Position numbers and translations under genes: made by a program. 64,000 bases of DNA. Source: an uncultured Bdellovibrionales bacterium (GTDB lineage: Bacteria > Patescibacteriota > Minisyncoccia > Moranbacterales > UBA2206). The notes beneath the pieces are model-generated. The model ran no database searches. It had not been told where the DNA came from and saw only the letters and a program-made list of their open reading frames with translations. The DNA is taken from positions 116,295-180,294 of the forward strand of contig CAZIFD010000001.1 in NCBI GenBank assembly GCA_964538685.1. Direction: 5' to 3'. Of the stretch, positions 1 through 64,000 are shown one piece after another; within the stretch, counting starts at the first letter, position 1; every line of letters starts with the position of its first letter.

Positions 1-49
1 TTATTTTAGGAATTGGTATAATGATCGGGCTGAAGTTTTTGGAATAGTT

Positions 50-1142
50 ATGAAAGAAATTAAGGAAAAATTGGAAAACATAAAAAATAAACTCCCGATT
101 CTTCGGGACGGTCTTTGACTTGAATAAAAAGAAAAAAGAAAGCGGAGAATTGGAAAAAAAATCTCAAAAGGAAGGTTTTTGGGACGATTCCGAAAAAGCT
201 GGAAAAGTGATGCAAGATTTGGAATCTCTCAGGGAAGAAGTGGAAAGTTTTGAGAATATTGAGGCTAAATTTAGAGAGCTTTGGGAATTTTCAGAAATTG
301 CCGAGTCGGAAAAAGACTGGGATGATTTGAACAAGCAAATAGAAGTATTGGAGAAAAAAATAGCGGAAATAGATTTCAAGACTCTTTTTGGAGGGAAATA
401 CGACAGAAATGATGTTATTCTTTCGGTTAGAAGCGGAGCCGGAGGGGTTGATGCTCAAGATTGGTCAGAGATGGTTCTTCGGATGTATTTGCGTTTTGCT
501 GAAAAAAATAATTTCAAATCCAGAATATTAGAAGAATCTCGGGGCCAAGAAGCCGGAATTAAAAGCGCTACAATTGAAATTGGCGGACCTTATGCGTATG
601 GAAAACTTAAGAGTGAAGCCGGAGTGCATCGTCTGGTGCGACTCTCGCCTTTTAACTCCGATAATCTTCGCCAAACTTCTTTTTCTTTAGTAGAAGTTTT
701 GCCGGTGATTCAAGAAATGGTTGAAGTTCCAATTTCTGAAAAAGATTTGCGAATTGATGTTTTTCGTTCCGGAGGAGCGGGCGGACAAAGCGTAAACACG
801 ACTGACAGTGCGGTGCGAATCACTCATCTTCCTACCGGAATTCAGGCTACTTGCCAAAACGAAAGAAGTCAATTGCAGAACAAGGAACAGGCGATGAAAA
901 TACTTAAAGCTAAATTACACAAGAAAAAACTGGAAGAATTGGAAAAAGAAAAAAACAAATTGCGAGGAGAGCAAGTTTCGGCTGAATGGGGGAGTCAGAT
1001 TAGATCTTATGTGTTGCATCCCTATAAACAAGTGAAAGATCACCGAACTAAGGTAGAATCCGGTGATCCGGAAGCGGTGTTGAGCGGAAATTTGGAAAAA
1101 TTCATTGAAGCATTTTTGAGAAGCGACAAAAGTATATTATAA
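50..1142 (+). CDS. prfB: Peptide chain release factor 2, made by +1 programmed frameshift. ORF0 is 50-115 and ends at in-frame TGA 116-118; slippage at CTT TGA C continues in the 117..1142 frame.
   Basis: ATG at 50 gives MKEIKEKLENIKNKLPILRDGL then CTT-TGA-C (113-119), the canonical RF2 shift site. The downstream frame carries the SPF motif (RLSPFNS) and GGQ (SGGAGGQSVNTTDSAVRITHLPTG). The ORF-table TTG start at 120 is in the shifted frame. Confidence 0.85.
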
Positions 1143-1214
1143 TATAACGAGTGGTGCTTAATGATTACCAAAAAGTAAAAAGGCGATCAGCTGTCCAGAT
1201 TAAAATAAAATAAA

Positions 1215-1895
1215 ATGATAAAATTAGATAAAGTTTCCAAAATTTACAAAGGTGAATTTACTGCTTTAGAAGAAATAGATTTGGAAATTAAGGATGGAGA
1301 ATTCATATCCATAGTTGGTCCCAGTGGAGCTGGAAAATCAACTATTTTGAAATTAATTTATGCCGAGGAAATGCCGACAGCAGGTTCGGTGGTTTTTGAT
1401 GGAGTCAACTTGGATAGTTTGAGCAAAAGAAAATTACCGCTTCACAGGAGAAACATTGGAACAGTTTTTCAGGATTTCAAATTACTGAACAGAAAAACGG
1501 TTTTTGAAAATGTGGCCTATGCTTTGGAGGTGGCAGGATCTTCCAACGAAGATATTTTGGAAAATGTTCCTCAGATTTTGGATATTGTCGGTCTTAGCGA
1601 CAAAATGGAGAAATACCCCTTGGAACTTTCTGGAGGCGAACAGCAACGGGTAGTTTTGGCCAGGGCTTTGATTCACAGACCCAAAGTAATTGTGGCGGAT
1701 GAGCCGACCGGAAATTTGGATCCGGCTTCTTCAATGGAAATTTTGAAATTACTTTTGGGAATCAATAAATTTGGAACAACAGTTATTCTGGCGAGTCATG
1801 ACAAGGATGTGGTCAATAAAGCTGGGAAAAGAGTGATTGTGGTGGAAAAAGGAAAAATAGTTGCTGATGATGCCAAGGGAAAGTATAAGCTATAA
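1215..1895 (+). CDS. ftsE: Cell division ATP-binding protein FtsE
   Basis: Walker A GPSGAGKST, ABC signature LSGGEQQR, Walker B VIVADEPTG. About 226 aa, directly upstream of ftsX. Confidence 0.85.
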   Translation: MIKLDKVSKIYKGEFTALEEIDLEIKDGEFISIVGPSGAGKSTILKLIYAEEMPTAGSVVFDGVNLDSLSKRKLPLHRRNIGTVFQDFKLLNRKTVFENVAYALEVAGSSNEDILENVPQILDIVGLSDKMEKYPLELSGGEQQRVVLARALIHRPKVIVADEPTGNLDPASSMEILKLLLGINKFGTTVILASHDKDVVNKAGKRVIVVEKGKIVADDAKGKYKL

Positions 1896-1923
1896 GTCTT
1901 TATAAGAAATTAAAAACAAAAAA

Positions 1924-2832
1924 ATGTTAGTTTTGATTTCCAGAACTCTTAAACAAGGTTTTCAAAATGTGTGGCGGAACGGTTGGCTTAGTCTGGCGTC
2001 AATTTCAGTTTTGTTATTTTCGCTTTTTCTTATTAGCATTCTTTTTACTGTTACTATGACTGCCAATCAACTCATTAAGGATGTGGAAGAAAAAGTTAAT
2101 GTGAGTGTCTATTTCAAATCAGATGTGACTGAAGAAAAAATAGATGAAGTCAAGCGGGATTTGCAAAGATTATCCGAAGTCAAATCGGTGGAATATATTT
2201 CCAAAGAAGAAGCTTTGGAAGAATTTAAAAAAAACAATGCCGGCGAGCCGGCCATTCTTGAATCATTGGAAGAAATCGGAGAAAATCCATTGCTTTCTTA
2301 TTTAATAATCAAGGGTAAAAGCTCGGACAAATATGAAGCTATCAATAGCTATATAAAGCAATCTAGCTATATGGAGGATGTCAGTAGAATTAATTATGAA
2401 AAAAACAAGGAAATAATCAACAAATTCAATGGAATTATTTCCCAAATCAGGAAAGTTGGAGTGATTTTGGGAACCATTTTCGCTTTAGTGGCAGTGCTTA
2501 TTACTTTCAATACTGTCAGAATTACAATCTATACTCACAAGCAAGAAATAGAAATTATGCGATTGGTTGGAGCTTCTAATTTTTTTATCCGATTGCCGTT
2601 TATTTTTGAAGGAATTTTCTATGGTATCACTGCTTCTTTAGTTTCAATGTTGTGCCTTTTCTTGGTCCTTCATTTCGGTGGTGGCTATGTGGCAGGAAAA
2701 ATTTTATCCGAAGGTTTAGTGTCGTTTTATGCTCAAAATTGGTTGGAACTTTTGGGTCTTCAAATTTTTCTGGGTTCATTTTTGGGAATAGTGGGCAGTA
2801 TAATTGCTATGCGAAAATATTTGAAAGTTTGA
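1924..2832 (+). CDS. ftsX: Cell division permease FtsX
   Basis: N-terminal TM helix, large extracytoplasmic loop, three C-terminal TM helices. Adjacent to ftsE. Confidence 0.8.
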   Translation: MLVLISRTLKQGFQNVWRNGWLSLASISVLLFSLFLISILFTVTMTANQLIKDVEEKVNVSVYFKSDVTEEKIDEVKRDLQRLSEVKSVEYISKEEALEEFKKNNAGEPAILESLEEIGENPLLSYLIIKGKSSDKYEAINSYIKQSSYMEDVSRINYEKNKEIINKFNGIISQIRKVGVILGTIFALVAVLITFNTVRITIYTHKQEIEIMRLVGASNFFIRLPFIFEGIFYGITASLVSMLCLFLVLHFGGGYVAGKILSEGLVSFYAQNWLELLGLQIFLGSFLGIVGSIIAMRKYLKV

Positions 2833-2993
2833 TTTTTCTTTAGATTTTTTTAAACTTATTTTTAGATTTTTTTGTTTGACAAAGCTATAATTTTCTTGTA
2901 GGGTGAATTGGGTTTGAGAAAAAATTCCAGACAAGAATAATCTCAAATCCATTGAAGGGGCGATTAAATTTTTCGCAGTTTCTTCTCGCTAAT

Positions 2994-3065
2994 TGGGGAA
3001 TAGCCAAGTGGTAAGGCACATGGTTCTGGTCCATGCATTCGGGGGTCCGAATCCCTCTTCCCCAA
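2994..3065 (+). tRNA. tRNA-Gln (anticodon CTG)
   Basis: Manual fold: acceptor TGGGGAA/TTCCCCA (U1-A72, typical of tRNA-Gln), D-arm GCC-AAGTGGTAA-GGC, anticodon stem CATGG/CCATG with loop TTCTGGT, T-arm GGGGG-TCCGAAT-CCCTC, discriminator A. CCA is not encoded. Closely resembles E. coli tRNA-Gln. Confidence 0.8.
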
Positions 3066-3287
3066 CAAGATTTTATTTAATTTCGTACAAAGATTATTTT
3101 TTGCTTTTTAATTTCAAATGTGTTTATAATACAAAGGTAATGGAGGCAAATTAAGTTTAAAAGGAGAAAAAGGAGATTTGATTTGAGAAAAAAAAGAGTC
3201 AAGTATCATTTATCGCGAAAGGTTTTGGGGCAGAAAAAGTCCCAAAAGTCCGGTATCCGGAACCGCTTAAAGCGGTTCTGGTAGTCT

Positions 3288-3318
3288 TTTGTAATGAGGG
3301 GGGTCTTATGGCCCCCCT
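3288..3318 (+). terminator. GC hairpin plus T-run (GAGGGGGGTCTTATGGCCCCCCTGTTTTTT), intrinsic terminator-like
   Basis: 7-8 bp G/C stem followed by T6. Lies between tRNA-Gln and the convergent gene ending at 3372. A second hairpin CCGGAACCGCTTAAAGCGGTTCTGG sits just upstream (3246-3270). Confidence 0.4.
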
Positions 3319-3371
3319 GTTTTTTGATGAAAAAGTAAGTTTTTTTATTTTGGATAATTTTACCTTACTCC

Positions 3372-4856
3372 CTAAAATCCTAGAAGAGTTGTTTTTTCGG
3401 GAAAATCAATAGAATAGAAACCCCATTGGTTTTCTGTTCGGTCGGTGAAGAAAAGTTTTTCCAAATAAGCGTCATAGACCAAAAATGGACTCTGTGATTC
3501 GGTTTGAATCAGATCCATGCAATTTCTATGGTCCCGAGAATCCAATTCAATTATTTTGGAATAGTTTCCAACATTGAAAATAATGTGTTCATAATCGCTC
3601 CACCATTGAACATTCTTTATTTTTTCAATATAGCGAGTGATATTCTTGGTTTCGTTTTCATTGCGAAAAGGTTGCACTGTCCAATCGCGAACAAAATAAA
3701 CGGAAATTTCATTATCGGTCCAAAAAAGCAATTTTTTTCCGTCATCTGAAAAACGCATATCGGAAATGTTTTCTCCGATTTTTCGGAAATAAACAGAGTG
3801 TTCGCCTTGGTTAAAAATGAAAAGATTTTTCTTTTGGTCAAGAAAAACCATTCGGTCTCGGTCATAAATAATTAATTTGGTTATTTCATTTTCCAGTCCA
3901 TCTGGCAAAGAATTGGTAATTTGGATTTTGTCGCTTTTTCCGTCCAAAGCGCTTTTGTGAATCATTTTATTGGAAAATTGGGCATAAAAAATAGCGTCTT
4001 GAGAAACATCAAAGGCGGAAACATCATCCGAGATTAAAAATAAATCGTTTTTATCTTGAATGTTGGCCCGATAAAGATTTTTATTGTTTAAGAAAAACAA
4101 ATAGTTTTTGTTTTGAGGATCCCAGCGGACATTTCTCAGGGAATCAATTCCCAGAAATTCATTGAGAGAAAAGGATTCCCGAGTGTTTAGATTAGCAATA
4201 AAATAATTTGTTTCTTTGTCATCTTTGTTGTCGTTGTCGTCGGTAGTTTTCTTTTCCAGGGGAATAGAAAGATAGGTATTTTTAACCGGAGACCATTCAA
4301 TGTTTTCTTCCTTTGAATCGGGAATAAGTTGGTAATCCGGAAAAGAAAATGAATTTTCCAAAGAATTGTTTTTGATATTAAAGATCCCGACAGAGAAAGA
4401 GTCGTTTTCTTTTTGGGAAAGTGCTATCAGTGAATTGTCGGGAGAAATAAAAAATTTTTCTGAATTCTTAATATTATAAGTTGTTTTTTCATAACTTTCC
4501 CTAACCAGAACAACATTCCAAAACTCACTAGCCAATCCGGAATGAACAGGAGTTTTTTTGCGCCAAGATTGAAATCCGGGAGCACTTACGGTAATTTCAT
4601 AATCATCCGGAATGAGGCCGGAAAGATTAAAAGAGTTGTTAATTCTATCCAGTTTTTTGGAATCGTTTATTTCTCCGTTGAGAGTGACTGTGATGTCCTG
4701 AGGATTGGATTTAATGTTGATTGTTCCACTATAAACAAAAACACCTCGGTTAAGATCAAAACGATAACCGCGAGCCCGAAAAACAATCATAGGCGCGGTT
4801 ATCAAAAAAAGTAAAACCAGAGACCAGAAAAAAATAGTTCGTTTGAGTTTGCTCAT
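3372..4856 (-). CDS. Membrane-anchored hypothetical protein: N-terminal TM, PEGA-like beta-sandwich, beta-propeller-like repeats
   Basis: Long ORF of 494 aa. N-terminal hydrophobic helix, a PEGA-like segment (ITVTLNGE...YEITVSAPGF), then repetitive D/N/S-rich strand-like blocks. No catalytic motif recognised. Confidence 0.5.
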   Translation of the reverse strand: MSKLKRTIFFWSLVLLFLITAPMIVFRARGYRFDLNRGVFVYSGTINIKSNPQDITVTLNGEINDSKKLDRINNSFNLSGLIPDDYEITVSAPGFQSWRKKTPVHSGLASEFWNVVLVRESYEKTTYNIKNSEKFFISPDNSLIALSQKENDSFSVGIFNIKNNSLENSFSFPDYQLIPDSKEENIEWSPVKNTYLSIPLEKKTTDDNDNKDDKETNYFIANLNTRESFSLNEFLGIDSLRNVRWDPQNKNYLFFLNNKNLYRANIQDKNDLFLISDDVSAFDVSQDAIFYAQFSNKMIHKSALDGKSDKIQITNSLPDGLENEITKLIIYDRDRMVFLDQKKNLFIFNQGEHSVYFRKIGENISDMRFSDDGKKLLFWTDNEISVYFVRDWTVQPFRNENETKNITRYIEKIKNVQWWSDYEHIIFNVGNYSKIIELDSRDHRNCMDLIQTESQSPFLVYDAYLEKLFFTDRTENQWGFYSIDFPEKTTLLGF

Positions 4857-4984
4857 ATCAATTCATATCATAACCCCTTGGAGTCTTTCTGGCAAGGCGA
4901 CCATTTGACAAAACGCAAAAAATGTGCTATTGTTCTGGGTTAGTGCCGAGTCAGTGTCAAGTTTTATCTTTGGTAAAAATCTTG

Positions 4985-5013
4985 TTGACATATCATCAAG
5001 CAAGGTTTATAAT
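4985..5013 (+). promoter_or_regulatory. Perfect consensus sigma70 promoter (TTGACA-17-TATAAT) for rplU
   Basis: TTGACA 4985-4990, 17-nt spacer, TATAAT 5008-5013, about 30 nt upstream of the rplU start. Confidence 0.55.
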
Positions 5014-5043
5014 AGCCAATGTTAACTATTGAAACTATTTTTT

Positions 5044-5352
5044 ATGTTGGCAATCATCAAGACCGGAGGAAAGCAATATAAGGTCAAAGAGGGAGATAAA
5101 ATTAAAGTGGAAAAATTGGAAGGAGAAGAAGGAAGCATTGTTTCTTTTTCCGAAGTCTTATTTTTGGGAGACGAAAAAGAGGTTAAGGTTGGCGCTCCCG
5201 TTGTTTCCGGTGCTAAGGTGGAAGGAAAAATTATCAAAACCTTTCAAGATAAAAAAGTGACCGGAATTAAACACAAAGCCAAAAAAAGATATAAAGTAAA
5301 ATTCGGACATCGACAAATCGTGAGTGAAGTGGAAATTATCAAGGTAGCTTAA
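5044..5352 (+). CDS. rplU: 50S ribosomal protein L21
   Basis: MLAIIKTGGKQYKVKEGDKIKVEKL matches the L21 N-terminus. Start taken at the ATG at 5044 rather than the table's 5029. Confidence 0.85.
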   Translation: MLAIIKTGGKQYKVKEGDKIKVEKLEGEEGSIVSFSEVLFLGDEKEVKVGAPVVSGAKVEGKIIKTFQDKKVTGIKHKAKKRYKVKFGHRQIVSEVEIIKVA

Positions 5353-5355
5353 GGA

Positions 5356-5380
5356 AACGCCCCATGGGGCGTTTTTTTTG
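5356..5380 (+). terminator. Intrinsic terminator AACGCCCCATGGGGCGTTTTTTTT
   Basis: Perfect GC palindrome plus T8, immediately after the rplU stop. Confidence 0.6.
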
Positions 5381-5389
5381 TGATATAAT
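5381..5389 (+). promoter_or_regulatory. Extended -10 element (TGaTATAAT) upstream of the DUF378 gene
   Basis: TG-n-TATAAT motif about 70 nt upstream of the ATG at 5462. A strong SD (AAGGAGGTGGGG) precedes the start. Confidence 0.3.
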
Positions 5390-5461
5390 AGAATCGTGCA
5401 CAAGTTTCTGAAAATCTTATTTTGAAGTATCCGGAAAAAATAAGAAAGGAGGTGGGGAATT

Positions 5462-5668
5462 ATGAACAAATTAAAAACCTTAGACTGGATTGCTATTATT
5501 TTGGTAATTGTGGGTGGTTTGAATTGGGGATTGGTTGGACTTTTTAATTTTGATTTAGTCAAGGCGGTTTTGGGTGAAATGTCCTTTTTGTCCAGAACAG
5601 TGTATGTGTTGGTGGGGCTTTCTTCCGTTTATCTTGTTTTTGTTTCAGCTAAACTGAGAAAGGAATAG
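5462..5668 (+). CDS. DUF378-family small membrane protein
   Basis: 68 aa with two TM helices. DWIAIILVIVGGLNWGLVGLF fits the DUF378 (YuzA-like) pattern. Strong RBS. Confidence 0.6.
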   Translation: MNKLKTLDWIAIILVIVGGLNWGLVGLFNFDLVKAVLGEMSFLSRTVYVLVGLSSVYLVFVSAKLRKE

Positions 5669-5758
5669 TGATTTTTTGTTGTTCAAAAGGAGCTAGGGAT
5701 TTAGCATTTTGCCAAATCCCTAGCTTCAGCTTCGCACAGTTTATTATTAAAAAAACAG

Positions 5759-6106
5759 ATGAAAGAAGGAGGAGAAAATTTTTTTGAAGTATTGACACCG
5801 GAGCAATTGACAGATGTTAAGAATACATTTGAATTTATGAAGAAAGAGGGCGCAGATTTTCATTTTAAATCAATTAATCCTGATGAATTGGCCGACTGGA
5901 TGATTTTTAAAAAGTTTCTGGATGGCAAGCTTGAATTGTTTGAACTTGAAGAAGTAGAAAAGCAATATAGGGAAAGAAGACAAGTGAATGAGGGTGTCAA
6001 AGAGAAAGATTACGAAAATAATTCCCGGATGAATTTTTTTGGTTTGATACGAAACCTGATGACCGCTAAAAGTTTGAGTCAGCAGTTGGAGGAGCTAAAA
6101 AAATAA
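5759..6106 (+). CDS. Hypothetical protein
   Basis: 115-aa ORF in coding-like context. No recognisable motif. Confidence 0.4.
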   Translation: MKEGGENFFEVLTPEQLTDVKNTFEFMKKEGADFHFKSINPDELADWMIFKKFLDGKLELFELEEVEKQYRERRQVNEGVKEKDYENNSRMNFFGLIRNLMTAKSLSQQLEELKK

Positions 6107-6214
6107 AAACAATCGTAAGTCCGATTCTAAACAATAACTGGATGGCATCTCTAGGGGTTGCTTTTTTGTTGTTTTTAATATATAATTTAAACCCTTAATT
6201 GTTATTTATGAAAT

Positions 6215-7171
6215 ATGCTTACTGATGAAGTAAAAATTAGAACTATCGCCGGCAAAGGAGGAGATGGCGCGGTAGCTTTTGATAAAATTAAAATGGCCTT
6301 GGGACCGACCGGTGGTCGGGGCGGAAATGGCGGGAATGTCTATTTTGAAGGCGTATCCGATCTTTTGGTTTTGCGAAGATATACCAGCAAAAAAGAACAT
6401 TGGGCTGAAGATGGAAAAAGAGGTGGTGCCAACAAGTTGGACGGAAAGAATGGAGAAGATTTGGTTTTGGCTGTGCCGGTCGGATCATTGGTTAGAAATG
6501 AAGCTACGGAAGAGCAATTTGACATAACCGAAGTCGGTCAAAAAATCTTGGTGGCTAAGGGAGGAATCGGAGGCAGAGGTAATTTTCTTTTCCGATCGTC
6601 AACCAATACCAGTCCGGAAGAATTTGAAGAAGGCAAGGCGGGAGAAGATTTTTATTTTTCCATTGAATTACGACTGATTGCTGATGCGGGCTTGATTGGT
6701 CTTCCAAGCGCCGGAAAATCCAGTTTATTAAACGAACTTACCAAAGCTAACGCCAAAACAGGAGCTTATCATTTTACTACTCTTGAGCCTAATTTGGGAG
6801 TGACGCAAGGCGGACTGATTTTAGCGGATATTCCCGGCTTAATTGAAGGCGCTTCAGCTGGTAGAGGATTGGGAATTAAATTTTTGCGTCATATTCAAAG
6901 GACTAAGGTTTTAGTGCATTGCCTTTCTTTGGAATCGGAAGATTTGCAAAAAGATTACGAAACAATCAGAAAAGAATTGGGCGATTATGATCAAGCGCTT
7001 CTCAAAAAAGAAGAGATAATTTTTCTCACCAAGCATGATTTGGTGAGTGAAGAAATGAAAAAAGAAAAATTGGAAGAGTGGAAAAAGATAAATCCGGAAA
7101 CTTTTCTAGTTTCCATTCATGATTGGAATTCAATAAAGGAAGCGGAAAAAATTTTAGAAAAATTAATTTAA
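6215..7171 (+). CDS. obg: GTPase Obg
   Basis: Gly-rich Obg fold N-terminus (GGDGAVAF, GGRGGNGGNVYF), G1 GLPSAGKSSLL, DIPGLIEGA, TKHD (NKxD-like). Confidence 0.85.
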   Translation: MLTDEVKIRTIAGKGGDGAVAFDKIKMALGPTGGRGGNGGNVYFEGVSDLLVLRRYTSKKEHWAEDGKRGGANKLDGKNGEDLVLAVPVGSLVRNEATEEQFDITEVGQKILVAKGGIGGRGNFLFRSSTNTSPEEFEEGKAGEDFYFSIELRLIADAGLIGLPSAGKSSLLNELTKANAKTGAYHFTTLEPNLGVTQGGLILADIPGLIEGASAGRGLGIKFLRHIQRTKVLVHCLSLESEDLQKDYETIRKELGDYDQALLKKEEIIFLTKHDLVSEEMKKEKLEEWKKINPETFLVSIHDWNSIKEAEKILEKLI

Positions 7172-7181
7172 AAAATAAAAT

Positions 7182-7880
7182 TTGATGTATTGGATATTTT
7201 TTATACTATTTGTTGTGGGTGTTTTGGCTCCGGATATCATAAGAGATGATGCCGGTTTTTTAGCTGAAGAAAGAGCTGAAGAGCTGGTAATTTTTCTTTT
7301 AGGTTCTTTGGGATTTTTGATATTTCTTTTTAAAGAAAAACAGTTGATGACTGAAAAGCGGGAAAAAGAAAAAAATCAAAAACAATTAAATGAAACCGGA
7401 AAAGATCTAATGGAATCCTACAGTTATATCGGGGAAGTAAACAGAAAAATTGATATGGTCTTGGGAATCGTTTTGGGACTTTCGGAGGAAATGGATTTTT
7501 GTCGCAAAAAAGAAATGGAAGCCTATTCAACAATCGCCAATGCTTCCAAATTGCTTCTCAAGGGAGAAAATGCTTCTTTGGTTATTTTTGACAAAAAGAA
7601 AGCGGATATAAAAGAAAATTTTAATACTGACAAACAAGAAAGTAAAATTAAAAAAGATGATCTTTTGGAAATTGGTGGAATTATAAATATCAAAAAAAGT
7701 AAAAAATATATTATCGTTTCTTCCCCTAATGAAATAAACGGCATACGAAGCTACATAAAAATAGAAGAATATTCGGAAGAAGAAGAAAAGAAACCCAAGA
7801 ATATAGAAATTCTAAAAGTATTTGCTTCTCAGGCTTTGTTTGTTTATTCTTTTGCTAAAAAAAATAAAAAAGCTTGCTGA
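7182..7880 (+). CDS. Hypothetical membrane protein
   Basis: 232 aa. Two N-terminal TM helices, then a charged Lys/Glu-rich region. Confidence 0.45.
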   Translation: MMYWIFFILFVVGVLAPDIIRDDAGFLAEERAEELVIFLLGSLGFLIFLFKEKQLMTEKREKEKNQKQLNETGKDLMESYSYIGEVNRKIDMVLGIVLGLSEEMDFCRKKEMEAYSTIANASKLLLKGENASLVIFDKKKADIKENFNTDKQESKIKKDDLLEIGGIINIKKSKKYIIVSSPNEINGIRSYIKIEEYSEEEEKKPKNIEILKVFASQALFVYSFAKKNKKAC

Positions 7881-7883
7881 TTT

Positions 7884-8699
7884 TTATTGGGCGGAAACCG
7901 AAAGTCCTTTTTCTTTGAGAGCGGAAAATCCCTCAGTGCTGGCAAAAACATTAAAAATATTGAGGTCAAAAAGTTTGACCGCTCCTTGAAAGGAATGTAA
8001 TCCATTATTGTTGTCATAAAGAACAATTTCTTTTGACCGAGGAAGGTCTTTTTTTCTGGTTTCTAGCTCCTGAAAAGGGATATTGATAGCTTTTTCTAGA
8101 TGTTCTTTGGAAAATTCTTCCGAACTTCTCAGATCTACCAAATACAAATCCGGATTGGTTTCAATTTTTGATTTTAGTTCCTCGGTTTCAAGATAACTGA
8201 CTTTGGATTGATCAATGACGGAATTAGGATCTCCAACGGAAACAGTCGGATAATTTGATTTTTTCCATTTGGCAAATCCGCCATCAAGATAAAAAATATT
8301 TTTATAGCCGTTTTCAATTAATTGGGCGGCGAGGTTTCTGGCTTGCCCACTTGATCCGTCATCCAAAAGAACATAAAAATTATTTTTTTCCAGAGCTGAC
8401 AGTTGAGCGTTAGTTAAAAGATTTTCTGAATTGGCCAGATGTTCTTTTTCAAATTCGGTTGTTTCTCGGATGTCTATTAAACTGACGGTTTCTCGGGAAG
8501 TTATTTTTTTAAAAAGATTTTCTGCTGTTATTTTAGGTGCCTCTTTTTCGGTGGTATCAGTTTTTTCCTTAGCGGAATTTTCTTTTTGGGAAGATTTTTG
8601 AAGGGCCGGTTTGAGAAAAGTTAAAAAGGAAATTAAAAGAATTAGCAAAGCGCCGATAGTAAAAGCGACGAGTTGGGTGTTTTTTGTTTTTGTTGGCAT
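7884..8699 (-). CDS. Membrane-anchored tandem rhodanese-domain protein; both active-site Cys positions are Asp
   Basis: N-terminal TM, then two rhodanese-like blocks (LIDIRETTEFEKEHL...YVLLDDGSSG and YLVDLRSSEEFSKEHL...IVLYDNNNG). Asp replaces the catalytic Cys in both. Confidence 0.7.
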   Translation of the reverse strand: MPTKTKNTQLVAFTIGALLILLISFLTFLKPALQKSSQKENSAKEKTDTTEKEAPKITAENLFKKITSRETVSLIDIRETTEFEKEHLANSENLLTNAQLSALEKNNFYVLLDDGSSGQARNLAAQLIENGYKNIFYLDGGFAKWKKSNYPTVSVGDPNSVIDQSKVSYLETEELKSKIETNPDLYLVDLRSSEEFSKEHLEKAINIPFQELETRKKDLPRSKEIVLYDNNNGLHSFQGAVKLFDLNIFNVFASTEGFSALKEKGLSVSAQ

Positions 8700-8703
8700 T
8701 TGT

Positions 8704-9666
8704 TTATTTTAATATTGAACCTAAAAAATCCGGGTAGCCGTTAAGAAATTCTTTAATTTTAGTCTTGTTTTTTCCTTCCAACTGGACTTCTTCAAGAATA
8801 ATGAATCCTTTTCCGGTTTTAACTAAAACATCAGTATTATTCATAAACACTTCCCCGATATGTTTTTTGTTTTGCGTTTCGTTTTCCTCTAATCTCAAGG
8901 AAAGAATTTTCAGTCTTCTGATTGCGCCGTCTTTTTCCCAATAAGAGAAAATTCCTGGCCAAGGACTGAGTGCACGATATTGATTGTATATTTCTTCGGC
9001 TTTTTGGCTCCAAATAATTTTGCCGTCCGATTTTTCAATTAATTGGCAAAAAGTGGCATTTTTTTCATCTTGTTTCTGAGGAATTATTTTTTTTTCAATC
9101 CAAAGAGGGATGGTCTTTATGAGTAAATCAGAAGAAATAAGGGACAGTTTTTTTGATAATTCTTCTTGGGATTCATCTTTTTCAATAGTGATTTTTTCTT
9201 GGGAGAGAATATCACCACTGTCAATTTTTTCATTCATAAGCATAATAGTAGTTCCGGTTTCTTTTTTCCCTGAAAGCAAGGCATTTTGGATGGGTGAGGG
9301 ACCGCGAAAACAAGGAAGAAGAGACGGGTGAACATTGATTATGCCGAAAGTTGGAATTTCCAAAATTTTTTTGGGAATTATTTTTCCGTAGGCTACAATG
9401 ATAATCAGATCGGGGGATTGGCGTTTGATTTCTTCCGCAATTTCTTCGGAAAGTTTTTCCGGTTGAAAAACGGTCAAATTGTTTTTTTCGGCCACCTGTT
9501 TGACATTGCTTTTGGCAAGCTCCATTTTTCTTCCGGATTTTTTATCCGGCTGAGTAAAAACGCTGATAAGATTATATTTTTCCTTAATCAATCTCTCAAG
9601 GATTACCGAAGAAAATTCGGAAGTTCCCATAAAAATTGTTCTAAATTGAAGCGGTTGGGTTTCCAT
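8704..9666 (-). CDS. fmt: Methionyl-tRNA formyltransferase
   Basis: Formyltransferase N-domain (HPSLLPCFRGPSPIQ), immediately downstream of def. Classic def-fmt pair. Confidence 0.85.
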   Translation of the reverse strand: METQPLQFRTIFMGTSEFSSVILERLIKEKYNLISVFTQPDKKSGRKMELAKSNVKQVAEKNNLTVFQPEKLSEEIAEEIKRQSPDLIIIVAYGKIIPKKILEIPTFGIINVHPSLLPCFRGPSPIQNALLSGKKETGTTIMLMNEKIDSGDILSQEKITIEKDESQEELSKKLSLISSDLLIKTIPLWIEKKIIPQKQDEKNATFCQLIEKSDGKIIWSQKAEEIYNQYRALSPWPGIFSYWEKDGAIRRLKILSLRLEENETQNKKHIGEVFMNNTDVLVKTGKGFIILEEVQLEGKNKTKIKEFLNGYPDFLGSILK

Positions 9667-9679
9667 TTTTTATCTTTTC

Positions 9680-10111
9680 TTAATTTTTCCTGTCTTCAAT
9701 AGTGATGCCGTCCAAGTGGTCTATTTCGTGTTGAAAAGCTCTGGCTAAAAGACCTTCAGCCTGAATAATTTTTTTATTGCCTTTTCTGTCAAGAGCTTCC
9801 ACTTTGACTCGGTAGTGTCTTTTGACGGGAACAAAAATTTCCGGAAAAGACAAACAGCCTTCCTCTTCAATTTCTTTTTTCCAAGATTTGCTTTTGAGGA
9901 TGGGATTGATAAGAATGTGGGTTTGTCCGTCAAGTTTGACAATGCAAAGACGAACCGATTTTCCCACCTGAGGAGCAGCGATGCCAAGGCCGTTATTTTT
10001 TTCCATTGTTTCAAGCATTTCAAAAATCAATTCTTGAATTTCCGGACTTGTTGGGTCTTTTATGAGAGTGGTTTTTTTGTTGAGTATGGGATCAGGATAG
10101 AGAATAAGCAT
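9680..10111 (-). CDS. def: Peptide deformylase
   Basis: Motifs GLGIAAPQVG, EGCLSFP, HEIDHLDG. Confidence 0.9.
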   Translation of the reverse strand: MLILYPDPILNKKTTLIKDPTSPEIQELIFEMLETMEKNNGLGIAAPQVGKSVRLCIVKLDGQTHILINPILKSKSWKKEIEEEGCLSFPEIFVPVKRHYRVKVEALDRKGNKKIIQAEGLLARAFQHEIDHLDGITIEDRKN

Positions 10112-10119
10112 AATATTTT

Positions 10120-12135
10120 TTAAATTAAAGTAATTGGATCAATGTCAATTATCCAGCCGGAAGGAAGTTGGCGAATAATTTTTTCAATTTCATCAGGAAG
10201 ATTTGATGAAAATTTGATTATAATTTGCAATCTATTTCTACTCCTGATTTTGGCAATGAGTGGCAAATGGGGAGGAGTCACGGAAATATCTTTTCGGGAA
10301 ATAGAGTCGTTTAATTTTTCAAAAATAATTTTTGTTTCCGTTTCTACTTTTTTCAGCGAATAATCCTGAAAAATAAGTTTGATTATTCTTCCAAAAGGCG
10401 GAAGCCGAAGCGGTTCTCTTTCTTTGATTTCGTTTTCAAAAAAAGCGGAGTAATTTTTTTCCGTAATCCATCGTAAAATTTGATTTTCCGGATGATAGGT
10501 TTGAACAAGAACAAGTCCTGGAAAACGAGCGCCGATTCGTCCGGAACGGCCGGCAACCTGAAGAATGTTTTGAAAAGCCTTTTCGTTAGTGTAAAGATCT
10601 GGAATAGAAAGCAAATTATCTGCATCTATAATACCAATTAGAGCCACTTGATGCAAATCCCAGCCCTTGGTAATCATTTGGGTTCCAATTAGAATATCCG
10701 ATTCACCATATTTGAATTCCTGGTAGATTTTTTCTTGAGAGTTCTTTTTTTGAGTAGTTTGGTTGTCAGCGCGGAGCGTTTTGGCGTTTGGAAAAAGGTC
10801 TTTGATTTCTTGTTCAACTTTTTGCGTGCCCAAACCGATATTTTTAAAGGAAATTCCTTGGCATTTTTGGCATTGAGGCAAAGCGTCAGTTTCAAAATGA
10901 CAGTGAAGACATTTGTAAAATCCCTGTTTTTCATAAACCAGCGCTCGGTCGCAATGAGGACAACGAAGCACTTCTTTGCAGTTCTCGCAAACTGAAAAGG
11001 AACTCATTCCTTGGCGATTGACGAACAAAATAATCTTTTGGCGATTTTTGAGAGCATAAGCGATTTCACTTTGGAGTTTGCGGGAAAGCGGGGAAGTGTT
11101 GGCAATTTTTCCGGAAAAACTTTTCCATTTTTCTTTTCTCATATCCACCAACTCTAAGGACAGTTTTCCGTTTTTCAGGCCCGGAACTTGAAGAGGAGGG
11201 AGAATAATAAATTTTAGTTTTTTCTTTTGGGCTTTCCAAAAAGTTTCCACTCGGGGAGTGGATGATCCAAGCACAAGTGAACAAGCGCAAATTTCGGAAA
11301 GTTGTTGTCCGATTGTTCTGGCATCATATCTCGGATTCATATCCCATTGTTTGAAAGACATATCTTGTTCTTCGTCAATAACAATGAGTTCTAAATTTTT
11401 GAACGGAGCGAACAGGGCCATTCTGGTGCCGATAATAATTTTGGCTTGACCGGATTTTATTTTTTGCCAAGACTCATAAAGTTGACCTTTGGAAATTTGG
11501 CTGGTGAGGACGACAATTTCTTCCGGGGGAAAATATCGGCCATATCTTTCAATTGCTTGCGGGGTAAGAATGAGTTCAGGAAGAAGAATCAAGGCTTGAG
11601 AGCGGGGATTTTTTCCCCTGATTTTCAAAATGGAATGAATATAAACTTCGGTTTTTCCTGAACCGCTTGGTCCAAAGAGTAAGAATTTTGATTTTTTTTT
11701 ATCTTCGCTTATTTTTTTGACGGCTGATTTTTGTTCTTGAGTCAGTTCTGTGGGAGTAAATTTTTCTGTCAGTTCCAAGTCCGGATTGGCTTTTCTTGGT
11801 TTTACTCTTTTTTGAACAAAAAATTTAAGCACAATTCCCAAGGAAGAGAAATAATAATCAGAAACAAAGTGAGCCAGTTCCAGTTGTTTTGGAGTAAGAA
11901 ATTTTTCTTCTAAAACTTCAGAAACTTTTTTTAATTCAAAATTTCCCAAGCGATGAAAATCATTTCTGGATTTAAGAACAATTCCTTCCACTTTTCTTTT
12001 GAAGAGCGGAATAGAAACCAGCGTTCCAGCAGGCAGTTTTTTTTCGTGCAAATAGGAAAAAGACTGATTTCGGGAAAGGGGAATCCGAGTGAGCGGAACA
12101 ATGTCCAGAATGTATTTTGGGGCTTTTTTCTTCAT
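10120..12135 (-). CDS. priA: Primosomal protein N' (PriA helicase)
   Basis: Walker A GPSGSGKTEVY, DEEQD box, Cys-rich zinc-binding insert (CENCKEVLRCPHCD...CLHCHFE...CQKCQG). 671 aa. Confidence 0.85.
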   Translation of the reverse strand: MKKKAPKYILDIVPLTRIPLSRNQSFSYLHEKKLPAGTLVSIPLFKRKVEGIVLKSRNDFHRLGNFELKKVSEVLEEKFLTPKQLELAHFVSDYYFSSLGIVLKFFVQKRVKPRKANPDLELTEKFTPTELTQEQKSAVKKISEDKKKSKFLLFGPSGSGKTEVYIHSILKIRGKNPRSQALILLPELILTPQAIERYGRYFPPEEIVVLTSQISKGQLYESWQKIKSGQAKIIIGTRMALFAPFKNLELIVIDEEQDMSFKQWDMNPRYDARTIGQQLSEICACSLVLGSSTPRVETFWKAQKKKLKFIILPPLQVPGLKNGKLSLELVDMRKEKWKSFSGKIANTSPLSRKLQSEIAYALKNRQKIILFVNRQGMSSFSVCENCKEVLRCPHCDRALVYEKQGFYKCLHCHFETDALPQCQKCQGISFKNIGLGTQKVEQEIKDLFPNAKTLRADNQTTQKKNSQEKIYQEFKYGESDILIGTQMITKGWDLHQVALIGIIDADNLLSIPDLYTNEKAFQNILQVAGRSGRIGARFPGLVLVQTYHPENQILRWITEKNYSAFFENEIKEREPLRLPPFGRIIKLIFQDYSLKKVETETKIIFEKLNDSISRKDISVTPPHLPLIAKIRSRNRLQIIIKFSSNLPDEIEKIIRQLPSGWIIDIDPITLI

Positions 12136-12235
12136 ATCTCAAGCATAGCATCTTTAGTCTAAATGGAAAATTGCTAAACCAAAGGAAAAATTGTAAAATT
12201 TAAAGACAATAAACTCAATACGGACCTTCTTTTTT

Positions 12236-12270
12236 GTGTCATTCCCACGAAAGCGGGAATGACAATGACA
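12236..12270. repeat. Copy of the dispersed GC-rich palindromic repeat (GTCATTCCCaCGAAAGCGGGAATGACAATGAC)
   Basis: Shares the ATTCCCGC...GCGGGAATGACAAT core with the copies at 47361-47520 and 61046-61077. The loop is inverted relative to the other copies. Lies in the divergent priA/GT26 intergenic region. Confidence 0.6.
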
Positions 12271-12292
12271 CTATCTTAATAATGACAAAAAT

Positions 12293-12985
12293 ATGGAAAT
12301 TTTAGGAATAAAAATAGACAATTTGGAGCGAGAAGAAATTCTTTCAAAAATAGAGAGTTTTTTAGATGAGCCGAAATTTCATCAAATTGCTACGATTAAT
12401 CCGGAATTTGTTCTTGAGGCTCAAAAAAACGAGCAATTTAAAAAAATTTTAAATGAATGTGATTTGAATGTAGCGGACGGATATGGTCTCAATCTGGCTT
12501 TTTGGTTAAGAGGGAAAAAACTCAAAAGCCGTTTTCCGGGAGCGGATCTTTTGCCGGAAATTCTAAGAATAGCTGAAAATAGAGGGTTGGTTGTTTTTTT
12601 GGCTTGCCGAAAAGATGGACTGTCCAGTTTTTCAGAGATTGAAAGAGCAATTTTGGAAAACTATCCGAAATTAAAATTGGAAGGCAAAAATATTGACATT
12701 AATGACAAACATTTAGAATTGTATGCTAAATATCAAATTATGATTTGCAACTTTGGTTCGCCTGAACAAGAAGCCTTTATTCAAAAACAAAAAAATGATA
12801 CAATGCGTTTAGCGATTGGCGTCGGTGGAGCGCTGGATTTTTTGTCAGGAAGAATCCAAAGAGCGCCAAATTTTTGGCGAAAAATAGGATTAGAATGGCT
12901 GTGGAGATTTATTCAAGAGCCGGGCTATCGCTGGAAGAGAATTTGGAGAGCGGTTGTGGTTTTCCCTATAAAATTAATTTTTTAA
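12293..12985 (+). CDS. WecG/TagA/CpsF-family (GT26) glycosyltransferase
   Basis: TINPEFVLEAQKN...VADGYGL...FGSPEQE...WRFIQEPGYRWKR is the typical GT26 pattern. Confidence 0.75.
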   Translation: MEILGIKIDNLEREEILSKIESFLDEPKFHQIATINPEFVLEAQKNEQFKKILNECDLNVADGYGLNLAFWLRGKKLKSRFPGADLLPEILRIAENRGLVVFLACRKDGLSSFSEIERAILENYPKLKLEGKNIDINDKHLELYAKYQIMICNFGSPEQEAFIQKQKNDTMRLAIGVGGALDFLSGRIQRAPNFWRKIGLEWLWRFIQEPGYRWKRIWRAVVVFPIKLIF

Positions 12986-13022
12986 ATTAAAATAATTTAG
13001 GAGAAATTATTTCAAAGTCATT

Positions 13023-13382
13023 ATGATGAATGAAATGCAAGCACAAGCAATGGATTTGAGCAATGAGCAAATAAAAGATGCTTGGGTTGAGTGTAGAAAA
13101 AAATTAGGGATGGAAAAAGAAGATAGCGAAAAATGCAATGCTAATTATATCCAAGGAATAGTTTCTTGGGCTGAAAATAAGCTAACTGAAACCTTTCTTG
13201 ATGAAAATATTAAAAAGGAAATACAAGGAGAAATAAACGATTTAATAAATAAAGTCAAATTGATAATTAAAAATAAAGGTGAATGCGACGGAGATATGGA
13301 AAATATTTCTGAATTGTGTGAACTGGCTTCGGACGCGGAAAATTTGGCCCAAGAAATTTTTGAATTAACTTATGAACAATAA
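13023..13382 (+). CDS. Hypothetical acidic protein
   Basis: 119-aa ORF overlapping the gltX start by 11 nt. No motif recognised. Confidence 0.4.
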   Translation: MMNEMQAQAMDLSNEQIKDAWVECRKKLGMEKEDSEKCNANYIQGIVSWAENKLTETFLDENIKKEIQGEINDLINKVKLIIKNKGECDGDMENISELCELASDAENLAQEIFELTYEQ

Positions 13383-14898
13383 TCAAAAAATCAGAACCAG
13401 ATTTGCGCCTTCCCCGACCGGCTATTTGCATATTGGAAGCCTAAGAACAGCGCTTTATGCTTATCTTTTTGCCAAAAAAAACGGCGGTGATTTCGGGCTT
13501 CGGATTGAAGACACTGACCGGAAAAGATATGTTCCCGGATCAGTGGAAAAATTGATTGAGTCTTTGGAATGGGCGGGACTGGAATATTCCGAAGGTCCTG
13601 TTTTGGAAAAAAAATCAGGATCCGCCGAATCAAAAAACTATCCAAAAGTTTTTGAAATTGGGGAGTATGGACCCTATTTTCAATCAGAACGCTTGGAAAT
13701 TTATCAAAAATACGCAATGGAATTGGTAGAAAAAGGACATGCCTATTATTGTTTTTGCGAACCGGAAAGGTTGGAGGAAGTGAGGAAACAACAGGCGACT
13801 GAAAAAAAACCTCCGATGTATGATCGCTATTGCCTTCACAATTTGAAACCGGAAGAGGTTAATCAAAAACTCAAAGAAAATTGTGCTTACACTATCCGAA
13901 TGAAAGTTCCCAGAGGAAAAATAATTGAAACTGATGATATTATCCGAGGCAAAGTCAAGTTTCAAACCGATCTTTTGGACGATCAAGTGCTTCTCAAGTC
14001 CGACGGCTTTCCAACTTATCATTTGGCCCATGTGGTGGATGATCACTTGATGAATTTCACTCATATTGTTCGGGGTGAAGAATGGTTGCCGAGCTTGCCA
14101 AAACATTTGTTGTTGTTTGAATTTTTCGGTTGGAAAGCGCCACGCTATGCTCATTTGCCCTTGCTTCTCAATCCTGACAAATCCAAACTTTCCAAAAGAC
14201 AAGGCGATGTGGCGGTGGAAGATTATGTAAAAAAAGGTTATTTAAAAGAAGCTATCATCAATTTCGTGGCTTTTTTAGGCTGGAATCCGGGAAAAGGGGA
14301 GACGCAGGAAATTTTTTCTTTTGAAGAACTCATCCAAAAATTTGAGTTGGAAAAAGTGCACAAAGCGGGAGCGGTTTTTGATCTTCAAAAACTGGATTGG
14401 CTCAATGGGCAATATATAAAGAAACTTTCCTTGGATGAACTTTATGAAAAAGCGTTGCCATTTTTAGAAAAGAAAGATTTTTTTGAAGAGGCTTCGGAAG
14501 CAAGAAAATCAGAAACTTATCTTAAAAAAGTTTTGGAAATTGAACAGGATCGCCTTTTGAAATTAACTGAGGCGGGGGAGAGTAATAGGTTTTTCTTTGA
14601 AGACATTAGTCCTAAAAAAGAAATGCTTCAGTGGAAAGAAATGACGGATGAAGAGCTCAAAGATTCTTTGCAAAAATCAAAAACCGTTTTGGAAAAAATT
14701 TCCGAAGAAGATTGGACACGGGAAAACTTGGAAAAATTGCTTTTGGAAGTGGCGGGTGACAAGCGGGGTGATTTGTTGTGGCCTCTTCGGGTGGCGCTTA
14801 CGGCCGAGAAAAAATCTCCGTCGCCTTTTGAAGTGGCTTGGGTTTTGGGCAAAGAAGAAAGTTTGGCAAGAATTGAGACGGCCTTGGCATTGATTTAG
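13372..14898 (+). CDS. gltX: Glutamyl-tRNA synthetase
   Basis: HIGH motif (PSPTGYLHIGSLRTAL), KMSKS-like KLSKR, class I catalytic domain layout. Confidence 0.9.
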   Translation: MNNNQKIRTRFAPSPTGYLHIGSLRTALYAYLFAKKNGGDFGLRIEDTDRKRYVPGSVEKLIESLEWAGLEYSEGPVLEKKSGSAESKNYPKVFEIGEYGPYFQSERLEIYQKYAMELVEKGHAYYCFCEPERLEEVRKQQATEKKPPMYDRYCLHNLKPEEVNQKLKENCAYTIRMKVPRGKIIETDDIIRGKVKFQTDLLDDQVLLKSDGFPTYHLAHVVDDHLMNFTHIVRGEEWLPSLPKHLLLFEFFGWKAPRYAHLPLLLNPDKSKLSKRQGDVAVEDYVKKGYLKEAIINFVAFLGWNPGKGETQEIFSFEELIQKFELEKVHKAGAVFDLQKLDWLNGQYIKKLSLDELYEKALPFLEKKDFFEEASEARKSETYLKKVLEIEQDRLLKLTEAGESNRFFFEDISPKKEMLQWKEMTDEELKDSLQKSKTVLEKISEEDWTRENLEKLLLEVAGDKRGDLLWPLRVALTAEKKSPSPFEVAWVLGKEESLARIETALALI

Positions 14899-14911
14899 TC
14901 AAAAAGATTTT

Positions 14912-16183
14912 ATGCAAGCAAAAACAAAAAAAATAAAATTTAATAATAAATTTTTTTTAACGGCAACTATATTATTGCTGATTATTTTTGTCCTTGGTTC
15001 GGAAAAAGTTTTTGGAGTTGATTATTATGCCAAATGCGACGGAATAACTGACAGCACTCAAAAGAAACAATGTGAAGCGGAAGCGGAAAAAGCTGAGGCT
15101 TATGAAAAAATGATCAAACTTAAAGAGAAGCAAGAAAAAACCATTACAGGAGAAATAGAGGCATTAAATGTTCAACAAGGGCAAACTCAAGCAGAAATAT
15201 CCAGTACAAAAAAAGAAGTTGAAAGTCTTTCGGAAAAAATAAAGAGCTTGGAAAGAGATATTAAAGACAGAGAAAAAGAAATAAAAAACAAAAAAGAAAT
15301 GCTCAAAGGATTGTTGCAATCGGATTATCAAAACAAGCAGTCGGGAATTTTTGAATTAGCGTTTTTGGATAATAATATTGATGGTCTTTTTAATCAATCT
15401 GATCAAATTAATCAATCAGGAGATAAGATTATTGAATTGATGAATGAAGTGGAGGAAGCTAAGAGTGAATTGGAAAAAAATAAAAACGATTTAGGTGACA
15501 AAAAAAGCGAACAGGAAAGTGCTAAAGAAAAATTAGAACAAAAAAATTTAAATTTGCAGAGCGTTGAAAACAAGAAACAAGTTCTTTTGGGGCAAACTCA
15601 AGCAGAAAAGGAAAAATACGAGAAACTTTTAGCAACGGTTGAAAATGAAATTTATGATTTGGAATCCGGAAAATCAGTTGACTATGGTAATATTCCGGCG
15701 GCTAAAGGGGGATATTTTGACTATCCAGTAGGCAGTCCATCGGTTACTCAGGGTTATGGCTGTCTCAAGACGGCTTTTGCCAGAAAATCCTACCCGTCCT
15801 GTGATGGTGGAAAAGGCGGATTTCATAATGGAATTGATTTTGGGAAAAATAGCGGAACAACAATTTATGCAGTGCGAAGCGGAAAGATTATCGGTTCGGG
15901 AAACAATGGACGCTATGCTTATGGGCAATGGTTGGCAATTGATCATGGTGATGGGCTGGTAACTCTTTATGGTCATCTCAGTAAAAAAAATGTTTCCAAG
16001 GGCGACAAGGTGAAAACCGGAGATAAAATTGGGGTAATGGGAACTACTGGATATTCAACTGGAGTTCATTTGCATTTTACTGTTTTTGATAAGAAAAGTT
16101 TTGGAACAACTGAATCCAAATATGTTGACGGATTGATGATTCCCAATGGTGCTTCGGTTAATCCGAATAGATATTTAAAATAA
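14912..16183 (+). CDS. M23-family peptidase with N-terminal TM and long coiled coil (EnvC-like)
   Basis: Coiled-coil region of about 200 aa, then M23 motifs HNGIDF...GHLS...HLHF. Confidence 0.75.
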   Translation: MQAKTKKIKFNNKFFLTATILLLIIFVLGSEKVFGVDYYAKCDGITDSTQKKQCEAEAEKAEAYEKMIKLKEKQEKTITGEIEALNVQQGQTQAEISSTKKEVESLSEKIKSLERDIKDREKEIKNKKEMLKGLLQSDYQNKQSGIFELAFLDNNIDGLFNQSDQINQSGDKIIELMNEVEEAKSELEKNKNDLGDKKSEQESAKEKLEQKNLNLQSVENKKQVLLGQTQAEKEKYEKLLATVENEIYDLESGKSVDYGNIPAAKGGYFDYPVGSPSVTQGYGCLKTAFARKSYPSCDGGKGGFHNGIDFGKNSGTTIYAVRSGKIIGSGNNGRYAYGQWLAIDHGDGLVTLYGHLSKKNVSKGDKVKTGDKIGVMGTTGYSTGVHLHFTVFDKKSFGTTESKYVDGLMIPNGASVNPNRYLK

Positions 16184-16506
16184 AAAATAAAGCGTTTTCC
16201 CTGAAGGCGGATTTTTATTACTCGCCTTTTTTGTTTTTTGAGATTGGGAGGGGAGAGAGAAGGTGTGAAAAATAGAAAGCAATAAATTAATTTATTTCAA
16301 AATAAAAAAAGTCATTTTTATGGTGAATAATATTGAGAGAAAATAAAATAGTTTAAAAAATAATTTATTAAACTTGGGGGAATAATAAAAAATAAGAATT
16401 GTTTATAAGATAAGATTGTTTTTTAAATTAAAAAATAAAAAATAATTTTTCAAGCTAATTATTTTTCAAAAAAATATAAGCTTGATTTCTGTGAGATTCA
16501 GAAATA

Positions 16507-16552
16507 AAAACGACCCTCAAAATTGAAGTGAGAGTCGTTTTTATTTTTTTAT
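16507..16552. terminator. GC hairpin flanked by A/T runs (AAAAACGACCCTC...GAGAGTCGTTTTTATTTTTTT), bidirectional terminator-like
   Basis: 10-bp stem with one mismatch and T-runs on both sides, in a 516-bp AT-rich convergent intergenic region. Confidence 0.4.
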
Positions 16553-16699
16553 ATAGATAGATGTATGTGTCTTTTGCAAAAGCTAATATCAACCAAGAAA
16601 CCAAAACAAGAAAACAGTAATGTCGCAAAAGATACCTTGTGCGACGCTTGGGATAGTTCTGAGGCTCTGCTTCCCCGCCGTTTATTTTTTTGAGTCGGT

Positions 16700-17251
16700 T
16701 TAGTGTTTGTTATATTCAGAAATAAATTTTATTGGTTCGGACCAATATTCCATCTTGGTGTTCTCTTTCTTTTCATCCAAGTATCCCGGCAAAACTCTTC
16801 CGTGAAACGGTCCGTGATAAATGGCAAAATGCAGATGTTCTTCTTCCCAGCCTCCATTCATCTCGCTCATTGATTTTCCGATTTCTCCAAGCATTTCTCC
16901 CATTTCAACGGCGTCCCCTTTTTTGACAAAGCGTTTTCCCAGATGACCATAAATTGAATAAAAAATATTTTTATTTTTCGGATTTTTATGGGCAACAATA
17001 ACCACGCCACCCCAATTGGATTTCAAAATTTTTCCGTCTTCGGAAATTTTGGCCGGATGCAATTTGGAATAAACAACAACTCCTTTGCCAATGGAAAAAA
17101 CTTTGGTTTCGTGAGGCAAATGAAAATCAACTCCCAAATGAATTCCCCAATCTTTTCCTTGAAAAAAACCTTGGTCGCGAAACTGATCGTCAATGTCATC
17201 TTTAAAATTTTCCACTGGATAAATCAATTTGTTGGCTTCTTTAATTTCCAT
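16700..17251 (-). CDS. M23-family peptidase
   Basis: HLGVDFH, GHLG and HLHFA motifs. 183 aa. Confidence 0.7.
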   Translation of the reverse strand: MEIKEANKLIYPVENFKDDIDDQFRDQGFFQGKDWGIHLGVDFHLPHETKVFSIGKGVVVYSKLHPAKISEDGKILKSNWGGVVIVAHKNPKNKNIFYSIYGHLGKRFVKKGDAVEMGEMLGEIGKSMSEMNGGWEEEHLHFAIYHGPFHGRVLPGYLDEKKENTKMEYWSEPIKFISEYNKH

Positions 17252-17266
17252 AGTTTTTTGATAGCT

Positions 17267-17653
17267 TTATTTTTTATGTTCAAAATCTTTAATGGCGGCT
17301 CGCAATCCGTCGGCGGCCAAATTAGAACAATGCATTTTGATTGGAGGCAAACCTTCCAAGGCTTCGGCTACATCATTGCGACTGATTTTTTTCGCTTCTT
17401 CCAGTTTCTTCCCTTTGGCCAATTCAGTAATCATTGAAGAAGTGGCAATGGCGCTGGCACAACCGAGGGTTTCAAATTTAATATCTTCTATGCTATCATT
17501 TTTAACCTTGATATAAATTTTCATTAAATCACCGCAAACCGGATTACCGACAATCCCCATTCCGGAAGCATTCTTGATCTTCCCTTGATTTCTGGGACGA
17601 GTGAAATGGTCAATAAGTTTTTTGGAATAATTCATAGAAATATTTTTTATCAA
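17267..17653 (-). CDS. iscU: Fe-S cluster assembly scaffold (NifU/IscU/SufU-like)
   Basis: Conserved cysteines (GNPVCGDLMKIY, TLGCASAIATSS, HCSNLAADG), directly downstream of a cysteine desulfurase. Confidence 0.8.
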   Translation of the reverse strand: MIKNISMNYSKKLIDHFTRPRNQGKIKNASGMGIVGNPVCGDLMKIYIKVKNDSIEDIKFETLGCASAIATSSMITELAKGKKLEEAKKISRNDVAEALEGLPPIKMHCSNLAADGLRAAIKDFEHKK

Positions 17654-18865
17654 TTATTTTTTATTTTCATAATAATCTTTTATTACATTGCCGGAAATTT
17701 TTCTCAAATCGGAAATTACTTTTTTGAGTGTTTGGACCACATAATCAATTTCTTTTTTGGTGGTATTTTTTCCCAATGTCAATCGCAATGATCCGTGGGT
17801 TTCTTCAGGCTTGAGACCAATAGACAGGAGGACATGAGAGGGTTCAAGCGATCCGGAAGAACAGGCTGAGCCGGTAGAAGCGGCGATGCCATATGCATCC
17901 AACATTAAAATCAGCGATTCTCCTTCCACATTCCTGAATCTGAAATTTGCATTATTGGGAGAGCGTTTTTTGGCATCACCATTTAGATTTGAATCGGGAA
18001 TTTCTTTCAAAACTTTTTTGATTAGATAATCCCTTGTTTCTGAGATTTTTCGGTTGTTCGCCGTTTGATTTTTCTTGATCATTGAAATCGCTTTTCCGAG
18101 TCCGACAATTCCCGGTACATTGTGAGTCCCGGCTCTTTTTCCGGATTCTTGTTCTCCTCCGGTTTGAACTTGGTCAATTGGAGTTTCTTTTTTCAAAAAC
18201 AAAACTCCTGTTCCTTTGGGTCCATAAATTTTGTGGGCGGAAATAGAAAGTAAATCAACGCCTAACTTTTGAACATCGCAATCAAAATAGTTGACAGCCT
18301 GAGTGGCGTCAGTGTGGAAAAGTATCGGCTGACTTTTTTTCCGATTTTCTTTTTTTAATATCTCCCCTATTTCTTGAATGGGTTGAACGGTGCCAATTTC
18401 ATTGTTAACATACATCACCGAAACTAAGATGGTATTTTTTTTGACGGCTTTAGCTATTCTTTGAGGATCAATTATGCCGTTTTTTTCCGGTTTGACGAAA
18501 CTCACTTCAATCAACCCTCTTTTTTCCAATTCTTGGCAAGTGTTCAAAACACAATGATGCTCAAAAGAACTGATGATGAGATGAGGTTTTTTTGAGCCGT
18601 TCTTTCCATATTTTTTTATTATGCCCCTGATGGCTAAGTTGTTGGATTCAGTGGCGCCACTGGTAAAGATAATTTCTTGTGGATTGCAATGCAAAAAATC
18701 AGCCACCAGACCCCGAGCCTTTTCAACAGCTTTCAGGGATTCTCTCCCGAAAGAATGAAGGCTCATCGGATTACCAAATTTTTCAAAGTAATAGGGTCGC
18801 ATTGCTTTTTCCACTTCCCTGTCTAGGGGTGTGGTGGCGGCATAATCCAAATATATTTTTTTCAT
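17654..18865 (-). CDS. iscS: Cysteine desulfurase (class V aminotransferase)
   Basis: PLP-lysine motif SAHKIYGPKG, active-site Cys loop SSGSACSSG. Confidence 0.85.
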   Translation of the reverse strand: MKKIYLDYAATTPLDREVEKAMRPYYFEKFGNPMSLHSFGRESLKAVEKARGLVADFLHCNPQEIIFTSGATESNNLAIRGIIKKYGKNGSKKPHLIISSFEHHCVLNTCQELEKRGLIEVSFVKPEKNGIIDPQRIAKAVKKNTILVSVMYVNNEIGTVQPIQEIGEILKKENRKKSQPILFHTDATQAVNYFDCDVQKLGVDLLSISAHKIYGPKGTGVLFLKKETPIDQVQTGGEQESGKRAGTHNVPGIVGLGKAISMIKKNQTANNRKISETRDYLIKKVLKEIPDSNLNGDAKKRSPNNANFRFRNVEGESLILMLDAYGIAASTGSACSSGSLEPSHVLLSIGLKPEETHGSLRLTLGKNTTKKEIDYVVQTLKKVISDLRKISGNVIKDYYENKK

Positions 18866-18904
18866 AAATATTTTTCGTTTCCGCCTAGGCGGAAATCCAG
18901 TCAG

Positions 18905-19291
18905 TTAAATTAAATCTTTTAATTTTATTTTTTCCAAAGTTTCTTCAATATTTTTTCCGACTACTGTCCAAACTTTTTTGAGTGGACAATTTTCTTCTTT
19001 ATGGCAAACACTTCCAATGCACTTCATCGGACTAATTGGTCCGTCCAGAGCGACAATAATTTGGCGGAGGCTGATTTTTTGAGCTGATCGGGAAAGGGTA
19101 TATCCCCCGCTTGGTCCTTTGGTGCTTTGGACTAAATCATTTTTTCTGAGAATATTCAAAAGTCTTTCCAGATATTTGGAAGAAATTTTTTCTTCTTTGG
19201 CAATTGTTTTGGCCGGCTTGGCTGTTTTTTTTGATTTGGCCAAATTTACCATTGCCTGAAGTCCGTATTCGGTTTTGGAGGAAAATTTCAT
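18905..19291 (-). CDS. Rrf2-family transcriptional regulator (IscR-like)
   Basis: N-terminal wHTH typical of Rrf2 (SKTEYGLQAMVNLAK), upstream of iscS-iscU. Confidence 0.75.
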   Translation of the reverse strand: MKFSSKTEYGLQAMVNLAKSKKTAKPAKTIAKEEKISSKYLERLLNILRKNDLVQSTKGPSGGYTLSRSAQKISLRQIIVALDGPISPMKCIGSVCHKEENCPLKKVWTVVGKNIEETLEKIKLKDLI

Positions 19292-19436
19292 TTCTTGTTT
19301 TATTCCCTTGAAAACGGGAATCTAGTCATAGGGTTAATATCCCACTAATTTAGTATGCTTTAAGTATAAATAAAAAACAGGAATAAGTCAACTTTCTGTT
19401 TTTTTATTTATATTTGTCAAATAAATACATACAAGA

Positions 19437-20102
19437 CTAATTTATAAACTCAAAACCGTTCAAAACCTTTGTATACCACTTTTCATTATCTTCAAGAGAT
19501 AACGATTCAGAAAAATTTGGATCATTAGTTATCTGCAAAAAATACAACTGTCCGTTCCTCGCAAAATAGAAATCATCATAGCTTCCTCCTTGCATTGTTC
19601 GGGATTCCAAGTGTAAAGCCTCTTGTCCGGCAATCTTTGCATTAGTCATAATTTTATTGGAATGACCCTCTGCTCCAAAATCTTCGGGTTTATGTCCCTG
19701 TTTTCCAATTACCCATTCTTTAACATTCATATTTGAGGGTATTTTATAAAAATCATTATCACCAGCGTCCTTACGCTGAGTGCTAACCTGAAAAACATAA
19801 TTATTTCCATCAGAAAGACCAACTGACAAAAAGTCATTGGTCGTCGCAGGATCAACTTCCAAACTTAACTCTTCCGGATATTGAAATTTTAATCCGAATT
19901 CTGAATTTTCATATACTTTTAAGTTCGTCTTGGCCTCAGTGGGCTCTTCCTGTTCTCCGCTTTTTATAGCTTCATTTTTATGTCCAGAATTTTCTTCCGA
20001 TTTTACATTATTTTCAATTTTATTTTTTTGCCCACAGCCAGACAGAACCATTACTCCCAGCACGACAAATGTTAAAACAAATTGTTTTTTTAGCTTGTTC
20101 AT
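19437..20102 (-). CDS. Lipoprotein, hypothetical
   Basis: Signal peptide with lipobox VLSGC. AT-rich, N/K-rich composition differs from neighbours. Confidence 0.55.
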   Translation of the reverse strand: MNKLKKQFVLTFVVLGVMVLSGCGQKNKIENNVKSEENSGHKNEAIKSGEQEEPTEAKTNLKVYENSEFGLKFQYPEELSLEVDPATTNDFLSVGLSDGNNYVFQVSTQRKDAGDNDFYKIPSNMNVKEWVIGKQGHKPEDFGAEGHSNKIMTNAKIAGQEALHLESRTMQGGSYDDFYFARNGQLYFLQITNDPNFSESLSLEDNEKWYTKVLNGFEFIN

Positions 20103-20201
20103 TTTTGATACTCAATTTCTAAATTATTACGATTCTAAAATATCATAGCATCTAAATTTTAGCAACTGAGTCAAACATAGAATAAGCTGTATCCTTTATC
20201 C

Positions 20202-20897
20202 CTACTCCGCCAATTCTCTTAATTTTTCTAAAAAGTCATTTGGACTAAAGATTTGCAAAATATCAAATCCTAATTTAGAATATGTCCCACTTTTATCAAT
20301 GCAATCATCTATTAATAAAACATCATTATAAGATAATTGATTATTTTTTAAATAATCATCAAAAAATGGAATCCTATTATCCTCTATATCAAATTTTAAC
20401 TTTTTGATATCAAAAGACACTATAAAGTCATCAAAATAATTATCCAACTTCATAGCTGGCTTCGTATACTTCATAAAGGTGTCCGTGTTGTCTGTGGAAA
20501 TAACACATTTAGTTCCTTTATTTCTAAGATTACTAATCAACATTAACACTTCGTCGTTAACCAATTGCATATTTTGACAACTTTCTGCAAGATCACTAAG
20601 AACTATATCTTTTGAATATCCAAACTTATTAGAAATAAGATTGGCAATGTACGCTTCATCAATTTTTGCCATCATCCAATCATTAATTAAGTGCTTGTTT
20701 TCTATAAAGATAAACTTAATGATATTTTCGTGCCAACTATGGCGCTTATGTTTTTCATCAGCTAATTGATTCCAGAACAAAGAGTTGGAAAGAGTCTTAT
20801 TCCAATCAAAAAAGATTACTTTATATTGTTTTTTATTCATACTATAATTATATATTTTTTCCATAAAAACAATGTCGTTGAATTTCGGATCTAGCAA
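20202..20897 (-). CDS. Hypothetical protein, HAD-like hydrolase signature with a variant motif I (DxNxT)
   Basis: hhhDWNKT (motif I-like), STDN (motif II-like), K (III), LLIDDCIDK (motif IV DD). Very AT-rich codon usage. Confidence 0.45.
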   Translation of the reverse strand: MLDPKFNDIVFMEKIYNYSMNKKQYKVIFFDWNKTLSNSLFWNQLADEKHKRHSWHENIIKFIFIENKHLINDWMMAKIDEAYIANLISNKFGYSKDIVLSDLAESCQNMQLVNDEVLMLISNLRNKGTKCVISTDNTDTFMKYTKPAMKLDNYFDDFIVSFDIKKLKFDIEDNRIPFFDDYLKNNQLSYNDVLLIDDCIDKSGTYSKLGFDILQIFSPNDFLEKLRELAE

Positions 20898-21053
20898 AAC
20901 AGGGCTATGTCTGTCGGTTTCATAGTTTTTTAACTTATTTTTTAAATACTTGCAATTTATTTAATTAATTATCCCTTTTGTGATATACTATCATCATTGG
21001 GAATTTATTGCCATATATTCTAACATAAGCAGATAAAATAAATATAAAGTTTT

Positions 21054-22178
21054 ATGCAAATATCCTATTCAGCGTTGGACACTTATCTTAATTGTCCGCT
21101 CAAATACAAGTTTCAGGCGATTGATAAGATTAAGACCCCCAAATCTAAAGAGGCGGTTTTTGGGACCGTGCTTCATGACACCTTGAAATTTGTTCATACC
21201 CCTGGTATTCTTTCCCCCACCTTGGAACAAGCAATGGAACATTTTGCCAATGCTTGGAATCCAATGGTTTTTGACGGCGAACAAGAAGAGCGAGCCGCTT
21301 TTTCGCAAGGAGTAAAAATTATTCAAGATTATTACCGAAAAAATAATCCGGCGGATGCCAACATCGTGGCCTTGGAATCACGGTTTCAGATTGAAATTGG
21401 CAAAGAGGGAAACAAACATATTGTTTCCGGTATCATTGACCGAATTGACAAGACCGAAGATGGTTATGAAATCATTGATTACAAAACCACCAAAAAAATG
21501 CCCACTCAAGAAAAAGTGGACAACGATTTGCAACTCTCGGTTTATCTTAAGGCTTTTTTGACTCACTATCCCAAAGAAATTGACAACCTCAAAAATTTGA
21601 AAGTAAGTTTGTATTTTCTGAAGCATGGTGTGAAACTTACGGCTGGCAGAAGCTTAGAACAACTCAAGGAAAGTGAAAATTTGTTTTTGGACACTATCAA
21701 AATTATTGAAGAAGGAAAATTTGAACCCAACATTTCCCCTCTTTGCGATTGGTGCGGGTATCAAAATATTTGTCCAATGTGGAAGCACAAGTTCAAGGAG
21801 CTTCGGAAAATTGACACTGATGAAGTTAATGAAGCTATTTCTGAGTACATTGAACTCAAATCGGCTGTTTCCATTACCAAAGACCGTCTGGCGGAATTGC
21901 AAGAAAAGATTTTGGAATATATGTCGCAAGAAGGAGTGGACAGGGTTTTTGGAGAAAACGGAGTGATCGGACAATCACTTAGAAAAACTTACAAATACGA
22001 CGAAAAAAGATTGCGAGAAATTTTGGAACCGCTGGACAAATGGGAAGCGGTTCTCAAGGTAGATGGTATTGCTCTTCGGAACATTCTTGGAGTTTTGCCT
22101 GCGGAAGCTAAAAAAGAAGTGGAAAAATCCAAAGTGGTGGACAAGGAAACCAAAAGCCTTTTGGTGAAGAAAAAGTAG
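21054..22178 (+). CDS. PD-(D/E)XK nuclease superfamily protein (RecB/Cas4-like) with C-terminal Cys cluster
   Basis: Nuclease core pattern (...IIDRIDKTEDGYEIIDYKTTKK) and C-terminal CDWCGYQNICPMWKH, reminiscent of a Cas4/AddB-type Fe-S module. Confidence 0.65.
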   Translation: MQISYSALDTYLNCPLKYKFQAIDKIKTPKSKEAVFGTVLHDTLKFVHTPGILSPTLEQAMEHFANAWNPMVFDGEQEERAAFSQGVKIIQDYYRKNNPADANIVALESRFQIEIGKEGNKHIVSGIIDRIDKTEDGYEIIDYKTTKKMPTQEKVDNDLQLSVYLKAFLTHYPKEIDNLKNLKVSLYFLKHGVKLTAGRSLEQLKESENLFLDTIKIIEEGKFEPNISPLCDWCGYQNICPMWKHKFKELRKIDTDEVNEAISEYIELKSAVSITKDRLAELQEKILEYMSQEGVDRVFGENGVIGQSLRKTYKYDEKRLREILEPLDKWEAVLKVDGIALRNILGVLPAEAKKEVEKSKVVDKETKSLLVKKK

Positions 22179-22182
22179 TTTT

Positions 22183-22875
22183 TTATTTTATGACAGTTCC
22201 CTTGAATTTCTTGTCGTCCAAATAGTTTTCTATATTCTTGAGATTTTTTCCGTTCATAATTGCCACTTCCAAGCCTATTTCTTCGGCCAATTTAGAAGCA
22301 ATCGGATCAAAAGGAGCATTCATTCCCGGGTCCCAAGTACTGCCGACCATTTTTCGGAAATCTTTCCAGGCGATGTTTTCCAATTTTTTGGCATCCGGAA
22401 ATTTACGCGGATCCTTGTCGCAAACGAAGTCAATATTGGAAAGGTTTAAAACTTTTTTTGCTCCCAAATACTTGGCCAAAAGCACTGCGTCATAATCAGT
22501 GGAAAACCCCGGTCTCCAGCCGGACGCTACCATAATATCTTCTTTGAAGTTATAGAAATCTTCCAAGTCGTTGGGATTTTTGTTTATGACTGGATGGCAA
22601 TTTTGACGAAAGATGGTTCGGATGAAATGAGCGTTCATTCGGGTGGCGTGGATTCCCAGCCAGTCGCGGTCATCATTGGTGAGTTTGGTTATTTTGGAGG
22701 CTGCTTCTTGGTATTTTCTGGCTAGCTTTCCCCCACCGGCAATGATAACAAATTTGTAGCCGTTTTTGATTTGATTCTCAATGGTTTTTTTAAACTTTTT
22801 GACGAATTGCCAGTCAATTTCTTCCGGAACAATAAGCGATCCGCCCAAGGAAATAATGGCTAACTTCTGTTTCAT
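22183..22875 (-). CDS. pyrH: UMP kinase, archaeal-type (amino-acid kinase family)
   Basis: LGGSLIVPE...IIAGGGKLARKY...GIHATRMNA...VASGWRPGFSTDYDAVLLA...GTVIK is collinear with archaeal PyrH. Confidence 0.65.
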   Translation of the reverse strand: MKQKLAIISLGGSLIVPEEIDWQFVKKFKKTIENQIKNGYKFVIIAGGGKLARKYQEAASKITKLTNDDRDWLGIHATRMNAHFIRTIFRQNCHPVINKNPNDLEDFYNFKEDIMVASGWRPGFSTDYDAVLLAKYLGAKKVLNLSNIDFVCDKDPRKFPDAKKLENIAWKDFRKMVGSTWDPGMNAPFDPIASKLAEEIGLEVAIMNGKNLKNIENYLDDKKFKGTVIK

Positions 22876-23010
22876 TTTTTTTGAAAATTAAAATTAAAAT
22901 TTGACCAAAATAAAAGCCAATCAATTTGGCTGAAAGAACATAAAAATTAGAAAAAACAAATTTATTTCGCTTGCGAGATTTTTATCCTTGATTCATCCTA
23001 ATCCAATATC

Positions 23011-23430
23011 TTATTTTAGACAAGTCCCGCAAGGTTCAAAGCCTTTTTGTTTGGCTTCTTCCTCGCTTTCAAAACAAATTTTATTTTCCGGTTTAATATT
23101 TTTGGCAAAGCGACAAGTTGGAAGATGGTATTTTTTGGAGTTTTTGCTGGCCACAAAAGCACATTCTTTTTGAGAGCTTTCATTTTCCTTGGGAACGGTT
23201 TTTGACTCCGAAACAGATGTTTCAGGGACTGAAGAATTATTTGAGTTTTCAGGGCAATTTTGAACGCAAGGAGAAGCTTTTTCTAGTGAAACGAAAGATT
23301 TGGATTGATTTTTTCCTTGCAAATAGCCTCCCTCAAAAGAAATAGTGGCCACCAGCAAAAAACCTATCACTAGAATTATTTTAGTTTCATATTTTTTCCA
23401 AAAATCCTTTATTTTAGCTAAATTTAACAT
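23011..23430 (-). CDS. Membrane-anchored protein with C-terminal Ada-type Zn-binding-like domain
   Basis: N-terminal TM, S/N-rich linker, C-terminal YHLPTCRFAKNIKPENKICFESEEEAKQKGFEPCGTC (CxxxxC...CxxC pattern of the Ada N-terminal metal-binding fold). Confidence 0.5.
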   Translation of the reverse strand: MLNLAKIKDFWKKYETKIILVIGFLLVATISFEGGYLQGKNQSKSFVSLEKASPCVQNCPENSNNSSVPETSVSESKTVPKENESSQKECAFVASKNSKKYHLPTCRFAKNIKPENKICFESEEEAKQKGFEPCGTCLK

Positions 23431-23436
23431 TTTTTA

Positions 23437-23465
23437 TTGACAAATTAATTAAAATATGCTAGAGT
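23437..23465 (+). promoter_or_regulatory. Sigma70-like promoter (TTGACA-17-TAGAGT) driving a short SD-led ORF/leader
   Basis: Perfect -35, 17-nt spacer, 4/6 -10. Followed by AAGGAGG, then a GTG-initiated 32-aa basic ORF (23507-23605), then hairpin plus T5 (23603-23650). Confidence 0.35.
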
Positions 23466-23646
23466 GCCAAGTCGGAGAATGAATTATTTCCGATTTCGGA
23501 AAAGGAGGATCCGAAATTGTGAACAACAAACCCCGACAGAAAAAAGGAGGTGATAAAATAAAAAAAGAAAATCAACAACACACCCCCTCAGGGGGTCGAG
23601 GTCGCCAGCGAGCCTGACAAACTTGCGTAAGAGCGACCTCTTTTTA

Positions 23647-23674
23647 TTGACATTGTAGCATAACTTGCTATAAT
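23647..23674 (+). promoter_or_regulatory. Perfect consensus sigma70 promoter (TTGACA-16-TATAAT) for rpmA
   Basis: TTGACA 23647-23652, TATAAT 23669-23674, about 70 nt upstream of the rpmA ATG. Confidence 0.55.
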
Positions 23675-23746
23675 AAACAGCGTTAATCATTTATTCAATT
23701 TTAGGCATACTAGACATTAAACCCTAGGTACCAAATAGCTAATAAT

Positions 23747-24037
23747 ATGGCGCATAGAAAAGCAGGTGGATCTACACAACTAGGAAGAGATTCAATTTCT
23801 AAAAGATTAGGAGTGAAAATCTTTGGCGGTCAGAAAATTAAGACCGGACAAATTATTATTCGTCAAAGAGGAACCAAATTCCGACCGGGAGAAAATGTCG
23901 GACGAGGAGAAGATGACACTCTTTTTGCTCTTAAGAACGGAGTAGTGAAATTCATAACTAAAAAAGTGAGAAAGTTTACCGGAAAGATGATTGCCAAAAA
24001 AGTAGTTTCCGTGGTTCCGGAAGAAAAAAATAAATAA
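23747..24037 (+). CDS. rpmA: 50S ribosomal protein L27
   Basis: [29 protein letters not shown] is the canonical L27 N-terminus. Confidence 0.9.
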
Positions 24038-24058
24038 TATCTTTAGTTTGAAAAAAGT

Positions 24059-24086
24059 AAAACCCGCCGGTTGGCGGGTTTTTTAG
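24059..24086. terminator. Bidirectional intrinsic terminator AAAACCCGCCGGTTGGCGGGTTTTTT shared by rpmA (+) and pyrG (-)
   Basis: Perfect GC stem with A4/T6 flanks between convergent genes. Confidence 0.6.
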
Positions 24087-24106
24087 TGTTCTCTAATAGT
24101 CCTTTT

Positions 24107-25744
24107 CTATTTTTTCTTGGAAGCAATCTTTATAAATTCCAAGAACAAAGGATGAGCGTCCAGCGGAGTAGACTGAAGTTCCGGGTGAAATTGAGTTCCC
24201 AGGAAAAAGGGATGAACATTTTTTGGCAATTCGGCGATTTCCATCAGTTTTCGGTCGGGCGAAATTCCGGAAAAAATCAAACCTGCTTTTTCCAATTTTT
24301 CAATATATTCCGGATTTACTTCCCAACGATGACGATGTCTTTCGGAGATAGATTGTTTTTTGTAGGCTCTTTCGGCAAGAGTGCCTTTTTTTATTTTGGC
24401 AGGATAGGCTCCGAGGCGCATAGTGGCTCCATAATTATGATCTTCTAGATTTTTCTTTTGTTCCGGCATAATGTCAATGACTGGATTTTTTGTTCGGCGG
24501 TCAACTTCGGTAGTGTGAGCGTCTTTGAGTCCCAAAACATTGCGGGCGAATTCAATGACAGCCAATTGCATTCCATAGCAAAGTCCGAAATAAGGAATTT
24601 TGTTGAGGCGAGCAAATTCAATAGCTTTTATTTTCCCTTCAATTCCTCGGGAACCGAATCCTCCCGGAATCACAATTCCGTCATACTGCTTCAGATTTTC
24701 TAATTTTTCCGGTTCTTTTTCAAAAAGCTCGCTGTTGATCCAATCAATTTCCGGTTTAATTTTTAGTTTATAAGAGGCGTGCTTGATAGCTTCAATAACG
24801 CTGATGTAGGCGTCGGAAAGAACGAAATCTCCAGTTCCGAAATATTTTCCGACAATGCCGATTTTGATTTTTTGTTTGGCGTTTTTTATGTTATCAACCA
24901 AATCATTCCATTGTTTGAGATCGGTCTTGCCATAAGGTAAGTTTAATTTTTTCAAAATCAAGCGACTTAAATCATCTCTTTCAAAATTGAGCGGAACTTC
25001 ATAAATCGTGTCAGTGTCGGGGGCGGAAATAACAAAGCGTTCCGGAATATTGCAAAACATAGCAATTTTTTCTTTTCGTTTCTTATCTAAATAAGTATCC
25101 GAGCGAGCCACAATGAAATCGGGCAAGATACCGGCTCCATTCAGAGTGCGAACAGCTGATTGCGTCGGCTTGGTTTTCATTTCCCCCACTTTGGATGGAA
25201 TGGGCAAATAGCTCACCATTACAAAAAGGACATCATCCGGATGCTTGATTTTCATCATTCGGGCTGCTTCCAGAAAAAGAATATTTTGATATTCCCCTAC
25301 AGTACCCCCGATTTCAATAAGAGTGATATCAGACTTGGCCAACTTGGAAGCCCTTTCAATTCGGTCAATAACTTCCAGTGGAATGTGTGGAACTACCTCA
25401 ACACACTTGCCTTCATATTCCAGGTTTCTTTCTTTGTGAATAACCGTTTCGTAGACTCGGCCGGTGGTCATATAGTTGTCGCGAGTAAGCGTGATTCCCA
25501 TAAACCTTTCATAATTTCCCATATCTTGGTCGGTTTCGTCTCCGTCAACAAGAACGAAAGTTTCTCCATGTTCGGTTGGATTCATTGTCCCGGCGTCAAC
25601 ATTGATATATGGATCAATTTTGAGAGCGGTAACGGCGTATCCGCGAGCCTTGAGAATCGTTCCGATAGACGAAGTGGTGATGCCCTTTCCTACTCCACTC
25701 ATCACTCCTCCGACCACAAAAATATATTTTCTATCTTGTTTCAT
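24107..25744 (-). CDS. pyrG: CTP synthase
   Basis: N-terminal synthase domain (IFVVGGVMSGVGKGITTSS), C-terminal glutamine amidotransferase (GLCYGMQ, ...HPE). Confidence 0.9.
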   Translation of the reverse strand: MKQDRKYIFVVGGVMSGVGKGITTSSIGTILKARGYAVTALKIDPYINVDAGTMNPTEHGETFVLVDGDETDQDMGNYERFMGITLTRDNYMTTGRVYETVIHKERNLEYEGKCVEVVPHIPLEVIDRIERASKLAKSDITLIEIGGTVGEYQNILFLEAARMMKIKHPDDVLFVMVSYLPIPSKVGEMKTKPTQSAVRTLNGAGILPDFIVARSDTYLDKKRKEKIAMFCNIPERFVISAPDTDTIYEVPLNFERDDLSRLILKKLNLPYGKTDLKQWNDLVDNIKNAKQKIKIGIVGKYFGTGDFVLSDAYISVIEAIKHASYKLKIKPEIDWINSELFEKEPEKLENLKQYDGIVIPGGFGSRGIEGKIKAIEFARLNKIPYFGLCYGMQLAVIEFARNVLGLKDAHTTEVDRRTKNPVIDIMPEQKKNLEDHNYGATMRLGAYPAKIKKGTLAERAYKKQSISERHRHRWEVNPEYIEKLEKAGLIFSGISPDRKLMEIAELPKNVHPFFLGTQFHPELQSTPLDAHPLFLEFIKIASKKK

Positions 25745-25861
25745 AAAAACAAACAGCTGGTTTGTGGCGAATATTTCGCAAAAAACAGCCGGGAATTAAA
25801 AAGTTAACTTGATAAATTATTCAAGAAATAATTTACCGATTTAATCTTTCAAGTCCAGATA

Positions 25862-25888
25862 AAAAGTCGCCTCCCCCGCGACTTTTGA
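25862..25888. terminator. Hairpin AAAAGTCGCCTCCCCCGCGACTTTTGAAAA, terminator-like, downstream of rplI
   Basis: 8-bp stem flanked by A/T runs in the pyrG/rplI intergenic region. Confidence 0.4.
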
Positions 25889-25911
25889 AAATCTTGTAAA
25901 TTACAAACGGA

Positions 25912-26352
25912 TTAATCTTTTTCTATGACTATTTTTATGGTGGTGCCTATTCCTTGAGAAAACTCAATCTTAACTTCGTATGTTCCTGTTTTTTTTAGGG
26001 GTTCTTGAAGCAAGATGGATTTTTCTTCTATTTCAATTCCTGATTTTTTGATAGCTTGATTAATTTCTCTGGCTGAAACAGAACCGAACAGTTTGCCGTT
26101 TTTTTCTTTAGCTTTCAGGATGAAAATTTTGCCTTTTAGTTGAGAAGCGATGTTTCTAAGATTATTTAGAACCGATTTTTGCTGTCTTTCAATTTCTTTT
26201 TTATTTTCCAATGCTTCTTTGATAGCATCTTCTGTAGCTGGTTGGGCTAGTTTTTTGGGAAATAAAAAATTCCTGGCATAACCGTCGGAAATTTCTTTAA
26301 TTTCTCCTTTTTTGCCTATTTTTTTGATATCTTCCAGTAAGACGATTTTCAT
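25912..26352 (-). CDS. rplI: 50S ribosomal protein L9
   Basis: MKIVLLEDIKKIGKKGEIKEISDGYARNFLFPKKLA is the L9 N-domain. Start moved to the internal Met rather than the table's 26394. Confidence 0.8.
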   Translation of the reverse strand: MKIVLLEDIKKIGKKGEIKEISDGYARNFLFPKKLAQPATEDAIKEALENKKEIERQQKSVLNNLRNIASQLKGKIFILKAKEKNGKLFGSVSAREINQAIKKSGIEIEEKSILLQEPLKKTGTYEVKIEFSQGIGTTIKIVIEKD

Positions 26353-26390
26353 ATGTTTATTATAGCAAAAAAATAATTTTGCGCAAAAAA

Positions 26391-27671
26391 TCAATTTTGA
26401 CCAATAATTTCCTTAATTTTTTCCATTGCTTTGTCAAATTGGGGATCTTTTTGGTTGTTGAAATCTTCCAAAGAGTAATCAATTTCAATGTCAGGCAGGA
26501 TTCCTTTTTCAGTTATGGAATCTCCATTGGGAGTGAGCCATTTGGCAACGGTTATTTTGACGCTGGTTTTTCCGGGAAGTTGCGTATATTCTTGGACAGA
26601 CCCTTTGCCGAAAGATTTTTTTCCGATAAGGGGGATTTGGCGATTGTCCCGAAGGGCTCCAGCTAAAATTTCCGAAGCGCTGGCACTGCCTTCATTTATG
26701 AGAACTACCAAAGGCAAATGACTGAGACTATCTCCTCCTTGAGTATAGTTGGAAATCTTATTTCCGGAACTGTCTTCTTCAATAACAATGGTTTTTCCTT
26801 TGCTAATCAACAAGTTTGCCACATCAACACACTTGTCCACAAATCCGCCGGGATTATTTCTCAAATCAAGGATTATTCCCGGGGAATTTGCAGAAATTAT
26901 TTGGCTGGCAGCTGTTCTGAATTCCCGAGTAGTTTCTTCGCCGAATTCGTTGATTTTCAAATAAGCTATATTGTTTTCTTTCATTTCCAACTTAACACTT
27001 TTAATTTCAATCGTGTCTCGGGTTATGATGATTTCCCGGGTAGTTTCTTCTCCTTTCCTAAAAATTGTCAATTTAACCGAGGTTCCTTTTTTGCCACGGA
27101 TCAATTCTACAGCTTTTTCAACTGTAATTTCCGAAGCTGACTGGTCTTCTATTTTAATAATTTTATCTCCTGCTCGGAGACCGGCTTTTTCAGCCGGAGA
27201 GTTTTCTAGTGGAGCTACAATGGTTAACAATTCATCTTTAATTCCCAGTTCGGCGCCAATCCCCTCAAAACTACCCCTGATTTCTTCGGCGAAGCTTTCG
27301 GTTTCCTTGGGATCAAAAAAATTACTGTAGGGGTCGCCGGTAGCTTCCAGCATTCCTTTGATAGCGCCATACATCATTTTTTGGGCGTCCAGAGTGTCTT
27401 TTTCATAATATTTTTCTTTGAGCAAATTCCAAACTTTCCAAAACAAAGAAAAATCCAAAGACGACTTATTTTCAGGATAAGAATTTTTTATGGTGAGTCC
27501 CGACAAGGTTAGTGCGGAATTTTTTTCTGAGGCCGATTGAGTTTTTCCTCTAGAATATCCAAAATAAAAACCGAAAAAAATCAAAGCGACAACTGAAAGT
27601 GTCAGAAAATATTTCTTAAAAAGGTGCGGGTTATTCGTTTGATTTGAATAGTTATTTTTTTCTTCAGGCAT
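26391..27671 (-). CDS. ctpA: Carboxyl-terminal processing protease (S41, PDZ-containing)
   Basis: N-terminal TM, PDZ (GLRAGDKIIKIED), S41 core (GPGIILDLRNNPGGFVD, ...SASASEIL). Confidence 0.8.
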   Translation of the reverse strand: MPEEKNNYSNQTNNPHLFKKYFLTLSVVALIFFGFYFGYSRGKTQSASEKNSALTLSGLTIKNSYPENKSSLDFSLFWKVWNLLKEKYYEKDTLDAQKMMYGAIKGMLEATGDPYSNFFDPKETESFAEEIRGSFEGIGAELGIKDELLTIVAPLENSPAEKAGLRAGDKIIKIEDQSASEITVEKAVELIRGKKGTSVKLTIFRKGEETTREIIITRDTIEIKSVKLEMKENNIAYLKINEFGEETTREFRTAASQIISANSPGIILDLRNNPGGFVDKCVDVANLLISKGKTIVIEEDSSGNKISNYTQGGDSLSHLPLVVLINEGSASASEILAGALRDNRQIPLIGKKSFGKGSVQEYTQLPGKTSVKITVAKWLTPNGDSITEKGILPDIEIDYSLEDFNNQKDPQFDKAMEKIKEIIGQN

Positions 27672-27675
27672 AAAT

Positions 27676-28512
27676 TTATTTTTTTTGAACCAATTTTTTT
27701 CCGTGATATTTTTTAAAGAATTTCAGCGCACTGGCAATATGAATCCAAGTTAGTCGGTTGAAAAGCAAGGAGTGAAGGACGCTTTTTCCGGCGGAGCCTT
27801 TGCCGTGGTAATGATAAACTTTAGCTTCAGGATAATAAACCACTTGAAGCCCTTGTTCCCAGCATCTTCGGCACCAATCAGTATCTTCAAAATACATTTT
27901 AAAGTTTTCATCCATCGGACCGATTAAATCGGCAGTTTTTTTTCTAAGCAAAAAAAACGAACCCATAATCCAATCAACTTTTCTAATGCTTTGGTGGTCA
28001 AATTCCTTCATCATAAACCAGTCCAAGTGTTTTTTTGCGAAACCGAATTTGCCCAAAAGAGTTCGGCGGTAAAGAATGGTGAGTGGGGTATAAAAACGAA
28101 AAGTTGACGGTTGCAGGGTTTCATTGAAATTGAGAAGTTGCGGACCGGCAATGCCCACTTCCGGGTGATCAACAATGAAATCCAATATTTTTTCAATGGC
28201 ATTTTTTTTGACGACAATGTCTCCATTCATAATCAAAAGAAATTCTCCTTGGACTGCGTTCAAACCGCGATTAACCGTTCCGCTAAAACCGATATTTCTT
28301 TTTTCCGGTAAAAATTTTATTTCCGGATATTCTTCTCTCATCATTAAGGCAGTATCTTCTTGGGTGGCGGAATCGGAAACAATTATTTCATAATCATTTT
28401 TTTTTAAGGTGATATTTTTAAGCACCGAATTCAAACAAACTTTCAAAAGTTCAGGATTGCGATAATGGGTAATGATAATGGAGAGTTTCATAAAAATTTT
28501 CTCAGGTTGCAA
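27676..28512 (-). CDS. Glycosyltransferase family 2
   Basis: LSIIITHY...DSAT...NGD...EDTDWCRRC is a GT-A/GT2 signature. Confidence 0.75.
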   Translation of the reverse strand: MQPEKIFMKLSIIITHYRNPELLKVCLNSVLKNITLKKNDYEIIVSDSATQEDTALMMREEYPEIKFLPEKRNIGFSGTVNRGLNAVQGEFLLIMNGDIVVKKNAIEKILDFIVDHPEVGIAGPQLLNFNETLQPSTFRFYTPLTILYRRTLLGKFGFAKKHLDWFMMKEFDHQSIRKVDWIMGSFFLLRKKTADLIGPMDENFKMYFEDTDWCRRCWEQGLQVVYYPEAKVYHYHGKGSAGKSVLHSLLFNRLTWIHIASALKFFKKYHGKKLVQKK

Positions 28513-28545
28513 ACAAGAAGCGCTTTCTTAGGGCGCTTCATTTTT

Positions 28546-29739
28546 TTATTTAGGTTCAATGTCTGATTGAACCGGAAGTGTGAAGATATTTTCGGCCATA
28601 GCGTGGATTTTGTCGTAGTTGTCTCCGATTGGCAAGAGAATGTATCCAGCCGCCGGATCAGAATTTTCCGGATGATATAAGAGTCCTTCCTCGGTGTTTT
28701 CCAGCACCCTTTGGAAGGTTTCCGGATTTTGCATTCCTGAATAAATTTCATACATTTTCTTAACTTCCCAGAGATCCATATCAGTTCTGACATTGTCTCC
28801 TAAACTGTCAAGAATTCCATTGAGTTTTTCATAGTCGGACAAAGTTCCGGCGCTGAGCATTTTTTCCTTAACTTCTTTGATGATAAGTTGCTGTCTTTTG
28901 GCTCTTTCAAAATCATTGGAAGTTTTGCGCGATCTGACAAAGCAAAGAGCGGTTTCTCCATTTAATGTTTGTTTTCCGGCGGGCAAAGAAAATGCTCCTC
29001 CGCATTCAGTGTCGGGATTGACGCAAAGCGGATAGGTTTTTGCCAGGTATTTGGTTCCGTCTTGGCGAGTATAATATTTGTATTCATAATTTCCGGTTGG
29101 CTTGGTGAAAACATAAGAATCACAAACTTTTTCCTCTTGAAATTGAAGAGGTTCGCTGAAAGCTTCCTTGAGTTCTATTTCCACTCCGCCAATGGCGTCA
29201 ATGAGTTGTTCAAATCCGGCAAAATTGATGCTGGCGGCATAATGAATTTTGATTCCTAAAACTTCAGATAAAACAGTTTTCATATCTTCCAATCCTTGAC
29301 CTTTCCCTTTTTCTTCTCCGTAATGATGAACAGCATTGATTTTTTGTTTATTTTGAGTTCCGGGAACAGTAACATACAAATCTCTGGGAATGGAAATCAT
29401 AGACATTTTGTTCTCTGCTGGTTTGAAAGAGAAAACTATGATAGTGTCCGCCAGCAAACCTCCTCCGGGAACATTTTCTCCTCTCATTCCGAGAAGAGCA
29501 ACATTAATTCTTCCCTCTTCCTCTCCTTGAAGTTTATTTTCTACTCCGGGAAGCGAATGGATTAAACTGCTCAGCACTCCCCCGTCAGTTATTTTGTTGA
29601 GAATGCGTCCGGTTTTCCAGGCAAATATTCCTCCGCCGATTAAAACTATTCCCAAAACAACAACGATTATTTGAAACCATTTCTTTTTGTAAAACCGTGT
29701 TTGAATTCGGTTATTGTTTTCTTTTGGACTGTGTATCAT
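28546..29739 (-). CDS. LytR-CpsA-Psr (LCP) family protein
   Basis: N-terminal TM then the LCP core (RINVALLGMRG...DTIIVFS...SIPRDLYV). Confidence 0.75.
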   Translation of the reverse strand: MIHSPKENNNRIQTRFYKKKWFQIIVVVLGIVLIGGGIFAWKTGRILNKITDGGVLSSLIHSLPGVENKLQGEEEGRINVALLGMRGENVPGGGLLADTIIVFSFKPAENKMSMISIPRDLYVTVPGTQNKQKINAVHHYGEEKGKGQGLEDMKTVLSEVLGIKIHYAASINFAGFEQLIDAIGGVEIELKEAFSEPLQFQEEKVCDSYVFTKPTGNYEYKYYTRQDGTKYLAKTYPLCVNPDTECGGAFSLPAGKQTLNGETALCFVRSRKTSNDFERAKRQQLIIKEVKEKMLSAGTLSDYEKLNGILDSLGDNVRTDMDLWEVKKMYEIYSGMQNPETFQRVLENTEEGLLYHPENSDPAAGYILLPIGDNYDKIHAMAENIFTLPVQSDIEPK

Positions 29740-29828
29740 TTTTTTAATTTATTTAATCTTAAAAAACAGTAGCCATAGTTTGCGACTACTTGACAATATA
29801 CTTAATTTTAGTTTTTTTAACAGCTTTG

Positions 29829-30992
29829 TCAATGCTTATTATTGCTGTCTAGTTGTTGAAAAAACTTTAACATTTTTTGAGCCGTTTTTTCCCAGGAAAA
29901 CTCTTTTAGTTTTTCTTCTCCCTTAGCAATCAAACTTTTTCGCAAATCATTTTTAGCAAGGATATCTTCCAGATTTTTTTTCAAATTAGCTGTTTTTCTG
30001 GTGTCAAAAAGAAGAGCGGCTGAGCCGGCTACTTCAATGTGAGATGGAATGCGGGAGGCGACAACTGGTGTTTTGAAAGCAAAAGCTTCCAAGATTGGAA
30101 TACCAAAACCTTCGTAGAGAGAAGGAAAGCAAAAAACTTGAGCTAAGTGGAAAAAATACGGTTTGTCTTCTTCGGAAATAAATCCGGGAAAAATAACTTT
30201 TTTTTGAAGTTTCATTTCTTCAATTTTTTCTTCAATTTTTTGATCAAAATTATATCCCCTTCCTCCCGCCAAAACCAATCTTAATTCCGGTTCGGTTTTT
30301 GACAGTTGGCTGAAAGCTGAAATTAGCATCGGAATATTTTTTCTCGGTTGTAGGGTGCCAAGATAAAGAATAAATTTTTCCGGCAATTCATATTTATTTT
30401 TTATTACTTCTGTTTTTTCCGGTAAAAAATTAAAATTTAAAAAATTATCAGAAACGGAATTATGAAACCAATCAATCTTTTTTTCATCTTGAGCAGGATA
30501 ATATTTAAGAATTTCCTGACTGGTAAACCGAGAAACGCCAAGAATCAGATCAGCTCTTTTGAGGCTTAGCGGAATGAATAAATTCAGAAAAAAAAGATCA
30601 ATTTTTTTGATCATTTTCGGATAAACCCGAAAAGAAACATCATGAATAATGGTGATTATTTTGGTTCTTTTGGGGACAAAAAAAGGAACGATATATTGTG
30701 TCAAATAAACATCTAACGGGTTTTTGCGGACAAACCTGGGAAGAGTCCAAAAATTCCAAACGAACTTGTTGATTCCGGCCTCTCCCAGATTTATCACTGT
30801 GAAGTTATTACGAAGTTTCATTTTTTTTATTTCATCGCAAAGGAACTGATCTTTTTTTGGATTGCGGTCGGTGAAAAGCCAATATTCATTTGTTTTGTCA
30901 ATTTGAGACAAATTTTTAACCAAATTGAAAAAGACGACTTCGTCGCCTGTTCGGCCCTTGCCAATATTTCTAATATCAATTCCAATTCTCAT
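29829..30992 (-). CDS. Glycosyltransferase family 4 (GT-B)
   Basis: C-terminal EGFGIPILEAFAFKTPVVAS motif (E-x7-E type). Confidence 0.75.
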   Translation of the reverse strand: MRIGIDIRNIGKGRTGDEVVFFNLVKNLSQIDKTNEYWLFTDRNPKKDQFLCDEIKKMKLRNNFTVINLGEAGINKFVWNFWTLPRFVRKNPLDVYLTQYIVPFFVPKRTKIITIIHDVSFRVYPKMIKKIDLFFLNLFIPLSLKRADLILGVSRFTSQEILKYYPAQDEKKIDWFHNSVSDNFLNFNFLPEKTEVIKNKYELPEKFILYLGTLQPRKNIPMLISAFSQLSKTEPELRLVLAGGRGYNFDQKIEEKIEEMKLQKKVIFPGFISEEDKPYFFHLAQVFCFPSLYEGFGIPILEAFAFKTPVVASRIPSHIEVAGSAALLFDTRKTANLKKNLEDILAKNDLRKSLIAKGEEKLKEFSWEKTAQKMLKFFQQLDSNNKH

Positions 30993-31000
30993 TTAGTTCT

Positions 31001-32596
31001 TTATTTTCTAACTAAACTCACGGCCAAAAACACCCATAAGAATCCTAACATAATTCCACTGTTAAATAAATTGGAAAAAGTCAAGGCAATCCAAGCGGAT
31101 ACAATGAAAAGCAACCAAGACTTTTCCGACAAAGCAACTGAATTTAGAAAATCACAAATAGCCTTTCCCAAAAGAAACAACCAGAAAATAAGAAGGGATA
31201 AAAATCCAATCAGCCCGCTTCCGAGATAAATTTCTAAAAACAAATTGCTGGCATTGAGGCTGGCTCCTCTTTCATCGGTTCCCAAAATTTGTCCCATACT
31301 TCCCCAACCGATGCCAAGAATTGGATGCGCTTTGATTTGTTCCCAAGATTTTTGGTAAATTTGATTGCGAATATTGAAATTTGGATCAGGACGATAAGTT
31401 TCACTGACAAATCTTCCATTATTTTTTTCAGTTTCAATTTCTTCCAAATTAATGTGGCGACAATTATATTTTTTCAATTCTTCAATTGATGAAATAGTTT
31501 GAGGAATAGTCGTTTCTTTTTCGCAAGAAACGGTAATTTTTTGTTTTCCGGAGCCGGTGCTTTCCAGACGATTGGCTAATTGAAAATTGGTGAGGCTAAA
31601 AATATAAATAATAGCTATTGAAATTAGAGTGGAAACAACGATTCCGAAAAGATTTTTCCAAAAAATTTTCCAGTGCCATTTTTTTATAGATTCAAAATTA
31701 ATTTTCAATGAGGCGAAAAGAAAAATTGCGATCGCGCCCATCGCTCCAATCCAAGCGCTTCTGGAAACAGTGAGAATAAGGAGGGTTAGGGATAAGGTTA
31801 AAAAAATCCAACTACCGGCTTGCTTCAAATTTCTGGTTTTTGTTCCCAGGATTTCTTTGTAGGTTTCAACTTCTTTTTTACTGAAATAAAAAACAACTGC
31901 TAAAAGAGAACTTATTAGAAAAGCTAGAAAAATTCCCAGCCAATCCGGTTCTTGAAAAGTTGAATTGGGGCGTCCCGGCATTATTTCAAAAGATTCCAGA
32001 CCACTCCCAAAACGCCAACTTTGCCAAATGCCATAAAGCACAATCACAAAAGACGAACTGAAAAAGAAAGGGATGATTCTTTTGAGATCGGAATAATCTT
32101 GAACAAAAATTCTGGTTATAAAATAGATTAATATGAATGAAATTATGATTAGGGATAATTTAAAACTGAGTCCCCTTTCAGGAGCGTTTAGGGCGCTTAT
32201 GAATCCGGAAATTCCGAAAATAATAATTAAAAAATCCGGCCAGCCCAATCGGGGCAAAGAAAAATTAAGCCTTTTGGAAAAATGTCTTATGCAAATGGCC
32301 GAAACCACCAAAAGAGCCAAAATTTGGTAGGCGCGTAAATTGAGAGGAAAATTTTCCGGAGCCAAGTTTAAATTTTCCAAAGTTATTGTGCTCACAAAAA
32401 AAAGAAACGCCCAGCCGGGGCGATAAAGCGCGAAGGCCAAGGAAAGAAAAAATAAAAAACAAAAATCTCCCAAGCTCAAAGGAAAAGTTCCAAGATTAAA
32501 AAGAGAGATCAGAAAAAAAACCAAAAAAGTTCCGGCCAAAACCAATCCTATTTTCAGTCTATTGAGATTTTGAAAAGCATATTTCAATTTTTCCAT
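31001..32596 (-). CDS. O-antigen ligase/polymerase-like (Wzy_C/WaaL-like) polytopic membrane protein
   Basis: At least 10 TM helices with SRSAWIGAMGAIAIF, matching the Wzy_C motif region. Sits among GT genes. Confidence 0.55.
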   Translation of the reverse strand: MEKLKYAFQNLNRLKIGLVLAGTFLVFFLISLFNLGTFPLSLGDFCFLFFLSLAFALYRPGWAFLFFVSTITLENLNLAPENFPLNLRAYQILALLVVSAICIRHFSKRLNFSLPRLGWPDFLIIIFGISGFISALNAPERGLSFKLSLIIISFILIYFITRIFVQDYSDLKRIIPFFFSSSFVIVLYGIWQSWRFGSGLESFEIMPGRPNSTFQEPDWLGIFLAFLISSLLAVVFYFSKKEVETYKEILGTKTRNLKQAGSWIFLTLSLTLLILTVSRSAWIGAMGAIAIFLFASLKINFESIKKWHWKIFWKNLFGIVVSTLISIAIIYIFSLTNFQLANRLESTGSGKQKITVSCEKETTIPQTISSIEELKKYNCRHINLEEIETEKNNGRFVSETYRPDPNFNIRNQIYQKSWEQIKAHPILGIGWGSMGQILGTDERGASLNASNLFLEIYLGSGLIGFLSLLIFWLFLLGKAICDFLNSVALSEKSWLLFIVSAWIALTFSNLFNSGIMLGFLWVFLAVSLVRK

Positions 32597-32600
32597 AATT

Positions 32601-33779
32601 TTATTTTTCTGAAATTTGAAAGGTTGAAATAATAGTTAATATTTTTTTGAGAAATTTTTTCCACGAAAATTCTTCGGATCTTTCTTGTCCTTTTCTTTTC
32701 AAATCTTGTCGCAAATTTTCTTGGATCAGAATTTTTTTCATAATGTGAGATATTTCTTCCGTATCTTCGGGATTGCAATAAAGAACCCCGTCTTTTCCGA
32801 CTTCTGGCAGAGAAGAAGTTTTGGAAGTCAGAACAGGAACTCCTTGACTCATAGCTTCCAAAACCGGCAAACCGAACCCTTCATAAAATGAGGGATAAAC
32901 AAAAAGCGAAGCTTGGTTATAAACAGCGGGCATTTCTTTTTGAGGAACAAATCCGAGAGTTTTAACTTTTCCAATCAGATTATTTTTTTTAATCAATTTT
33001 TCCACATCAGTCATGAGTGGCGCCAGCTTTGGATTAAGCTTTCCAATGATGACAAGTGGCGGAATTTGGGACAAGAATTTTTCCTGCTTGTTTCTTTCAA
33101 TTAATTTTTTGTAGGCCAAAATCAGACCGCGGATATTTTTTCTTTTGTCTAATCCGGCTCCTCCGAGAATGTAGCCGGGTTTCAGATGATATTTTGTCAA
33201 GACTTCGGAAATTTTTTCCGAGGTTGGTTTTTTTTGATAAATCGGATCAGTGGCGATATAGTTGGTGGTAATTTTTTCTCCGGCAATACCCAATTCTTGA
33301 ATCAGATCTTTTTCCGTTCTCTTGGAAACAGAAATCAAACGGGTAGCTTTTTTAATAGCTTTTTCGGTTAGCTTTTGATAATTTTTTTTGCGTGAATTAT
33401 TCAAATATTCAGGAAAAAAACGAGGAATAAGATCGTGAACCAGCATTAGATGGGGTATTTTTTTGGGCAAAACAGTCGGGCATTGATAAAGACTGAAAAA
33501 TAAATCACAGTTGTCTTTTTTTGCTTTTTTGGGCAATGAATATTTTTCCCACCAAATTTTTCGGATCAGGTCGTCTCTTTTCCAGAGGGGCAAGAAAGCG
33601 CGAATTTCAAAATTTTTCGGCACGGCAAAATCTTTGGGAGGCAATTCCTCAAAGTATAAGACAAATTCATTTTGGCTTTTGTCTTCAATCTCAAATAACT
33701 CTTTGAGAAAGTTTAATGAAACTTGCCCGATGCCGGTTCCCGGCTTTCTGATGAAAGATGCATTGATGCCAATTTTCAT
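32601..33779 (-). CDS. Glycosyltransferase family 4 (GT-B)
   Basis: EGFGLPVLEAMSQGVPVLTS motif. Confidence 0.75.
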   Translation of the reverse strand: MKIGINASFIRKPGTGIGQVSLNFLKELFEIEDKSQNEFVLYFEELPPKDFAVPKNFEIRAFLPLWKRDDLIRKIWWEKYSLPKKAKKDNCDLFFSLYQCPTVLPKKIPHLMLVHDLIPRFFPEYLNNSRKKNYQKLTEKAIKKATRLISVSKRTEKDLIQELGIAGEKITTNYIATDPIYQKKPTSEKISEVLTKYHLKPGYILGGAGLDKRKNIRGLILAYKKLIERNKQEKFLSQIPPLVIIGKLNPKLAPLMTDVEKLIKKNNLIGKVKTLGFVPQKEMPAVYNQASLFVYPSFYEGFGLPVLEAMSQGVPVLTSKTSSLPEVGKDGVLYCNPEDTEEISHIMKKILIQENLRQDLKRKGQERSEEFSWKKFLKKILTIISTFQISEK

Positions 33780-33853
33780 AACTGTATTTTAACCCAAAAT
33801 GACAAAAATTAAAATCCCCTCCATAAGGAAGGGATTTTAGTTTGCTTCTATTT

Positions 33854-33973
33854 TTAGGATATAATCATCAAAGTTAGTTTCGCCAGTCTTACTGTCAAAA
33901 TTCCCAAAACAAACAAAATGGCGATGACGGTGAATGGAATGGATAAATTAAACAGGATTTCTCCCCAACTCAT
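33854..33973 (-). CDS. Candidate 39-aa hydrophobic single-TM micro-protein (MSWGEILFNLSIPFTVIAILFVLGILTVRLAKLTLMIIS)
   Basis: Not in the ORF table (under 60 aa). GGAG 5 nt upstream of the ATG. Followed on its strand by a GC hairpin (33815-33845). Confidence 0.3.
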   Translation of the reverse strand: MSWGEILFNLSIPFTVIAILFVLGILTVRLAKLTLMIIS

Positions 33974-34182
33974 TTTCTCCATAGAGGTTTGCTTACGAGT
34001 TAACCGCAAATGCTAGCATATTTTTTATTTTTTGTCAAGAGGTGCGTAAAAATAAGGCTTTTCTTGGATGTTTTAATGTTATTTGTGGCGATTTGGTTTT
34101 TTGGAAAAAACTAATTATAATTAAATTCGTATTCTAAAGAAAGATTAGTGAACATATTAATTTTAAAAAATAATTTATTTGT

Positions 34183-35469
34183 ATGACAAAAAAAACAGAA
34201 CAGAAAACAGTTTGTGTTGTCGGATTGGGTTATGTGGGTTTGCCTTTGGCAATGCGATCGCTTGAACGAGGTTATGGTGTAATCGGTTTTGATTTGGACG
34301 AGAAAAAAAACCGACTTATCAATCAAGGAAAAAATCCGATTGAAGAAAAATTTTTGGAAAACTACTTTAAAAATTTTCAGTTGCGAGCTACTAGCGACGA
34401 AAAAGAAATTAAAAAAGCGGATATAGTTTTGATTTGTGTTCCGACTCCGGTGGATGAAAAATTTTTTCCCGATCTTCGTCCGGTCAAGGGAGCGACGGAA
34501 TTGGTGGCAAGAAATCTCAAAAAAGGCGCCTTGGTAGTTTTGGAATCAACAGTGAATCCTGGCGTTTCAGAGGAAGTGGTGGCGCCGATTCTTGAAGTGG
34601 CGGGACACAAAATTGGCGAAGATGTTTTTTTGGCTCACTGTCCGGAAAGAATCAATCCGGGAGACGAGAATTGGAATGTGACCAATATTCCTCGGGTAGT
34701 CGGTTCTTTTGAAAAAAAAGGTCTCAAAATGGCTAAAGATTTTTATGAATCAATTGTGGATGGACCAATCAGACCAATGAAATCCATTCGGGAAGCGGAA
34801 GCGGTCAAGATTGTGGAAAATTCTTTCCGAGATATTAATATTGCTTTTGTGAACGAGCTGGCTAAATCTTTTGACAAGTTGGATATTGATGTTCGGGATG
34901 TGATTTTGGGGGCTGCTACCAAGCCCTTTGCTTTTCTGGCTCACTTCCCTTCTTGTGGAGTGGGCGGTCACTGTATTCCGGTTGACCCTTACTATCTTAT
35001 TGAACGCGCCAAGGAATCGGGATTTGACCATAAATTTCTTAGAATTGCTCGCGAAATCAATAACTCAATGCCAGAATACACCGTGGAAAAACTGCAGGAC
35101 GCTTTGAATGAAATCAAACTCCCGATGAAAGGAACGAAAGTCGGACTGTTGGGAATTTCCTACAAAGCCAATGTGGATGATGTGCGTGAATCTCCCTCTC
35201 TCAAAATTATGGAATTGCTCAAAAAATATGGTTGCGATTTTCAAGTCTTTGACCCGCATATTCTTTCAAAATCAACGGTCAAAAATTTGGAAGCTATTCT
35301 AAAAAAATCCCAAGCTTTGATTTTGGCTACCAATCACGATGAATTTCTTGATATTGACGGACCAATGCTCAAGAAGTTTGGTGTTAAAATTGTAATTGAT
35401 GGGAAGAATTGTTTGGACAAGCAAAAAATCAAAAAATCAGGTATAATATATAAAGGAATCGGAAGATAG
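34183..35469 (+). CDS. UDP-N-acetyl-hexosamine (ManNAc/GlcNAc) 6-dehydrogenase, WecC/WbpA-like
   Basis: Rossmann VVGLGYVGLPLA, catalytic-Cys motif GGHCIPVDPYYL typical of WecC/WbpA rather than Ugd. Confidence 0.75.
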   Translation: MTKKTEQKTVCVVGLGYVGLPLAMRSLERGYGVIGFDLDEKKNRLINQGKNPIEEKFLENYFKNFQLRATSDEKEIKKADIVLICVPTPVDEKFFPDLRPVKGATELVARNLKKGALVVLESTVNPGVSEEVVAPILEVAGHKIGEDVFLAHCPERINPGDENWNVTNIPRVVGSFEKKGLKMAKDFYESIVDGPIRPMKSIREAEAVKIVENSFRDINIAFVNELAKSFDKLDIDVRDVILGAATKPFAFLAHFPSCGVGGHCIPVDPYYLIERAKESGFDHKFLRIAREINNSMPEYTVEKLQDALNEIKLPMKGTKVGLLGISYKANVDDVRESPSLKIMELLKKYGCDFQVFDPHILSKSTVKNLEAILKKSQALILATNHDEFLDIDGPMLKKFGVKIVIDGKNCLDKQKIKKSGIIYKGIGR

Positions 35470-35505
35470 TTTCCGGTTTAGAATTTAAAATTTAAAATTA
35501 TAGCT

Positions 35506-35736
35506 ATGTTTAGTTTGATCAAAGGTATTATCTGGTTAGTGGGTTTGGTAGTGGTGGCAATGTTTGTTTTGAATTATTTTGGCTTTGAGGTGAATAAAAA
35601 TTATTTCAATGAAAGCAAAAACGGATGTCAAGAGCGTCTTGAAACTTGCGCCAAGGAGTATATGGAACAAGGAACCAAAAACGCCAAATGTGATTTTGAT
35701 TGCGTTGATCCAAAATTAATAATCAAGAAAAAATAA
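35506..35736 (+). CDS. Small secreted/membrane Cys-rich protein
   Basis: 76 aa, N-terminal TM, four Cys in the C-terminal part. Confidence 0.4.
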   Translation: MFSLIKGIIWLVGLVVVAMFVLNYFGFEVNKNYFNESKNGCQERLETCAKEYMEQGTKNAKCDFDCVDPKLIIKKK

Positions 35737-35740
35737 AGTC

Positions 35741-36691
35741 ATGAAATTAATCGTCAATATCCCAGCTTACAATGAAGAAGAAAAAATTGCGGAAACTATC
35801 AGACGCATTCCCAAGGATTTTTCCGGAATTTCAGAAGTTTTTATTCAAGTTATAGATGATGGTTCCAGCGACAAAACCGTTTCTGAAGCGGAGAAAGGCG
35901 AAGCTGATGCCGTTTATTCCAATGGAATTAATCGGGGAATCGGGGTAACTTTCAGAAATGCGGTTCATCAAGCCTTGGAAAATGGAGCGGATATTATGGT
36001 GAACATTGATGCGGATGGTCAATTTAATCCCAGTGATATTCAAAAAATCATTGATCCGATTCGGAAAAACGAAGCCGATATGGTGAGCGCTGATCGTTTT
36101 GGCGAAAAAAAGGCCAAGGATATGCCGGGAGCCAAATATTATCTTAACCGTTTGGCTGCTTGGATAATAAGCAAGTTTATGAATGTCAGGATTAAGGATT
36201 TAACTTGTGGTTTCAGAGCTTATTCCAGAGAAACCTTAATGCGACTTAATCTTCCCGGAAACTTCACTTATACCCAAGAAACAATCATTGACGCTTTGGG
36301 AAAAAATTTAAAAATCAAATGGGTTCCGGTTGAAGTTACTTATTTTGCGGAAAGAAAATCCCGTGTGGTTAAAAGCATTTGGAACTATGTCAATAACAGT
36401 TTTCGCATCATCCTAAAAGCGGTTCGCGATGTTCGCCCGATGAAATTTTTTGGAATTCCCGGTTTGGGAATGATTTTCGTGTCTATTGTTTTTCTAGTTA
36501 TTTTTTTGATTTTTTATTTTCAGGATTTCAAGATTTCTCCTTACAGAAATTATTTAATTGTTGCCATCAGTCTTTTTTTAATCGGATTGCAATTTATGAT
36601 TTTTGCGTTGATTGCCGATATGATCAAATCCAATCGGAAATTAAACGAAGAGGAAATCTATCTTCTTAAGAAAGAAAAATATAAGAAATAG
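35741..36691 (+). CDS. GT2 polyprenol-phosphate glycosyltransferase (DPM1/GtrB/ArnC-like)
   Basis: NIPAYNEEEKI...VIDDGSSDKT...DADGQ followed by two C-terminal TM helices, the GtrB/ArnC architecture. Confidence 0.75.
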   Translation: MKLIVNIPAYNEEEKIAETIRRIPKDFSGISEVFIQVIDDGSSDKTVSEAEKGEADAVYSNGINRGIGVTFRNAVHQALENGADIMVNIDADGQFNPSDIQKIIDPIRKNEADMVSADRFGEKKAKDMPGAKYYLNRLAAWIISKFMNVRIKDLTCGFRAYSRETLMRLNLPGNFTYTQETIIDALGKNLKIKWVPVEVTYFAERKSRVVKSIWNYVNNSFRIILKAVRDVRPMKFFGIPGLGMIFVSIVFLVIFLIFYFQDFKISPYRNYLIVAISLFLIGLQFMIFALIADMIKSNRKLNEEEIYLLKKEKYKK

Positions 36692-36697
36692 TCTTTT

Positions 36698-37771
36698 ATG
36701 AAAATTCTTTTCATTGCTCATTCTTATCCTCCAATTACTGGCGGAGTGGAAAATCAAAACTTTGAATTATATACTGGGCTTTCAAAAATTGCGAAAGTTA
36801 AATTGTTAGCGAACAAAAAAAGATGGTTGATACCGTTTTTTTTGGGATATGCTTTTATTCGCGGGCTTTTTTCTGCTAGAAATTATGACATTGTTTTTTT
36901 GGGAAGTTGTATTTCGGGGCCGATTGGTTGGGCGATTAAAAAAATGACAAAAACTCCGGTTGTAGCAGTGGCTCATGGTTTGGATTTGACTTGGAAAAAC
37001 AAAATTTATCAAAATTTATGGGTGAAAAAATTCATTCCCTCTCTTGACAAACTGATTGCTGTCGGCAATGAAACTATTGAAGTTGGAGTGGCACGAGGAA
37101 TTCCACGGAAAAAAATGGTTTTTATTCCAAATGGAGTTGATGTGGAAAGATTTATGCGACCGCATTCCCGAGAGGAATTGGAAAAAGTGGTGGGCGAAAA
37201 ATTGGGAGACAAAAAAGTAATTTTAACCACCGGTCGTTTGGCGGTTCACAAAGGAGTGGATTGGTTTTCGGAAAAAGTCGTTTCCTTGCTTCCGGAAAAT
37301 GTGATTTATTTAATTGCCGGAGATGGAGAAAAAAAAGAAGCCGTTCAAAAAATTATCCAAGAAAATAAATTAGAAAATAAGATTAAAATGCTGGGTTATG
37401 TGACTGATGAAGAACGGGAAATTCTTTATAATACAGCCGATATTTATGTGAAACCCAATATCAAAGTTCCGGGGACAATGGAAGGATTCGGGTTGGTTGT
37501 TTTGGAGGCGGCGATTTGCGAACTTCCGGTAGTGGCTTCGGAATTGGAAGGAATAAAAGATGCTATTCAAGATGGCAAAAACGGTTTTTTGGTTAGGCCG
37601 AATGATGCCGATGGTTTTGTCAAAAAAATTGAATACTTGTTGAATGATAATGATTTTCGGAAAGCTTTTGGAAAAAAAGCCAGAGAATACACTAAAGAAA
37701 ATTTTGCTTGGGAAAAAATTTCCCAAAAATATTTAGAGGAAATAACTCAAACTATCAAACAAAATGGTTGA
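36698..37771 (+). CDS. Glycosyltransferase family 4 (GT-B)
   Basis: MKILFIAHSYPPITGGVEN...EGFGLVVLEAAICELPVVAS. Confidence 0.75.
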   Translation: MKILFIAHSYPPITGGVENQNFELYTGLSKIAKVKLLANKKRWLIPFFLGYAFIRGLFSARNYDIVFLGSCISGPIGWAIKKMTKTPVVAVAHGLDLTWKNKIYQNLWVKKFIPSLDKLIAVGNETIEVGVARGIPRKKMVFIPNGVDVERFMRPHSREELEKVVGEKLGDKKVILTTGRLAVHKGVDWFSEKVVSLLPENVIYLIAGDGEKKEAVQKIIQENKLENKIKMLGYVTDEEREILYNTADIYVKPNIKVPGTMEGFGLVVLEAAICELPVVASELEGIKDAIQDGKNGFLVRPNDADGFVKKIEYLLNDNDFRKAFGKKAREYTKENFAWEKISQKYLEEITQTIKQNG

Positions 37772-39701
37772 TACTTTTTTTAATCAGATCCTGTTTCTTT
37801 TGAGCTTGATTTTTATTTTATATTTGCCCGGTCAGGCTTTGCTTTTGGCAGTTTTTGGAAAAAGTCAGACAATGTCTTCTTTGGAAAGATTTGTGGCTTC
37901 TTTCGGTTTGGGTTTGGTGGCGGTGGATTTCATTTGTTTTCTTTATTCCAAATTTAATTGGATAATCGCTCCCCTCTCGGCTTTTTTGGGAATCGGAATT
38001 TTTATTTTAGTTTGCTTGGCTATTTTTAAATTTAGAAAATTTTCTAAAAATAATGAAATTGACAACAAAAATCAAGAACAGCTTTTTTCTTTTTCCAAAA
38101 AGCAATTGCGTTTGATTTTGGTTTTACTTTTGGCGATTTTTTTAGTAAAAACCGCTTATCTTTATGGAACAGTTTTGCCAACAGCGACTGATATGGGGCA
38201 CCATATGTATTGGGCCAAAGAAATGGCAGAAAGCGGAAAATTGCCGACTTATGACGGAATGCCGGATTTTATTATCGGAGAGCATATTATTTTCGGCTTG
38301 GTGGCGATTTTTTCTGGCGCTGATTTTTTCGGGGCCTTTCCGGTTTTACTTCTTTATCTTTTTAATCTTCTGGGAATTTTGGCTATTTTTCTTTTGGTAC
38401 TTCGGATTTTCAGAAATCAAAAAATTGCTATTTTGACTTTGCTTTTTTTAGGCGCGCTTTTTGCTGTTTCTTCCCCTCAAGCTAAATTTGTCAGTGGTGG
38501 CGTGATCGGAAATACTTTGGGAAATTTTCTTTTGCCCTTGGCTTTTTATTTTTATGTCCGAGCCTTTGAATTCCTGAAAAATATAAATTTTCAAGCAAAA
38601 GAAAATAAATCATTAAAAAAAGAAAAAGCTTTTCTGTCTCTGGCTGTTTTTTTGACTTTCGGTCTTTTTTATACACATCATTTGACCGCTTTCATATTTT
38701 TGTTTGTCGTTTTTGGAACCATTTTGATTTATTTTGTTGCTAATTTTCAAGAGGCGACTAGAATTGGCAAAGAACTTTCTCGTTTGGTTTTTTCCCCTTG
38801 GATTTTGGGAACCTTTGCTCTGGGTTTGATTTTTTTCTTTTTTGTTTTTGTTCCCACTTATGTCCAAGGTAGCGCAGTTGAAACGGCCGTTGGCACTCCG
38901 TCCAAATCAACCCGAACGGGCCTTAGTTTGAATAACCTAAAATCAACAGTTGGTAATTTGCGTTTGGGAATGGGTTTTGCGGGAATAATATTTTTGCTTT
39001 TGGCGTATAAAAGAAAAAATATCGGATATGCCTTGATTCTGGGTTGGTCGCTGATGTTGCTTCTTATGTCTACCCGACCCGATTTTCTTTTGATTGATTT
39101 GCCCAGCTCCCGAGTGGGAAATTATTTGTCCTTTCCTTTTGCCATCCTGGCCGCCTTTTCTTTTTGGTTTGTTTTTTCTCTTACTAAAGAAAAAGTTTTT
39201 TTTGCCAATATTTTTTCCGGCATATTGCCTAGATTTTTCTTGCAAGGAAGCTTTTTGGTTTTTTTGTCGGGATTGATTTTTTTCGGAATTTCCGATTCGG
39301 TAGCTTCATTCAAATCACCGGGAAATTACGGCTCACTTTTTGAAACTTTCAGAGCGTCTGAATATTTGGTTGAAGAATCGGAGCTTAGTGATATTATTCT
39401 CAAAGACCATAATTATTTGACCGGTGACACTTGGATGAAACTCTTCTTTATGCGGGGCTATCGCTATCCCCTTTCCCGCAGTTATTTCAAACGCTATGAA
39501 GATGAAACCAATCCGCGCGAAATGTGCACTTTGCAAATGATTTCCTCTCCGGCTTCCGAAGAGGCCAAAAACTGTTTTTCCGAAACCGGAACTAATTTTT
39601 TGGTGGTTAATCACTTGTATGATAGCGCTCAATTTGAAAAAAACAGAGAATTTAATCATATTTATGCCAGTTCCGAAACCAGTATTTATTATAAAAAATA
39701 A
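37764..39701 (+). CDS. Large polytopic membrane protein with C-terminal soluble domain; putative GT-C-fold glycosyltransferase
   Basis: More than 12 TM helices plus about 180 aa C-terminal domain. Occupies the same position after Ugd-like/GT2/GT4 as the recognisable GT-C 52847..54403 in the mirror-image module. No DE motif recognised. Confidence 0.5.
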   Translation: MVDTFFNQILFLLSLIFILYLPGQALLLAVFGKSQTMSSLERFVASFGLGLVAVDFICFLYSKFNWIIAPLSAFLGIGIFILVCLAIFKFRKFSKNNEIDNKNQEQLFSFSKKQLRLILVLLLAIFLVKTAYLYGTVLPTATDMGHHMYWAKEMAESGKLPTYDGMPDFIIGEHIIFGLVAIFSGADFFGAFPVLLLYLFNLLGILAIFLLVLRIFRNQKIAILTLLFLGALFAVSSPQAKFVSGGVIGNTLGNFLLPLAFYFYVRAFEFLKNINFQAKENKSLKKEKAFLSLAVFLTFGLFYTHHLTAFIFLFVVFGTILIYFVANFQEATRIGKELSRLVFSPWILGTFALGLIFFFFVFVPTYVQGSAVETAVGTPSKSTRTGLSLNNLKSTVGNLRLGMGFAGIIFLLLAYKRKNIGYALILGWSLMLLLMSTRPDFLLIDLPSSRVGNYLSFPFAILAAFSFWFVFSLTKEKVFFANIFSGILPRFFLQGSFLVFLSGLIFFGISDSVASFKSPGNYGSLFETFRASEYLVEESELSDIILKDHNYLTGDTWMKLFFMRGYRYPLSRSYFKRYEDETNPREMCTLQMISSPASEEAKNCFSETGTNFLVVNHLYDSAQFEKNREFNHIYASSETSIYYKK

Positions 39702-39706
39702 AAAAT

Positions 39707-40081
39707 ATGAAATTTGAACTGAAAAAAACCAATCCAATTGTCGTCTCTTTTTTCTTGCTTTTTGCGGTGAGTGTTTTTTTCTTGTTTTGGACTTCCAACC
39801 GACACAGCGATTTGAATTATGAAAAAAATTGGTGGGCGATCTATTTTTCCGAAGCCAAGGGAGACTCTTTGGATTTTTGGATTGAAAACCATTCCAATGA
39901 GAATTATTTTCGTTTTGAAATTTGGCAAGAAAAAAACAAACTTCAAGAAGAAAGTTTGTCAATTGAAAAAGGTGAAAAAAAAGAAATTAAAATAGACGAG
40001 AATGGATTGGAAAAAACCGGGAAAATAAAAATTCAAGTTTTCGCTGGTGAAGATTTGAAATCAATCAGCAAAAATTTTTGA
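39707..40081 (+). CDS. Hypothetical membrane-anchored protein
   Basis: 124 aa with N-terminal TM. Confidence 0.4.
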   Translation: MKFELKKTNPIVVSFFLLFAVSVFFLFWTSNRHSDLNYEKNWWAIYFSEAKGDSLDFWIENHSNENYFRFEIWQEKNKLQEESLSIEKGEKKEIKIDENGLEKTGKIKIQVFAGEDLKSISKNF

Positions 40082-40094
40082 TTTTTGAAAATAA

Positions 40095-40250
40095 GAAAGC
40101 CCTGGAGGAGATTTCAGAAGTCTTAGCTTCCTAATTTCTTTTTTCCTCCAGGGCTTGGGGGGGGCAAATGATATTTGCTGATAAGACTTCCGGGCGTCCC
40201 ATTGTTGGAAAAACAGGAGGGAGTGCGGGGGGCCGCCCGGAAGCCGTAAT
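40095..40250 (+). other. GC-rich structured island: two long perfect/near-perfect inverted repeats; candidate structured RNA or composite terminator
   Basis: AAGCCCTGGAGGA...(35 nt)...TCCTCCAGGGCTT is a 13-bp perfect inverted repeat. CTTCCGGGCG...(about 35 nt)...CGCCCGGAAG is a 10-bp inverted repeat extendable to about 13 bp. Local GC far above the flanks. Confidence 0.35.
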
Positions 40251-40331
40251 ATAAAGAACCTAAGTGAATATAAAGCATTAATTTCTTTTTGTCAACTGTT
40301 TTCCAGATAAATAGCTTAAATAAAGCATTTT

Positions 40332-41462
40332 ATGTCAAACCAAAAAACTAAAAAAATATTATTTGTCAGTCGGCCTCTTTCCCCTCCTTGGGACGAAGCT
40401 TCCAAAAATCTGGCCTATTTTTTAGCTAAAAATATTTCCGATTTTCAAATTGGAATTATGGTTAAAAAAATATTGCCGGAAGTGGGAAAAAATATTGTTC
40501 AAAATCAAGTTTACACCACTTCCGAAATTTCCGAATTTAATTGGACGGAAAAATTGCGTTCGCTTTTTTTCCAATGGAAGGCACGGGGAAAATTTGATGT
40601 CAATCATTATTTTTTTACTCCGACCAAGCTGAATACTTTTTTGATTAAAAATTTTCTAAAAATCAAAAAAACCAAATCTATTCAAACAGTAGCCACGCTG
40701 CGAGAAGATTTGTGGTCGGATGAAGATTTGAAAAAGTTGCTTTTTGCTGAAAAAATTATCACTTATTCTGATTATTCAAAAAATAAATTAGAAAAGTTGG
40801 GATTTTCGGGAGTGGAAAGAATTTATCCGGGAATTGATTTGGAGATTTATCAAAAAAGACCCAAGGATTCAAAACTGCTTTCCCAATTGGGAATCGGCGC
40901 AGATGATTTTGTGATTACTTATCCCGGAGAATATACGCGTCTTGGAGCAACGGATTTGATAGTTGAAGCATTTCAAGGACTTGAACAAAAAATCAAGAAT
41001 GCCAAATTGATTTTGGCTTGCAGAGTAAAAAACGAAAAAGACCAAAAGAAAAAAGAAGAAATTGCCAAAAAGATCAAGGCCTGGAAAATTTCTGACCGGG
41101 TAATTTTTTTGGATACTTTTTCCGAAATGTCAAAAATCTACAATTTGTCCGAGCTGGTTATTTTTCCGGTTTCCAATATGCGGGGAAAATTTGATGTTCC
41201 GTTGGTTATTCCGGAAGCTCAAGCTTCAAGAAAGCCGGTCATTGTCTCCGATCTTCCTATTTTGAAAGAGTTCGCAAATCCGACTAATTCGGTTATAATT
41301 AAAAAAGACAATCCGAAAGAGCTGGAGCAGGCTATTTTTGATCTTTACGAGCATCCGGAAAAAAGAGAAAGTATCGGTCAAGCCGGAAGGATTTTTGCTG
41401 AAAATAATTTTGATATTAAAAAAGTAGCTCAGGAATACGAAAAAATTTATGCCAAAATATAA
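40332..41462 (+). CDS. GT-B fold glycosyltransferase (GT4-like)
   Basis: Two Rossmann-like halves. The C-terminal region has a GT4-like E...E pattern (VIPEAQASRKPVIVSD). Confidence 0.55.
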   Translation: MSNQKTKKILFVSRPLSPPWDEASKNLAYFLAKNISDFQIGIMVKKILPEVGKNIVQNQVYTTSEISEFNWTEKLRSLFFQWKARGKFDVNHYFFTPTKLNTFLIKNFLKIKKTKSIQTVATLREDLWSDEDLKKLLFAEKIITYSDYSKNKLEKLGFSGVERIYPGIDLEIYQKRPKDSKLLSQLGIGADDFVITYPGEYTRLGATDLIVEAFQGLEQKIKNAKLILACRVKNEKDQKKKEEIAKKIKAWKISDRVIFLDTFSEMSKIYNLSELVIFPVSNMRGKFDVPLVIPEAQASRKPVIVSDLPILKEFANPTNSVIIKKDNPKELEQAIFDLYEHPEKRESIGQAGRIFAENNFDIKKVAQEYEKIYAKI

Positions 41463-42945
41463 TTTTAAAAAAATTTCCTCTCATAAACAGGAGATGAAAA
41501 CGGAAAAAATGAAAGTGCCGGCTGTTCTTCATGTTTCAGATGAATTGCTTCCGGCCGATCGGACATTGGAAGAAATTGAAAATGTAGCCACTTCCGAGTA
41601 TGCTTTTCATCATTTGGTGGCGATGAGTGATGTCCATAGCAAAAAAGGTCGCAAAAATCCGACCGGAACTGTCTTTGCTTCGGAAAAATATCTTTTGCCT
41701 CAAATTAATGATACGGCGCCCAATTGCGGAATGCGTTTTTTGAAAACCAATCTTACTGACAAAGATATTGAAGGAAAAAAATTAGACGAGCTTTTTGAAG
41801 CTTTGGTCAAAGTGATTCCGACTAAAAAATATGTGGGAACTAAAATTCCCTATAATTTGGTTTTGGATATTTGTCGCCAAGGAGTGGCTCCGGTCAAAGA
41901 ATATTTTCAAACCAAAACCAAAAATGAAATAGAAAATTCTTTCAAGCAAGGAAATTTTTTTGAAAAAGAAATAAGCCGAAGAGATATTTTGGATGTTATT
42001 CCCAAACTTTTTCTTTGGATTGGAAAATACCGTTTGGGAATTTTGGGAGCGGCTGGCAATCATTTTTTGGATTTGATGAAAGTAGGAAAAATAAAAGATG
42101 AAAAATTGGCTCAAAAGCTCGGGGTTTTTGAAGGCCAATATATTTTTCTGATGCACACCGGTTCCGGTCTTTTGGGTCAGTATGCTTCTTATATGTACAC
42201 TCCGAAAAAAAAGGAGCACTTGAGTCAGCGAATAGTTTTGGAATTGGGAAAAATGACTTTTGATTCACAACTAAAAAAAGTTTATTCCGGCTTAGCGCCA
42301 CTTATTTCCGAGTTTAAGAACAAAAAAGAATTTTTTGCTTATGACGAAGAAAGCTTGGAGGGACAAATGTTTCTTCGCTCTCACAACGCAGTGGCCAATC
42401 ATGGTTTTGCCAACCGGGTGATTTTAACTGATCATTTGGAAAAAACTTTGACTGCTTTTTTGGGTCGGGATTCGGAATTGGATATGCTTTATGATATGCC
42501 TCATGTTTATGTTAACCAAGAAGAACATTTCGGCAAAAAGGTGTGGGTCCATCGCAATGGTACTGTCCGAGCCAATGGCCCCAAGAGAATGAATGATCAT
42601 CCTCTGTTTTCTCAAACCGGAGAGCCGGTTTTTATCCCGTCTTCCATGAGTACCCCGGCCTATTTGGCAGTTGGAACCGATGAAAATGAGTCCGGTTTCT
42701 TTTCTGCTTCTCATGGAACCGGAAAAAGAAAAGATCCTTTGGCTGACAAAGCTGAGAGCAAAAAAGAGCTTTTGAAAAAAATGGAGAAAAATCAAATAAA
42801 ATTATTTAATGCCAAATCAAGGGGCGTAATTCAGCAAGACAGCGGTTATTATAAAGATGTGGAAGAGGTAATTGCCGGAATTGAAGAAAATAAAATTGCC
42901 AGGGTGGTGGCCAAGATGCAACCGGTGGCGGTGATTATGTATTGA
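41449..42945 (+). CDS. rtcB: RtcB-family RNA 3'-phosphate ligase
   Basis: RtcB metal/GMP motifs in order: AMSDVHSKKG, APNCGM, GAAGNHF, LMHTGSGLLG, AVANHGFANR, HRNGTVRA, SASHGTGKRK. 498 aa. Confidence 0.75.
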   Translation: MPKYNFKKISSHKQEMKTEKMKVPAVLHVSDELLPADRTLEEIENVATSEYAFHHLVAMSDVHSKKGRKNPTGTVFASEKYLLPQINDTAPNCGMRFLKTNLTDKDIEGKKLDELFEALVKVIPTKKYVGTKIPYNLVLDICRQGVAPVKEYFQTKTKNEIENSFKQGNFFEKEISRRDILDVIPKLFLWIGKYRLGILGAAGNHFLDLMKVGKIKDEKLAQKLGVFEGQYIFLMHTGSGLLGQYASYMYTPKKKEHLSQRIVLELGKMTFDSQLKKVYSGLAPLISEFKNKKEFFAYDEESLEGQMFLRSHNAVANHGFANRVILTDHLEKTLTAFLGRDSELDMLYDMPHVYVNQEEHFGKKVWVHRNGTVRANGPKRMNDHPLFSQTGEPVFIPSSMSTPAYLAVGTDENESGFFSASHGTGKRKDPLADKAESKKELLKKMEKNQIKLFNAKSRGVIQQDSGYYKDVEEVIAGIEENKIARVVAKMQPVAVIMY

Positions 42946-42951
42946 TTTATT

Positions 42952-43590
42952 ATGAAAATTATTACAATTTCCGGAGTGGACGGAAGCGGAAAATCCACTC
43001 AAATAAAATTATTGGCGGAATATTTGCAAAAAGAAGGCTTTCAAGTTTTCTATTTTCATGCGGTGGAATTTTCGCTAGCCGGAAAAATAGCCAATCTAAA
43101 AAAATATTGCTGGCTTTGCCAGATTCTGGGTAAATGTAAAATCAAAAAAAATGATTCTGATTTTCACAAGAATGACATTCAAGGGAAAAGTGTAATCAAG
43201 GCGAATTATGTCCAGTTATTTTTACGGAAGATTTTTTTGCGAATTGATATTTTTCGTTTTCAGCAATTACTTAAAAAATTAGAAAAGCAAGGTTGTGATT
43301 ATATTTTGAGCGATCGCTATTTTTTTGATTCGGTGGTTAATATTGAATATTTGAGCCATAAGAATTTTGAATTTGGTTTTCCCAAAAACATAATTCCCGA
43401 AAAATCTTTTTATCTATCGGTTTTGCCTGAAGAAATTATGAAAAGAGAAAGAATTCCCGACCAAGGATTGGAATATTTAATGGAAAAACAAAATATATTT
43501 TCAAAAAAAATTGAAAATTGGAAGCTGTTGAAAATTGACGGTAATCGAAAAAAAGAAGAAGTTTTTGAGGATATTTTGAATAAAATATAA
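42952..43590 (+). CDS. Divergent dTMP-kinase-like P-loop kinase
   Basis: P-loop ITISGVDGSGKSTQ and the DRY motif ILSDRYFFDS of the thymidylate kinase family. No TREPGGT motif. Confidence 0.55.
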   Translation: MKIITISGVDGSGKSTQIKLLAEYLQKEGFQVFYFHAVEFSLAGKIANLKKYCWLCQILGKCKIKKNDSDFHKNDIQGKSVIKANYVQLFLRKIFLRIDIFRFQQLLKKLEKQGCDYILSDRYFFDSVVNIEYLSHKNFEFGFPKNIIPEKSFYLSVLPEEIMKRERIPDQGLEYLMEKQNIFSKKIENWKLLKIDGNRKKEEVFEDILNKI

Positions 43591-43599
43591 AAAGGAAGA

Positions 43600-45081
43600 A
43601 TGTCTCATAAAAATTTGGTAAAATCGGTTTTTTGGGTTACTTTGTCGGAAATAATTTTCAATTTATCCGGTTATGTTATTCATAGTGCGGTAGGGCGAAT
43701 TTTGGGTCCTTCTGATTATGGTCGCTATGGTTTGGTGGTGACGCTCACCACTATGGTAATTATCCTCATTGGTAACGGAATCCCAACGGCGATGAGCAAA
43801 TATTTAAGTGAAGTTTTTGAAAGCCGTCCGGGAATGATTTCAATTATCAAAAAACAGGCTATCCGTCTTCAGTTTATTTTAATTGGCGGAATTACACTTG
43901 TTTTCTTTTTTTTGTCTCCGGTTATTGCTTGGCTTCTCAAAGATTCAACCTTGACTCCCCTTTTTCAAATTTCTACTTTGATTATTCCGGCTTTTGCGGC
44001 GGCTTCTTTTTATTTTTATTATTACACCGGTCTTCATGAATTCAAATTGCAATCAGTCCTGAAAACCGTTCGTTCGGTTTTGAAAGTGGTGGCGATTATC
44101 AGTTTGGCTTACTTTTTTCAACTCAAAGGTTCGGTTGTCGGCTATGTCGTCGCTCCCGGATTGGTTTTTTTAGTTGCTTTTCTTATTGACAAATTTTGGA
44201 TTTCCAAGAAAATAGCGCTTAGAATTCAAAAAAAAGAAACGACTGGAGAATATCTTTTTGACTACAAAAAACTTATCAACTACGCTTGGCCTTTGACTCT
44301 TTTTATGCTTTTTTATGAATTTTTAATCAGCATTGACTTATATTTGGTCAAAGGTATTTTGGAAAATGATTATCTGACAGGGATTTACAACGGAGCGCTC
44401 ACGGTTGGTCGTTTGCCGTATTATCTTTTCTACGCTCTGTCAATAATTCTTTTGCCGGTAATTTCCAAAACCACTTTTGAAAATCGCCATAGCGAAACTC
44501 ACAAAATTGTTTCTCAATCGCTTCGCCTGATGGTAATTCTGCTTTTCCCGGGAGTGATTTTGATGTTAGTTTTCGCTTTGCCGATAATTCAGTTTTTTTA
44601 TGGATCGGAATTTTTAGCTTCTGCTATCCCAATGTCCATTCTTTCTTTGGGAGTGGGGTTCTTGACAATTTTCTATGTGATGAGTTTCGTGGTGAATGGA
44701 GCGGGCAAGGTGAGAGTGCCGATGTGGATCAGTTTCTGGGGTCTTTTGATTAATATTTTGCTTAATTATATTTTCATCAAAAATTGGAGCATTGTCGGCT
44801 CAGCCACGGCTACCTCTATCACTTCTTTTTTGATTATGTTGGTTATGCTTGTTTTCGTCAGAAGAGAATTCGGGGTTTTTCTCAGATTAAAAAGTCTTTC
44901 AAAAATAATTTTAGCTTCTGCGACGATGCTTTGGGTTTCAATTTATCTTCCAAAAACCGAAGACACTTTTATTTTTTATGCTATCTTCCTTTTGGCAATT
45001 TATTTTGCGGTTCTTTTGGTACTTCAGGAAATTAAAAAAGAAGACTGGCAAGTCTTCCGGAAACTGACTGGAAAGAAATAA
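43600..45081 (+). CDS. Wzx/MOP-superfamily polysaccharide (oligosaccharide-lipid) flippase
   Basis: About 14 TM helices. N-terminal pattern (WVTLSEIIFNLSGYVIHSAVGRILGPSDYGRYGLVVTL) is typical of the polysaccharide-biosynthesis flippase family. Confidence 0.75.
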   Translation: MSHKNLVKSVFWVTLSEIIFNLSGYVIHSAVGRILGPSDYGRYGLVVTLTTMVIILIGNGIPTAMSKYLSEVFESRPGMISIIKKQAIRLQFILIGGITLVFFFLSPVIAWLLKDSTLTPLFQISTLIIPAFAAASFYFYYYTGLHEFKLQSVLKTVRSVLKVVAIISLAYFFQLKGSVVGYVVAPGLVFLVAFLIDKFWISKKIALRIQKKETTGEYLFDYKKLINYAWPLTLFMLFYEFLISIDLYLVKGILENDYLTGIYNGALTVGRLPYYLFYALSIILLPVISKTTFENRHSETHKIVSQSLRLMVILLFPGVILMLVFALPIIQFFYGSEFLASAIPMSILSLGVGFLTIFYVMSFVVNGAGKVRVPMWISFWGLLINILLNYIFIKNWSIVGSATATSITSFLIMLVMLVFVRREFGVFLRLKSLSKIILASATMLWVSIYLPKTEDTFIFYAIFLLAIYFAVLLVLQEIKKEDWQVFRKLTGKK

Positions 45082-45087
45082 AAATAA

Positions 45088-45117
45088 CCCTCAAGGCACC
45101 TTGTGGCTTCTTGAGGG
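45088..45117. terminator. Bidirectional terminator-like hairpin CCCTCAAGG-N12-CTTGAGGG
   Basis: 8-9 bp stem between the Wzx stop (45081) and the stop of the minus-strand 43-aa ORF (45128). A/T-rich flanks on both sides. Confidence 0.45.
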
Positions 45118-45127
45118 AGGGGGTTGT

Positions 45128-45259
45128 TTATTTTTCTTCTTTTTTCTTTATTCCTTCTTTTTCTTTATTCGGTTCCTCCTCCAATAACGGAGGAACATAA
45201 ACCAGTCCCCCAAGTGCTATGGGAGTTCCATATTTTGGGCACGGCTCTTTTTTTGCCAT
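45128..45259 (-). CDS. Candidate 43-aa small protein (MAKKEPCPKYGTPIALGGLVYVPPLLEEEPNKEKEGIKKKEEK)
   Basis: Not in the ORF table. Very strong SD (AAAGGAGGGG) 7 nt upstream of the ATG, terminator hairpin right after the stop. Lies in a 734-bp region with no ORF of 60 aa or more. Confidence 0.3.
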   Translation of the reverse strand: MAKKEPCPKYGTPIALGGLVYVPPLLEEEPNKEKEGIKKKEEK

Positions 45260-45815
45260 TTTTTTCTCCCCTCCTTTATCCAACTATAAAATTATAAATT
45301 AAAAAATAAATATTATCAAATCTTTTAATTTTTTGGCAAAATAAAAACCCCGAAGCGTTGCGCACCGCTTGGGGGTGTGGGTAGGGGCTTTAGAATAGGC
45401 GCGACCTATTTTAAAGCCCCTTCATACATTACATATTTTCATCTTTTTCTCCTTTCTTGCGGTTTTTCATTTTTCTATTTTTTTCTGATGGGCGCCAGGC
45501 CAAGGTATTATTAAGAGGTGATGGGAGGCGACATGGCGACTCCTCCTTTCTTGTTTTGCCACTCCCTTGCCCAAGAGAGTGGCGGGGTTTTTGAATAATA
45601 TTCTCTCGCTTTTTCTCGCTTCCAATTTAAATTGGATTGGAATTAAAATAATTTAAATCCAAATCAAGTTGGAAACGAGAAAATTTTCAAAAAAGATGAA
45701 AAAATATGTAAAGAACTTTTTTACGCTTCTTGAGCGTAATGGTGGAGTATAGCATATCACGATAATCTTGTCAAGCGTTTTGCTTGTTTTTGGCTAAAAT
45801 AAAGGATTTTTTTTG

Positions 45816-47339
45816 CTATTTCCAGCGGTAAACACTCACCTTTCCTCGGACTTGAATGTTGTTTATTTTTTCCATTTTTTCTTCAATGAAGCTTTGGGCT
45901 TCTTTGGTAATGAAGACTTCATCATTATCGGAAAAAATCATCCAGCCGGACGGATTTTCGGCAATAATTTTTTCCAAGCGTTCCAAAGTAATTTTATTTT
46001 TATCCAATTCTCCCCCAAAGTCAAATACCGGAACTTTTTCTCCGGCAAAATAGTAATTGCGAAAATTACGAGCAATAAGAACATCGGAAGCAGTTTTGTT
46101 TTTTTTGAAGTAAGCGAAAATTTCCCGGTATCTGGGATTGTCGGAAGCGGAAGTCTGATTGTAGAAATTATCTTTTTGAAAAAAATAACCGAAGTTGGGC
46201 AAAAGCAAAAATGAGAGAGCAAGGCTGGCGCCGAAAATTTTGCTTTTGTTTTTGGAAAAATTATTTCTGAGAAAATCCGCCAAGCCATAGATTCCAGTGG
46301 CGACAAGAATAATTTTGAAAGACTGGACAAAAAAGATGTATTGATTGCCGGCATTCCGGTCCCAGAAGAAAACGGCCAAAATCAAAATGCCCAGAAACGA
46401 CCAAGAAAGCCAAAGTGTTTCTTTCTTGAGGTTGGCTTTTTTCCAGAGATAATAGATACCGAAAAGAATAAAAAATATTGCCAAAAGAGGAGCTTGGTAG
46501 TCGGACAGAACTTTGGAAACATAACTCCAGTGGCTGGTTAGTCCCAACCCGGCCAAAGCCGGTGAAACTTTTTCTTGAAAGAAAAGCAAGGAAAAAATCA
46601 AAAGCACCAATCCTAATCCCAAGAGAAAAGTGTATTTGTTGATTTCCAATTTCTTTTTTTCCTTTAATTTCCAAATGACTAGCGTGAGAATGTATCCGGC
46701 TAAAATGAAAACAATATTAACCGTGAGCAAATGGAGATGAAAACTGAGCGCTCCCAGAAGCAATGCCGGTAACAAATAAAAAGCATTTAGGGAAGTTTTA
46801 TTCCAGACAATTCTAAGTAGCTTATTTTCCCCTGAGTATTCTTTTTCCAGAAAACGAAAAAGAGTCCAAGAAAAAGCCAAGAAAATCGGGAAAAACATAG
46901 CGTACATTCTGAGTTTGCGGTCAAATTCAATTCCGTCCAAGCTCACCGCAAAAAGAAAAGCAGACAAAAGAGCAATAGTTTTGTTTCGGGTAAAATCTTT
47001 AGCGACAAGATAAATAAGAAGGATAGTTAAAATTCCCCAAAAAGCACTCACGCTACGAGCGGTGTTTTCGGTGGGTGGAAGGAATCTGAAAAGAGTGGCC
47101 GCTTGCCATTTGTAGGCCCAGGCTCGTTCGTCCCGAGGAGCGAATTCATTATCGGTGTTTATTTTTTCAAAATTGAAATCCCAATTTTTCCACTCCCCTG
47201 TTTGGGTATAAGCATAAGAAGAGTTAATATCCAGAAATTCGTCGGCGACAAAAGAATTTTCTCCTAATTTATGGAAGCGAAGAAAAGCTCCCAAAAGAAG
47301 AATTGCCAAGAGAACTAAAAAACTATAATTTTTTTTCAT
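45816..47339 (-). CDS. GT-C glycosyltransferase, PMT/ArnT-like (PMT_2 family)
   Basis: At least 11 TM helices. First-loop DE motif (FVADEFLD) in the position conserved in GT39/GT83 enzymes. Confidence 0.7.
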   Translation of the reverse strand: MKKNYSFLVLLAILLLGAFLRFHKLGENSFVADEFLDINSSYAYTQTGEWKNWDFNFEKINTDNEFAPRDERAWAYKWQAATLFRFLPPTENTARSVSAFWGILTILLIYLVAKDFTRNKTIALLSAFLFAVSLDGIEFDRKLRMYAMFFPIFLAFSWTLFRFLEKEYSGENKLLRIVWNKTSLNAFYLLPALLLGALSFHLHLLTVNIVFILAGYILTLVIWKLKEKKKLEINKYTFLLGLGLVLLIFSLLFFQEKVSPALAGLGLTSHWSYVSKVLSDYQAPLLAIFFILFGIYYLWKKANLKKETLWLSWSFLGILILAVFFWDRNAGNQYIFFVQSFKIILVATGIYGLADFLRNNFSKNKSKIFGASLALSFLLLPNFGYFFQKDNFYNQTSASDNPRYREIFAYFKKNKTASDVLIARNFRNYYFAGEKVPVFDFGGELDKNKITLERLEKIIAENPSGWMIFSDNDEVFITKEAQSFIEEKMEKINNIQVRGKVSVYRWK

Positions 47340-47360
47340 AGCGTTAATTGGTTAGTTGTT

Positions 47361-47520
47361 TTATTTTACTGGATTCCCGCTTTCGCGGGAATGACAATAA
47401 CTTTAGTTATTTTAATGAATTCTAGTTTTCGCGGGAATGACAATAACTCTGGTTGTTTTACTGGATTCCCGCTTTCGCTCGCTTCGCTGAAGCTTTATTG
47501 AAGCGGGTGGGAATGACAGT
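47361..47520. repeat. Tandem/degenerate array of the dispersed GC-rich palindromic repeat (core ACTGGATTCCCGCTTTCGCGGGAATGACAATAACT)
   Basis: One full copy (47368-47408), one half-copy (TTTCGCGGGAATGACAATAACT) and one copy with about 26 nt inserted into the palindrome (CCCGCTTTCGC[...]GGGTGGGAATGACA). The same core occurs at 12236-12270 and 61046-61077. Confidence 0.65.
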
Positions 47521-47571
47521 GATTGAGGAATTATTTAATTAATATTAGACACGAAAAATTGATTAATTTTT

Positions 47572-49353
47572 CTATTCCAGCTCTTCCTCATTCTCAGTTT
47601 CGGAAAATATTTCTTCCCAACGGTAGCGAACCGGAACACCGGGAGCGCTTTGGGGTTTTCCTTTGGGTTTAAAAACTTGCCGATCGGCGTTGATGGAAGC
47701 TTCTCTGGGAATTAAACGAAAAACAACCAGTGTTCCGAATTGTTTGGTTTCAAAAACATCAAAGTCGTTCATATATTTTCCGGTTTTTGAAGAAAGGTTG
47801 GAAAGAGTGGGATAAATCAAGAAATAATTGCCCTCTCGGTAGATGGTTTTGACATTGCGAAAATCATCTTGGGGGATGTTTCTTTTTTGCAAATGATAAA
47901 GGAAAGAACGACGAAAATAAGCGTCGCTGTTGATGTATGTCGGATAAGCGTTTTCTGCATAAACCTTTTCCATATAATCAACAATCAAGTATTGTTGTTT
48001 GAGAGTAACTCGGTTCTTTTCTTTGAGAATCCGGTCGGGATCAATTTCAAAAGATTGATAAGGAGCATTCGTCAGTTCTTGAAATCTTTTGTAAACCGAC
48101 AATGAATTGGAAAGAAGTAATAATAAAACGATTATTCCAATCAAAACCGCGGTTATTTTTTTATTTTTCATTAAATCTTCAAAAAATTGGAAAATCAATC
48201 CCAAGAAGACGAAAGGTAAGGCTCCAATCAGAAGAAAAAATCGGGGGGCAATGTCATAAGCTACGGGAAAAAATAATCCCAAAGAAACAACAAACCAAAT
48301 CAGGTTAAGCAATAAAAAATCTTTTTGGTGAGTGGGTCTTTTTTTGAATTGTTGAAAGTTTTTGAAAATTAAGATTCCGGCTCCGGAAGTGAAAAAAATG
48401 AGAGCCATAGCGCCAAAAGGCAAGTTTTCCCGGCAAGAAGCGTCGCAAGTGATGTCAAATGAGGTTAGGGAAAGTTGTTTGAACTTGGGAACTTCGGCTT
48501 TTTCCCGACTGCTTATGAGTAGAAAATATCCCAGGGAATTTTCCGAATAATCACGAACAGCTTTTTCAATCAAGGTGTGTTCATCGGTGGATTTTTTAGA
48601 AAAAGCTTTTTGAAATTCTTTGATGTTGTCTCCGCCGGTTTTAATGTCATTTAAAATTACGGGGAAATAAAAAAATAAAACAATTGCGATTGAAGCCAGC
48701 CAATAGCCGATTTTTATTTTTGGTCTTTTCACGATGAGATAAATCACAGCAATTGTCGGCACTGCCATAAAAGCCAAGAAATGGAGCTGAGTGACGATGG
48801 AAAGGGCAACGGCGAAAACCAAGAGCCAAATCCCTTTTCTTTTTTCATCCGGATAACTGATTTTCCGAAGCGCCAAAAAAGCCACCAAGGAGAAAAACGG
48901 AATGTTGTTGGGATTCCAGCCAAAATGGGAATACATAACAAAAAAAAGCGAAGTGGAAAAAAGAAGTGTCAAAAAAAGGGATCGTTTTTTTCCAAAATAA
49001 TCTTTGAGAAAGAAATATAAAACTATAATGGTGAAGCAGGAAAAAACCAAAGAAATTCCCACCATTCCAGGAGGGGTGGCGCCGAAAATCTTGGCGCTTA
49101 GATATTCAAAATAATAAAAAATCGGACCAAGTCGGAGAAAGGATCCGGCCGCTTTGGGACCAAGAAGAGGCAAATTTTCCACTCCTTCTTCCAATGCTAA
49201 GTCAATTACTTTGGCGTCTCGGGACTGATCCAGCTCAAAATGCAAAAAATCATTAAAATGATAGATTCGCAAATAGGCTCCCAAAAGAAAAATTAGCAAT
49301 AGAAAAAAATGGATTTTATACTTGAAAAAGAGTTCCTGAGCTTTATTTTTCAT
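47572..49353 (-). CDS. GT-C glycosyltransferase, PMT/ArnT-like (paralog of 52847..54403)
   Basis: N-terminal region collinear with 52847..54403 (LRIYHFNDFLHFELDQSRDAKVIDL...LGPKAAG...LGPIFYY vs LRLYDFSDLLRFNDDQVRDAIVVEK...LGPKAGG...LGPIFYY), then multiple TM helices and a C-terminal soluble domain. Confidence 0.7.
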   Translation of the reverse strand: MKNKAQELFFKYKIHFFLLLIFLLGAYLRIYHFNDFLHFELDQSRDAKVIDLALEEGVENLPLLGPKAAGSFLRLGPIFYYFEYLSAKIFGATPPGMVGISLVFSCFTIIVLYFFLKDYFGKKRSLFLTLLFSTSLFFVMYSHFGWNPNNIPFFSLVAFLALRKISYPDEKRKGIWLLVFAVALSIVTQLHFLAFMAVPTIAVIYLIVKRPKIKIGYWLASIAIVLFFYFPVILNDIKTGGDNIKEFQKAFSKKSTDEHTLIEKAVRDYSENSLGYFLLISSREKAEVPKFKQLSLTSFDITCDASCRENLPFGAMALIFFTSGAGILIFKNFQQFKKRPTHQKDFLLLNLIWFVVSLGLFFPVAYDIAPRFFLLIGALPFVFLGLIFQFFEDLMKNKKITAVLIGIIVLLLLLSNSLSVYKRFQELTNAPYQSFEIDPDRILKEKNRVTLKQQYLIVDYMEKVYAENAYPTYINSDAYFRRSFLYHLQKRNIPQDDFRNVKTIYREGNYFLIYPTLSNLSSKTGKYMNDFDVFETKQFGTLVVFRLIPREASINADRQVFKPKGKPQSAPGVPVRYRWEEIFSETENEEELE

Positions 49354-49417
49354 TTGTTTTAGGATAAAATTAGATCAATACTCTTTTAATTCTAAAATAT
49401 TTATAATCATTAAGCAA

Positions 49418-51793
49418 ATGGAAAAAATGAAAAAAATTAAAGACTTTTTGGCGGAGTTGGCTAGACCGGAATTTTTGGGATTGGTTGGAATTTCTTTATT
49501 ATCTTTTGTCGGCAGTCTTTTTTTTGTCGGTCGGGAAATATGGGAAATTGATTTTTGGAAGATTCTTGGCTTATCGTCAATTTATGCTCTTTTTGCCTTG
49601 TGTTTCTTGTCGTTTTTTGTTCACCAAGTTTATTTTTTTCGGAAAAACAAATTTGATTTTTTAGTTTTTTCCCGAAGAATTATCGGAACTTTTTTGTTGA
49701 CGGAAATTGTTTGGCTTTGGGGATTTTTTCAATCAAATCATTTCAACTACGCTTTCAAAATGTTAGCCGGATTGTTTGTGATCCTTTTTTGTTTCTATTG
49801 GATTTTCCGATACAAAAAATATTCCAAAATTTCCGATTTAGTGAAAGATTTTTCCGATTCATCGGTTTTGAGTTTTAAAAAAGACCGAGAGTTTCAAGTT
49901 CGTTTTCCTAAAATTTCCCATTGGCCGTTTTTTCGGGAAATTTTCCACTGGTTTTTTTCTCAAGGCTTTTTGGCCTCGCTAGTTCTTCTTTTGGTAATGT
50001 TTTTCAATTTGGGGTTTGGCAGTTATCATCTTTCCAAGTTTGCGGCGGTGGATGAGGCGCTTTGGACCAATGGGCGCATTACCAAATTTTGGAACAATGT
50101 AACGGAACGGGAATGGGAAAAAACCCGAGTTAGCGACAAACCGGGAATCACAGTGGCAATTTTAAGCGGAATCGGTTTGCTTCAGGTTGATCCGAAAGAT
50201 TATGAGCCAAAAAAATGGCAGGGAGAGGTTTTTCCTTCAGAAAAAAATATAGAGGAAATGAATTGGGCGTTTCGTTTTCCGATTTTACTTTTTAATTGTT
50301 TGATGCTTCCGGTTTTCTATATTTTGCTTAAGAAATTGTTGGGCCAAAAAACCGCTCTTTTGGGGTTGATTCTTGTTGGTCTTTCGCCTATTCTTCTTGG
50401 AATTTCAACCATTATTAATCCGGATTCTTTGCTTTGGGTCTTTGTCCCCCTTTCAGTTTTAAGTTATTTTGTTTATCTCAAGGACGGACAGAACAAATAT
50501 CTTTATTTGGCCGGAATTTTTGCCGGACTTTCTATTTTGACCAAATATGTGGCAAACATAGTTTTTGTTTTCTTTTTCGGATTGATCTTTTTGGAATATA
50601 TTTTCCATAATGAAAAATATAAAAAAATCGGATTTTCCCACTATTTCAAAAAAGGATTTTTGGATTATTTGGTGCTGGTTTTCTTTTCCATTTTAGTTTA
50701 TTATCTTCTGTTGCCGGAAGCTTGGGTGCGATTGGAAGTGCTTTTGGAAGGAACGCTTTTTTCCCAGGCTTTTGAAAAAGTTTGGCCGTTGTTTGTGGCG
50801 ATTGTCGCTTTGGTGGTTTTGGATATGCTGGCTTTCAAAAATAAATACAGCGGAATGTTTTTGGATTGGATTGCTCGTTTTAAAAACTATATTTTGGCAA
50901 CAGTCGGATTGGTTTTTGTCGGGTTGATTATTTTAACTTCAGTTAATACTTATTTGGGAATGCGCTGGTATGACTTGGAAGCCGCTTTGGCGTCTCCGAA
51001 ATCTTCTTATGCTGAGAGCGGATTTTTGGGATTTATGTTGGCGAATTTTTATTCCTTAATTTTTGGAATTTCCCCTTTGGCTTTTTTGGCAATGATTTTT
51101 GGTTCACTTTACGCTTCATTTTTCACCAAGAAGAAAGAAAATGTCGCTTGGATAGCTTATTTGATGATTTTTATTTTAATTTACTTTGTGGCTTCAACTG
51201 TCAATCATGTGGCGTCAACTGTGCGCTATCAAATCATTCTTTATCCATTTATCTTAATTTTAGCTGCCTATGGGCTGGGAATAATTGTAAATATTGAAAA
51301 GGTCAAAAAATATATTCAAGTTTGGTCTTTTTGCGGGGTTGTCATTATAATTTCGGTTTACAGCTTGAATTTTATTCGTCCTTTTTATTTCAGTTATGCT
51401 AGTGCTCTTCTTCCCAAAGAATATGTGCTTAATCTCAAAGATATGGGTGATGGTAGTTATGAAGCGGCTGAATATCTCAATTCTTTACCAAATGCCAACG
51501 AGCTGATGGTTTGGTCGGACAAACGAGGAGTTTGTAATTTTTTTGTTGGAAAATGCAAGAGTGGAACTGAACTTAAAAAAGAAGATGACAGGTCTGACTA
51601 TTTCGTAGTGTCGTCCGGACGGGAAAGCCGAACCAGTAAAATGGTGATTTCCAAAGTGGCAAACGGAGACGATTCTTTAATTAGGTTAGACAAGCTGTAT
51701 GGCGATGAAAATCCAGAATGGAAGTTGGAAATTGGCGGTCGGCCGAATAATTTCGTTAAAATAATCAGTCGGGAAAATTTAGCCGAAGAATAA
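49418..51793 (+). CDS. GT-C glycosyltransferase, PMT/ArnT-like, with about 190-aa N-terminal polytopic extension
   Basis: 791 aa. DE motif (AAVDEALWTNG) after an extra N-terminal TM bundle, then a PMT_2-like TM core and a C-terminal soluble domain. Confidence 0.6.
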   Translation: MEKMKKIKDFLAELARPEFLGLVGISLLSFVGSLFFVGREIWEIDFWKILGLSSIYALFALCFLSFFVHQVYFFRKNKFDFLVFSRRIIGTFLLTEIVWLWGFFQSNHFNYAFKMLAGLFVILFCFYWIFRYKKYSKISDLVKDFSDSSVLSFKKDREFQVRFPKISHWPFFREIFHWFFSQGFLASLVLLLVMFFNLGFGSYHLSKFAAVDEALWTNGRITKFWNNVTEREWEKTRVSDKPGITVAILSGIGLLQVDPKDYEPKKWQGEVFPSEKNIEEMNWAFRFPILLFNCLMLPVFYILLKKLLGQKTALLGLILVGLSPILLGISTIINPDSLLWVFVPLSVLSYFVYLKDGQNKYLYLAGIFAGLSILTKYVANIVFVFFFGLIFLEYIFHNEKYKKIGFSHYFKKGFLDYLVLVFFSILVYYLLLPEAWVRLEVLLEGTLFSQAFEKVWPLFVAIVALVVLDMLAFKNKYSGMFLDWIARFKNYILATVGLVFVGLIILTSVNTYLGMRWYDLEAALASPKSSYAESGFLGFMLANFYSLIFGISPLAFLAMIFGSLYASFFTKKKENVAWIAYLMIFILIYFVASTVNHVASTVRYQIILYPFILILAAYGLGIIVNIEKVKKYIQVWSFCGVVIIISVYSLNFIRPFYFSYASALLPKEYVLNLKDMGDGSYEAAEYLNSLPNANELMVWSDKRGVCNFFVGKCKSGTELKKEDDRSDYFVVSSGRESRTSKMVISKVANGDDSLIRLDKLYGDENPEWKLEIGGRPNNFVKIISRENLAEE

Positions 51794-52843
51794 ATGACTA
51801 AAAAAACAAAAATTTTTTTTGCAGTTTCTTTGCTTCTGGGATGTGTGGCGATTGTCGGAGGAAATTATTTTTTGTCGTTTAATCGGAAACAAAAAAAAGA
51901 AAAGGAAATCTTGCTTCAAAAAGAAAAAGATGCTGAATTAAAAATAGGTGTTATAACCGATATTCACGCTTGTGTGGAAGGTTATCCCGATTTAAACCCT
52001 TTTCTTCTCGCTACCAAAGAAGCAAGAACTGATTTTAATGTAAGTTTGGGAGACAATATCAATTTCAGAGTTGGTAATTGTTCCGCTTCTTATCAGGCGG
52101 ATTTATCTTGGGTGACGGAAAAACTCAAATTAGCTGAGCCGTTTCATTGGGTTTTGGGTGACCATGATATTGGGGACGAGAATTCAGTAGTTTTTTGGAA
52201 AGAAAAAACCGGGAAAAACAAAGAGTACTATTCTTTTGATAAAGGAGATTTTCATATTGTCATTCTGGATACGATTTTGGGAGGAGATGAAATGCGATTA
52301 AACTGTTCTTTGGACGAGAAGTGTTTGTTGGCAGAAAATAATTATAAAGAAATCAAAAAAATTTCCAAAAATCCAATTGAAAAAAAGGTTTTTATTGAAA
52401 AAAATAAGTTGGACGAGGTTGGTTTGGAACAGCTTTTGAAAGAAAGATTAGAAGCGTACGAAAAAGAACTGGATGCGGTCAAATGGGTTCGTTCCAGTGG
52501 AAGAAGAGATATCGGCCGAATCGGACAAGCACAACTGGATTGGTTGTTAGCGGATTTGGCGGGATCGCAAAAAAGCAATGTGGTGGTTTTTTCCGATCAT
52601 CCTTTGTTTCATTTCATTTCTCATCGGAAAGAATATAACATTGAAAACGGAGAATCAGTCAGGAAAATTTTGGAATCATCAGGAAAAGAAGTGGTGGCGA
52701 TTTCCGGAGAAGCGCATCTTTGGCACGAGGAAAATTTAAACGGGATTCATTATTTCATTATTGATCGTTTCTCTGGCAATGGAAGTTTTGCTGTTTTTAA
52801 TTGGAACAAAGACGGATTTCGTTTGGAAAAATTTCCCCGTTAA
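51794..52843 (+). CDS. Calcineurin-like metallophosphoesterase, membrane-anchored
   Basis: GVITDIHAC, GDHD, ...GEAH metallophosphatase motifs. N-terminal TM. Start abuts the stop of the upstream GT-C gene. Confidence 0.75.
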   Translation: MTKKTKIFFAVSLLLGCVAIVGGNYFLSFNRKQKKEKEILLQKEKDAELKIGVITDIHACVEGYPDLNPFLLATKEARTDFNVSLGDNINFRVGNCSASYQADLSWVTEKLKLAEPFHWVLGDHDIGDENSVVFWKEKTGKNKEYYSFDKGDFHIVILDTILGGDEMRLNCSLDEKCLLAENNYKEIKKISKNPIEKKVFIEKNKLDEVGLEQLLKERLEAYEKELDAVKWVRSSGRRDIGRIGQAQLDWLLADLAGSQKSNVVVFSDHPLFHFISHRKEYNIENGESVRKILESSGKEVVAISGEAHLWHEENLNGIHYFIIDRFSGNGSFAVFNWNKDGFRLEKFPR

Positions 52844-52846
52844 AAA

Positions 52847-54403
52847 TCAAAAGGCTTGGAAGATTGTGTATTTTCCCAAATCTTTTGAATCTTGGAAAAG
52901 ACTGCTTTCGGGCAGTTTTTTTCTTTTGGATTGAGAAAAGTTTTTCTTGATGATAAAATGACCATCGGGACATTCTTCTTCGGAGCAAGAATGAAGTTTT
53001 ATATTTTCCTTCTTAAGAAGATAGTCAAGAGCGTCTTGATATTCAAAATTAGCCACAAAAACATCTTTGGAATCAGTGTGAGTTGCAATGTATTTTGAAA
53101 TGAGATTTCCGTTTTTCAATTTGAATCCTCCATAGTAACCGCCATATTCATCATCATTTTCCAGTGGTGCGAAATAAACGAAATTAAAAGTTTTTAAATT
53201 GAAAAAAACCAGCGATAAAACAATAAAACCGATAAAAATCATTCCTTTTCGGGAAAATTTTTCTTCAACAAATTTGAAAATTAGCCCCAGAAAAACAAAA
53301 GGAACAGGCAGGATAACCATAAGCATTCGCAATGAAATGGTGTCATCAATGGGAACAAGCGCCAAAAAGAAAAGTCCAAGATACCCCAAAATTATTTGCA
53401 GAAAAAATTTCTTCTGTTTGTCGGATTCTTTTTTCAAATAATAACAAGATAAAATAATTCCTCCCAAAACTACGATCAAACCGAAAGATAAGACTGAAAT
53501 ATTTTTCAAAGTTTTTCCGTCGTCTTTGAGATTGAAAATATCGCATTTGTCGCTGTTTCGGAGAGAAGATAAAACAAAAACATTTCCCTGAACCAAACAT
53601 TCGGCGTTTTTCCAAACCGAAGCCTCACTTCCCTCTTCCGTTTCTATCTTTCCCGAAGCTCCATGAATCAGGGACAAAATATTTTCTCCGCCCGAGCGAA
53701 AGTCATACCAAAAAAGAGGAAAATTAAAAAGCAAAGCGACTAGTCCGGTGAGAATCAAGGCGGATATTTTTTGTTTCCAGTTTCTTTGGAAAAAAAATAG
53801 GAAAAAAATAATGGCTCCGGCTGGCCAAACAACCAGAAGCCAGCCATGCAATTGACTGCCGATTCCAATCAAAGCTCCCAAGGAGGCAATGAGCCACCAA
53901 GGATTTTTATCTTGCTTCAGTTCTTTGATTTTCATAATTAAAAGCAGAAACAAAATCAAGAAAAAAGGAATATCGTTGGGGTTCCAAGCGAAGCGGGAAT
54001 ATTTGATGGCGAAAAATGAAATTGAATAAAGAAAAGAAAGGGTTAGGGCGATTCGTGGTGAAAAAAAATGGCGCATCAAAAGAAAGAAAAGAAGAATGGA
54101 AGCAATAGAAAGAATTGGTGTCGCTAAAGCGATTCCTTGGGGGGAGTTGCCAAAAAGCAAAGCGGAAAAAGCGTGAAGATAATAGAAAATTGGTCCCAAA
54201 TTAAATTTAGTACCTCCGGCTTTGGGTCCGAGAAAAGGCAATTCTTCTCCTGAGGTTATTTTTTCCACTACAATCGCATCACGAACTTGATCGTCGTTGA
54301 ATCTAAGAAGATCGGAAAAGTCATAAAGTCTGAGAAAAGTTCCCAATATCAAAATTAAAAACATCAACGCCAGAATTAAATTTTTTGGTTTTTTCCAATT
54401 CAT
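52847..54403 (-). CDS. GT-C glycosyltransferase, PMT/ArnT-like
   Basis: See paralog 47572..49353. First-loop motif DDQVRDA. Confidence 0.7.
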   Translation of the reverse strand: MNWKKPKNLILALMFLILILGTFLRLYDFSDLLRFNDDQVRDAIVVEKITSGEELPFLGPKAGGTKFNLGPIFYYLHAFSALLFGNSPQGIALATPILSIASILLFFLLMRHFFSPRIALTLSFLYSISFFAIKYSRFAWNPNDIPFFLILFLLLIMKIKELKQDKNPWWLIASLGALIGIGSQLHGWLLVVWPAGAIIFFLFFFQRNWKQKISALILTGLVALLFNFPLFWYDFRSGGENILSLIHGASGKIETEEGSEASVWKNAECLVQGNVFVLSSLRNSDKCDIFNLKDDGKTLKNISVLSFGLIVVLGGIILSCYYLKKESDKQKKFFLQIILGYLGLFFLALVPIDDTISLRMLMVILPVPFVFLGLIFKFVEEKFSRKGMIFIGFIVLSLVFFNLKTFNFVYFAPLENDDEYGGYYGGFKLKNGNLISKYIATHTDSKDVFVANFEYQDALDYLLKKENIKLHSCSEEECPDGHFIIKKNFSQSKRKKLPESSLFQDSKDLGKYTIFQAF

Positions 54404-55362
54404 ATTTTTTTTATTTTTTTATTTTTAAGATAAAGTGGCAACGCAAAAAAACTGATTAACATTTGAACAGTCCGGCTGATAATGGCTACAGTCAGAACTC
54501 CGGCCGGATTGAGTCCGAAAACTCCGAAAAAAGTGATATAAGCCCATTCTTTGAGTCCGATGTTGTTGACACTGATTGGAATGGAAGAAACAATGGAAAT
54601 TAAAAAAACAACCGACAAATAATCCAACAAACCGATTTTTATATCTAAAGCCAAAAAAAGAAGATAATTCAGAAGGGCTACGCCGACAATGGAGAAAAGA
54701 ACGGAATAAGTAATTGACTGGACGACAATTTTTTTGTCCTTGTTGTAGTTTCCCAATTCTCTCAAAAATTCAATGAATTTTTCCGGTGCTATTTTGAAAA
54801 CTATCTTTTTGAGAAACTTTATTTTTCTTATTTGAGGAATAAGAATGTCCGAACCGCAAGACAAAACAAGGATAATGTTAATAACAAAAAGTGTTTCGTC
54901 GGCAATTACTTTTTTCCAGTTGAGCAAACTGAAAAACAACGCCAAAAAAGTGGCGCCAATCAATCCGGTAATGCGATCCATCATTACGGTTGATGCAGCT
55001 TGAGAATATTTTTCATCTTTCTTCCCGATTTCATAAGCTTTGTAAGCGTCTCCGGCGATAAAAGACGGCATAAAATTATTAATGAAAGTGCCGGTGAAAT
55101 ACAGTTTGAAAAAAGTAAAACCGGAAAAATTAAATCCTTTGTATTGAGACAAAATTTTCCATTTGTGGGAAGACAGCCAAAAGCTCAAAAACAATACGCC
55201 GACATAAGCTATCAAATACCAAGGATTGATTTCTTTGACATAAAACAAAACATCCTGCCAGTTGGTGGACCAAACAATCCAAGCTAAAAAAACCGCGCTG
55301 ACGATTATTTTGATGGCAGTTTTTAATTTTTTATTTAGTTTTGGTTTTTTCATAAAATTCAA
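54400..55362 (-). CDS. UPF0104 / LPG-synthase-TM 'flippase-like' membrane protein
   Basis: 8 TM helices, N-terminal Lys-rich segment. Family resemblance to PF03706 is from memory. Overlaps both neighbours, so likely translationally coupled. Confidence 0.55.
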   Translation of the reverse strand: MNFMKKPKLNKKLKTAIKIIVSAVFLAWIVWSTNWQDVLFYVKEINPWYLIAYVGVLFLSFWLSSHKWKILSQYKGFNFSGFTFFKLYFTGTFINNFMPSFIAGDAYKAYEIGKKDEKYSQAASTVMMDRITGLIGATFLALFFSLLNWKKVIADETLFVINIILVLSCGSDILIPQIRKIKFLKKIVFKIAPEKFIEFLRELGNYNKDKKIVVQSITYSVLFSIVGVALLNYLLFLALDIKIGLLDYLSVVFLISIVSSIPISVNNIGLKEWAYITFFGVFGLNPAGVLTVAIISRTVQMLISFFALPLYLKNKKIKKI

Positions 55363-56482
55363 AATATTTTTCAGCCACTTTTTTCCAACTCATCTCTTCG
55401 GCTTTTTGGCGACTTTTTTGAGACATTAATTCTTTCTGTTCGGGATCTTGAATGAGTTTTTCCACTTTTTCGGCAATGTCTCGGGCATCTTTCATTTTGA
55501 CAATAAATCCATTTTCGTTTTCACTGACTAGTTCCCGAGTGCCTCCGGTGTCAGTGGCAATAAGGGGTAGTCCGGAAGCAAGAGCTTCCAACATGGTGTT
55601 AGACATTCCTTCGTTGAGCGACGGCAAGACAAAGACATCTGATGTGGCATAAATCGTAGCTACTTTTTCGTGGGGAACGCGACCCAAAAACTCAATTTTG
55701 TTTTTTAGGGCAAGTTTTTGTGCTTTTTCTTCCAACTCTTTTTTGGCATCCCCTTCTCCGGCTAAAATTAGTTTTATGTCGGGATATTTTTCCGAAAGCA
55801 ATGAAACAGCTTCAATGAGATATTCAATCCCTTTTCTTTGAGTGAGTCTGGATATGCATACTAACCTAAAAATATTGTCTTGGCCGATTTTATTTTTTGG
55901 TTGAAATTCCTGAATATCAACTCCGTTATGAATGACCCCAATCTTTTGATCAGGAGCGGATATTTTTGCCAAATCTTTGAGTCCTTGACTGTTAGCAATA
56001 ACAAAGGAAGATTCTTTCCATATTTTTTTAATAAGCGGAGTGATGATTTTATAAAGAAAAGAAAAGCGTTCGCTGTAGCCCGGAACATCGGCGCCACGCA
56101 AAGAAACAATATAAGGCAAATGATATTTTTTCCAAAATAAAAAAGACAAAAATCCGCAAGGAACAGTAAAAAAAGAATGGGAAAGGTCAAATTTTTTCTT
56201 TTTGAGCAATCGGCGACAAAAAAAGAAAGCTTTCCACGAATAGATTAAAAGATCTTTTTGAGATTGATAATGAAGATTTTCGGAATTTTTTCCAATTGGC
56301 AAACGATGAATGACAATGTTCCCTCTTATTTTTTCTTGGGAATAATTTTTGTCTATGGAAGAAGTTATGAGTTCAATTTCAATTTCAGGAAAGCGGGAAA
56401 ATTCCTCAAAAATATATTGAGTGGCGTTAGCGGCTCCTCCGCCAAGAGGCGGATATTCGTAATTAAGGAAAAGAATTTTCAT
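55331..56482 (-). CDS. Glycosyltransferase family 4 (GT-B)
   Basis: MKILFLNYEYPPLGGGAANAT...EGMSNTMLEALASGLPLIATDTGG. Confidence 0.8.
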   Translation of the reverse strand: MKILFLNYEYPPLGGGAANATQYIFEEFSRFPEIEIELITSSIDKNYSQEKIRGNIVIHRLPIGKNSENLHYQSQKDLLIYSWKAFFFCRRLLKKKKFDLSHSFFTVPCGFLSFLFWKKYHLPYIVSLRGADVPGYSERFSFLYKIITPLIKKIWKESSFVIANSQGLKDLAKISAPDQKIGVIHNGVDIQEFQPKNKIGQDNIFRLVCISRLTQRKGIEYLIEAVSLLSEKYPDIKLILAGEGDAKKELEEKAQKLALKNKIEFLGRVPHEKVATIYATSDVFVLPSLNEGMSNTMLEALASGLPLIATDTGGTRELVSENENGFIVKMKDARDIAEKVEKLIQDPEQKELMSQKSRQKAEEMSWKKVAEKYFEFYEKTKTK

Positions 56483-56493
56483 AAAAAATTAAT

Positions 56494-57801
56494 TTAATTT
56501 CTCCCTACTCCAAAATATTCAAATCCGGCATCTTTCAGAGTTTGCGGGTCATACACATTTCGGAGATCAACAAAAACCGGTTTTTTCATTAATTTTTTAA
56601 TTTTAGACAAATCCAGCGAACGGTATTCATTCCATTCAGTCAGAAGAACAAGGCATTCGGCGTTTTTGGCGACTTCATAGGGGTCGCCCACATATTCAAT
56701 TTCCGGCATCAATTCTTTGGCGACTTTCATTGCTTCAGGATCGTGCGCTTTAACAAGGGCGCCTTTTTCAGAGAGAGCGGTTAAGATTGTGAGAGCGGCT
56801 GCTTCACGCATATCATCAGTTTCCGGCTTGAAAGCCAAACCTAAAATCCCGACAGTTTTTCCTGACTCATTTCCTCCTAAAGCTTTTTTAACTTTCTGGA
56901 CCATCCGAGCTTTCTGGGCACTGTTGACTTCAATGACGGTCTCCACAATGCGACTGGGAGCGCCGTGTTCTTGAGCGATGCGAGTGAGGGCGTGAGTATC
57001 TTTGGGAAAACAAGATCCGCCGTAGCCCGGACCGGGATGCAAAAATTTTGGTCCGATTCTTTTGTCCAGTCCCATTCCTTTGGAAAGAGCGGTAATATCG
57101 GCGTTGATTTCTTCGCACAAATTGGCCATTTCATTAATGAAGCTGATTTTGGTAGCCAGAAAGGCGTTGGAAGCGTATTTGATAAGTTCGGCGGTTTGCG
57201 GATTAGTAACCACCATTGGGGTTTCAATAAGGTAAAGCGGTTTATAAATATCCCGCATCACTTTTTCGGCTTTTTTGGTTTCTACTCCAATAACCACTCG
57301 GTCAGGACGCATAAAATCATCAATTGCAGCTCCTTCTCGCAAAAATTCCGGATTGGAAACTACATCAAATTTGGCTTTCTTGTTGGTTTCTTTGATGATT
57401 CTCTTGACTTGTTTGGCTGTACCGACCGGAACGGTGCTTTTGTCAATAACGGCAGTGTAGTGATTGATGTGGGGCGCAATTTCTCGGGCGGCTTCATAAA
57501 CAAAAGATAAGTCGGCATAGCCGTCGCCACGACGCGAAGTTGGAGTTCCGACAGCAATAAAAACCGCATCCATATCAGTTACGGCTTTTTTGGTTTCAGT
57601 AGTGAAAGAAAGTCTTTTTTCCTTAACATTTTTAGCTACCAACTCGTCAAGTCCGGGTTCGTAGATTGGAATTTTTCCTTTCTCCAAGGCTTCAATTTTT
57701 TTCTTGTCTTTGTCTAAGCAAATCACACTATTGCCAAATTCTGCCAAACAGGTGCCACTGACGAGTCCGACATAACCTGTTCCAATGATGCCGATTTTCA
57801 T
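56494..57801 (-). CDS. ugd: UDP-glucose 6-dehydrogenase
   Basis: GTGYVGLVSG Rossmann, catalytic-Cys GGSCFPKD. 435 aa. Confidence 0.85.
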   Translation of the reverse strand: MKIGIIGTGYVGLVSGTCLAEFGNSVICLDKDKKKIEALEKGKIPIYEPGLDELVAKNVKEKRLSFTTETKKAVTDMDAVFIAVGTPTSRRGDGYADLSFVYEAAREIAPHINHYTAVIDKSTVPVGTAKQVKRIIKETNKKAKFDVVSNPEFLREGAAIDDFMRPDRVVIGVETKKAEKVMRDIYKPLYLIETPMVVTNPQTAELIKYASNAFLATKISFINEMANLCEEINADITALSKGMGLDKRIGPKFLHPGPGYGGSCFPKDTHALTRIAQEHGAPSRIVETVIEVNSAQKARMVQKVKKALGGNESGKTVGILGLAFKPETDDMREAAALTILTALSEKGALVKAHDPEAMKVAKELMPEIEYVGDPYEVAKNAECLVLLTEWNEYRSLDLSKIKKLMKKPVFVDLRNVYDPQTLKDAGFEYFGVGRN

Positions 57802-57805
57802 AAAT

Positions 57806-58744
57806 TTATCTTTCGCTTATTTTTTTAATTTTGTAATTCATATGACCTTGGTTTTTGTAATAATTTTTGACCATAATATCAGCCAAGAGTCCGAAAACAA
57901 AAAGTTGGATGCCAATCATAATCAAAAATACTCCAACTAGTGGCCAAATTTTTTCACTGAGCGAAGTTCCAAAAAATATTTTTTCTATTAACATCCAAGC
58001 CAAGACAGCGATTCCGAGAAGCGACAAAACGATGCCACTGCCACCGAAAAGGTGAAGTGGTCGGTTGGAATATTTTCGCCAAAACCAAATGGAAATCATA
58101 TCTACAAAACCTTTGACTCCCCTTTTCCAATTATATTTGGTCTTGCCGTGAATTCTGGGATGATGTGATACCTTAACTTCGCCGACTTTGTAGCCTTCCA
58201 ATTCCAAGATAGCCGGAATAAAACGATGCATTTCTCCAAAAAGATCAACATCTTGAAAACATTCTCTTTTGTAGGCTTTGAGCGAACAACCGGAATCGTG
58301 AATTTTGTCTTGAATCAGAATTTTTCTGAGAAGATTGGCGGTTCGGGAAAAGAATCGTTTGGAAAAAGTGTCTTTTCTATCAAATCTCCAGCCGGAAACC
58401 ACATCAAACCCTTGGCTTATTTCAGAAAGAAGAAGCCGGATGTCGGCTGGATCGTTTTGGAGGTCGCCGTCCATTGTGATGATTATTTCTCCGTTTGCAT
58501 TTTTGATGCCGGCGTCAAAAGCGGCGGTTTGGCCGAAATTTTTTCGGAATTGAATCAGCTTGAGAGGTGTTAGTCCTTCGGTTTCAGAAACGGTTTTATC
58601 TTTGGATCCGTCGTCAATAAAAATTATTTCATAACTTTTTCCCAATGACTCGCAAGCCTCTTTGATTTTTCGGTGCAATTCTTTGACATTCCCCTCTTCG
58701 TTGTAAAGTGGCACGACAACTGACAGTTCTTTGGTGTGTTCCAT
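57806..58744 (-). CDS. GT2 polyprenol-phosphate glycosyltransferase (DPM1/GtrB/ArnC-like)
   Basis: LSVVVPLYNEEGNV...IFIDDGSKDKT...MDGDLQ plus two C-terminal TM helices. Confidence 0.75.
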   Translation of the reverse strand: MEHTKELSVVVPLYNEEGNVKELHRKIKEACESLGKSYEIIFIDDGSKDKTVSETEGLTPLKLIQFRKNFGQTAAFDAGIKNANGEIIITMDGDLQNDPADIRLLLSEISQGFDVVSGWRFDRKDTFSKRFFSRTANLLRKILIQDKIHDSGCSLKAYKRECFQDVDLFGEMHRFIPAILELEGYKVGEVKVSHHPRIHGKTKYNWKRGVKGFVDMISIWFWRKYSNRPLHLFGGSGIVLSLLGIAVLAWMLIEKIFFGTSLSEKIWPLVGVFLIMIGIQLFVFGLLADIMVKNYYKNQGHMNYKIKKISER

Positions 58745-58888
58745 AAATTTTCATTTAATTTAATCTACTCTCAATTGTATTAAAAATCGGGCAAAGTGGC
58801 AAATGCTTGAATTTTGTCAAATATTTGAATTTAGGAGCATAAATTGGTAAAATAAACTTATTGTTAAAATTAATTTAAAATAAAAAAT

Positions 58889-59452
58889 ATGCAAGAAAAA
58901 TTTGAGGCGGTTTGCGAACTCTTGAAAAAATTAAAGGAAGACCAATCTTTTTTGGAAGCTTCCCAAAAAGCCTCTGAAAAAATCGCCAAATCTTTGGAAA
59001 ATGGAGGCAAGCTTTTGGTTTGCGGAAATGGTGGCAGTGCGACGGAGGCTTCTCATATGGTCGGAGAATTTGTCGGTCGTTTCGGTTTTGATCGTCCGGC
59101 ATTGCCGGCCATCTCTCTTTTTGACTTGGCTTCAACGACAGCCATTGGCAATGATTATGGGTATGATGATATTTTTTCCCGTTTTGTAGATGGTCTGGGA
59201 AAAGAAAATGATGTTTTGTTTTCATTGAGCACTAGTGGCAATTCAAAAAATTGCTTAAAAGCAATGGAGACGGCTCAAAAAAAAGGAATGACGAACATTG
59301 CTCTTTTGGGAAGAGATGGAGGCGCAATGAAGGAATTGGCGGATGTTTCAATTGTGGTTTCTTCCGACAAAACTCCGCTCATTCAAGAAGTGCATTTGAT
59401 GGTGATTCATAATTTGTGCGAAAAAACGGAAAATTATTTTTTTAAGAAATAA
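58889..59452 (+). CDS. gmhA: Phosphoheptose isomerase (SIS domain)
   Basis: KLLVCGNGGSATEASHMVGEF...FSLSTSGNS matches GmhA. Confidence 0.8.
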   Translation: MQEKFEAVCELLKKLKEDQSFLEASQKASEKIAKSLENGGKLLVCGNGGSATEASHMVGEFVGRFGFDRPALPAISLFDLASTTAIGNDYGYDDIFSRFVDGLGKENDVLFSLSTSGNSKNCLKAMETAQKKGMTNIALLGRDGGAMKELADVSIVVSSDKTPLIQEVHLMVIHNLCEKTENYFFKK

Positions 59453-59464
59453 AACAGCTAATTT

Positions 59465-60508
59465 ATGATTACGGAAAAAAGAGTTTTGGAAATTATTAAA
59501 AATGCTCAAAGGAAAAATGTTCTTTCAGTGGGAGATGTGATGCTGGATGCCTATATGAATGGAACAGTGGAGCGATTTTCTCAGGAAGCGCCGGTGCCGG
59601 TAGTGCCGGTGACGGAAGAAGAATTTTTTCCCGGTGGAGCGGGAAATGCGGCGGCTTGCCTTTCAACTGTCGGAATTAAAACCCACTTGTTTTCAGTGGT
59701 GGGAAGCAAAGAAAGAATCAGTTATTCTAAAATTCTTAAAGAAGAATGCAAAAAAAGCGGAATAATCCCCTATTTTTCTATTGATTCCACGAGAAAAACA
59801 ACTCTCAAACTTCGTTTGGCAGCCAGAAAAACTACCAGTCAACATATTGCTCGGGTGGATATGGAGGATACTTTTCCAATTGGTCACGAAATTGAAAACA
59901 GACTGATTGCTGACATCAAAAAAAATTATGCCAAAATAAAACCATTGGCTATCGCTATTCATGATTACAAAAAAGGATTGCTGACGGAGAAAATATTTTC
60001 TTTCTTGATGAAGTTGTCGCAAGACAAAAAAATTCCGGTTTTCGCCGATCTCAAACAGGACACTTTCGTCAAATACCGAAGCTTGATTTTGGCGCCGGAA
60101 TTATTTTTTTTGAAACCCAACCGAGGCGAATCGGTGGAGACGGCCAAGCTTTTGAACGGTTTTGACAAAAATGGAAAAACGGATGAAGAAATAGTGGAAG
60201 TGGGGAAAATAATTCAAAAGGAAGTTCCCATCAAAATTATTATTACCCGAGGAGAAAAAGGAGCGGTCTTTTTGGAAAAAGGAAAGAAACCGTACTTTGT
60301 TCGGATTAAGCAAGTGGAGGAGCAATTTGATGTGGCGGGTGCTGGCGACACGGTGGAGGCTTTTTTGGTAATGAGTCATTTGGGCGGGGCGACTATGGAA
60401 GAAGCCTTGGAAATCGCCGTGGCGGCTTCACAAGTGGCCATTCGCAAATTCGGCACTTCGGTAGTTTCGCAAGATGAAATTTTGGAATGGATAAGGAAAA
60501 ACCCATGA
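59465..60508 (+). CDS. D-glycero-beta-D-manno-heptose-7-phosphate kinase (RfaE/HldE domain I, PfkB family), stand-alone
   Basis: GDVMLDAYMNGTVERFSQEAPVPVV...GAGDT is the RfaE-I pattern. Confidence 0.75.
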   Translation: MITEKRVLEIIKNAQRKNVLSVGDVMLDAYMNGTVERFSQEAPVPVVPVTEEEFFPGGAGNAAACLSTVGIKTHLFSVVGSKERISYSKILKEECKKSGIIPYFSIDSTRKTTLKLRLAARKTTSQHIARVDMEDTFPIGHEIENRLIADIKKNYAKIKPLAIAIHDYKKGLLTEKIFSFLMKLSQDKKIPVFADLKQDTFVKYRSLILAPELFFLKPNRGESVETAKLLNGFDKNGKTDEEIVEVGKIIQKEVPIKIIITRGEKGAVFLEKGKKPYFVRIKQVEEQFDVAGAGDTVEAFLVMSHLGGATMEEALEIAVAASQVAIRKFGTSVVSQDEILEWIRKNP

Positions 60509-61077
60509 AAGTCATTTTTCTTGATCGGGATGGGACAATTAATGTGGACAAGGGCTATGTTTTTCAAAAAGAAAATTTGGTTTGGGAAAAAAATGTGATT
60601 TCAGGACTCAAGCTTCTTGGGGAAAGCGGATTTGAATTCATAATCATTACTAATCAGTCGGGAATCGCCCGAGGATATTTTTCCGAAAAAGAATTTTTTG
60701 AGTTTAATGATTTTTTGGTGGCGGAACTAAAAAAAGAAAACATAGCCATCAAAAAAACCTATTTTTGCCCCTATCATCCCACTGAAGGAATAGGAAAATA
60801 TTTACTTGATTCCCCTCTTAGAAAACCGGGAACCGGAATGATTGAAAAAGCTTTTCGGGATTTTCCGATTGACAAAAAATCATCTTGGATGATTGGCGAC
60901 AAATGGTCAGATGTTTTGGCGGGAAAAAATTTCGGTTTGCGTTCAGTTTTGGTTTCAACCGGAAAAGCCGGTCAAGACAAAGAGCACCAAACTGAGGCTG
61001 ATTTTGTGGCTAAAGATTTTCTGGAAGCGGCCAAGTTTATAATAAACATGACTGGATTCCCGCTTTCGCGGGAATGA
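60487..61077 (+). CDS. gmhB: D,D-heptose 1,7-bisphosphate phosphatase (HAD)
   Basis: FLDRDGTIN motif I, ...GDKWSD motif IV. The last nine codons and the stop come from the palindromic repeat. Confidence 0.75.
   Translation: MDKEKPMKVIFLDRDGTINVDKGYVFQKENLVWEKNVISGLKLLGESGFEFIIITNQSGIARGYFSEKEFFEFNDFLVAELKKENIAIKKTYFCPYHPTEGIGKYLLDSPLRKPGTGMIEKAFRDFPIDKKSSWMIGDKWSDVLAGKNFGLRSVLVSTGKAGQDKEHQTEADFVAKDFLEAAKFIINMTGFPLSRE
61046..61077. repeat. Copy of the dispersed GC-rich palindromic repeat (ACTGGATTCCCGCTTTCGCGGGAATGACAA), forming the 3' end and stop of gmhB
   Basis: Identical core to 47368-47400. Encodes the ...MTGFPLSRE* tail of gmhB. Confidence 0.65.
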
Positions 61078-61087
61078 CAAAAAAAAT

Positions 61088-61573
61088 ATGAAAAACAAAA
61101 TAAAAAGTGAAGCGGAAATAATTGAAATTGCCCGAAAACTGAAACAAGAAGGCAAAAAAATCGTAACTACCAATGGGTCGTTTGATATTTTTCATTTCGG
61201 CCACACTCTCCTCTTTGAAGAAGCCAAAAAACAAGGCGACGCATTGATTGTCGGCATAAACAGCGACCAATCAGTCAAAGAATATAAGGGTCCGGACCGA
61301 CCAATCAATCCGGAGCAGGCGCGTGCCGGCGTGGTGGCAGCACTTCAAGCGGTTGATTTTGTTTTTCTTTTTGATGACACGACGCCGAACCGTTGGCTGG
61401 AGCTCATCGTTCCGGATGTTCATTGCAATTCCAGTGAATACGGAGAAAATTGTGTGGAAAGGCCGACTCTCAACAAAATAGGAGCCAGATTGCACTTGGT
61501 TCAAAGGGATGCAAACGACGGACTTTCTACTAGTGAAATGATTGAAAAAATAATCAAAATTTACGGAAAATAA
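61088..61573 (+). CDS. D-glycero-beta-D-manno-heptose-1-phosphate adenylyltransferase (RfaE/HldE domain II), stand-alone
   Basis: Cytidylyltransferase-fold motif TNGSFDIFHFGHTLLFEEAKK. 161 aa. Confidence 0.8.
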   Translation: MKNKIKSEAEIIEIARKLKQEGKKIVTTNGSFDIFHFGHTLLFEEAKKQGDALIVGINSDQSVKEYKGPDRPINPEQARAGVVAALQAVDFVFLFDDTTPNRWLELIVPDVHCNSSEYGENCVERPTLNKIGARLHLVQRDANDGLSTSEMIEKIIKIYGK

Positions 61574-61581
61574 AAACCGTT

Positions 61582-63501
61582 ATGTTTGAAAAAAATAAAA
61601 ACAAAAAATTAATTTTTGGCAAAATATTTGCGATAGTTGTTTTTATTTTTACTTTTTTTCCGGTCGGAAAATTTTTTTCAGAAAAAGTCCAAGCTTCGGA
61701 ACAACCGGAAGCCAAGCCGATTTCGGAAGAATTTGAAAATTGGAAAGAGTCCCAAAATGATTCTTCAGTGAAAAAATTAAAATCTTCGGTTTTGTCTCAT
61801 GATCACGCTACCGGTCTTGTTCCGGATCCTTTTCGGAAAAACAATCGCAGTTTGAGCGCAGAGTCCGAATCGGCGGATGTTTTGGCAATGAAGATTGAAG
61901 CTGAAAAAGAAGAAGCTTCCAAATTGGGCTTTCCGGCTGTTTATGATTTGCGCAGTTTGGGCTCCGTTTCTTCGGTGAAAAACCAAGGGACTTGCGGATC
62001 TTGCTGGGTTTTTGCCACAGCCGGTTCTTTGGAATCCAACTGGTTGACTTTGGGAGAAAGTGAGAAGAATATTTCGGAAAACAATATGAAAGAGTGTCAT
62101 CGGTTTGATTGGTCTCCTTGTGAAGGGGGAAATTCTTCTATGGCTACTTCCTATCTAAGTCTTAATCAAGGTCCGGTTTTGGAAACCAGCGATCCCTATT
62201 CGGAAGAAGAAGAAAACAGTTGCGTTTCCAGTTTGACTCCTTTGAATTATGTTTATGAAGCCCATTATCTTCCAAACACTATGAGCGTCATAAAACAAGC
62301 CATAACGGATCATGGCGCTCTCTTCACTTCGCTTTATATGAATGAGAGTTCTTCCTATTACAACTCCAGCAATTATACTTATTATTATTACGGCTCGGCT
62401 AATCCTAACCACGCTGTCACCTTGGCTGGTTGGGATGACACCAAAGTAACGGCTGGTGGAACCGGTGCTTGGATCATCAAGAATAGTTGGGATTCTTCTT
62501 GGGGGGACAATGGTTATTTTTATGTTTCCTACAACGACACCAAAATCAATAGCGAAGTGACGGTTTGGACTAAAAAAGAAGACTATACAACTGACAAAAA
62601 AATTTACGCTTATGATGAAATCGGAGCGGTGGGAGGGGTTGGTTATAGCGATGGAACCGATTATAGCGCGACAAAATTCACAGCTACCGGAAATCAAAAA
62701 ATTACCCGAATTGCCAGTTGGATTCCGGACAATGGAGCGACAGTGAGTTTTTGGATTTATAGTGGTTTTGACGGTACTAATTTTTCCGGACTTTTGGGAT
62801 CACTTGTTGACCAAACGGCGACTTATGCGGGTTATTACACTTTTGATTTAGCTTCGCCAGTTTCCATTTCGGGCGGGAGTGATTTTTATGTGAAAGCAAA
62901 GTTTGATATTCCTTCAACCAATTATCCTATTCCGGCTGAATATGCCGAAGACGGCTATATGACTCCGTCTATTCAAAGTGGAAAAAATTGGGTTAGCAAT
63001 AATGGAACAAGTTGGCTTTCTATTGGTTCTGGAACGGGATATGATTATGATTTAGGTGTTCGGGTGTATGCAGAAGGAAACACCGGCACTTCCCCGATTT
63101 ATCGCTTTCAAAACAAAACAAACGGTACTTATCTGTTTACAGGACAAACAGAAAAAGATTCTGTGATTGTGAATTATTCTCAAACATTTACTCTTGAAGG
63201 GTTAGCATTTTATGTGCCAGCTTCAGGGATTCCTATATATCGCTTTCAAAATAAAAATAATGGAACATATTTATTTACTGGTGAAGAAGAAAAAAATTCC
63301 GTACTGGAAAATTATTCTCAAACATTTACTCTTGAAGGGTTAGCATTTTATGTGCCAGCTTCAGGGATTCCTATATATCGCTTTCAAAATAAAAATAATG
63401 GAACATATTTATTTACTGGTGAAGAAGAAAAAAATTCCGTACTGGAAAATTATTCTCAAACATTTACTCTTGAAGGGTTAGCATTTTATGCTTCTAACTA
63501 A
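61582..63501 (+). CDS. Secreted/membrane-anchored papain-like (C1) cysteine peptidase with C-terminal triple 46-aa repeat
   Basis: N-terminal TM/signal. Catalytic Cys motif QGTCGSCWVFA, His motif NHAVTLAGWDD, Asn/Trp motif IKNSWDSSWGDNGYFYV. C-terminus carries three IYRFQNK(N)NGTYLFTG...YSQTFTLEGLAFY repeats. Confidence 0.75.
   Translation: MFEKNKNKKLIFGKIFAIVVFIFTFFPVGKFFSEKVQASEQPEAKPISEEFENWKESQNDSSVKKLKSSVLSHDHATGLVPDPFRKNNRSLSAESESADVLAMKIEAEKEEASKLGFPAVYDLRSLGSVSSVKNQGTCGSCWVFATAGSLESNWLTLGESEKNISENNMKECHRFDWSPCEGGNSSMATSYLSLNQGPVLETSDPYSEEEENSCVSSLTPLNYVYEAHYLPNTMSVIKQAITDHGALFTSLYMNESSSYYNSSNYTYYYYGSANPNHAVTLAGWDDTKVTAGGTGAWIIKNSWDSSWGDNGYFYVSYNDTKINSEVTVWTKKEDYTTDKKIYAYDEIGAVGGVGYSDGTDYSATKFTATGNQKITRIASWIPDNGATVSFWIYSGFDGTNFSGLLGSLVDQTATYAGYYTFDLASPVSISGGSDFYVKAKFDIPSTNYPIPAEYAEDGYMTPSIQSGKNWVSNNGTSWLSIGSGTGYDYDLGVRVYAEGNTGTSPIYRFQNKTNGTYLFTGQTEKDSVIVNYSQTFTLEGLAFYVPASGIPIYRFQNKNNGTYLFTGEEEKNSVLENYSQTFTLEGLAFYVPASGIPIYRFQNKNNGTYLFTGEEEKNSVLENYSQTFTLEGLAFYASN
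63093..63501 (+). repeat. Tandem 138-bp coding repeat: one diverged copy plus two essentially identical copies (63231-63368 and 63369-63501)
   Basis: Direct comparison shows copies 2 and 3 identical over about 130 nt. Copy 1 (63093-63230) is about 75-80% identical. Confidence 0.8.
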
Positions 63502-63509
63502 CACTAGAA

Positions 63510-64000
63510 TCATTTATTGATTAATTGTTTAAATTTTTCAATTACTTCTTCCGGCTTTATTATTAAACGACATGGATCCTTTTTGTGTCTAATTGATAAA
63601 TCCTTACAGCCTTCATCCCAGCAGGGGTAACAGGACAGTGTTTTTGGTGGTGCGATAACTTCATATTTAGAATAATTTTGGAGACGAGCTTCTGGAAGGA
63701 CTCCTCCAGTAAATATGGCCAAGAACGGAATGTCAGCTAGGGCGGCGACATGATAGGCACTAGTATCAGTGCTTATGACATATTTTCCGAGTTTTATGGC
63801 TTCAATATATTCTGTTATTGTTTTAGTTTTTCCGACTAGATTGACTAGTTTTTCGCCTTGAAAATACGGACTATCTTTTGTGCCTACTACTAAAGGTATG
63901 AATCCTAGGTCTTCAATGGCTTTGATGAGTTTTGGGTAATAGGGTTCCCACCAGCTTCTGGCTGGGTTGGAGGCAATAAGATTAAGCACTACGAAATCCT
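63510..64000 (-). CDS. GT9 heptosyltransferase-like (C-terminal part; gene continues beyond the window end)
   Basis: The translated C-terminal sequence matches GT9: RSWWEPYYPKLIKAIEDLGFIPLVVG...GKTKTITEYIEAIKLGKYVISTDTSAYHVAALADIPFLAIFTGG. The reading frame is open to the window edge, so the Met at 63989 is probably internal. Confidence 0.6.
   Translation of the reverse strand, partial: DFVVLNLIASNPARSWWEPYYPKLIKAIEDLGFIPLVVGTKDSPYFQGEKLVNLVGKTKTITEYIEAIKLGKYVISTDTSAYHVAALADIPFLAIFTGGVLPEARLQNYSKYEVIAPPKTLSCYPCWDEGCKDLSIRHKKDPCRLIIKPEEVIEKFKQLINK

Follow-up and report, generated by a model that had tools for sequence, protein, structure and literature searches.

RtcB enzymes are regarded purely as nucleic-acid end joiners that take part in the splicing of tRNA and of XBP1/HAC1 and in the repair of RNA or ribosomes, and we know of no member of the family with a non-nucleic-acid substrate. 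Bacterial Pnkp/Hen1 RNA repair combines a kinase, a metallophosphoesterase and a ligase; the Pnkp kinase supplies 5'-phosphate ends to an ATP-dependent ligase, while RtcB chemistry requires a 5'-OH. In glycan decoration, modules of a kinase, a nucleotidyl transferase and a transferase are represented by LicA-LicC-LicD (phosphocholine) and by salvage through a sugar-1-kinase and an NDP-sugar pyrophosphorylase.

Canonical RtcB proteins (P. horikoshii, E. coli, human RTCB; PF01139) form a covalent His-NMP intermediate and have archease, RtcA, RtcR or PrfH as partners. In the P. horikoshii enzyme (Pho) the nucleophile is His404 and the M1 ligands are Cys98, His234 and His329 (PMC9745838), and the 5'-OH strand is contacted by Arg238 (Arg189 in E. 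coli), Arg190, Gln194 and His242 (PMC8051266). Exchange of Arg189 of EcoRtcB against alanine slowed sealing 200-fold and formation of RNAppG only 3-fold (PMC8051266). RtcB proteins also perform capping reactions, namely DNA3'pp5'G capping by E. coli RtcB and 5'-phosphate capping by Myxococcus xanthus RtcB3, as reported in the review PMC10630183 and by the reference list of PMC8051266. Here GMP is placed onto a phosphomonoester and the reaction stops, which is the half-reaction proposed below; for RtcB3 this likeness refers to its description in these sources. The capped substrates are nucleic-acid ends, and no glycan context is known for them.

The RtcB-like protein of the present study, encoded in a stretch of 64,000 nucleotides (the window), has the fold, the His nucleophile, the Cys/His two-metal ligands and the equivalents of Asn202 and Tyr451 in common with canonical RtcB, and presumably forms the covalent His-NMP intermediate too. 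Its partners, however, are a GT-B glycosyltransferase, a kinase and a flippase.

Gene content of the glycopolymer cluster

The window holds a 34-kb envelope-glycopolymer cluster of the Wzx/Wzy type, with Wzx at 43600, Wzy_C at 31001 and LCP at 28546. Six GT4, four GT2, two Ugd and five PMT-like GT-C genes were counted in the 64-kb window, and no initiating phosphoglycosyl transferase was seen there. A conserved block on the + strand is headed by a Ugd-like gene of the UDP-glucose/GDP-mannose dehydrogenase family (34183..35469; Pfam UDPG_MGDP_dh N, central and C domains), a homologue of which lies 5' of the GT2 gene in 36 of 37 judged loci. It is followed by the gene for a conserved small membrane protein of 76 aa with a hydrophobic N-terminal segment (35506..35736), whose slot is filled by a 75-77-aa gene in loci L001, L003, L005, L086 and L087, and by a GT2 glycosyltransferase gene (35741..36691; Pfam Glycos_transf_2; syntenic in 52/54 loci). 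The GT2 protein resembles polyprenyl-phosphate sugar transferases, and its C-terminal region appears hydrophobic on reading of the sequence. Next come GT4a, a canonical GT4 glycosyltransferase (36698..37771; Pfam Glycos_transf_1 and Glyco_transf_4; syntenic), a large polytopic membrane protein (37764..39701; Pfam DUF6541 and DUF1616; syntenic in 57/59 loci) and sm124, a membrane-anchored small protein of 124 aa (39707..40081) without a Pfam family match, the position of which is conserved in 59/61 loci.

The genes of main interest are tightly packed on the same strand: the GT-B glycosyltransferase GT4b (40332..41462; Pfam Glycos_transf_1, residues 185-353 only), the RtcB-family ORF (41449..42945), a Tmk-derived P-loop kinase (42952..43590) and a Wzx/MOP-family flippase (43600..45081; Pfam Polysacc_synt, Polysacc_synt_3, MurJ and MatE). 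ORFs and junctions are as originally predicted. The ATG of the RtcB-like gene overlaps the end of GT4b (stop codon 41460-41462) by 14 nt, a 6-nt gap separates its stop from the kinase ATG, and a 9-nt gap with AGGA lies between the kinase stop and the Wzx ATG. A gene for an LPG_synthase_TM-family membrane protein (54400..55362; Pfam PF03706) is located on the - strand; this family adjoins or neighbours the RtcB-like gene in the outgroup loci L088, L089, L090, L092 and L093. The usual company of RtcB, of which archease and rtcA had been singled out in the original prediction, did not turn up: archease, RtcA, RtcR and PrfH were found neither by Pfam in the 64-kb window nor among the called genes of related loci. 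The only structured RNA in the window at Rfam gathering thresholds is a tRNA-Gln (2994-3066), and the sm124-GT4b spacer differs in length between genomes; a conserved structured RNA as substrate at the locus was rejected on these grounds. An anti-phage defence system was likewise dismissed, as PADLOC matched neither the RtcB-like protein nor GT4b nor sm124, and its hits to the kinase amounted to P-loop noise. Promoter and terminator scans were noisy in the AT-rich DNA of the window, and no operon boundaries were drawn from them.

Active sites of the RtcB-like protein and the kinase

The RtcB-like protein matches PF01139 over its full length (236.5 bits; residues 43-496 on profile positions 2-424 of 426), and a Foldseek search with its structure model, in which the C-terminal quarter is of low confidence (pLDDT below 50 at residues 374-487), returned RtcB structures only (TM 0.70-0.78). 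Residues D61, H63, C93, N204, H205, H236, H352, H422 and Y468 are invariant in the main clade (n = 121 sequences). These include the nucleophile and the M1 ligands, kept as H422, C93, H236 and H352 in 121/121 sequences; the Cys/His ligands of M1 and M2 and the equivalent of the 5'-OH-anchoring Asn202 are all invariant. The original prediction of a full set of RtcB signature motifs nevertheless proved too generous. In the clade an invariant NDTAPNC stands in place of the canonical G-x-D-I-x-C with its D-x-x-C metal motif; the M2 aspartate (Pho D95) corresponds to A90, with D88, a candidate substitute, two residues upstream, and the aligned position is Ala in 119/121 sequences.

With residue roles taken from PMC9745838 and PMC8051266, the contacts to the 5'-OH strand are replaced throughout the clade (R238 to G240, H242 to Q244, and R190 to I191 and Gln194 to Arg195, the latter two in a less certain part of the alignment that includes an indel near Pho residues 190-194). 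Contacts to guanine and phosphate are replaced as well: N330 (gamma-phosphate) by V353, E206 (N1/N2) by D208 and Lys480 (O6) by M497, the register of Lys480 being deduced from the KG ends of canonical sequences since Pho residues 479-481 lie outside the alignment output. A further change is S385 to A404. Canonical representatives (n = 46), by comparison, retain Arg238 in 42/46, Asn330 in 44/46, Lys480 in 40/46, His242 in 35/46 and Arg190 in 33/46 cases. Judged from the alignment, the ORF encodes a non-canonical RtcB-family protein that is specific to its lineage and from which the RNA-strand and guanine contacts are gone; it is predicted to act as a nucleotidyl transferase or ligase via His422-NMP, its acceptor site being remodelled. 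As the arginine that positions the 5'-OH strand is absent, the enzyme probably does not seal RNA. The natural glycine at the Arg238 position, taken together with the EcoRtcB Arg189 mutant, predicts activation of a phosphate without RNA sealing, and the loss of RNA-holding residues suggests that the family was recruited outside RNA repair. Note that K193, R195 and a clade-specific insert after His63 (SKKGRKNP) are basic; an RNA site could thus have been rebuilt.

The kinase has a Tmk fold with P-loop, DRY/DRH motif and LID, and a remodelled phosphoryl-acceptor site. Profile searches, which were proposed for both proteins in the original prediction, bore out RtcB over the full length and Tmk in part only: the match to PF02223 is limited to residues 6-36, and the score against TIGR00041 is 40.4 bits at a cut-off of 83.25. 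In Tmk structures, TMP is bound by the TREP arginine, by a stacking Phe and an Arg in the next helix, and by base-recognition residues after DRY. In agreement with the predicted absence of TREP, the acceptor-binding segment of the kinase (about residues 37-85) is remodelled; where Tmks have TREP, it reads FHA..F....K and carries a variable insert, and DRY is followed by FFDSVVNIEY versus YAYSGVAYSSG of Tmks (PfTmk alignment). With its sub-cut-off score, its replaced acceptor segment and its position before Wzx in a glycan locus, the kinase thus differs from thymidylate kinase. In the main clade the insert is rich in His and Cys, but the outgroup kinases lack this cluster and a metal site is therefore not a feature of the family. 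Probing with E. coli and T. maritima Tmk sequences matched the locus kinases only, and no other Tmk-like ORF was found in the regions covered by this search, namely the 64-kb window, which is part of a contig of at least 188 kb, and 1.6 Mb of locus flanks.

Gene neighbourhoods in related and unrelated bacteria

The arrangement GT4b-RtcB-kinase-Wzx is present in 80 species-level genomes of Patescibacteria (Moranbacteria-type), the RtcB-like proteins of which share 51-72% identity. Within the block, conservation is highest for RtcB, with 51-75% identity compared to 35-60% for its neighbours. The main clade stems nearly entirely from one lineage, so part of this synteny is inherited. Outgroups with rearranged surroundings show a linkage of the RtcB-like gene as well, at identities of 31-44%. 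The complete order is kept in an outgroup family with 37-44% identity (L086, L087, L089). In L088 a cassette of overlapping GT4b, RtcB and kinase genes lies in a foreign context, in L090 the three genes are dispersed within 6 kb on both strands, and in L092 and L093 the RtcB-like gene (31-32% identity) and a GT4b orthologue belong to one operon while the kinase is absent. The GT4b orthologues in rearranged contexts show 41% (L088), 27% (L090; E 2.5e-38) and 31% identity (L092; E 1e-47). In L091 the active site of the RtcB-like protein is dead (H404Y, H203P, N202E), and neither GT4b nor the kinase occupies its slot; the full-length dead homologue still precedes Wzx.

Absence of the pair from orthologous loci of relatives, which the original prediction had named as evidence against itself, is not what we observed: the same slot is filled in 80 species genomes, and in outgroups, and an accidental insertion or assembly artefact was discarded. 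The RtcB-like gene and the kinase are a fixed part of the envelope glycopolymer cluster across this ultra-small bacterial lineage. They do not form its tightest unit. The most constant neighbour of RtcB is GT4b, which is directly 5' of it in 72/74 loci, and that of the kinase is Wzx, which follows it in 62/64 loci, whereas the RtcB-kinase junction is broken in 14/76 genomes. These breaks and the absence of the kinase in L092 and L093 indicate that the kinase is not obligatory beside the ligase.

In one metagenome scan, a glycosyltransferase or Wzx homologue on the same strand within 2.5 kb was detected at none of 56 canonical RtcB loci but at 9 of 19 non-canonical ones (Fisher p = 7e-7), and an adjacent kinase at none of 56 and at least 10 of 21, respectively (Fisher p = 3e-7), related contigs being counted as independent in both tests. 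The canonical loci of the scan had RtcA and archease as neighbours. In two further non-canonical RtcB-like families the gene directly 5' always encodes an HprK-type P-loop kinase, and GT4, GT28, GT2, Wzx and PMT_2 genes surround the pair in unrelated bacteria; an APH-type kinase is additionally present in L103 and L104. The pairing of an RtcB-like protein and a kinase in a polysaccharide operon, of which the original prediction knew no example, is thus not unique to the present locus. Remote relationship of the constant 5' partners of these families to GT4b was considered and abandoned (hhalign probability below 1%); these proteins are HprK-type kinases. Across the non-canonical RtcB-like families, glycosyltransferases and flippases recur as neighbours, and so do kinases of several non-homologous types (Tmk-like, HprK-like, APH); the pairing with unrelated kinases points to a kinase step as part of the chemistry.

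Proposed role and alternative explanations

We propose, with a probability of about one half, that the RtcB-like enzyme serves the synthesis of a cell-envelope glycopolymer together with GT4b and the Tmk-derived kinase, and not RNA repair. The original prediction had considered either RNA repair hitch-hiking in the operon or repurposing to glycan chemistry; gene linkage and the lost RNA contacts favour the latter. The results above show membership of family and fold, the exchanged residues and a gene linkage conserved in several lineages; substrate, nucleotide and order of the steps we infer as follows. The kinase would phosphorylate a hydroxyl group of a cytoplasmic precursor, candidates for which are sugars, polyols and other small or lipid-linked acceptors. 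The RtcB-like enzyme would load an NMP from an NTP, possibly other than GTP, onto His422 by means of the two-metal site and move it to the phosphomonoester to yield an NDP-activated intermediate with a pyrophosphate link, which would correspond to RNA(3')pp(5')G. This intermediate could then be used as donor by GT4b or, alternatively, be attacked by a non-RNA hydroxyl to give a phosphodiester. A lipid carrier would serve for assembly of the product, and Wzx for its export. In setting and three-step logic (kinase, NMP-transferring enzyme, transferase, with a flippase nearby) such a pathway would resemble modules of the LicA-LicC-LicD type, a functional analogy and not homology; unlike in these modules, the nucleotidyl step would be performed by an RtcB-fold enzyme via a covalent His-NMP. 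Pnkp/Hen1 systems likewise combine a P-loop kinase with a ligase, and Metallophos genes recur in RtcB-like loci, but the window locus lacks a Hen1 methyltransferase and its neighbours are glycan genes.

Tentatively, non-canonical RtcB-family proteins may represent an unrecognised phosphate-activating class in glycoconjugate biosynthesis of several unrelated lineages, a comparison that lies apart from the survey of Burroughs and Aravind (2016), reportedly the main published one of RtcB neighbourhoods. Each would have a dedicated kinase (Tmk-derived, HprK-type or APH-type) and would turn a phosphorylated hydroxyl of a sugar, polyol, lipid or peptide into an NMP-capped pyrophosphate for use by a GT-B enzyme or for phosphodiester formation. 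The chemistry of RNA ligation would then have been redeployed for the construction of cell envelopes. Hardly anything is known about the surface chemistry of Patescibacteria, and their episymbiotic lifestyle probably rests on it. If correct, the proposed role would be the first non-RNA function of the RtcB family, a new route to activated phospho-intermediates or phosphodiester links in envelope polymers and an entry point to envelope biosynthesis in Patescibacteria; it would also call for caution with the automatic labels 'tRNA-splicing ligase RtcB' and 'thymidylate kinase' for these genes.

Unrelated genes are often packed together in the compact genomes of Patescibacteria, and the protein might accordingly be a true RNA 3'-phosphate/5'-OH ligase (RNA repair, tRNA or rRNA splicing) at the end of a well-expressed operon, with a gene order inherited in a slowly rearranging genome. 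Full-length family and fold membership, the intact nucleophile and metal ligands, a top conservation within the block as for a housekeeping enzyme, and the adjacent basic residues that might stand in for the lost arginines would fit. We nevertheless consider this unlikely: the linkage to GT4b and the kinase outlasts three different rearrangements down to 31% identity, the dead gene of L091 coincides with the loss of both, and every mapped side-chain contact to the 5'-OH strand is lost along with the guanine-O6 lysine. In addition, canonical RtcBs of the same scan never have glycan or kinase neighbours, and archease and RtcA were not found by Pfam in the window. The functional tie could also be confined to GT4b and the RtcB-like protein, with the Tmk-like protein heading a separate kinase-Wzx unit as a housekeeping kinase for dTMP or another NMP or as a recycler of NMP released by the ligase. 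This is distinctly unlikely in view of the replaced TMP-binding segment, the altered thymine-recognition region and the score under the NCBIfam dTMP-kinase cut-off; moreover, the kinase accompanies the RtcB-like gene in the rearranged loci L088 and L090, is gone along with GT4b in L091, and has unrelated counterparts beside other non-canonical families.

Both proteins derive from nucleotide-handling families, and with the invariant Asn202 equivalent and the same glycan linkage as invoked for the glycopolymer role, the enzyme might handle a nucleotide or RNA end within envelope synthesis, for example by linking the 3'-phosphate of a nucleotide or RNA to a hydroxyl group on a glycan or lipid, with the kinase as source of the nucleotide phosphate. 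Such a reaction is improbable, being without bacterial precedent and at odds with the lost 5'-OH strand contacts and with the Rfam search, which found no conserved RNA gene or structure at the locus. A non-catalytic scaffold or regulator of a glycosyltransferase complex, as the retention of a full-length but dead homologue before Wzx in L091 might suggest, is highly improbable, because none of the 121 main-clade sequences departs from the nucleophilic His, from the metal ligands (one Cys, three His) or from the Asn202 equivalent, which indicates selection for catalysis.

Genes of the window locus and their conservation

The window derives from an AT-rich genome (~37% GC) of the Moranbacteria type within the Patescibacteria. 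Housekeeping genes fill its first part (1-27 kb), and the region from 27.6 to 61 kb is a single envelope-glycopolymer supercluster that comprises an LCP ligase, a Wzy_C protein, six GT4 and four GT2 genes, two Ugd genes, five PMT-like GT-C genes, a metallophosphoesterase, an LPG_synthase_TM protein and GmhA/PfkB/GmhB-like heptose genes. An ORF check reproduced the predicted positions of the GT-B glycosyltransferase GT4b (40332-41462), the RtcB-family ORF (41449-42945, 498 aa), the P-loop kinase (42952-43590, 212 aa) and the Wzx/MOP flippase (43600-45081). The reading frames of GT4b and RtcB share 14 nt, from the RtcB ATG to the GT4b stop codon; gaps of 6 nt and of 9 nt, the latter including AGGA, separate RtcB from the kinase and the kinase from Wzx. 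Neither archease, RtcA, RtcR nor a second Tmk-like gene was present within the 64-kb window, and a tRNA-Gln was the sole Rfam match on it. The deposited protein (P0121, 483 aa) begins 15 codons 3' of the ATG at 41449 (41449-41493). The N-terminal extension is kept across homologues, with S10, K13, K14 and T18 near-invariant, and the start at 41449 that overlaps GT4b is therefore probably real.

Close relatives of the RtcB-like protein and of the kinase number in the hundreds and are encoded on shared contigs. A scan of the clade with one genome per species yielded 131 genomes with a clade RtcB, from which 80 loci (RtcB identity 51-72%) were retained and scored against the proteins of the window. 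The block of GT2, GT4a (36698-37771), DUF6541 protein (37764-39701), the 124-aa membrane-anchored protein sm124 (39707-40081), GT4b, RtcB, kinase and Wzx was almost universal among the scored loci. An accidental insertion of the pair, considered in the original prediction, is contradicted by the near-universal GT4b-RtcB-kinase-Wzx block in the 80 retained loci. The GT4b-RtcB junction was intact in 72 of 74 loci and the kinase-Wzx junction in 62 of 64. The junction between RtcB and kinase was broken in 14/76, either by unrelated insertions of 1.6-6.6 kb or by a rearrangement in which RtcB stayed by GT4b. The pair thus spans the weakest junction of the block, although RtcB and kinase are tightly packed in the window.

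The short spacer 3' of RtcB is an insertion hot spot in the relatives. It harbours a gene of the 23S_rRNA_IVP family in two loci (L003:11556-11936 and L004), small ORFs in another (L005:11549-11749) and, in L045:11490-17680, ~6 kb with several small-ORF families repeated 3-6 times; a further insertion is found in L056:9330-15890. Many genome records with this Moranbacteria-type locus (L008-L012, L015, L026 and ~20 more) bear the title 'uncultured Bdellovibrionales bacterium' and probably represent mislabelled MAGs.

Diagnostic residues of the RtcB-like protein and the kinase

Membership in the RtcB family was confirmed by an end-to-end match to PF01139 (236.5 bits) and by full-length alignment with the P. 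horikoshii protein. The AlphaFold model (pLDDT 72.9, pTM 0.82) retrieved RtcB structures only (TM 0.70-0.78). Residues with roles assigned in structural studies (PMC9745838; PMC8051266) were tabulated in 121 clade members and 105 full-length representatives. In P. horikoshii numbering, Cys98, His203, His234, His329 and His404 (H422 in the window) as well as Asn202, Tyr451, Asp65 and His67 are invariant in the clade. At the position of the M2 metal ligand Asp95 the clade has Ala, and the motif NDTAPNC places an invariant Asp two positions further upstream. The four side-chain contacts to the 5'-OH strand that were mapped are changed: Arg238 to Gly, Arg190 to Ile or Val, His242 to Gln and Gln194 to Arg. 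The γ-phosphate contact Asn330 is Val, the guanine N1/N2 contact Glu206 is Asp, Ser385 is Ala, and the guanine O6 contact Lys480 of the C-terminal KG is Met in a C-terminus that ends in LMY. Canonical representatives keep Arg238 (42/46), Asn330 (44/46), Arg408 (45/46) and Lys480 (40/46). The protein had been predicted to carry the full set of RtcB signature motifs; this does not hold, as the equivalents of Asp95, Arg238, Arg190, His242, Asn330 and Lys480 are changed, and judged by its sequence the protein is non-canonical.

Exchange of the residue equivalent to Arg238 in the E. coli enzyme (R189A) lowers sealing 200-fold and RNAppG formation only 3-fold (PMC8051266). Together with this effect, the natural Gly at the Arg238 position predicts an enzyme that retains phosphate activation and joins RNA 5'-OH ends poorly. 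Loss of the specificity for guanine is predicted as well. The alignment contains an indel around residues 190-194; nearby Lys193 and Arg195, together with the clade-specific basic insert SKKGRKNP, could provide an alternative binding site.

The kinase retains the P-loop and the DRY motif and lacks the TMP-binding TREP segment, as had been proposed. Alignment of the main clade and the outgroups shows as invariant the Tmk-type P-loop GxDGSGKST, FHA, K45, R92, D99, R102-F103, the motif SDRYF.D..N and the LID sequence PE.IM.R.R.P.QG. The kinase thus seems to have kept its catalytic apparatus and to have a remodelled acceptor site. Residues 36-62 of the main-clade kinases (YFHA...YCxxC...GKC) contain His36, Cys53, Cys56 and Cys62, invariant or nearly so; these map to a loop that is modelled with low confidence, and they might bind a metal. 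This insert is limited to the main clade and was rejected as a hallmark of the family, because outgroup kinases lack the cysteines.

Rearranged loci and other non-canonical families

An exhaustive search of representatives revealed a gradient of relatives beyond the clade. A small outgroup family with 37-44% identity, also from Patescibacteria, has the same locus in L086, L087 and L089, and in L088 GT4b, RtcB and kinase are kept as an overlapping cassette despite wholly different surroundings. L090 (38% identity) carries the RtcB-like gene and homologues of the kinase and GT4b within 6 kb on both strands, alongside B12-radical-SAM and LPG_synthase_TM genes. At 31-32% identity (L092 and L093), the RtcB-like gene shares an operon with a GT4b orthologue, radical-SAM, LPG_synthase_TM, a polysaccharide deacetylase and GT2, and the kinase is absent from this operon. 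The gene order (L092:958-13761 and L093) is GT4b orthologue, methyltransferase, B12-radical-SAM, LPG_synthase_TM, RtcB-like, a 522-aa polytopic membrane protein, polysaccharide deacetylase, a 621-aa protein, a 74-aa protein resembling acyl carrier proteins (DSL motif), a 374-aa protein and GT2. In L091, GT4b and kinase are both gone from their usual slots, and the DUF6541, small ORF, Wzx and PMT genes stay. Its full-length RtcB-like ORF (L091:800-2305, 501 aa), directly 5' of Wzx, has a destroyed active site (H404Y, H203P, N202E, D65S); it is possibly a pseudo-enzyme or a module in decay.

For an internal control, the nearest non-canonical family served as seed of a metagenome scan, and the 80 loci obtained were classed by diagnostic residues. 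A same-strand GT or Wzx homologue lay within 2.5 kb of 0/56 canonical versus 9/19 non-canonical genes (Fisher p 7e-7), and a kinase of the Tmk-like or HprK-like type lay at most 600 nt from 0/56 versus 10/21 (Fisher p 3e-7; the contigs are not phylogenetically independent and both p-values are indicative only). If overlapping ORFs are counted, the latter value becomes 16/21. As a positive control, the same scan recovered RtcA cyclase and archease among the neighbours of canonical RtcB. The only kinase-profile match in a canonical locus (L127:13359-14105, E 9e-13), ~5.5 kb downstream of RtcB, is probably an ordinary Tmk.

Two more non-canonical families (L098-L105, L115 and L116, e.g. L103:6464-8727; and L106-L109, L111 and L119, e.g. 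L108:8850-11407) come from bacteria with 43-72% GC, and in each family a constant gene lies immediately upstream. The two upstream partners share homology (hhalign probability 100%, E 3e-66) and a Walker A motif, and 7/7 tested members matched the HprK-related models TIGR04352/TIGR04355; on this profile evidence they are assigned to a single family of HprK/PEPCK-type P-loop kinases. Neighbours of both families include GT4, GT28, GT2, Wzx, PMT_2 and UbiA genes. The L103/L104 operon encodes an APH-family kinase, GT4, the HprK-like kinase, RtcB-like and a GT28-type GT-B, that of L108 a radical-SAM protein, two GT2, an epimerase, the HprK-like kinase, RtcB-like, a Wzx/MurJ-type flippase, PMT_2 and UbiA. 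The pairing with HprK-like and Tmk-like kinases in glycan-type operons indicates that the combination of kinase, RtcB-like protein and GT or flippase is recurrent, with non-homologous kinases. In the high-GC bacterium of L103:1569-13806, and in L104, two kinases of different families thus stand beside one RtcB-like gene; an ABC exporter precedes the APH/choline-kinase-family kinase, and a Kelch-repeat protein and a TonB-type outer-membrane barrel follow the GT-B.

Proposed reaction and alternatives

RtcB catalysis proceeds in three steps: formation of a His-NMP adduct, transfer of the NMP to a phosphomonoester and attack by a hydroxyl group. The most economical reading of the locus is that this chemistry is applied to a non-RNA precursor. 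The dedicated kinase would place a phosphomonoester on this precursor and the RtcB-like enzyme would add an NMP cap to it; the capped intermediate would be consumed by the adjacent GT-B enzyme or resolved to a phosphodiester, and Wzx would export the product towards the envelope polymer. According to passages in published accounts, the RtcB family is able to halt at a capped intermediate, as with DNA3'pp5'G and with capping by an RtcB paralogue (PMC10630183; PMC8051266). We put at about 0.5 the probability that the RtcB-like protein serves envelope glycan synthesis and acts on a non-RNA substrate; any specific substrate, whichever is chosen, is more doubtful than that. If true, the proposed chemistry would be a new enzymatic route. 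In full-text searches no paper connected RtcB with glycan operons, with glycosyltransferases or with the biology of Patescibacteria/CPR; an earlier mention is possible.

A true RNA ligase that holds its position through inherited synteny would be consistent with the invariant Cys98 and His404 and with the near-universal block, and is unlikely: linkage that withstands rearrangement, together with the simultaneous loss of all partners, argues for a shared function rather than for inherited gene order alone. The weak RtcB-kinase junction and the kinase-free operons would fit a coupling of GT4b and RtcB only, with a housekeeping or recycling NMP kinase next to them; given the cassette of L088 and the kinase neighbours of other non-canonical families, we regard this as quite unlikely. 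An envelope step that is nucleotide- or RNA-linked would agree with the RtcB fold and a Tmk-derived kinase, less so with the altered 5'-OH strand contacts, and appears improbable. That the RtcB-like protein is a non-catalytic scaffold seems far-fetched; the destroyed active site of L091 resembles such a case, and the clade-wide invariance of the residues lost there speaks against it.

A WecG/TagA-family glycosyltransferase (12293-12985) and the LCP (LytR-CpsA-Psr) ligase (28546-29739) of the window suggest a wall-attached, teichoic-acid-like polymer; an initiating phosphoglycosyl transferase was not recognised within the window. The glycan cluster is bordered by four consecutive genes (58889-61573) that look like a nucleotide-heptose pathway: those for a SIS/GmhA-like isomerase, a PfkB-family kinase and a HAD/GmhB-like phosphatase, and a 161-aa ORF. 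A 639-aa protein (61582-63501) unites a C1 peptidase of the papain family with a lectin-like domain and DUF5648. Genes for calcineurin-like metallophosphoesterases are found repeatedly in or beside the loci (window 51794-52843; L001:16188-17207 and 18898-19725; L088:7749-8816, divergent from GT4b; L089:6759-9120, two genes after Wzx), and phosphoester intermediates of the same pathway may be their substrates.

Follow-up and report, generated by a model that had tools for sequence, protein, structure and literature searches.

This locus raises the question of what a member of Candidatus Moranbacteria keeps in 734 bp of DNA in which no gene of ordinary length can be found. The gap (45082-45815) is the largest of the 16 gaps of more than 120 nt in the window, by which we mean the whole 64-kb stretch of DNA analysed. 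In agreement with the original prediction it contains no open reading frame (ORF) of at least 60 aa, the longest ones reaching 57 aa (plus strand, TTG start), 52 aa (minus strand) and 51 aa (minus strand). It is flanked by a wzx-like flippase gene and a gene for a GT-C (GT39-like) glycosyltransferase, and the glycan-biosynthesis locus around this junction comprises GT1, Wzx and three GT-C genes. The two neighbours converge. They had been described as divergent, which is wrong, and the cis-regulatory hub proposed for divergent genes fails, as the 3' ends of both genes face the gap. The emphasis placed on the minus strand was borne out, all signals lying on this strand in a coherent order: promoter P1, a hairpin-rich stretch of about 400 nt, terminator H2, promoter P2, a Shine-Dalgarno (SD) sequence, a 43-codon ORF and terminator H1. 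Both promoter-like sites and a long AT-rich hairpin are additions to the features named before. The signals and their neighbours are as follows.

43600-45081, plus strand: wzx-like flippase gene, flanking the gap by its 3' end
45080-45117, minus strand: H1, terminator hairpin CCCUCAAG...CUUGAGGG followed by UUAUUUUUAUUU (-18.1 kcal/mol; minus strand z -3.9, plus strand z -2.1)
45128-45259, minus strand: 43-codon ORF MAKKEPCPKYGTPIALGGLVYVPPLLEEEPNKEKEGIKKKEEK (ATG 45259, stop TAA 45130-45128)
45268-45277, minus strand: SD-like sequence AAAGGAGGGG, 8 nt before the ATG
45291-45319, minus strand: P2, promoter-like site TTGATA-17-TATAAT (11/12 match)
45336-45376, minus strand: H2, intrinsic terminator, CCCC-AAGCG...CGCUU-GGGG followed by UUUUUAUUUU (hairpin 45347-45376; -16.8 kcal/mol, z -2.8)
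about 45383-45421, minus strand: H3, GC-capped hairpin with a near-perfect stem of 16-17 pairs, AGGGGCTTTAGAATAGG / CCTATTTTAAAGCCCCT (minus strand z -5.4, plus strand z -5.9)
45422-45459, minus strand: second box CAAGAAAGGAG, then the 6-codon mini-ORF MKICNV (ATG 45442, TGA ending at 45422), abutting H3
45511-45553, minus strand: first box CAAGAAAGGAG(GAG), then the 7-codon mini-ORF MSPPITS (ATG 45534, TAA 45513-45511)
45558-45583, minus strand: H5, 11-pair GC-rich hairpin, loop GGGC (minus strand z -3.9, plus strand z -2.4)
45611-45683, minus strand: 35-pair AT-rich hairpin containing the perfect palindrome CCAATTTAAATTGG (-31.8 kcal/mol, z -7.5)
45721-45739, minus strand: short 5' hairpin UUACGCU-CAAGA-AGCGUAA (z -1.7, not significant alone)
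45746-45774, minus strand: P1, sigma-70-type promoter-like site TTGACA-17-TATACT with the TG of an extended -10 (11/12 match plus TG)
45816-47339, minus strand: GT-C (GT39-like) glycosyltransferase gene, flanking the gap by its 3' end

The content of the gap is best read as an unconserved, lineage-specific insert and not as a riboswitch or a shared regulatory hub; this follows from the finding that nothing similar turned up in any other genome searched. We favour the view that this insert comprises two tandem minus-strand transcription units, an orphan sRNA-like unit (unit 1) and an orphan small-protein gene (unit 2), and give this view about an even chance of being correct. It is supported by the alternation of two promoter-like sites and two terminators along a single strand (P-T-P-(SD-ORF)-T), and opposed by the searches, which revealed no conservation of the peptide, of the DNA or, for any reading frame of unit 1, of called ORFs. 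The signals, the strand they lie on and their order are shown, as are the hairpin excess, the codon bias of the 43-codon ORF and the failure to find homologues; transcription, translation and function of both units are what we infer. The promoters and terminators were called by their consensus in AT-rich DNA and are to be taken as predicted sites, not as signs of expression. Eight promoter sites with at least 11/12 matches occur in the 64 kb, where 3.3 are expected, and two of these eight are in the gap and on the same strand.

The putative hairpin-rich first unit

Transcription from P1 is predicted to start near 45739, about 42 nt past the GT-C stop codon, and would give an apparently non-coding RNA of about 400 nt ending at H2, which lies at this distance from P1 and is not followed by a U-run on the plus strand. 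The RNA would carry the 35-pair AT-rich hairpin, H5, H3 and two SD-like boxes, each with a mini-ORF of 6-7 codons. No convincing terminator for GT-C was seen before H2, so that GT-C transcripts, too, probably enter this stretch and are terminated at H2. A promoter and a Rho-independent terminator are predicted here on one strand without a coding signal between them, the arrangement by which an sRNA gene is recognised: the frames of unit 1 have codon-usage scores of -0.11 to 0.03, and their six-frame pieces gave no match in Pfam and PHROGs. The small RNA suggested by the original prediction is compatible with this bracketing by promoter and terminator. We propose an orphan sRNA-like transcript whose hairpins may serve mainly for stabilising the RNA and insulating the convergent genes.

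Folding of the 411-nt stretch 45745-45335 gave a z of -9.7 for the minus and -5.9 for the plus strand, compared with -1 to -5.5 for the other gaps and about 0 for 300-nt control windows at regular intervals across the window. Three of the eight strong hairpins of the 64-kb window, defined as having 10 or more pairs, 5 or more of them GC, lie in the gap. Its interior consists of separate local hairpins and not of one long foldback; a single large domain closed by a long-range helix was considered and rejected, this helix being marginal and reached by 3.3% of shuffles. For the AT-rich hairpin, none of 200 shuffles equalled its stability and none of 300 reached its score. Owing to U.G wobbles its energy is lower on the minus strand (-31.8 kcal/mol) than on the plus strand (-28.6 kcal/mol), and in H5 a U.G wobble of the minus strand becomes a C.A mismatch on the plus strand. 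The greater stability that G.U pairs give the AT-rich hairpin, H5 and H1 on the minus strand speaks for the two-unit reading; against it stands H3, which folds a little better on the plus strand. H3 has no U-run 3' of it on the minus strand. The two adjacent GC-rich hairpins reported previously are real and correspond to H2 and H3, and the further hairpin with an SD-led ORF of 7 aa corresponds to H5 and MSPPITS with its SD-like box. The 11-nt box is repeated exactly (45543-45553 and 45449-45459). GGAGG of the first box can pair with CCUCC within the 7-codon mini-ORF, the resulting hairpin not being significant (z -1.1). A duplex scan for sRNA targets against 45 start regions in the window gave a best energy equal to the shuffled expectation.

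Orphan intergenic sRNAs are known, as are 3'-UTR sRNAs with their own promoter such as MicL and DapZ of enterobacteria. The gap resembles these in having a sigma-70-type promoter just past the upstream stop codon, a structured non-coding stretch and a Rho-independent terminator, at which the upstream mRNA would end as well. At about 400 nt unit 1 is longer than most sRNAs, and no conserved seed, target or homologue was found. ARAGORN detected no tRNA or tmRNA in the gap, and the one gathering-level Rfam match in the whole window is a tRNA-Gln at 2994. Two further candidates were rejected: a replication origin, terminus or dif site, as the window has no turning point of GC skew and shows isolated partial motif matches only, and recoding by an alternative genetic code, as TGA, TAG and TAA each end real genes.

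The putative second unit with its 43-codon ORF

P2 sits between H2 and the 43-codon ORF. With a start predicted near 45284, the leader would be about 25 nt long and contain a strong SD; the 43-codon ORF comes next, and then H1, which also faces wzx. The SD, the ORF (45259->45128) and its translation are present as originally described, and so is the terminator hairpin at 45117->45088, with a z of -3.9 and a U-run 3' of it on the minus strand. H1 lies 10 nt past the stop codon of the ORF and, on the other strand, 6 nt past that of wzx, and it probably serves both converging transcripts. The length of the ORF is unremarkable, as it is expected by chance: 67% of dinucleotide shuffles of the gap contain an ATG ORF of at least 43 codons, a fraction that falls to 4.7% if an SD-like motif is required upstream. 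The codon-usage score of the ORF is 0.20, compared with 0.18 +/- 0.08 for real in-frame windows, and is reached by 2.1% of stop-free shuffles and 0.02% of off-frame windows; by this score the ORF ranks third among about 110 open stretches in all gaps, after the N-terminus of L21 and a DUF378 gene. Gene callers annotated it on ENA and Logan contigs.

Of the 44 long ORFs in the window, 43 have no SD. In the 128 kb of the two strands AAAGGAG was counted 19 times, three times of these on the minus strand of the gap. SD motifs are thus scarce here and overrepresented in the gap. The small DUF378 gene, which is confirmed by Pfam, has the SD AAGAAAGGAGGTGGGG, very similar to AAAGGAGGGG. The 43-codon ORF has two of the marks by which a small gene is judged here, a ribosome-binding site of the kind used in this genome and genome-like codon usage. 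About half of the Parcubacteria 16S genes are without the anti-SD motif (PMC9297842), and since the 16S gene is located outside the window, the function of the SD here rests on the DUF378 example. The proposal of an unannotated small protein stands as to promoter, SD, gene-like codon usage and terminator, but no homologue of the peptide was found; unit 2 would encode an orphan small protein. The peptide has a proline-interrupted hydrophobic stretch of 15 residues and no run of about 18 or more hydrophobic residues. A tryptic fragment of it is YGTPIALGGLVYVPPLLEEEPNK.

In dual-function RNAs such as RNAIII/delta-haemolysin, SgrS/SgrT and SR1/SR1P, a small ORF is joined to a structured RNA with a regulatory role. 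The gap is similar in placing a hairpin-rich RNA and an SD-led small ORF on one strand of a short locus; it differs in that a terminator and a promoter split the structured part from the ORF, so that the two look like two transcripts, and in that there is no relation in sequence or in Rfam. In type I toxin-antitoxin loci such as hok/sok and fst/RNAII, similarities are a small ORF adjoining a structured RNA gene, strong promoters on both and a terminator common with the converging transcript. In contrast to these loci, the peptide has no transmembrane helix and the units are arranged in tandem and not antisense, the complementarity between 45336-45739 and 45085-45284 being confined to low-complexity A/T runs.

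Homologue searches and the junction in relatives

The 43-aa peptide retrieved itself only from 5.8 billion clusters, and itself plus two artefacts, arising from tandem repeats in the targets, from 1.84 billion representatives. It had no tblastn match in Moranbacteria relatives, blastx of the gap against all local ORFs gave no match, and none of the small peptides of the gap matched NCBIfam. Concatenated six-frame pieces of unit 1, a search aimed at ORFs called spuriously on homologous DNA, found nothing among 5.8 billion proteins. At the DNA level, blastn and nhmmer against 84 Moranbacteria loci and blastn against phage and plasmid collections were without a match. Pattern scans with H3, H5, the SD box, the AT-rich hairpin and the back-translated peptide found no match in viral contigs. 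Of two pattern scans of metagenome contigs, the second yielded 120 loci, all of them chance matches without further similarity. Rfam 15, searched over 44900-46000 at E up to 10, returned sub-threshold chance matches only, mostly eukaryotic miRNA models on the AT-rich hairpin; the preQ1-II model reached 19.8 bits, against a gathering score of 47. The riboswitch leader suggested earlier therefore found no Rfam family even at this permissive threshold. No homologue of the gap DNA or of the peptide was found that could be aligned for covariation in the hairpins. Contigs of the same organism are identical save one SNP at 45085.

Synteny was compared in 80 GTDB Moranbacteria loci around the GT-C gene, together with the closest relatives from protein searches (Logan, JGI and NCBI assemblies). 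The junction between the GT and Wzx genes spans from -4 nt to 4.1 kb in 70 Moranbacteria loci and contains diverse ORFs. Some relatives have junctions of 24-170 nt or overlapping stop codons, and the closest ones have a 4-nt overlap with the next gene in place of the gap. The short junctions in relatives are strong hairpins (z -5 to -9). Moreover, REP-like GGATTCCCGC...GCGGGAATGACA hairpins are present in the genome, and relatives carry them at the same junction. The junction between the 3' ends of GT-C and the wzx-like gene is hypervariable in Candidatus Moranbacteria, and we suggest that the gap represents lineage-specific DNA inserted there. Lack of conservation of the peptide or of the structures in related genomes had been set beforehand as a refutation, and no conservation was found as far as this is testable; the nearest sampled relatives, at 62-63% identity in the flanking GT-C protein, lack the whole gap, which makes this a weak test of conservation.

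Alternative explanations and their weight

The main rival to the two-unit reading regards the gap as a non-functional scar, left at a hypervariable junction by one or several gene cassettes that are decaying but whose promoters, SD boxes, initial codons and terminators can still be made out. We consider it possible, if unlikely. It agrees with junction contents that differ among Moranbacteria, from nothing to 4.1 kb, within a glycan-biosynthesis locus, and with the finding that nothing of the gap is conserved in the searches made; the two SD boxes with only 6-7 codons after them resemble truncated gene starts, and the strong hairpins at the relatives' short junctions imply that hairpins could accumulate here. 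It is at odds with four signals that are intact, near consensus and properly ordered on one strand, with the genome-typical codon usage retained by the 43-codon ORF, and with six-frame pieces that are unlike any protein family or the junction ORFs of relatives. Compact CPR genomes are, in addition, expected to delete useless DNA quickly. That the gap is instead a long structured 3' UTR with a terminator stack for the converging genes, its promoters and ORF being non-functional, appears highly improbable to us. Such a role would account for the absence of a convincing GT-C terminator upstream of H2 and for the position of H1 just behind wzx, and relatives likewise have strong hairpins in their convergent gap, but there 24-170 nt or overlapping stop codons suffice, and two near-consensus promoters, the enrichment of SD motifs and the codon bias of the ORF are left unexplained.

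Two other explanations concern the hairpin-rich part. The minus strand might form one regulated unit in which a structured leader, a riboswitch or a leader-peptide attenuator, controls the 43-codon ORF through H2 as a conditional terminator, a scenario that we hold to be very unlikely. In leader-peptide transcription attenuators such as the trp, his and erm leaders, SD-led mini-ORFs precede a terminator hairpin, and this is also seen in the gap, where the order of structured region, terminator, SD and ORF is that of an attenuator, the second mini-ORF stops exactly where H3 begins, a short way before the terminator, and P2 may have arisen by chance, the DNA being AT-rich. Unlike in attenuators, however, no antiterminator pairing appears in constraint folds, the codons of the mini-ORFs are not obviously diagnostic and the downstream ORF has a predicted promoter of its own. 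When the stop region of the mini-ORF and 0-16 nt of H3 were blocked, the terminator 45376-45347 formed in every minimum-energy fold. The attenuator-like leader put forward by the original prediction is thus not supported, as the terminator never opens in these constraint folds and H2 and the 11/12 promoter-like site intervene. Moreover, Rfam holds no riboswitch or leader family for it, 400 nt would be unusual for a 43-codon ORF, and there are no homologues showing alternative pairings. Folding that derives from inverted repeats and not from selection on RNA, as expected if this part is one or several small non-autonomous mobile or repeated elements of MITE or REP type, is in our judgement extremely unlikely. 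The two arms of a 16-nt inverted repeat (45433-45448 and 45690-45705, 94% complementary), around which no clear duplication was seen, enclose about 270 bp, and Logan contigs from two other samples end at 45751 and 45774 and resume at 45366. The REP-like hairpins of this genome and of the same junction in relatives point in the same direction; hairpins of the GGGAATGACA type elsewhere in the window are, like those of the gap, GC-containing, intergenic and placed at convergent junctions. The gap hairpins differ from these in sequence, however, and are single-copy wherever this can be checked: no second copy of the gap elements was found in the 64-kb window or in the 84 Moranbacteria loci, and phages, plasmids, viral and metagenome contigs and called ORFs gave no match. 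In addition, 3.3% of shuffles contain a repeat as good as the bracketing one, which puts it barely above chance, the interior is made of separate local hairpins, and the Logan contig of SRR5581382 runs through the gap and yet breaks at a true, REP-like repeat at 47396.

Returning to the two-unit reading, a bolder version would take unit 1 (45739-45336) as a new lineage-restricted structured regulatory RNA with SD-led micro-ORFs as sensors, acting together with the 43-aa protein on the surrounding glycan locus (Wzx flippase, GT-C), the whole being an RNA-plus-peptide module acquired at a recombination hotspot. We regard this version as improbable. The region is confined to a single lineage, is without comparative support and is not the discovery of a new class. 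Provided that both units are expressed, a CPR (Moranbacteria) genome would be shown to have an orphan sRNA as well as an orphan micro-protein, and we found neither an sRNA nor a micro-protein described for Moranbacteria in the literature searched. The site of the units is within a locus for cell-surface glycosylation, which differs from relative to relative. The main practical value of the region is as a target for metatranscriptome mapping. Finally, SD motifs are used very selectively in this genome and could for this reason help to flag small genes that were missed.

A variable junction between convergent genes

The gap between the following two genes is, at 734 bp (45082-45815), the biggest of the 16 gaps exceeding 120 nt in the 64-kb window, and its longest ORF comprises 57 aa, in line with the claim that it holds no ORF of 60 aa or more.

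43600-45081, plus strand, wzx-like flippase gene (Pfam Polysacc_synt/MurJ)
45816-47339, minus strand, gene for a 507-aa membrane protein (GT-C), whose relatives are annotated as GT39-type glycosyltransferases

The hairpins, Shine-Dalgarno (SD) motifs, 43-codon ORF and terminator listed in the original prediction were all found in place. Its description of the flanking genes as divergent was wrong, because their 3' ends face each other across the gap, which makes them convergent.

The names borne by homologues of the 507-aa protein and by 80 related genome loci place the window in a Candidatus Moranbacteria (Patescibacteria/CPR) genome. The same organism is present in several assemblies with identical sequence, a SNP at 45085 being the sole difference seen. 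The nearest other GT-C proteins share merely 62-63% identity, and on their contigs the next gene, convergent and encoding a beta-helix protein, has a 4-nt overlap with the GT-C stop, which leaves these relatives with no gap. Across 70 Moranbacteria loci with both genes placed, the GT-C and wzx stops lie between -4 nt and 4.1 kb apart, the ORFs inserted at the junction are mutually unrelated, and its short versions are mere strong hairpins (z -5 to -9), some of them REP-like GGAATGACA elements. This convergent junction is thus a hotspot whose content varies across the clade, and the 734 bp of the gap are specific to their own lineage. Among the inserts are beta-helix/NosD-like proteins of ~500 aa, together with several ORFs, 130-250 aa long, that are not related to one another; the junction DNA of three loci (L059, L066, L069) is 69-73% identical, and a 76-aa ORF occurs in L066 and in L069. 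Gap-like sequence was found neither in the related Moranbacteria loci compared, nor in phage or plasmid records, nor by pattern scans of viral (five) and metagenome (two) contigs. Conservation of the peptide or of the structures, whose absence would count against the original prediction, was likewise not found in these or, for the peptide, in protein sets, although this is a weak test with the nearest relatives so distant and lacking the gap.

With moderate confidence we read the gap as a lineage-specific insert at this hypervariable junction that would contain two orphans, an sRNA-like unit and a small-protein gene, both with a putative promoter and terminator of their own. The main competing explanation, that the gap consists of recognisable leftovers of a lost cassette, is distinctly less probable. 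Nothing shows that the gap is tied to a known family, and the status of a new class is likewise unsupported.

Two predicted transcription units on the minus strand

The signals on the minus strand are listed here in the order of transcription, with fold z-scores for the hairpins (H1, H2, H3, H5 and an AT-rich one) and the promoter-like sites P1 and P2 taken from a consensus scan.

45774-45746, minus strand, P1, near-perfect sigma-70-type promoter-like site (TTGACA-17-TATACT with extended -10 TG)
45611-45683, minus strand, AT hairpin, 35 pairs, z -7.5, overlooked by the original prediction
45558-45583, minus strand, H5, z -3.9
45553-45543 and 45459-45449, minus strand, exact repeat of the 11-nt box CAAGAAAGGAG, with the mini-ORFs MSPPITS and MKICNV, one at SD spacing past each copy
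45384-45420, minus strand, H3, z -5.4
45347-45376, minus strand, H2, z -2.8
45319-45291, minus strand, P2, near-perfect sigma-70-type promoter-like site (TTGATA-17-TATAAT)
45259-45128, minus strand, 43-codon ORF preceded by an SD motif
45088-45117, minus strand, H1, z -3.9

Promoter-like sites matching at least 11/12 positions number 8 in the window versus 3.3 +/- 1.8 in composition-matched shuffles. H2 followed by UUUUUAUUUU and H1 followed by UUAUUUUUAUUU occur on the minus strand only, or are best there. The resulting series of P1, ~400 nt (unit 1), terminator H2, P2, SD, 43-codon ORF (unit 2) and terminator H1 places four same-strand signals in the sole sensible order, which would be hard to attribute to accident, and from this order we read the gap as two tandem predicted transcription units. 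The original prediction had the strand right; its single unit is read here as two putative promoter-terminator sets in tandem. GT-C has no convincing terminator before H2, so that its transcripts probably end there as well.

Strict hairpins (10 or more pairs, 5 or more of them GC, with a loop of 3-9) number 8 in the window, 3 of them inside the gap, and the gap hairpins exceed chance expectation; a small 5' hairpin and a GGAGG/CCUCC hairpin have no significance by fold z-score. Folding of 45745-45335 (411 nt) gives z -9.7 for the minus strand and -5.9 for the plus strand, compared with -1 to -5.5 for other gaps of the genome and ~0 for regularly spaced control windows. G.U pairs raise the minus-strand stability of the AT hairpin, H5 and H1; H3 is marginally more stable on the plus strand. 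A long-range pairing (45436-45448 with 45690-45702) could close one domain, but 3.3% of shuffles match it, for which reason one large fold is not asserted.

Explanations considered for unit 1

The frames of unit 1 carry no coding signal (codon scores -0.11 to 0.03) and match nothing in Pfam or PHROGs, and none of them has a similar called ORF among 5.8 billion proteins. Rfam, at gathering score and at E up to 10, returned no family, and ARAGORN found nothing in the gap. A small RNA, one of the options offered originally, is possible in so far as P1 and H2 bracket a non-coding unit, albeit one with no Rfam family. That unit 1 serves as a riboswitch or attenuator-like leader of the 43-codon ORF, as had also been proposed, is very improbable, since P2 sits between H2 and the ORF and H2 never opens: when the stop region of the second mini-ORF was blocked together with as many as 16 nt of H3, mimicking a terminating ribosome, all minimum-energy folds kept the H2 terminator and no antiterminator appeared. 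What stands of the original prediction is the minus strand, a possible small protein and a possible small RNA.

A multi-copy element was considered because Logan contigs from two other samples (SRR30684747, SRR30684748) end at 45751 and 45774 and pick up again at 45366, thus skipping unit 1 with breaks at both edges; outside 45367-45750 they are 99.9-100% identical to the window. Repeats typically break these assemblies: Logan contigs of three samples terminate exactly at the end of the true repeat GGGAATGACA at 47396, where the contigs skipping unit 1 also start. However, the SRR5581382 contig is broken at 47396 yet continuous across unit 1, and the window contains no second copy of gap sequence, which makes a multi-copy element unlikely; low coverage in AT-rich DNA or strain variation would more likely account for the breaks.

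The repeat belongs to a REP-like hairpin family ending in GGGAATGACA (e.g., CTGGATTCCCGCTTTCGCGGGAATGACA), with three copies between the two GT-C genes and similar elements at the GT-C/wzx junction of relatives.

47372-47396, 47418-47442, 47465-47518, 12237-12264 and 61070-61079, REP-like hairpin repeats in the window
5528-5620 of L011 and 5525-5662 of L012, REP-like hairpin repeats in compared loci

The 43-codon ORF and other small units

Dinucleotide shuffling of the gap yields an ATG ORF of at least 43 codons in 67% of cases, so the length of the ORF by itself is nothing remarkable; with an SD-like motif upstream the fraction is 4.7%. With starts taken by the longest-ORF rule, none of the 44 long ORFs, whose upstream regions are AT-rich, has a canonical SD, and solely wzx has a weak AAGGAAGA. 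This scarcity fits the published absence of the anti-SD motif from roughly half of Parcubacteria 16S genes (PMC9297842). The two strands of the window together contain 19 copies of AAAGGAG, 3 of these on the minus strand of the gap, and the scarce AAAGGAG(G) motifs gather in intergenic gaps ahead of small ORFs. The AAAGGAGGGG ahead of the 43-codon ORF closely resembles the AAGAAAGGAGGTGGGG upstream of the 68-aa DUF378 gene (Pfam E 1e-24), one of the genes in this genome by which SD appears to remain in use.

With the long genes of the window as training set, the ORF has a codon-usage log-odds score of 0.20, compared with 0.18 +/- 0.08 for real in-frame 43-codon windows and -0.37 +/- 0.24 for off-frame ones; 2.1% of its stop-free shuffles score as high. 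Of the ~110 open stretches that the gaps of the window contain, only the unlisted L21 start and the DUF378 gene score higher, which puts the ORF in third place. The 43-aa peptide matched only itself among 5.8 billion clusters, itself and two tandem-repeat artefacts among 1.84 billion representatives, nothing in Pfam or NCBIfam and, by the tblastn check originally proposed, nothing in Moranbacteria relatives. The unannotated small protein suggested in the original prediction thus gains from the SD and the gene-like codon score and lacks a homologue; the ORF is, on balance, probably a real, translated orphan gene, with the caveat of the anti-SD status of the host 16S, whose gene lies outside the window.

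Further small units occur elsewhere in the window. At 5045-5669 the list of ORFs of at least 60 aa misses two real genes (L21, DUF378) because it shows a spurious 134-aa minus-strand ORF at 5158-5562. A compact promoter-to-terminator unit (23437-23646) lies just upstream of rpmA (L27) and gave no hit in Rfam, Pfam or NCBIfam, and a predicted orphan sRNA-like unit (40087-40295), unmatched in Rfam at E up to 1, runs antisense between two plus-strand genes.

4985-5013, promoter-like site, 12/12
5045 (start), ribosomal protein L21, Pfam E 8e-13 on the N-terminus
5463-5669, DUF378 gene, SD-led
~5785-6105, further SD-led ORF, ~107 aa
23437-23646, plus strand, unit with promoter-like TTGACA-17-TAGAGT with TG and two AAAGGAGG motifs
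23519-23617, plus strand, 32-aa basic ORF, GTG start, VNNKPRQKKGGDKIKKENQQHTPSGGRGRQRA; codon score 0.14 for the enclosing 44-codon open stretch
3' of the 32-aa ORF, plus strand, terminator, GAGGTCGC...GCGACCTC then TTTTT
40295-40267, minus strand, promoter-like site, 11/12
40087-40295, minus strand, unit with a structured, GC-rich (41%) body of ~170 nt and a 12-pair stem, GGCUUCCGGGCG/CGCCCGGAAGUC
40154-40099, minus strand, terminator with U-run

On the plus strand 3' of tRNA-Gln (2994-3066), two AAAGGAG precede a very basic 33-aa TTG-start ORF (3183-3284, RKKRVKYHLSRKVLGQKKSQKSGIRNRLKRFW), followed by hairpins and a terminator (GGGGGGTCTTATGGCCCCCC then TGTTTTTT). With a codon score of -0.25 the ORF does not look coding, which makes a further small non-coding unit a possibility.

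Follow-up and report, generated by a model that had tools for sequence, protein, structure and literature searches.

A conserved array of GT-C-fold glycosyltransferases in Candidatus Moranbacteria, most likely glycosylating a cell-surface molecule at the outer side of the cell

The window, 64,000 nucleotides of DNA from an uncultured, ultra-small member of Candidatus Moranbacteria (Patescibacteria), carries four GT-C genes, A, B, C and D, close together. The initial annotation had described four open reading frames with acidic first-loop motifs, and we found every frame at its coordinates and every motif string as quoted:

45816..47339, minus strand: GT-C enzyme A, 507 aa, core member of the array
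47229..47252, minus strand: loop-1 motif of A, FVADEFLD (D33, E34, D37), aa 30-37
47572..49353, minus strand: GT-C enzyme B, 593 aa, core member adjoining A on its upstream side, DQxRD family
49213..49236, minus strand: loop-1 motif of B, ELDQSRDA (D42, Q43, R45, D46), aa 40-47
49418..51793, plus strand: GT-C enzyme C ('long C'), 791 aa, core member
50045..50065, plus strand: loop-1 motif of C, AVDEALW (D212, E213), aa 210-216
52847..54403, minus strand: GT-C enzyme D, 518 aa, accessory paralog of B in a variable slot
54275..54298, minus strand: loop-1 motif of D, NDDQVRDA (D38, Q39, R41, D42), aa 36-43

A, B, C and D belong to a known enzyme class, the GT-C-fold membrane glycosyltransferases, in which they are unexceptional. 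Pfam, AF2 models and Foldseek all agree with the earlier placement of the four in the GT-C/PMT_2 class, the A family being a marginal PMT_2 relative. PMT_2 was matched above the Pfam cut-off by B (40.5 bits) and D, and with 53.4 bits by C, which also matched PMT PF02366 (39.4 bits, cut-off 22.7); A scored 18.9 bits against a PMT_2 cut-off of 26.1, and 20 of 48 members of its family matched at E<=0.01. Pfam coverage of the A family is almost nil. Since sequence and profile searches of the PDB with the array families gave no match, the link to characterised enzymes runs through Pfam, one moderate hhalign match (70.7%) and predicted structures. The AF2 models of A (pLDDT 90.4) and D (pLDDT 91.9) found ArnT, PMT, STT3, AglB and ALG12 as structural matches. 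ALG12, PMT, AglB and ArnT scored alike, with no nearest family singled out; structure comparison thus does not fix the donor class (phosphate-linked versus diphosphate-linked).

A might be oligosaccharyltransferase- or ligase-like, moving a Wzx-flipped, diphosphate-linked oligosaccharide to its acceptor en bloc, instead of transferring one sugar from a monophosphate donor. In Foldseek, A came closest to STT3, AglB and PglB (E 1.6e-8 to 1e-6, TM up to 0.61), and A adjoins and converges with the Wzx gene in almost every locus. However, ArnT scored nearly the same as the oligosaccharyltransferases (Foldseek probability 1.0 for STT3, AglB, ArnT and PglB), and the A profile aligns from TM1 to TM4 with that of the ArnT-like B/D family, placing D33, E34 and D37 on D38, Q39 and D42 of D (hhalign probability 97%). 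No WWDYG or related motif was found in A, B, C or D, which excludes the WWDYG oligosaccharyltransferase class, a comparison that the initial annotation had proposed. The window also has a separate Wzy_C/O-antigen-ligase-type protein and an LCP ligase. En bloc transfer by A is, thus, very unlikely.

In all four proteins the first outside loop opens with the acidic motif, just past a TM helix. TM1 of B spans about aa 14-34, with the motif after it; in the AF2 models the motif caps the first helix past TM1, standing at the start of helix 32-47 in A (TM1, 3-22) and capping helix 37-50 in D (TM1, 7-26). The C motif directly follows TM helix 175-206, which has a K/R-rich loop ahead of it. By the K/R counts across the families, the N-terminus and the short odd-numbered loops lie inside, and loop 1, which is net-acidic, lies outside. 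The N-terminus of A, B, C and D is cytoplasmic. The motif is in the first extracytoplasmic loop, as the initial annotation had supposed before any topology analysis.

The motif reads D-E-x-x-D in A, D-Q-x-R-D in B and D, and D-E in C. D33, E34, F35, L36 and D37 are invariant in all 48 sequences of the A family, and V211, D212, E213 and W216 in all 50 of the C family. In the B/D family (residues of D) R41 and D42 are invariant and D38 and Q39 are conserved at >=90%, the D-Q-x-R-D motif recurring in 118 of 131 further cluster representatives. Given this family-wide invariance or near-invariance, the motifs are not chance strings. The first Asp, a universally conserved residue of GT-C enzymes (PMC7801869), is retained in all four proteins and, as far as alignment can tell, is probably the counterpart of the active-site Asp that ArnT, PMT and Emb enzymes all conserve. 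The C motif, too, is probably the equivalent of the other three, judging from its position and from a greedy hhalign alignment of low confidence that brings it within two residues of D38 of D. The initial annotation had counted four different motifs, whereas B and D have one in common; 'DQxRDA' versus 'DDQxRDA' was considered as a real difference and rejected, the extra Asp37 of D not being conserved. The initial annotation had taken the variation of DE versus DQ to suggest diversified donor or acceptor specificity. The motif differences are markers of subfamily identity, and we know of no code tying the second motif residue to donor or acceptor.

Nor are the four genes paralogs of one another, as first described. 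B and D are the sole paralogous pair by BLAST (33.5% identity over 409 aa, E 1.7e-49), and their similarity, claimed earlier for the first 150 aa, extends beyond them. No paralogy was detectable by BLAST between A or C and B/D, or between A and C, and the array instead comprises three deep subfamilies. B-type and D-type proteins are separate lineages (median lengths 592 and 540 aa), and their duplication is old.

The DQ proteins B and/or D, without the second acidic residue, could have no catalytic role and instead assist or regulate a DE enzyme, in the manner of heteromeric GT-C complexes. Gln replaces Glu family-wide in B/D, B is always paired with A, and Pmt1-Pmt2 and EmbA-EmbB (entries 6p25, 7bvf) are known heteromers. 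However, the universally required first Asp is retained with the invariant Arg-Asp one turn on, the outside-loop motifs WNPN and QLH are invariant in the family, and DE stands in place of DQ in 4 of the 131 representatives. Moreover, DQxRDA of the B/D profile lines up with DETRYA of the catalytically active E. coli ArnT (hhalign E 3.8e-5, probability 70.7%, a moderate match), the two having Arg at +3 and Ala at +5 in common. The more than 1100 diverged cluster representatives of the B/D family are under evident constraint. We regard a non-catalytic role as the least probable of the alternatives.

C carries an N-terminal extension of about 190 aa, the extra TM bundle seen in the initial annotation, with four predicted TM helices ahead of the pre-motif helix. 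The extension is poorly conserved and is absent from the 610-640 aa relatives of C; C706 and C713 in the C-terminal domain are invariant. C would also be the most likely enzyme to act if at least one member of the array were PMT-like and O-glycosylated secreted or surface proteins (pilins, S-layer) during export. It passes PF02366 and has a DE motif, relatives are labelled 'glycosyltransferase family 39' in source databases, and in Actinobacteria bacterial PMTs are paired with a polyprenyl-phosphate mannose synthase (PMC11727336). The PF02366 match is, however, non-discriminating because that family includes ArnT-type enzymes, and Pfam reported no MIR domain. Structure scores to PMT are not above those to ALG12, AglB and ArnT, and the neighbours are polysaccharide genes (Wzx, Wzy_C, LCP and, also in the window, TagA-like and GT4 genes), not secretion genes. 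Protein O-glycosylation is therefore improbable.

The following genes surround the array:

35741..36691, plus strand: second GT2 (AglJ/PpgS/DPM-synthase-like; AglJ 118.3 bits, PpgS 83.1 bits)
43600..45081, plus strand: Wzx/MurJ-type flippase (Polysacc_synt 78.6 bits), convergent with A, a conserved neighbour
51794..52843, plus strand: membrane-anchored calcineurin-like metallophosphoesterase (Pfam Metallophos 32.4 bits), starting 1 nt past the C stop codon
54400..55362, minus strand: LPG_synthase_TM (MprF/YbhN/PplT-type, flippase-like; PF03706 141.7 bits, TIGR00374 92.5 bits)
55331..56482, minus strand: GT4 glycosyltransferase (Glycos_transf_1 158.8 bits), paired with the flippase-like gene and overlapping the downstream gene
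56494..57801, minus strand: UDP-glucose 6-dehydrogenase (TuaD-like 557.7 bits, NDP-sugar dehydrogenase 495.6 bits)
57806..58744, minus strand: GT2, ArnC/PgfS/GtrB-type polyprenyl-phosphate sugar synthase (ArnC model 169.2 bits, PgfS 156.6 bits, both below the equivalog cut-offs)

The last four of these and D form an operon-like string of overlapping or abutting reading frames, which begins with the GT2 at 57806..58744 and ends in D, the LPG_synthase_TM gene overlapping the D start codon by 4 nt. D alone is in a gene string with a GT2, in line with the earlier remark that three of the four enzymes lack an adjacent one. Both GT2s have a GT-A domain and two C-terminal TM helices (229-260 and 264-293 at 57806..58744; 233-267 and 269-297 at 35741..36691, which lies at the far end of the conserved block and is syntenic across loci). 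The array is flanked by two GtrB/ArnC-type polyprenyl-phosphate sugar synthases, which makes it plausible that lipid-linked donors are common to several of its enzymes, as the initial annotation had presumed. [quoted passage not shown] No GtrA-type flippase was found in the window.

We compared 80 species-level genomes or loci (47 full loci for the B/D counts and 58 loci for the C counts), and the order Wzx, A, B, long C, LPG_synthase_TM, GT4, UDP-glucose dehydrogenase, GT2 recurred. Repeated in dozens of species-level genomes, this clustering is not chance. Wzx adjoins A in nearly all loci; LPG_synthase_TM and GT4 are adjacent in most and fused in two (L079, L087). Orthologs of A occur in more than 100 genomes (42-63% identity), those of B reach 57% identity, and those of C have about 50%. 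Of the 47 full loci, 44 have a B ortholog and 9 a D-like gene; of the 58, 50 have long C and 29 short C, which leaves A, B and long C as the constant syntenic core. Directly supported for the array are the reality of the genes, their fold and topology, the conservation of the motifs, the subfamily structure, the synteny and the fusions. In CPR genomes, small and compact as they are, kept gene order alone is no proof of a common pathway; RtcB and a dTMP-kinase-like gene are as syntenic as the array genes. The retention of A, B and long C as one unvarying set throughout Moraniibacteriota nevertheless suggests that they act in successive steps on one conserved product.

Alternatively, the four could be independent decorating transferases drawing on a common lipid-phosphate sugar pool, each with a different sugar, site or polymer, and with motifs that reflect this diversification. 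Besides the documented sharing of donor enzymes and the fact that D alone is in a string with a GT2, this fan-out architecture, put forward in the initial annotation, is consistent with tandem B/D-family expansions (L054, L055) and with the slot between LPG_synthase_TM and long C, which holds zero to three extra GT-C genes depending on species. Strain-variable decoration systems, however, are not conserved to the degree of A, B and long C, found together and in the same order, at 42-63% identity, in nearly every Moraniibacteriota species examined. Furthermore, the shared motif of B and D speaks against it, and the motif differences track deep subfamily splits, not recent divergence. As an account of the whole array fan-out is doubtful: it is a poor match for A, B and long C, and diversification suits the variable slot holding D only.

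We favour, with a probability of about 0.6 for the reading as a whole, polytopic GT-C(A)-fold enzymes of three old subfamilies (A; B and D; C), of which A, B and C make successive transfers at the outer face and D adds a lineage-specific step. The array enzymes most likely glycosylate a cell-surface molecule at the outer side of the cell. As to donor type, order of steps and acceptor, we infer the following. On the cytoplasmic side, the two flanking GT2s would load polyprenyl phosphate with sugars, one sugar possibly coming from UDP-glucuronate, and the lipid-linked intermediates would be flipped by the LPG_synthase_TM-type protein and/or Wzx. A, B and C would then transfer sugars in succession onto one conserved envelope glycoconjugate, for which a wall-linked polymer, a lipoglycan or a surface protein are candidates. 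We know of no cultured Moranbacteria, and the strong conservation of the locus offers a clue to how their unknown envelope is assembled.

In other species the D slot lacks a gene or is taken by a short C-type or another B/D-family enzyme, and an extracytoplasmic metallophosphoesterase often adjoins it or is fused with it. The metallophosphoesterase of the window has one N-terminal TM helix and a domain predicted to lie outside the cell, and in other genomes its relatives occur as C-terminal fusions to D-type GT-C, C-type GT-C or LPG_synthase_TM proteins.

The array at 45816-54403 had been read in the initial annotation as four GT-C paralogs with differing acidic motifs in loop 1, fanning out from shared donors. 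All four open reading frames and the four motif strings quoted for them were recovered, and a fifth gene lies among them:

45816..47339, minus strand: GT-C enzyme A, 507 aa, motif FVADEFLD at aa 30-37
47572..49353, minus strand: GT-C enzyme B, 593 aa, motif ELDQSRDA at aa 40-47
49418..51793, plus strand: GT-C enzyme C, 791 aa, motif AVDEALW at aa 210-216
51794..52843, plus strand: membrane-anchored calcineurin-like metallophosphoesterase, beginning one base past the C stop codon
52847..54403, minus strand: GT-C enzyme D, 518 aa, motif NDDQVRDA at aa 36-43

B, C and D scored above the 26.1-bit cut-off of Pfam PMT_2 (PF13231) with 40.5, 53.4 and 52.2 bits, respectively; A, at 18.9 bits, remained under this gathering cut-off, and 20 of the 48 members of its family match PMT_2 at E<=0.01. 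The PMT model PF02366 was passed only by C (39.4 bits versus 22.7), with no match to A, B or D, and since ArnT-type proteins match PF02366 too, this result does not discriminate for a GT39 PMT. Searches of PDB sequences with all four proteins and their families, by single sequence and by profile, gave no meaningful match, after which structures were predicted for D and A, the two least certain cases. The AF2 models (D, pLDDT 91.9 and pTM 0.92; A, pLDDT 90.4) retrieved from the PDB with Foldseek, at probability 1.0, GT-C enzymes only: AglB, ArnT, STT3, PglB, ALG12/9/3, AftA/B, Pmt1/2/4 and DPY19. Because all these matches are GT-C enzymes, the modelled fold of A and D is GT-C class A, with no single nearest family distinguishable. 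The GT-C assignment thus holds for all four proteins, through PMT_2 for B, C and D and through the models for A and D. Each has a polytopic core, within the 7-13 TM helices that define the GT-C(A) class, and a cytoplasmic N-terminus, as judged from the AF2 helices of A and D, hydropathy of all four and K/R bias, and the four enzymes are further members of an already known enzyme class.

Neither WWD nor W[WYF]D[YFW]G occurs in A, B, C or D, and their C-terminal domains comprise only about 100-135 aa. The lack of a WWDYG-type motif in any of the four excludes the oligosaccharyltransferase class STT3/PglB/AglB (GT66), from which the initial annotation had also sought to separate them. On the ArnT equivalog model NF009784 (cut-off 567 bits) D reached 17.2 bits and A, B and C were unmatched, and hhalign found nothing between the A or C profiles and E. 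coli ArnT; by sequence comparison the family of B and D appears distantly related to GT83 ArnT without belonging to it. Matches to NCBIfam Agl23 (23-31 bits against a cut-off of 126) were judged to reflect the shared PMT_2 core only.

The paralogy of B and D, described earlier for their first 150 aa, is real (33.5% identity, E 1.7e-49) and is not limited to that part, extending over 409 aa. B-type proteins (median 592 aa, up to 57% identity to B) and D-type proteins (median 540 aa, at most 41% identity to D) nevertheless form separate lineages. No significant BLAST similarity was seen for A versus B/D, C versus B/D or A versus C, and the three families are linked to each other at the profile level only: hhalign connected B/D with ArnT, A with B/D and B/D with C, with no other links among the pairs tried, and found no alignment between the A and C profiles. 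Given the separate B-type and D-type lineages and these profile-only links, the array consists of three old subfamilies (A; B/D; C) rather than of four recent copies.

In the model of D, TM1 is helix 7-26 and residues D38-D42 cap a long helix (37-50), followed by loop helices and by TM2 from residue 94; in that of A, TM1 spans 3-22 and helix 32-47 begins with D33/E34. Averaged across the family alignments, K/R counts indicate that the N-terminus lies inside, as do the short loops following TM2, TM4 and TM6, and loop 1 is net acidic. C has four extra TM helices, then a K/R-rich loop (aa 132-174), a TM helix (175-206) and the motif, placed there by hydropathy and a low-confidence alignment; an invariant Cys pair (C706, C713) in its C-terminal domain fits an outside location of that domain. 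Helices and K/R bias therefore place the motif in outside loop 1, as first proposed, and neither in the cytoplasm nor in a TM segment.

The second position of the loop-1 motif differs among GT-C families; A and C have DE, and B and D have DQ. D33, E34, F35, L36 and D37 are invariant in the A family (48/48), as are V211, D212, E213 and W216 in the C family (50/50). In the B/D family R41 and D42 are invariant and D38 and Q39 are present in at least 90%, and in the next outside loop W140, N141 and N143 are invariant, together with Q184 and H186. The extra Asp of D (D37 in DDQxRDA) is unconserved in the B/D family, so B and D have one common motif, DQxRD, and the number of different motifs is smaller than the four claimed. 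In a profile search of 1.84 billion cluster representatives, the B/D family amounted to 1130 proteins at E<=1e-30 (4743 at E<=1e-10); of 131 top representatives that were new, 118 carried DQxRD and four DExRD. The A and B/D profiles align at a probability of 97%, with D33/E34/D37 on D38/Q39/D42, and the match of the B/D profile to E. coli ArnT, as annotated in the K-12 record, covers 173 columns, TM1-TM6 (E 3.8e-5, probability 70.7%), and sets DQxRDA on DETRYA. For C, a greedy alignment of low confidence puts D212 at most 2 residues from D38 of D. The first Asp of the motif, which coincides in all GT-C structures (loop-1 pairs D55/E56 in ArnT, D77/E78 in Pmt1 and D281/D282 in EmbA; PMC7801869), is retained in A, B, C and D.

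Homolog searches assigned the window to Candidatus Moranbacteria/Moraniibacteriota (Patescibacteria), and a protein identical to A is encoded on a 188-kb NCBI contig. To place the array in its genomic context, we took the surroundings of A homologs from GTDB genomes (80 loci at species level) and mapped the gene families of the window onto them with HMMs. The following block recurs:

on one strand: GT2 (ArnC-like), UDP-glucose dehydrogenase, GT4 and LPG_synthase_TM (an MprF/YbhN/PplT-type flippase-like protein)
next: a variable slot, then, on the opposite strand, long C (C with its N-terminal extension, about 750-800 aa)
next: B, then A
last, convergent with A: Wzx, a dTMP-kinase-like gene, RtcB, GT4, a small ORF, DUF6541, GT4 and GT2 (AglJ-like)

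Among the 47 loci having full 10-kb flanks, 44 carried a B ortholog, 12 an extra B/D-family member and nine a D-like gene. Long C was present in 50 of the 58 loci having 8 kb upstream, and a short C-type paralog, which lacks the extension, in 29 of these. Across species the slot between LPG_synthase_TM and long C is empty or is filled by a short C, by a B/D-family member or by the two together; D and the metallophosphoesterase occupy it in the window. These counts and slot contents show that A, B and long C are a constant trio and that D is accessory; the variable slot alone behaves as a diversifying position. The array is thus a conserved core plus a variable slot, and not the fan-out of diversified paralogs proposed at first. 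Such constancy of membership and order over a class-level lineage suggests that the enzymes catalyse successive steps on one conserved product. No publication on Patescibacteria GT-C arrays came up in our literature searches.

Several local features of these loci were also seen. In two Moraniibacteriota genomes (L054:1554-9921 and L055:280-8465) the DQxRD family has expanded locally: five B/D-family genes stand in tandem upstream of A where B plus C are usually found. The spacer between A and B is 232 bp in the window, versus 20-50 bp in other species, and in another assembly of the same sequence (L001, Logan SRR5581382) the contig ends immediately beyond gene A. Many loci (L010, L013, L014 and L021 among them) bear the TPA title 'uncultured Bdellovibrionales bacterium', which looks like taxonomic mislabelling, given 42-56% identity to Moranbacteria proteins and identical synteny.

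The metallophosphoesterase is fused C-terminally to B/D-family enzymes (P0012, P0013, P0015 and L009, at L009:3034-5748), to C-type enzymes (P0184, L007 at L007:3108-5858, L032, L047 and L066) and, at one locus, to the LPG_synthase_TM protein (L005:2166-4055). In the GT-C fusions no TM helix separates the outside C-terminal domain from the metallophosphoesterase, and in the flippase fusion a very basic loop is followed by an extra TM helix; from this layout the domain is predicted to face outward in every architecture. In the subtype found in the window, GDHD replaces GNH(D/E) and SGEAHxWH replaces GHxH, both kept within the subtype; the similarity of the window protein to PDB entries is a weak one to purple acid phosphatases (E 0.1). 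We also weighed a PRPP/phosphatase-type pentofuranose system (PMC11127046) to account for this gene, and dropped it because the phosphatases of that system are cytoplasmic.

In two GT2 proteins (57806..58744 and 35741..36691) a GT-A domain precedes two C-terminal TM helices; their best matches are ArnC/PgfS and AglJ/PpgS/dolichyl-phosphate hexose transferase, and both would by this architecture be of the polyprenyl-phosphate sugar synthase type. With two such GtrB/ArnC-type genes in the block, use of polyprenyl-phosphate-linked donors by the four GT-C enzymes is plausible. Five same-strand ORFs that overlap or abut form a string (GT2, UDP-glucose dehydrogenase, GT4, LPG_synthase_TM, D), which ends with D. 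Sharing of donors among the GT-C enzymes, part of the original proposal, is plausible by analogy and as an idea not new, since service of several GT-C enzymes by a single synthase or flippase has been documented (PMC8035078). Synthase-type GT2 and GT-C genes are both present and syntenic, and the flippase partner is putative: the window has no GtrA-family gene (one was found in L007), and LPG_synthase_TM or Wzx presumably takes this role. The GT4 (55331..56482, minus strand) reached only 71 bits on a GlcNAc-PG synthase model with a cut-off of 480 and showed no specific similarity to lipid glycosyltransferases. Its gene overlaps that of LPG_synthase_TM by ~30 nt (the pair spans 54400..56482, minus strand); the two overlap or abut in most species loci and in two species are fused into a protein of roughly 700 aa (L079:561-2663, L087:1278-3359).

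Multi-component transmembrane glycosylation systems such as GtrA/B/V, CsbB-GtcA-YfhO, GtlA-GtlB and GacI/J/K/L are found in Gram-positive and Gram-negative bacteria (PMC8035078). In these systems, as presumably in the block, polyprenyl phosphate is loaded by a GT-A enzyme anchored in the membrane and, once a flippase has acted, the sugar is transferred by a polytopic GT-C enzyme whose acidic motif lies in an outside loop. Their GT-C genes frequently lie apart from that of the synthase, and one synthase or flippase can serve several GT-C enzymes. The block, however, holds three to four GT-C enzymes of different subfamilies, lacks a GtrA-type flippase, for which the LPG_synthase_TM/PplT-type protein tightly paired with GT4 is the candidate, and includes an outward-facing metallophosphoesterase. 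The ArnT/ArnC polymyxin-resistance pathway resembles the block in that the GT2 encoded by the first gene of the string ending in D is closest to ArnC and that UDP-glucose dehydrogenase adjoins these genes, as Ugd supplies the Arn pathway. In contrast to ArnT, the B/D motif has Gln in place of Glu, and no ArnA, ArnB, ArnD or ArnE/F-type domains were detected among the window ORFs scanned. Since Patescibacteria are generally regarded as devoid of lipopolysaccharide, lipid A is an unlikely acceptor. A comparable arrangement is that of RgtA/B/C/D with RgtE in Rhizobium, where several ArnT-like GT-C paralogs are supplied by one GT2 with a single lipid-phosphate galacturonate donor, a uronic acid derived from UDP-glucuronate, and their acceptors are LPS core and lipid A.

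The pairing of GT4 with a YbhN/PplT-type flippase is known from GpgS/GpgF of Pseudomonas (PMC12713373) and HexS/HexF of Clostridioides (PMC10128005), which make and presumably flip glycosylated membrane lipids, and a general role in lipid translocation has been proposed for the flippase domain (preprint 10.1101/2022.03.11.483950). There, too, a GT4 gene is directly followed by an LPG_synthase_TM-family gene, but those systems have no GT-C enzymes. Serial GT-C enzymes are found in the lipomannan/lipoarabinomannan assembly of Corynebacterineae, with GT4 PimA/MgtA, GT2 Ppm1 and GT-C MptB/MptA/MptC/MptD, and Cg-LM-B is anchored on GlcA-diacylglycerol (PMC2480597, PMC3123699). In that pathway the GT-C set acts outside the membrane on a lipid primer made inside by GT4 enzymes, with polyprenyl-phosphate sugar from GT2, and the glucuronate anchor has its parallel in the UDP-glucose dehydrogenase beside GT4. 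The likeness lies in the gene set; the lipid primer is hypothetical here, and the flippase type and phosphoesterase of the window have no counterpart in that pathway.

By analogy with these systems, the block could be a Patescibacteria-specific lipoglycan assembly line, a tentative reading to which we give roughly one chance in five. GT4 and the MprF/PplT-type flippase would make and flip a glycolipid primer, possibly glucuronosyl-diacylglycerol formed from the product of the adjoining UDP-glucose dehydrogenase; it is the GT4-flippase pairing and the adjacency of this dehydrogenase that led us to infer a primer extended by the GT-C trio. A, B and C would then initiate, elongate and branch a glycan on the primer outside the cell with polyprenyl-phosphate sugars, and the outward-facing metallophosphoesterase and the variable fourth enzyme, D, might tailor the product. 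The model for this primer is corynebacterial lipomannan on glucuronosyl-diacylglycerol (PMC2480597), built by a GT-C array (PMC3123699). If correct, the Candidate Phyla Radiation would gain its first predicted pathway for a polymer resembling lipomannan or lipoteichoic acid, one that relies on three GT-C subfamilies in which no member has been characterised and of which one carries DQxRD as its active-site motif.

Variable acidic loop-1 motifs and donor-sharing GT-C enzymes are both well known, so four GT-C enzymes with variant motifs are an expected kind of finding. The most interesting leads are the size of the B/D family and its uniform DQxRD, the Pfam-invisible A family and the metallophosphoesterase/flippase fusions. 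Three uncharacterised GT-C subfamilies are defined by these data: B/D, with >1100 diverged cluster representatives and Gln for the usual second acidic residue, C, and A, a subfamily invisible to Pfam. The fusions tie an extracytoplasmic metallophosphoesterase to GT-C subfamilies and also to an MprF-type flippase. The Patescibacteria envelope must mediate attachment to host cells and its chemistry is essentially unknown; the locus, conserved over a class-level lineage, points to the enzymes most likely building a major surface glycoconjugate, and the array members offer concrete starting points for expression in heterologous hosts and for the analysis of glycans and lipids in enrichment cultures.

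Other genes of the window also relate to surface glycans. A complete nucleotide-heptose pathway (GmhA, heptose-7-phosphate kinase, GmhB and heptose-1-phosphate adenylyltransferase; 58889..61573, plus strand) lies beside the locus, which is unexpected for a lineage thought to be without lipopolysaccharide, and a GT9 heptosyltransferase-like fragment lies at the window end (63510..63989, minus strand); a heptose-containing surface glycan is hinted at. The 734-bp gap between Wzx and A (45082..45815) contains no ORF >57 aa and no Rfam match. Several hairpins occur in it, one of them a long palindrome (~45610..45685), and elsewhere Wzx and A are almost contiguous or have a metallophosphoesterase gene between them. 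RtcB (RNA ligase) and a 212-aa P-loop protein, whose only match is dTMP-kinase-like and N-terminal, are encoded inside the glycan block (41449..43590, plus strand) with no apparent functional link to glycan synthesis, and their position is kept in >50 species (L005, L007, L009 and about 50 others). A second glycopolymer gene set (27676..33779, minus strand, and 12293..12985, plus strand) comprises GT2, an LCP (LytR-CpsA-Psr) ligase, GT4, a Wzy_C/O-antigen-ligase-type protein, another GT4 and a distant TagA/WecG-type enzyme, suggesting a wall-linked polysaccharide as a possible acceptor for the GT-C enzymes. Finally, a 645-aa polytopic protein (37764..39701, plus strand) with weak DUF6541/DUF1616 matches and about 10 TM helices is flanked by a GtrB-type GT2 plus GT4 and by another GT4, in conserved synteny. 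This protein is probably another GT-C-like enzyme, which would raise the number of GT-C enzymes in the window from four to five.
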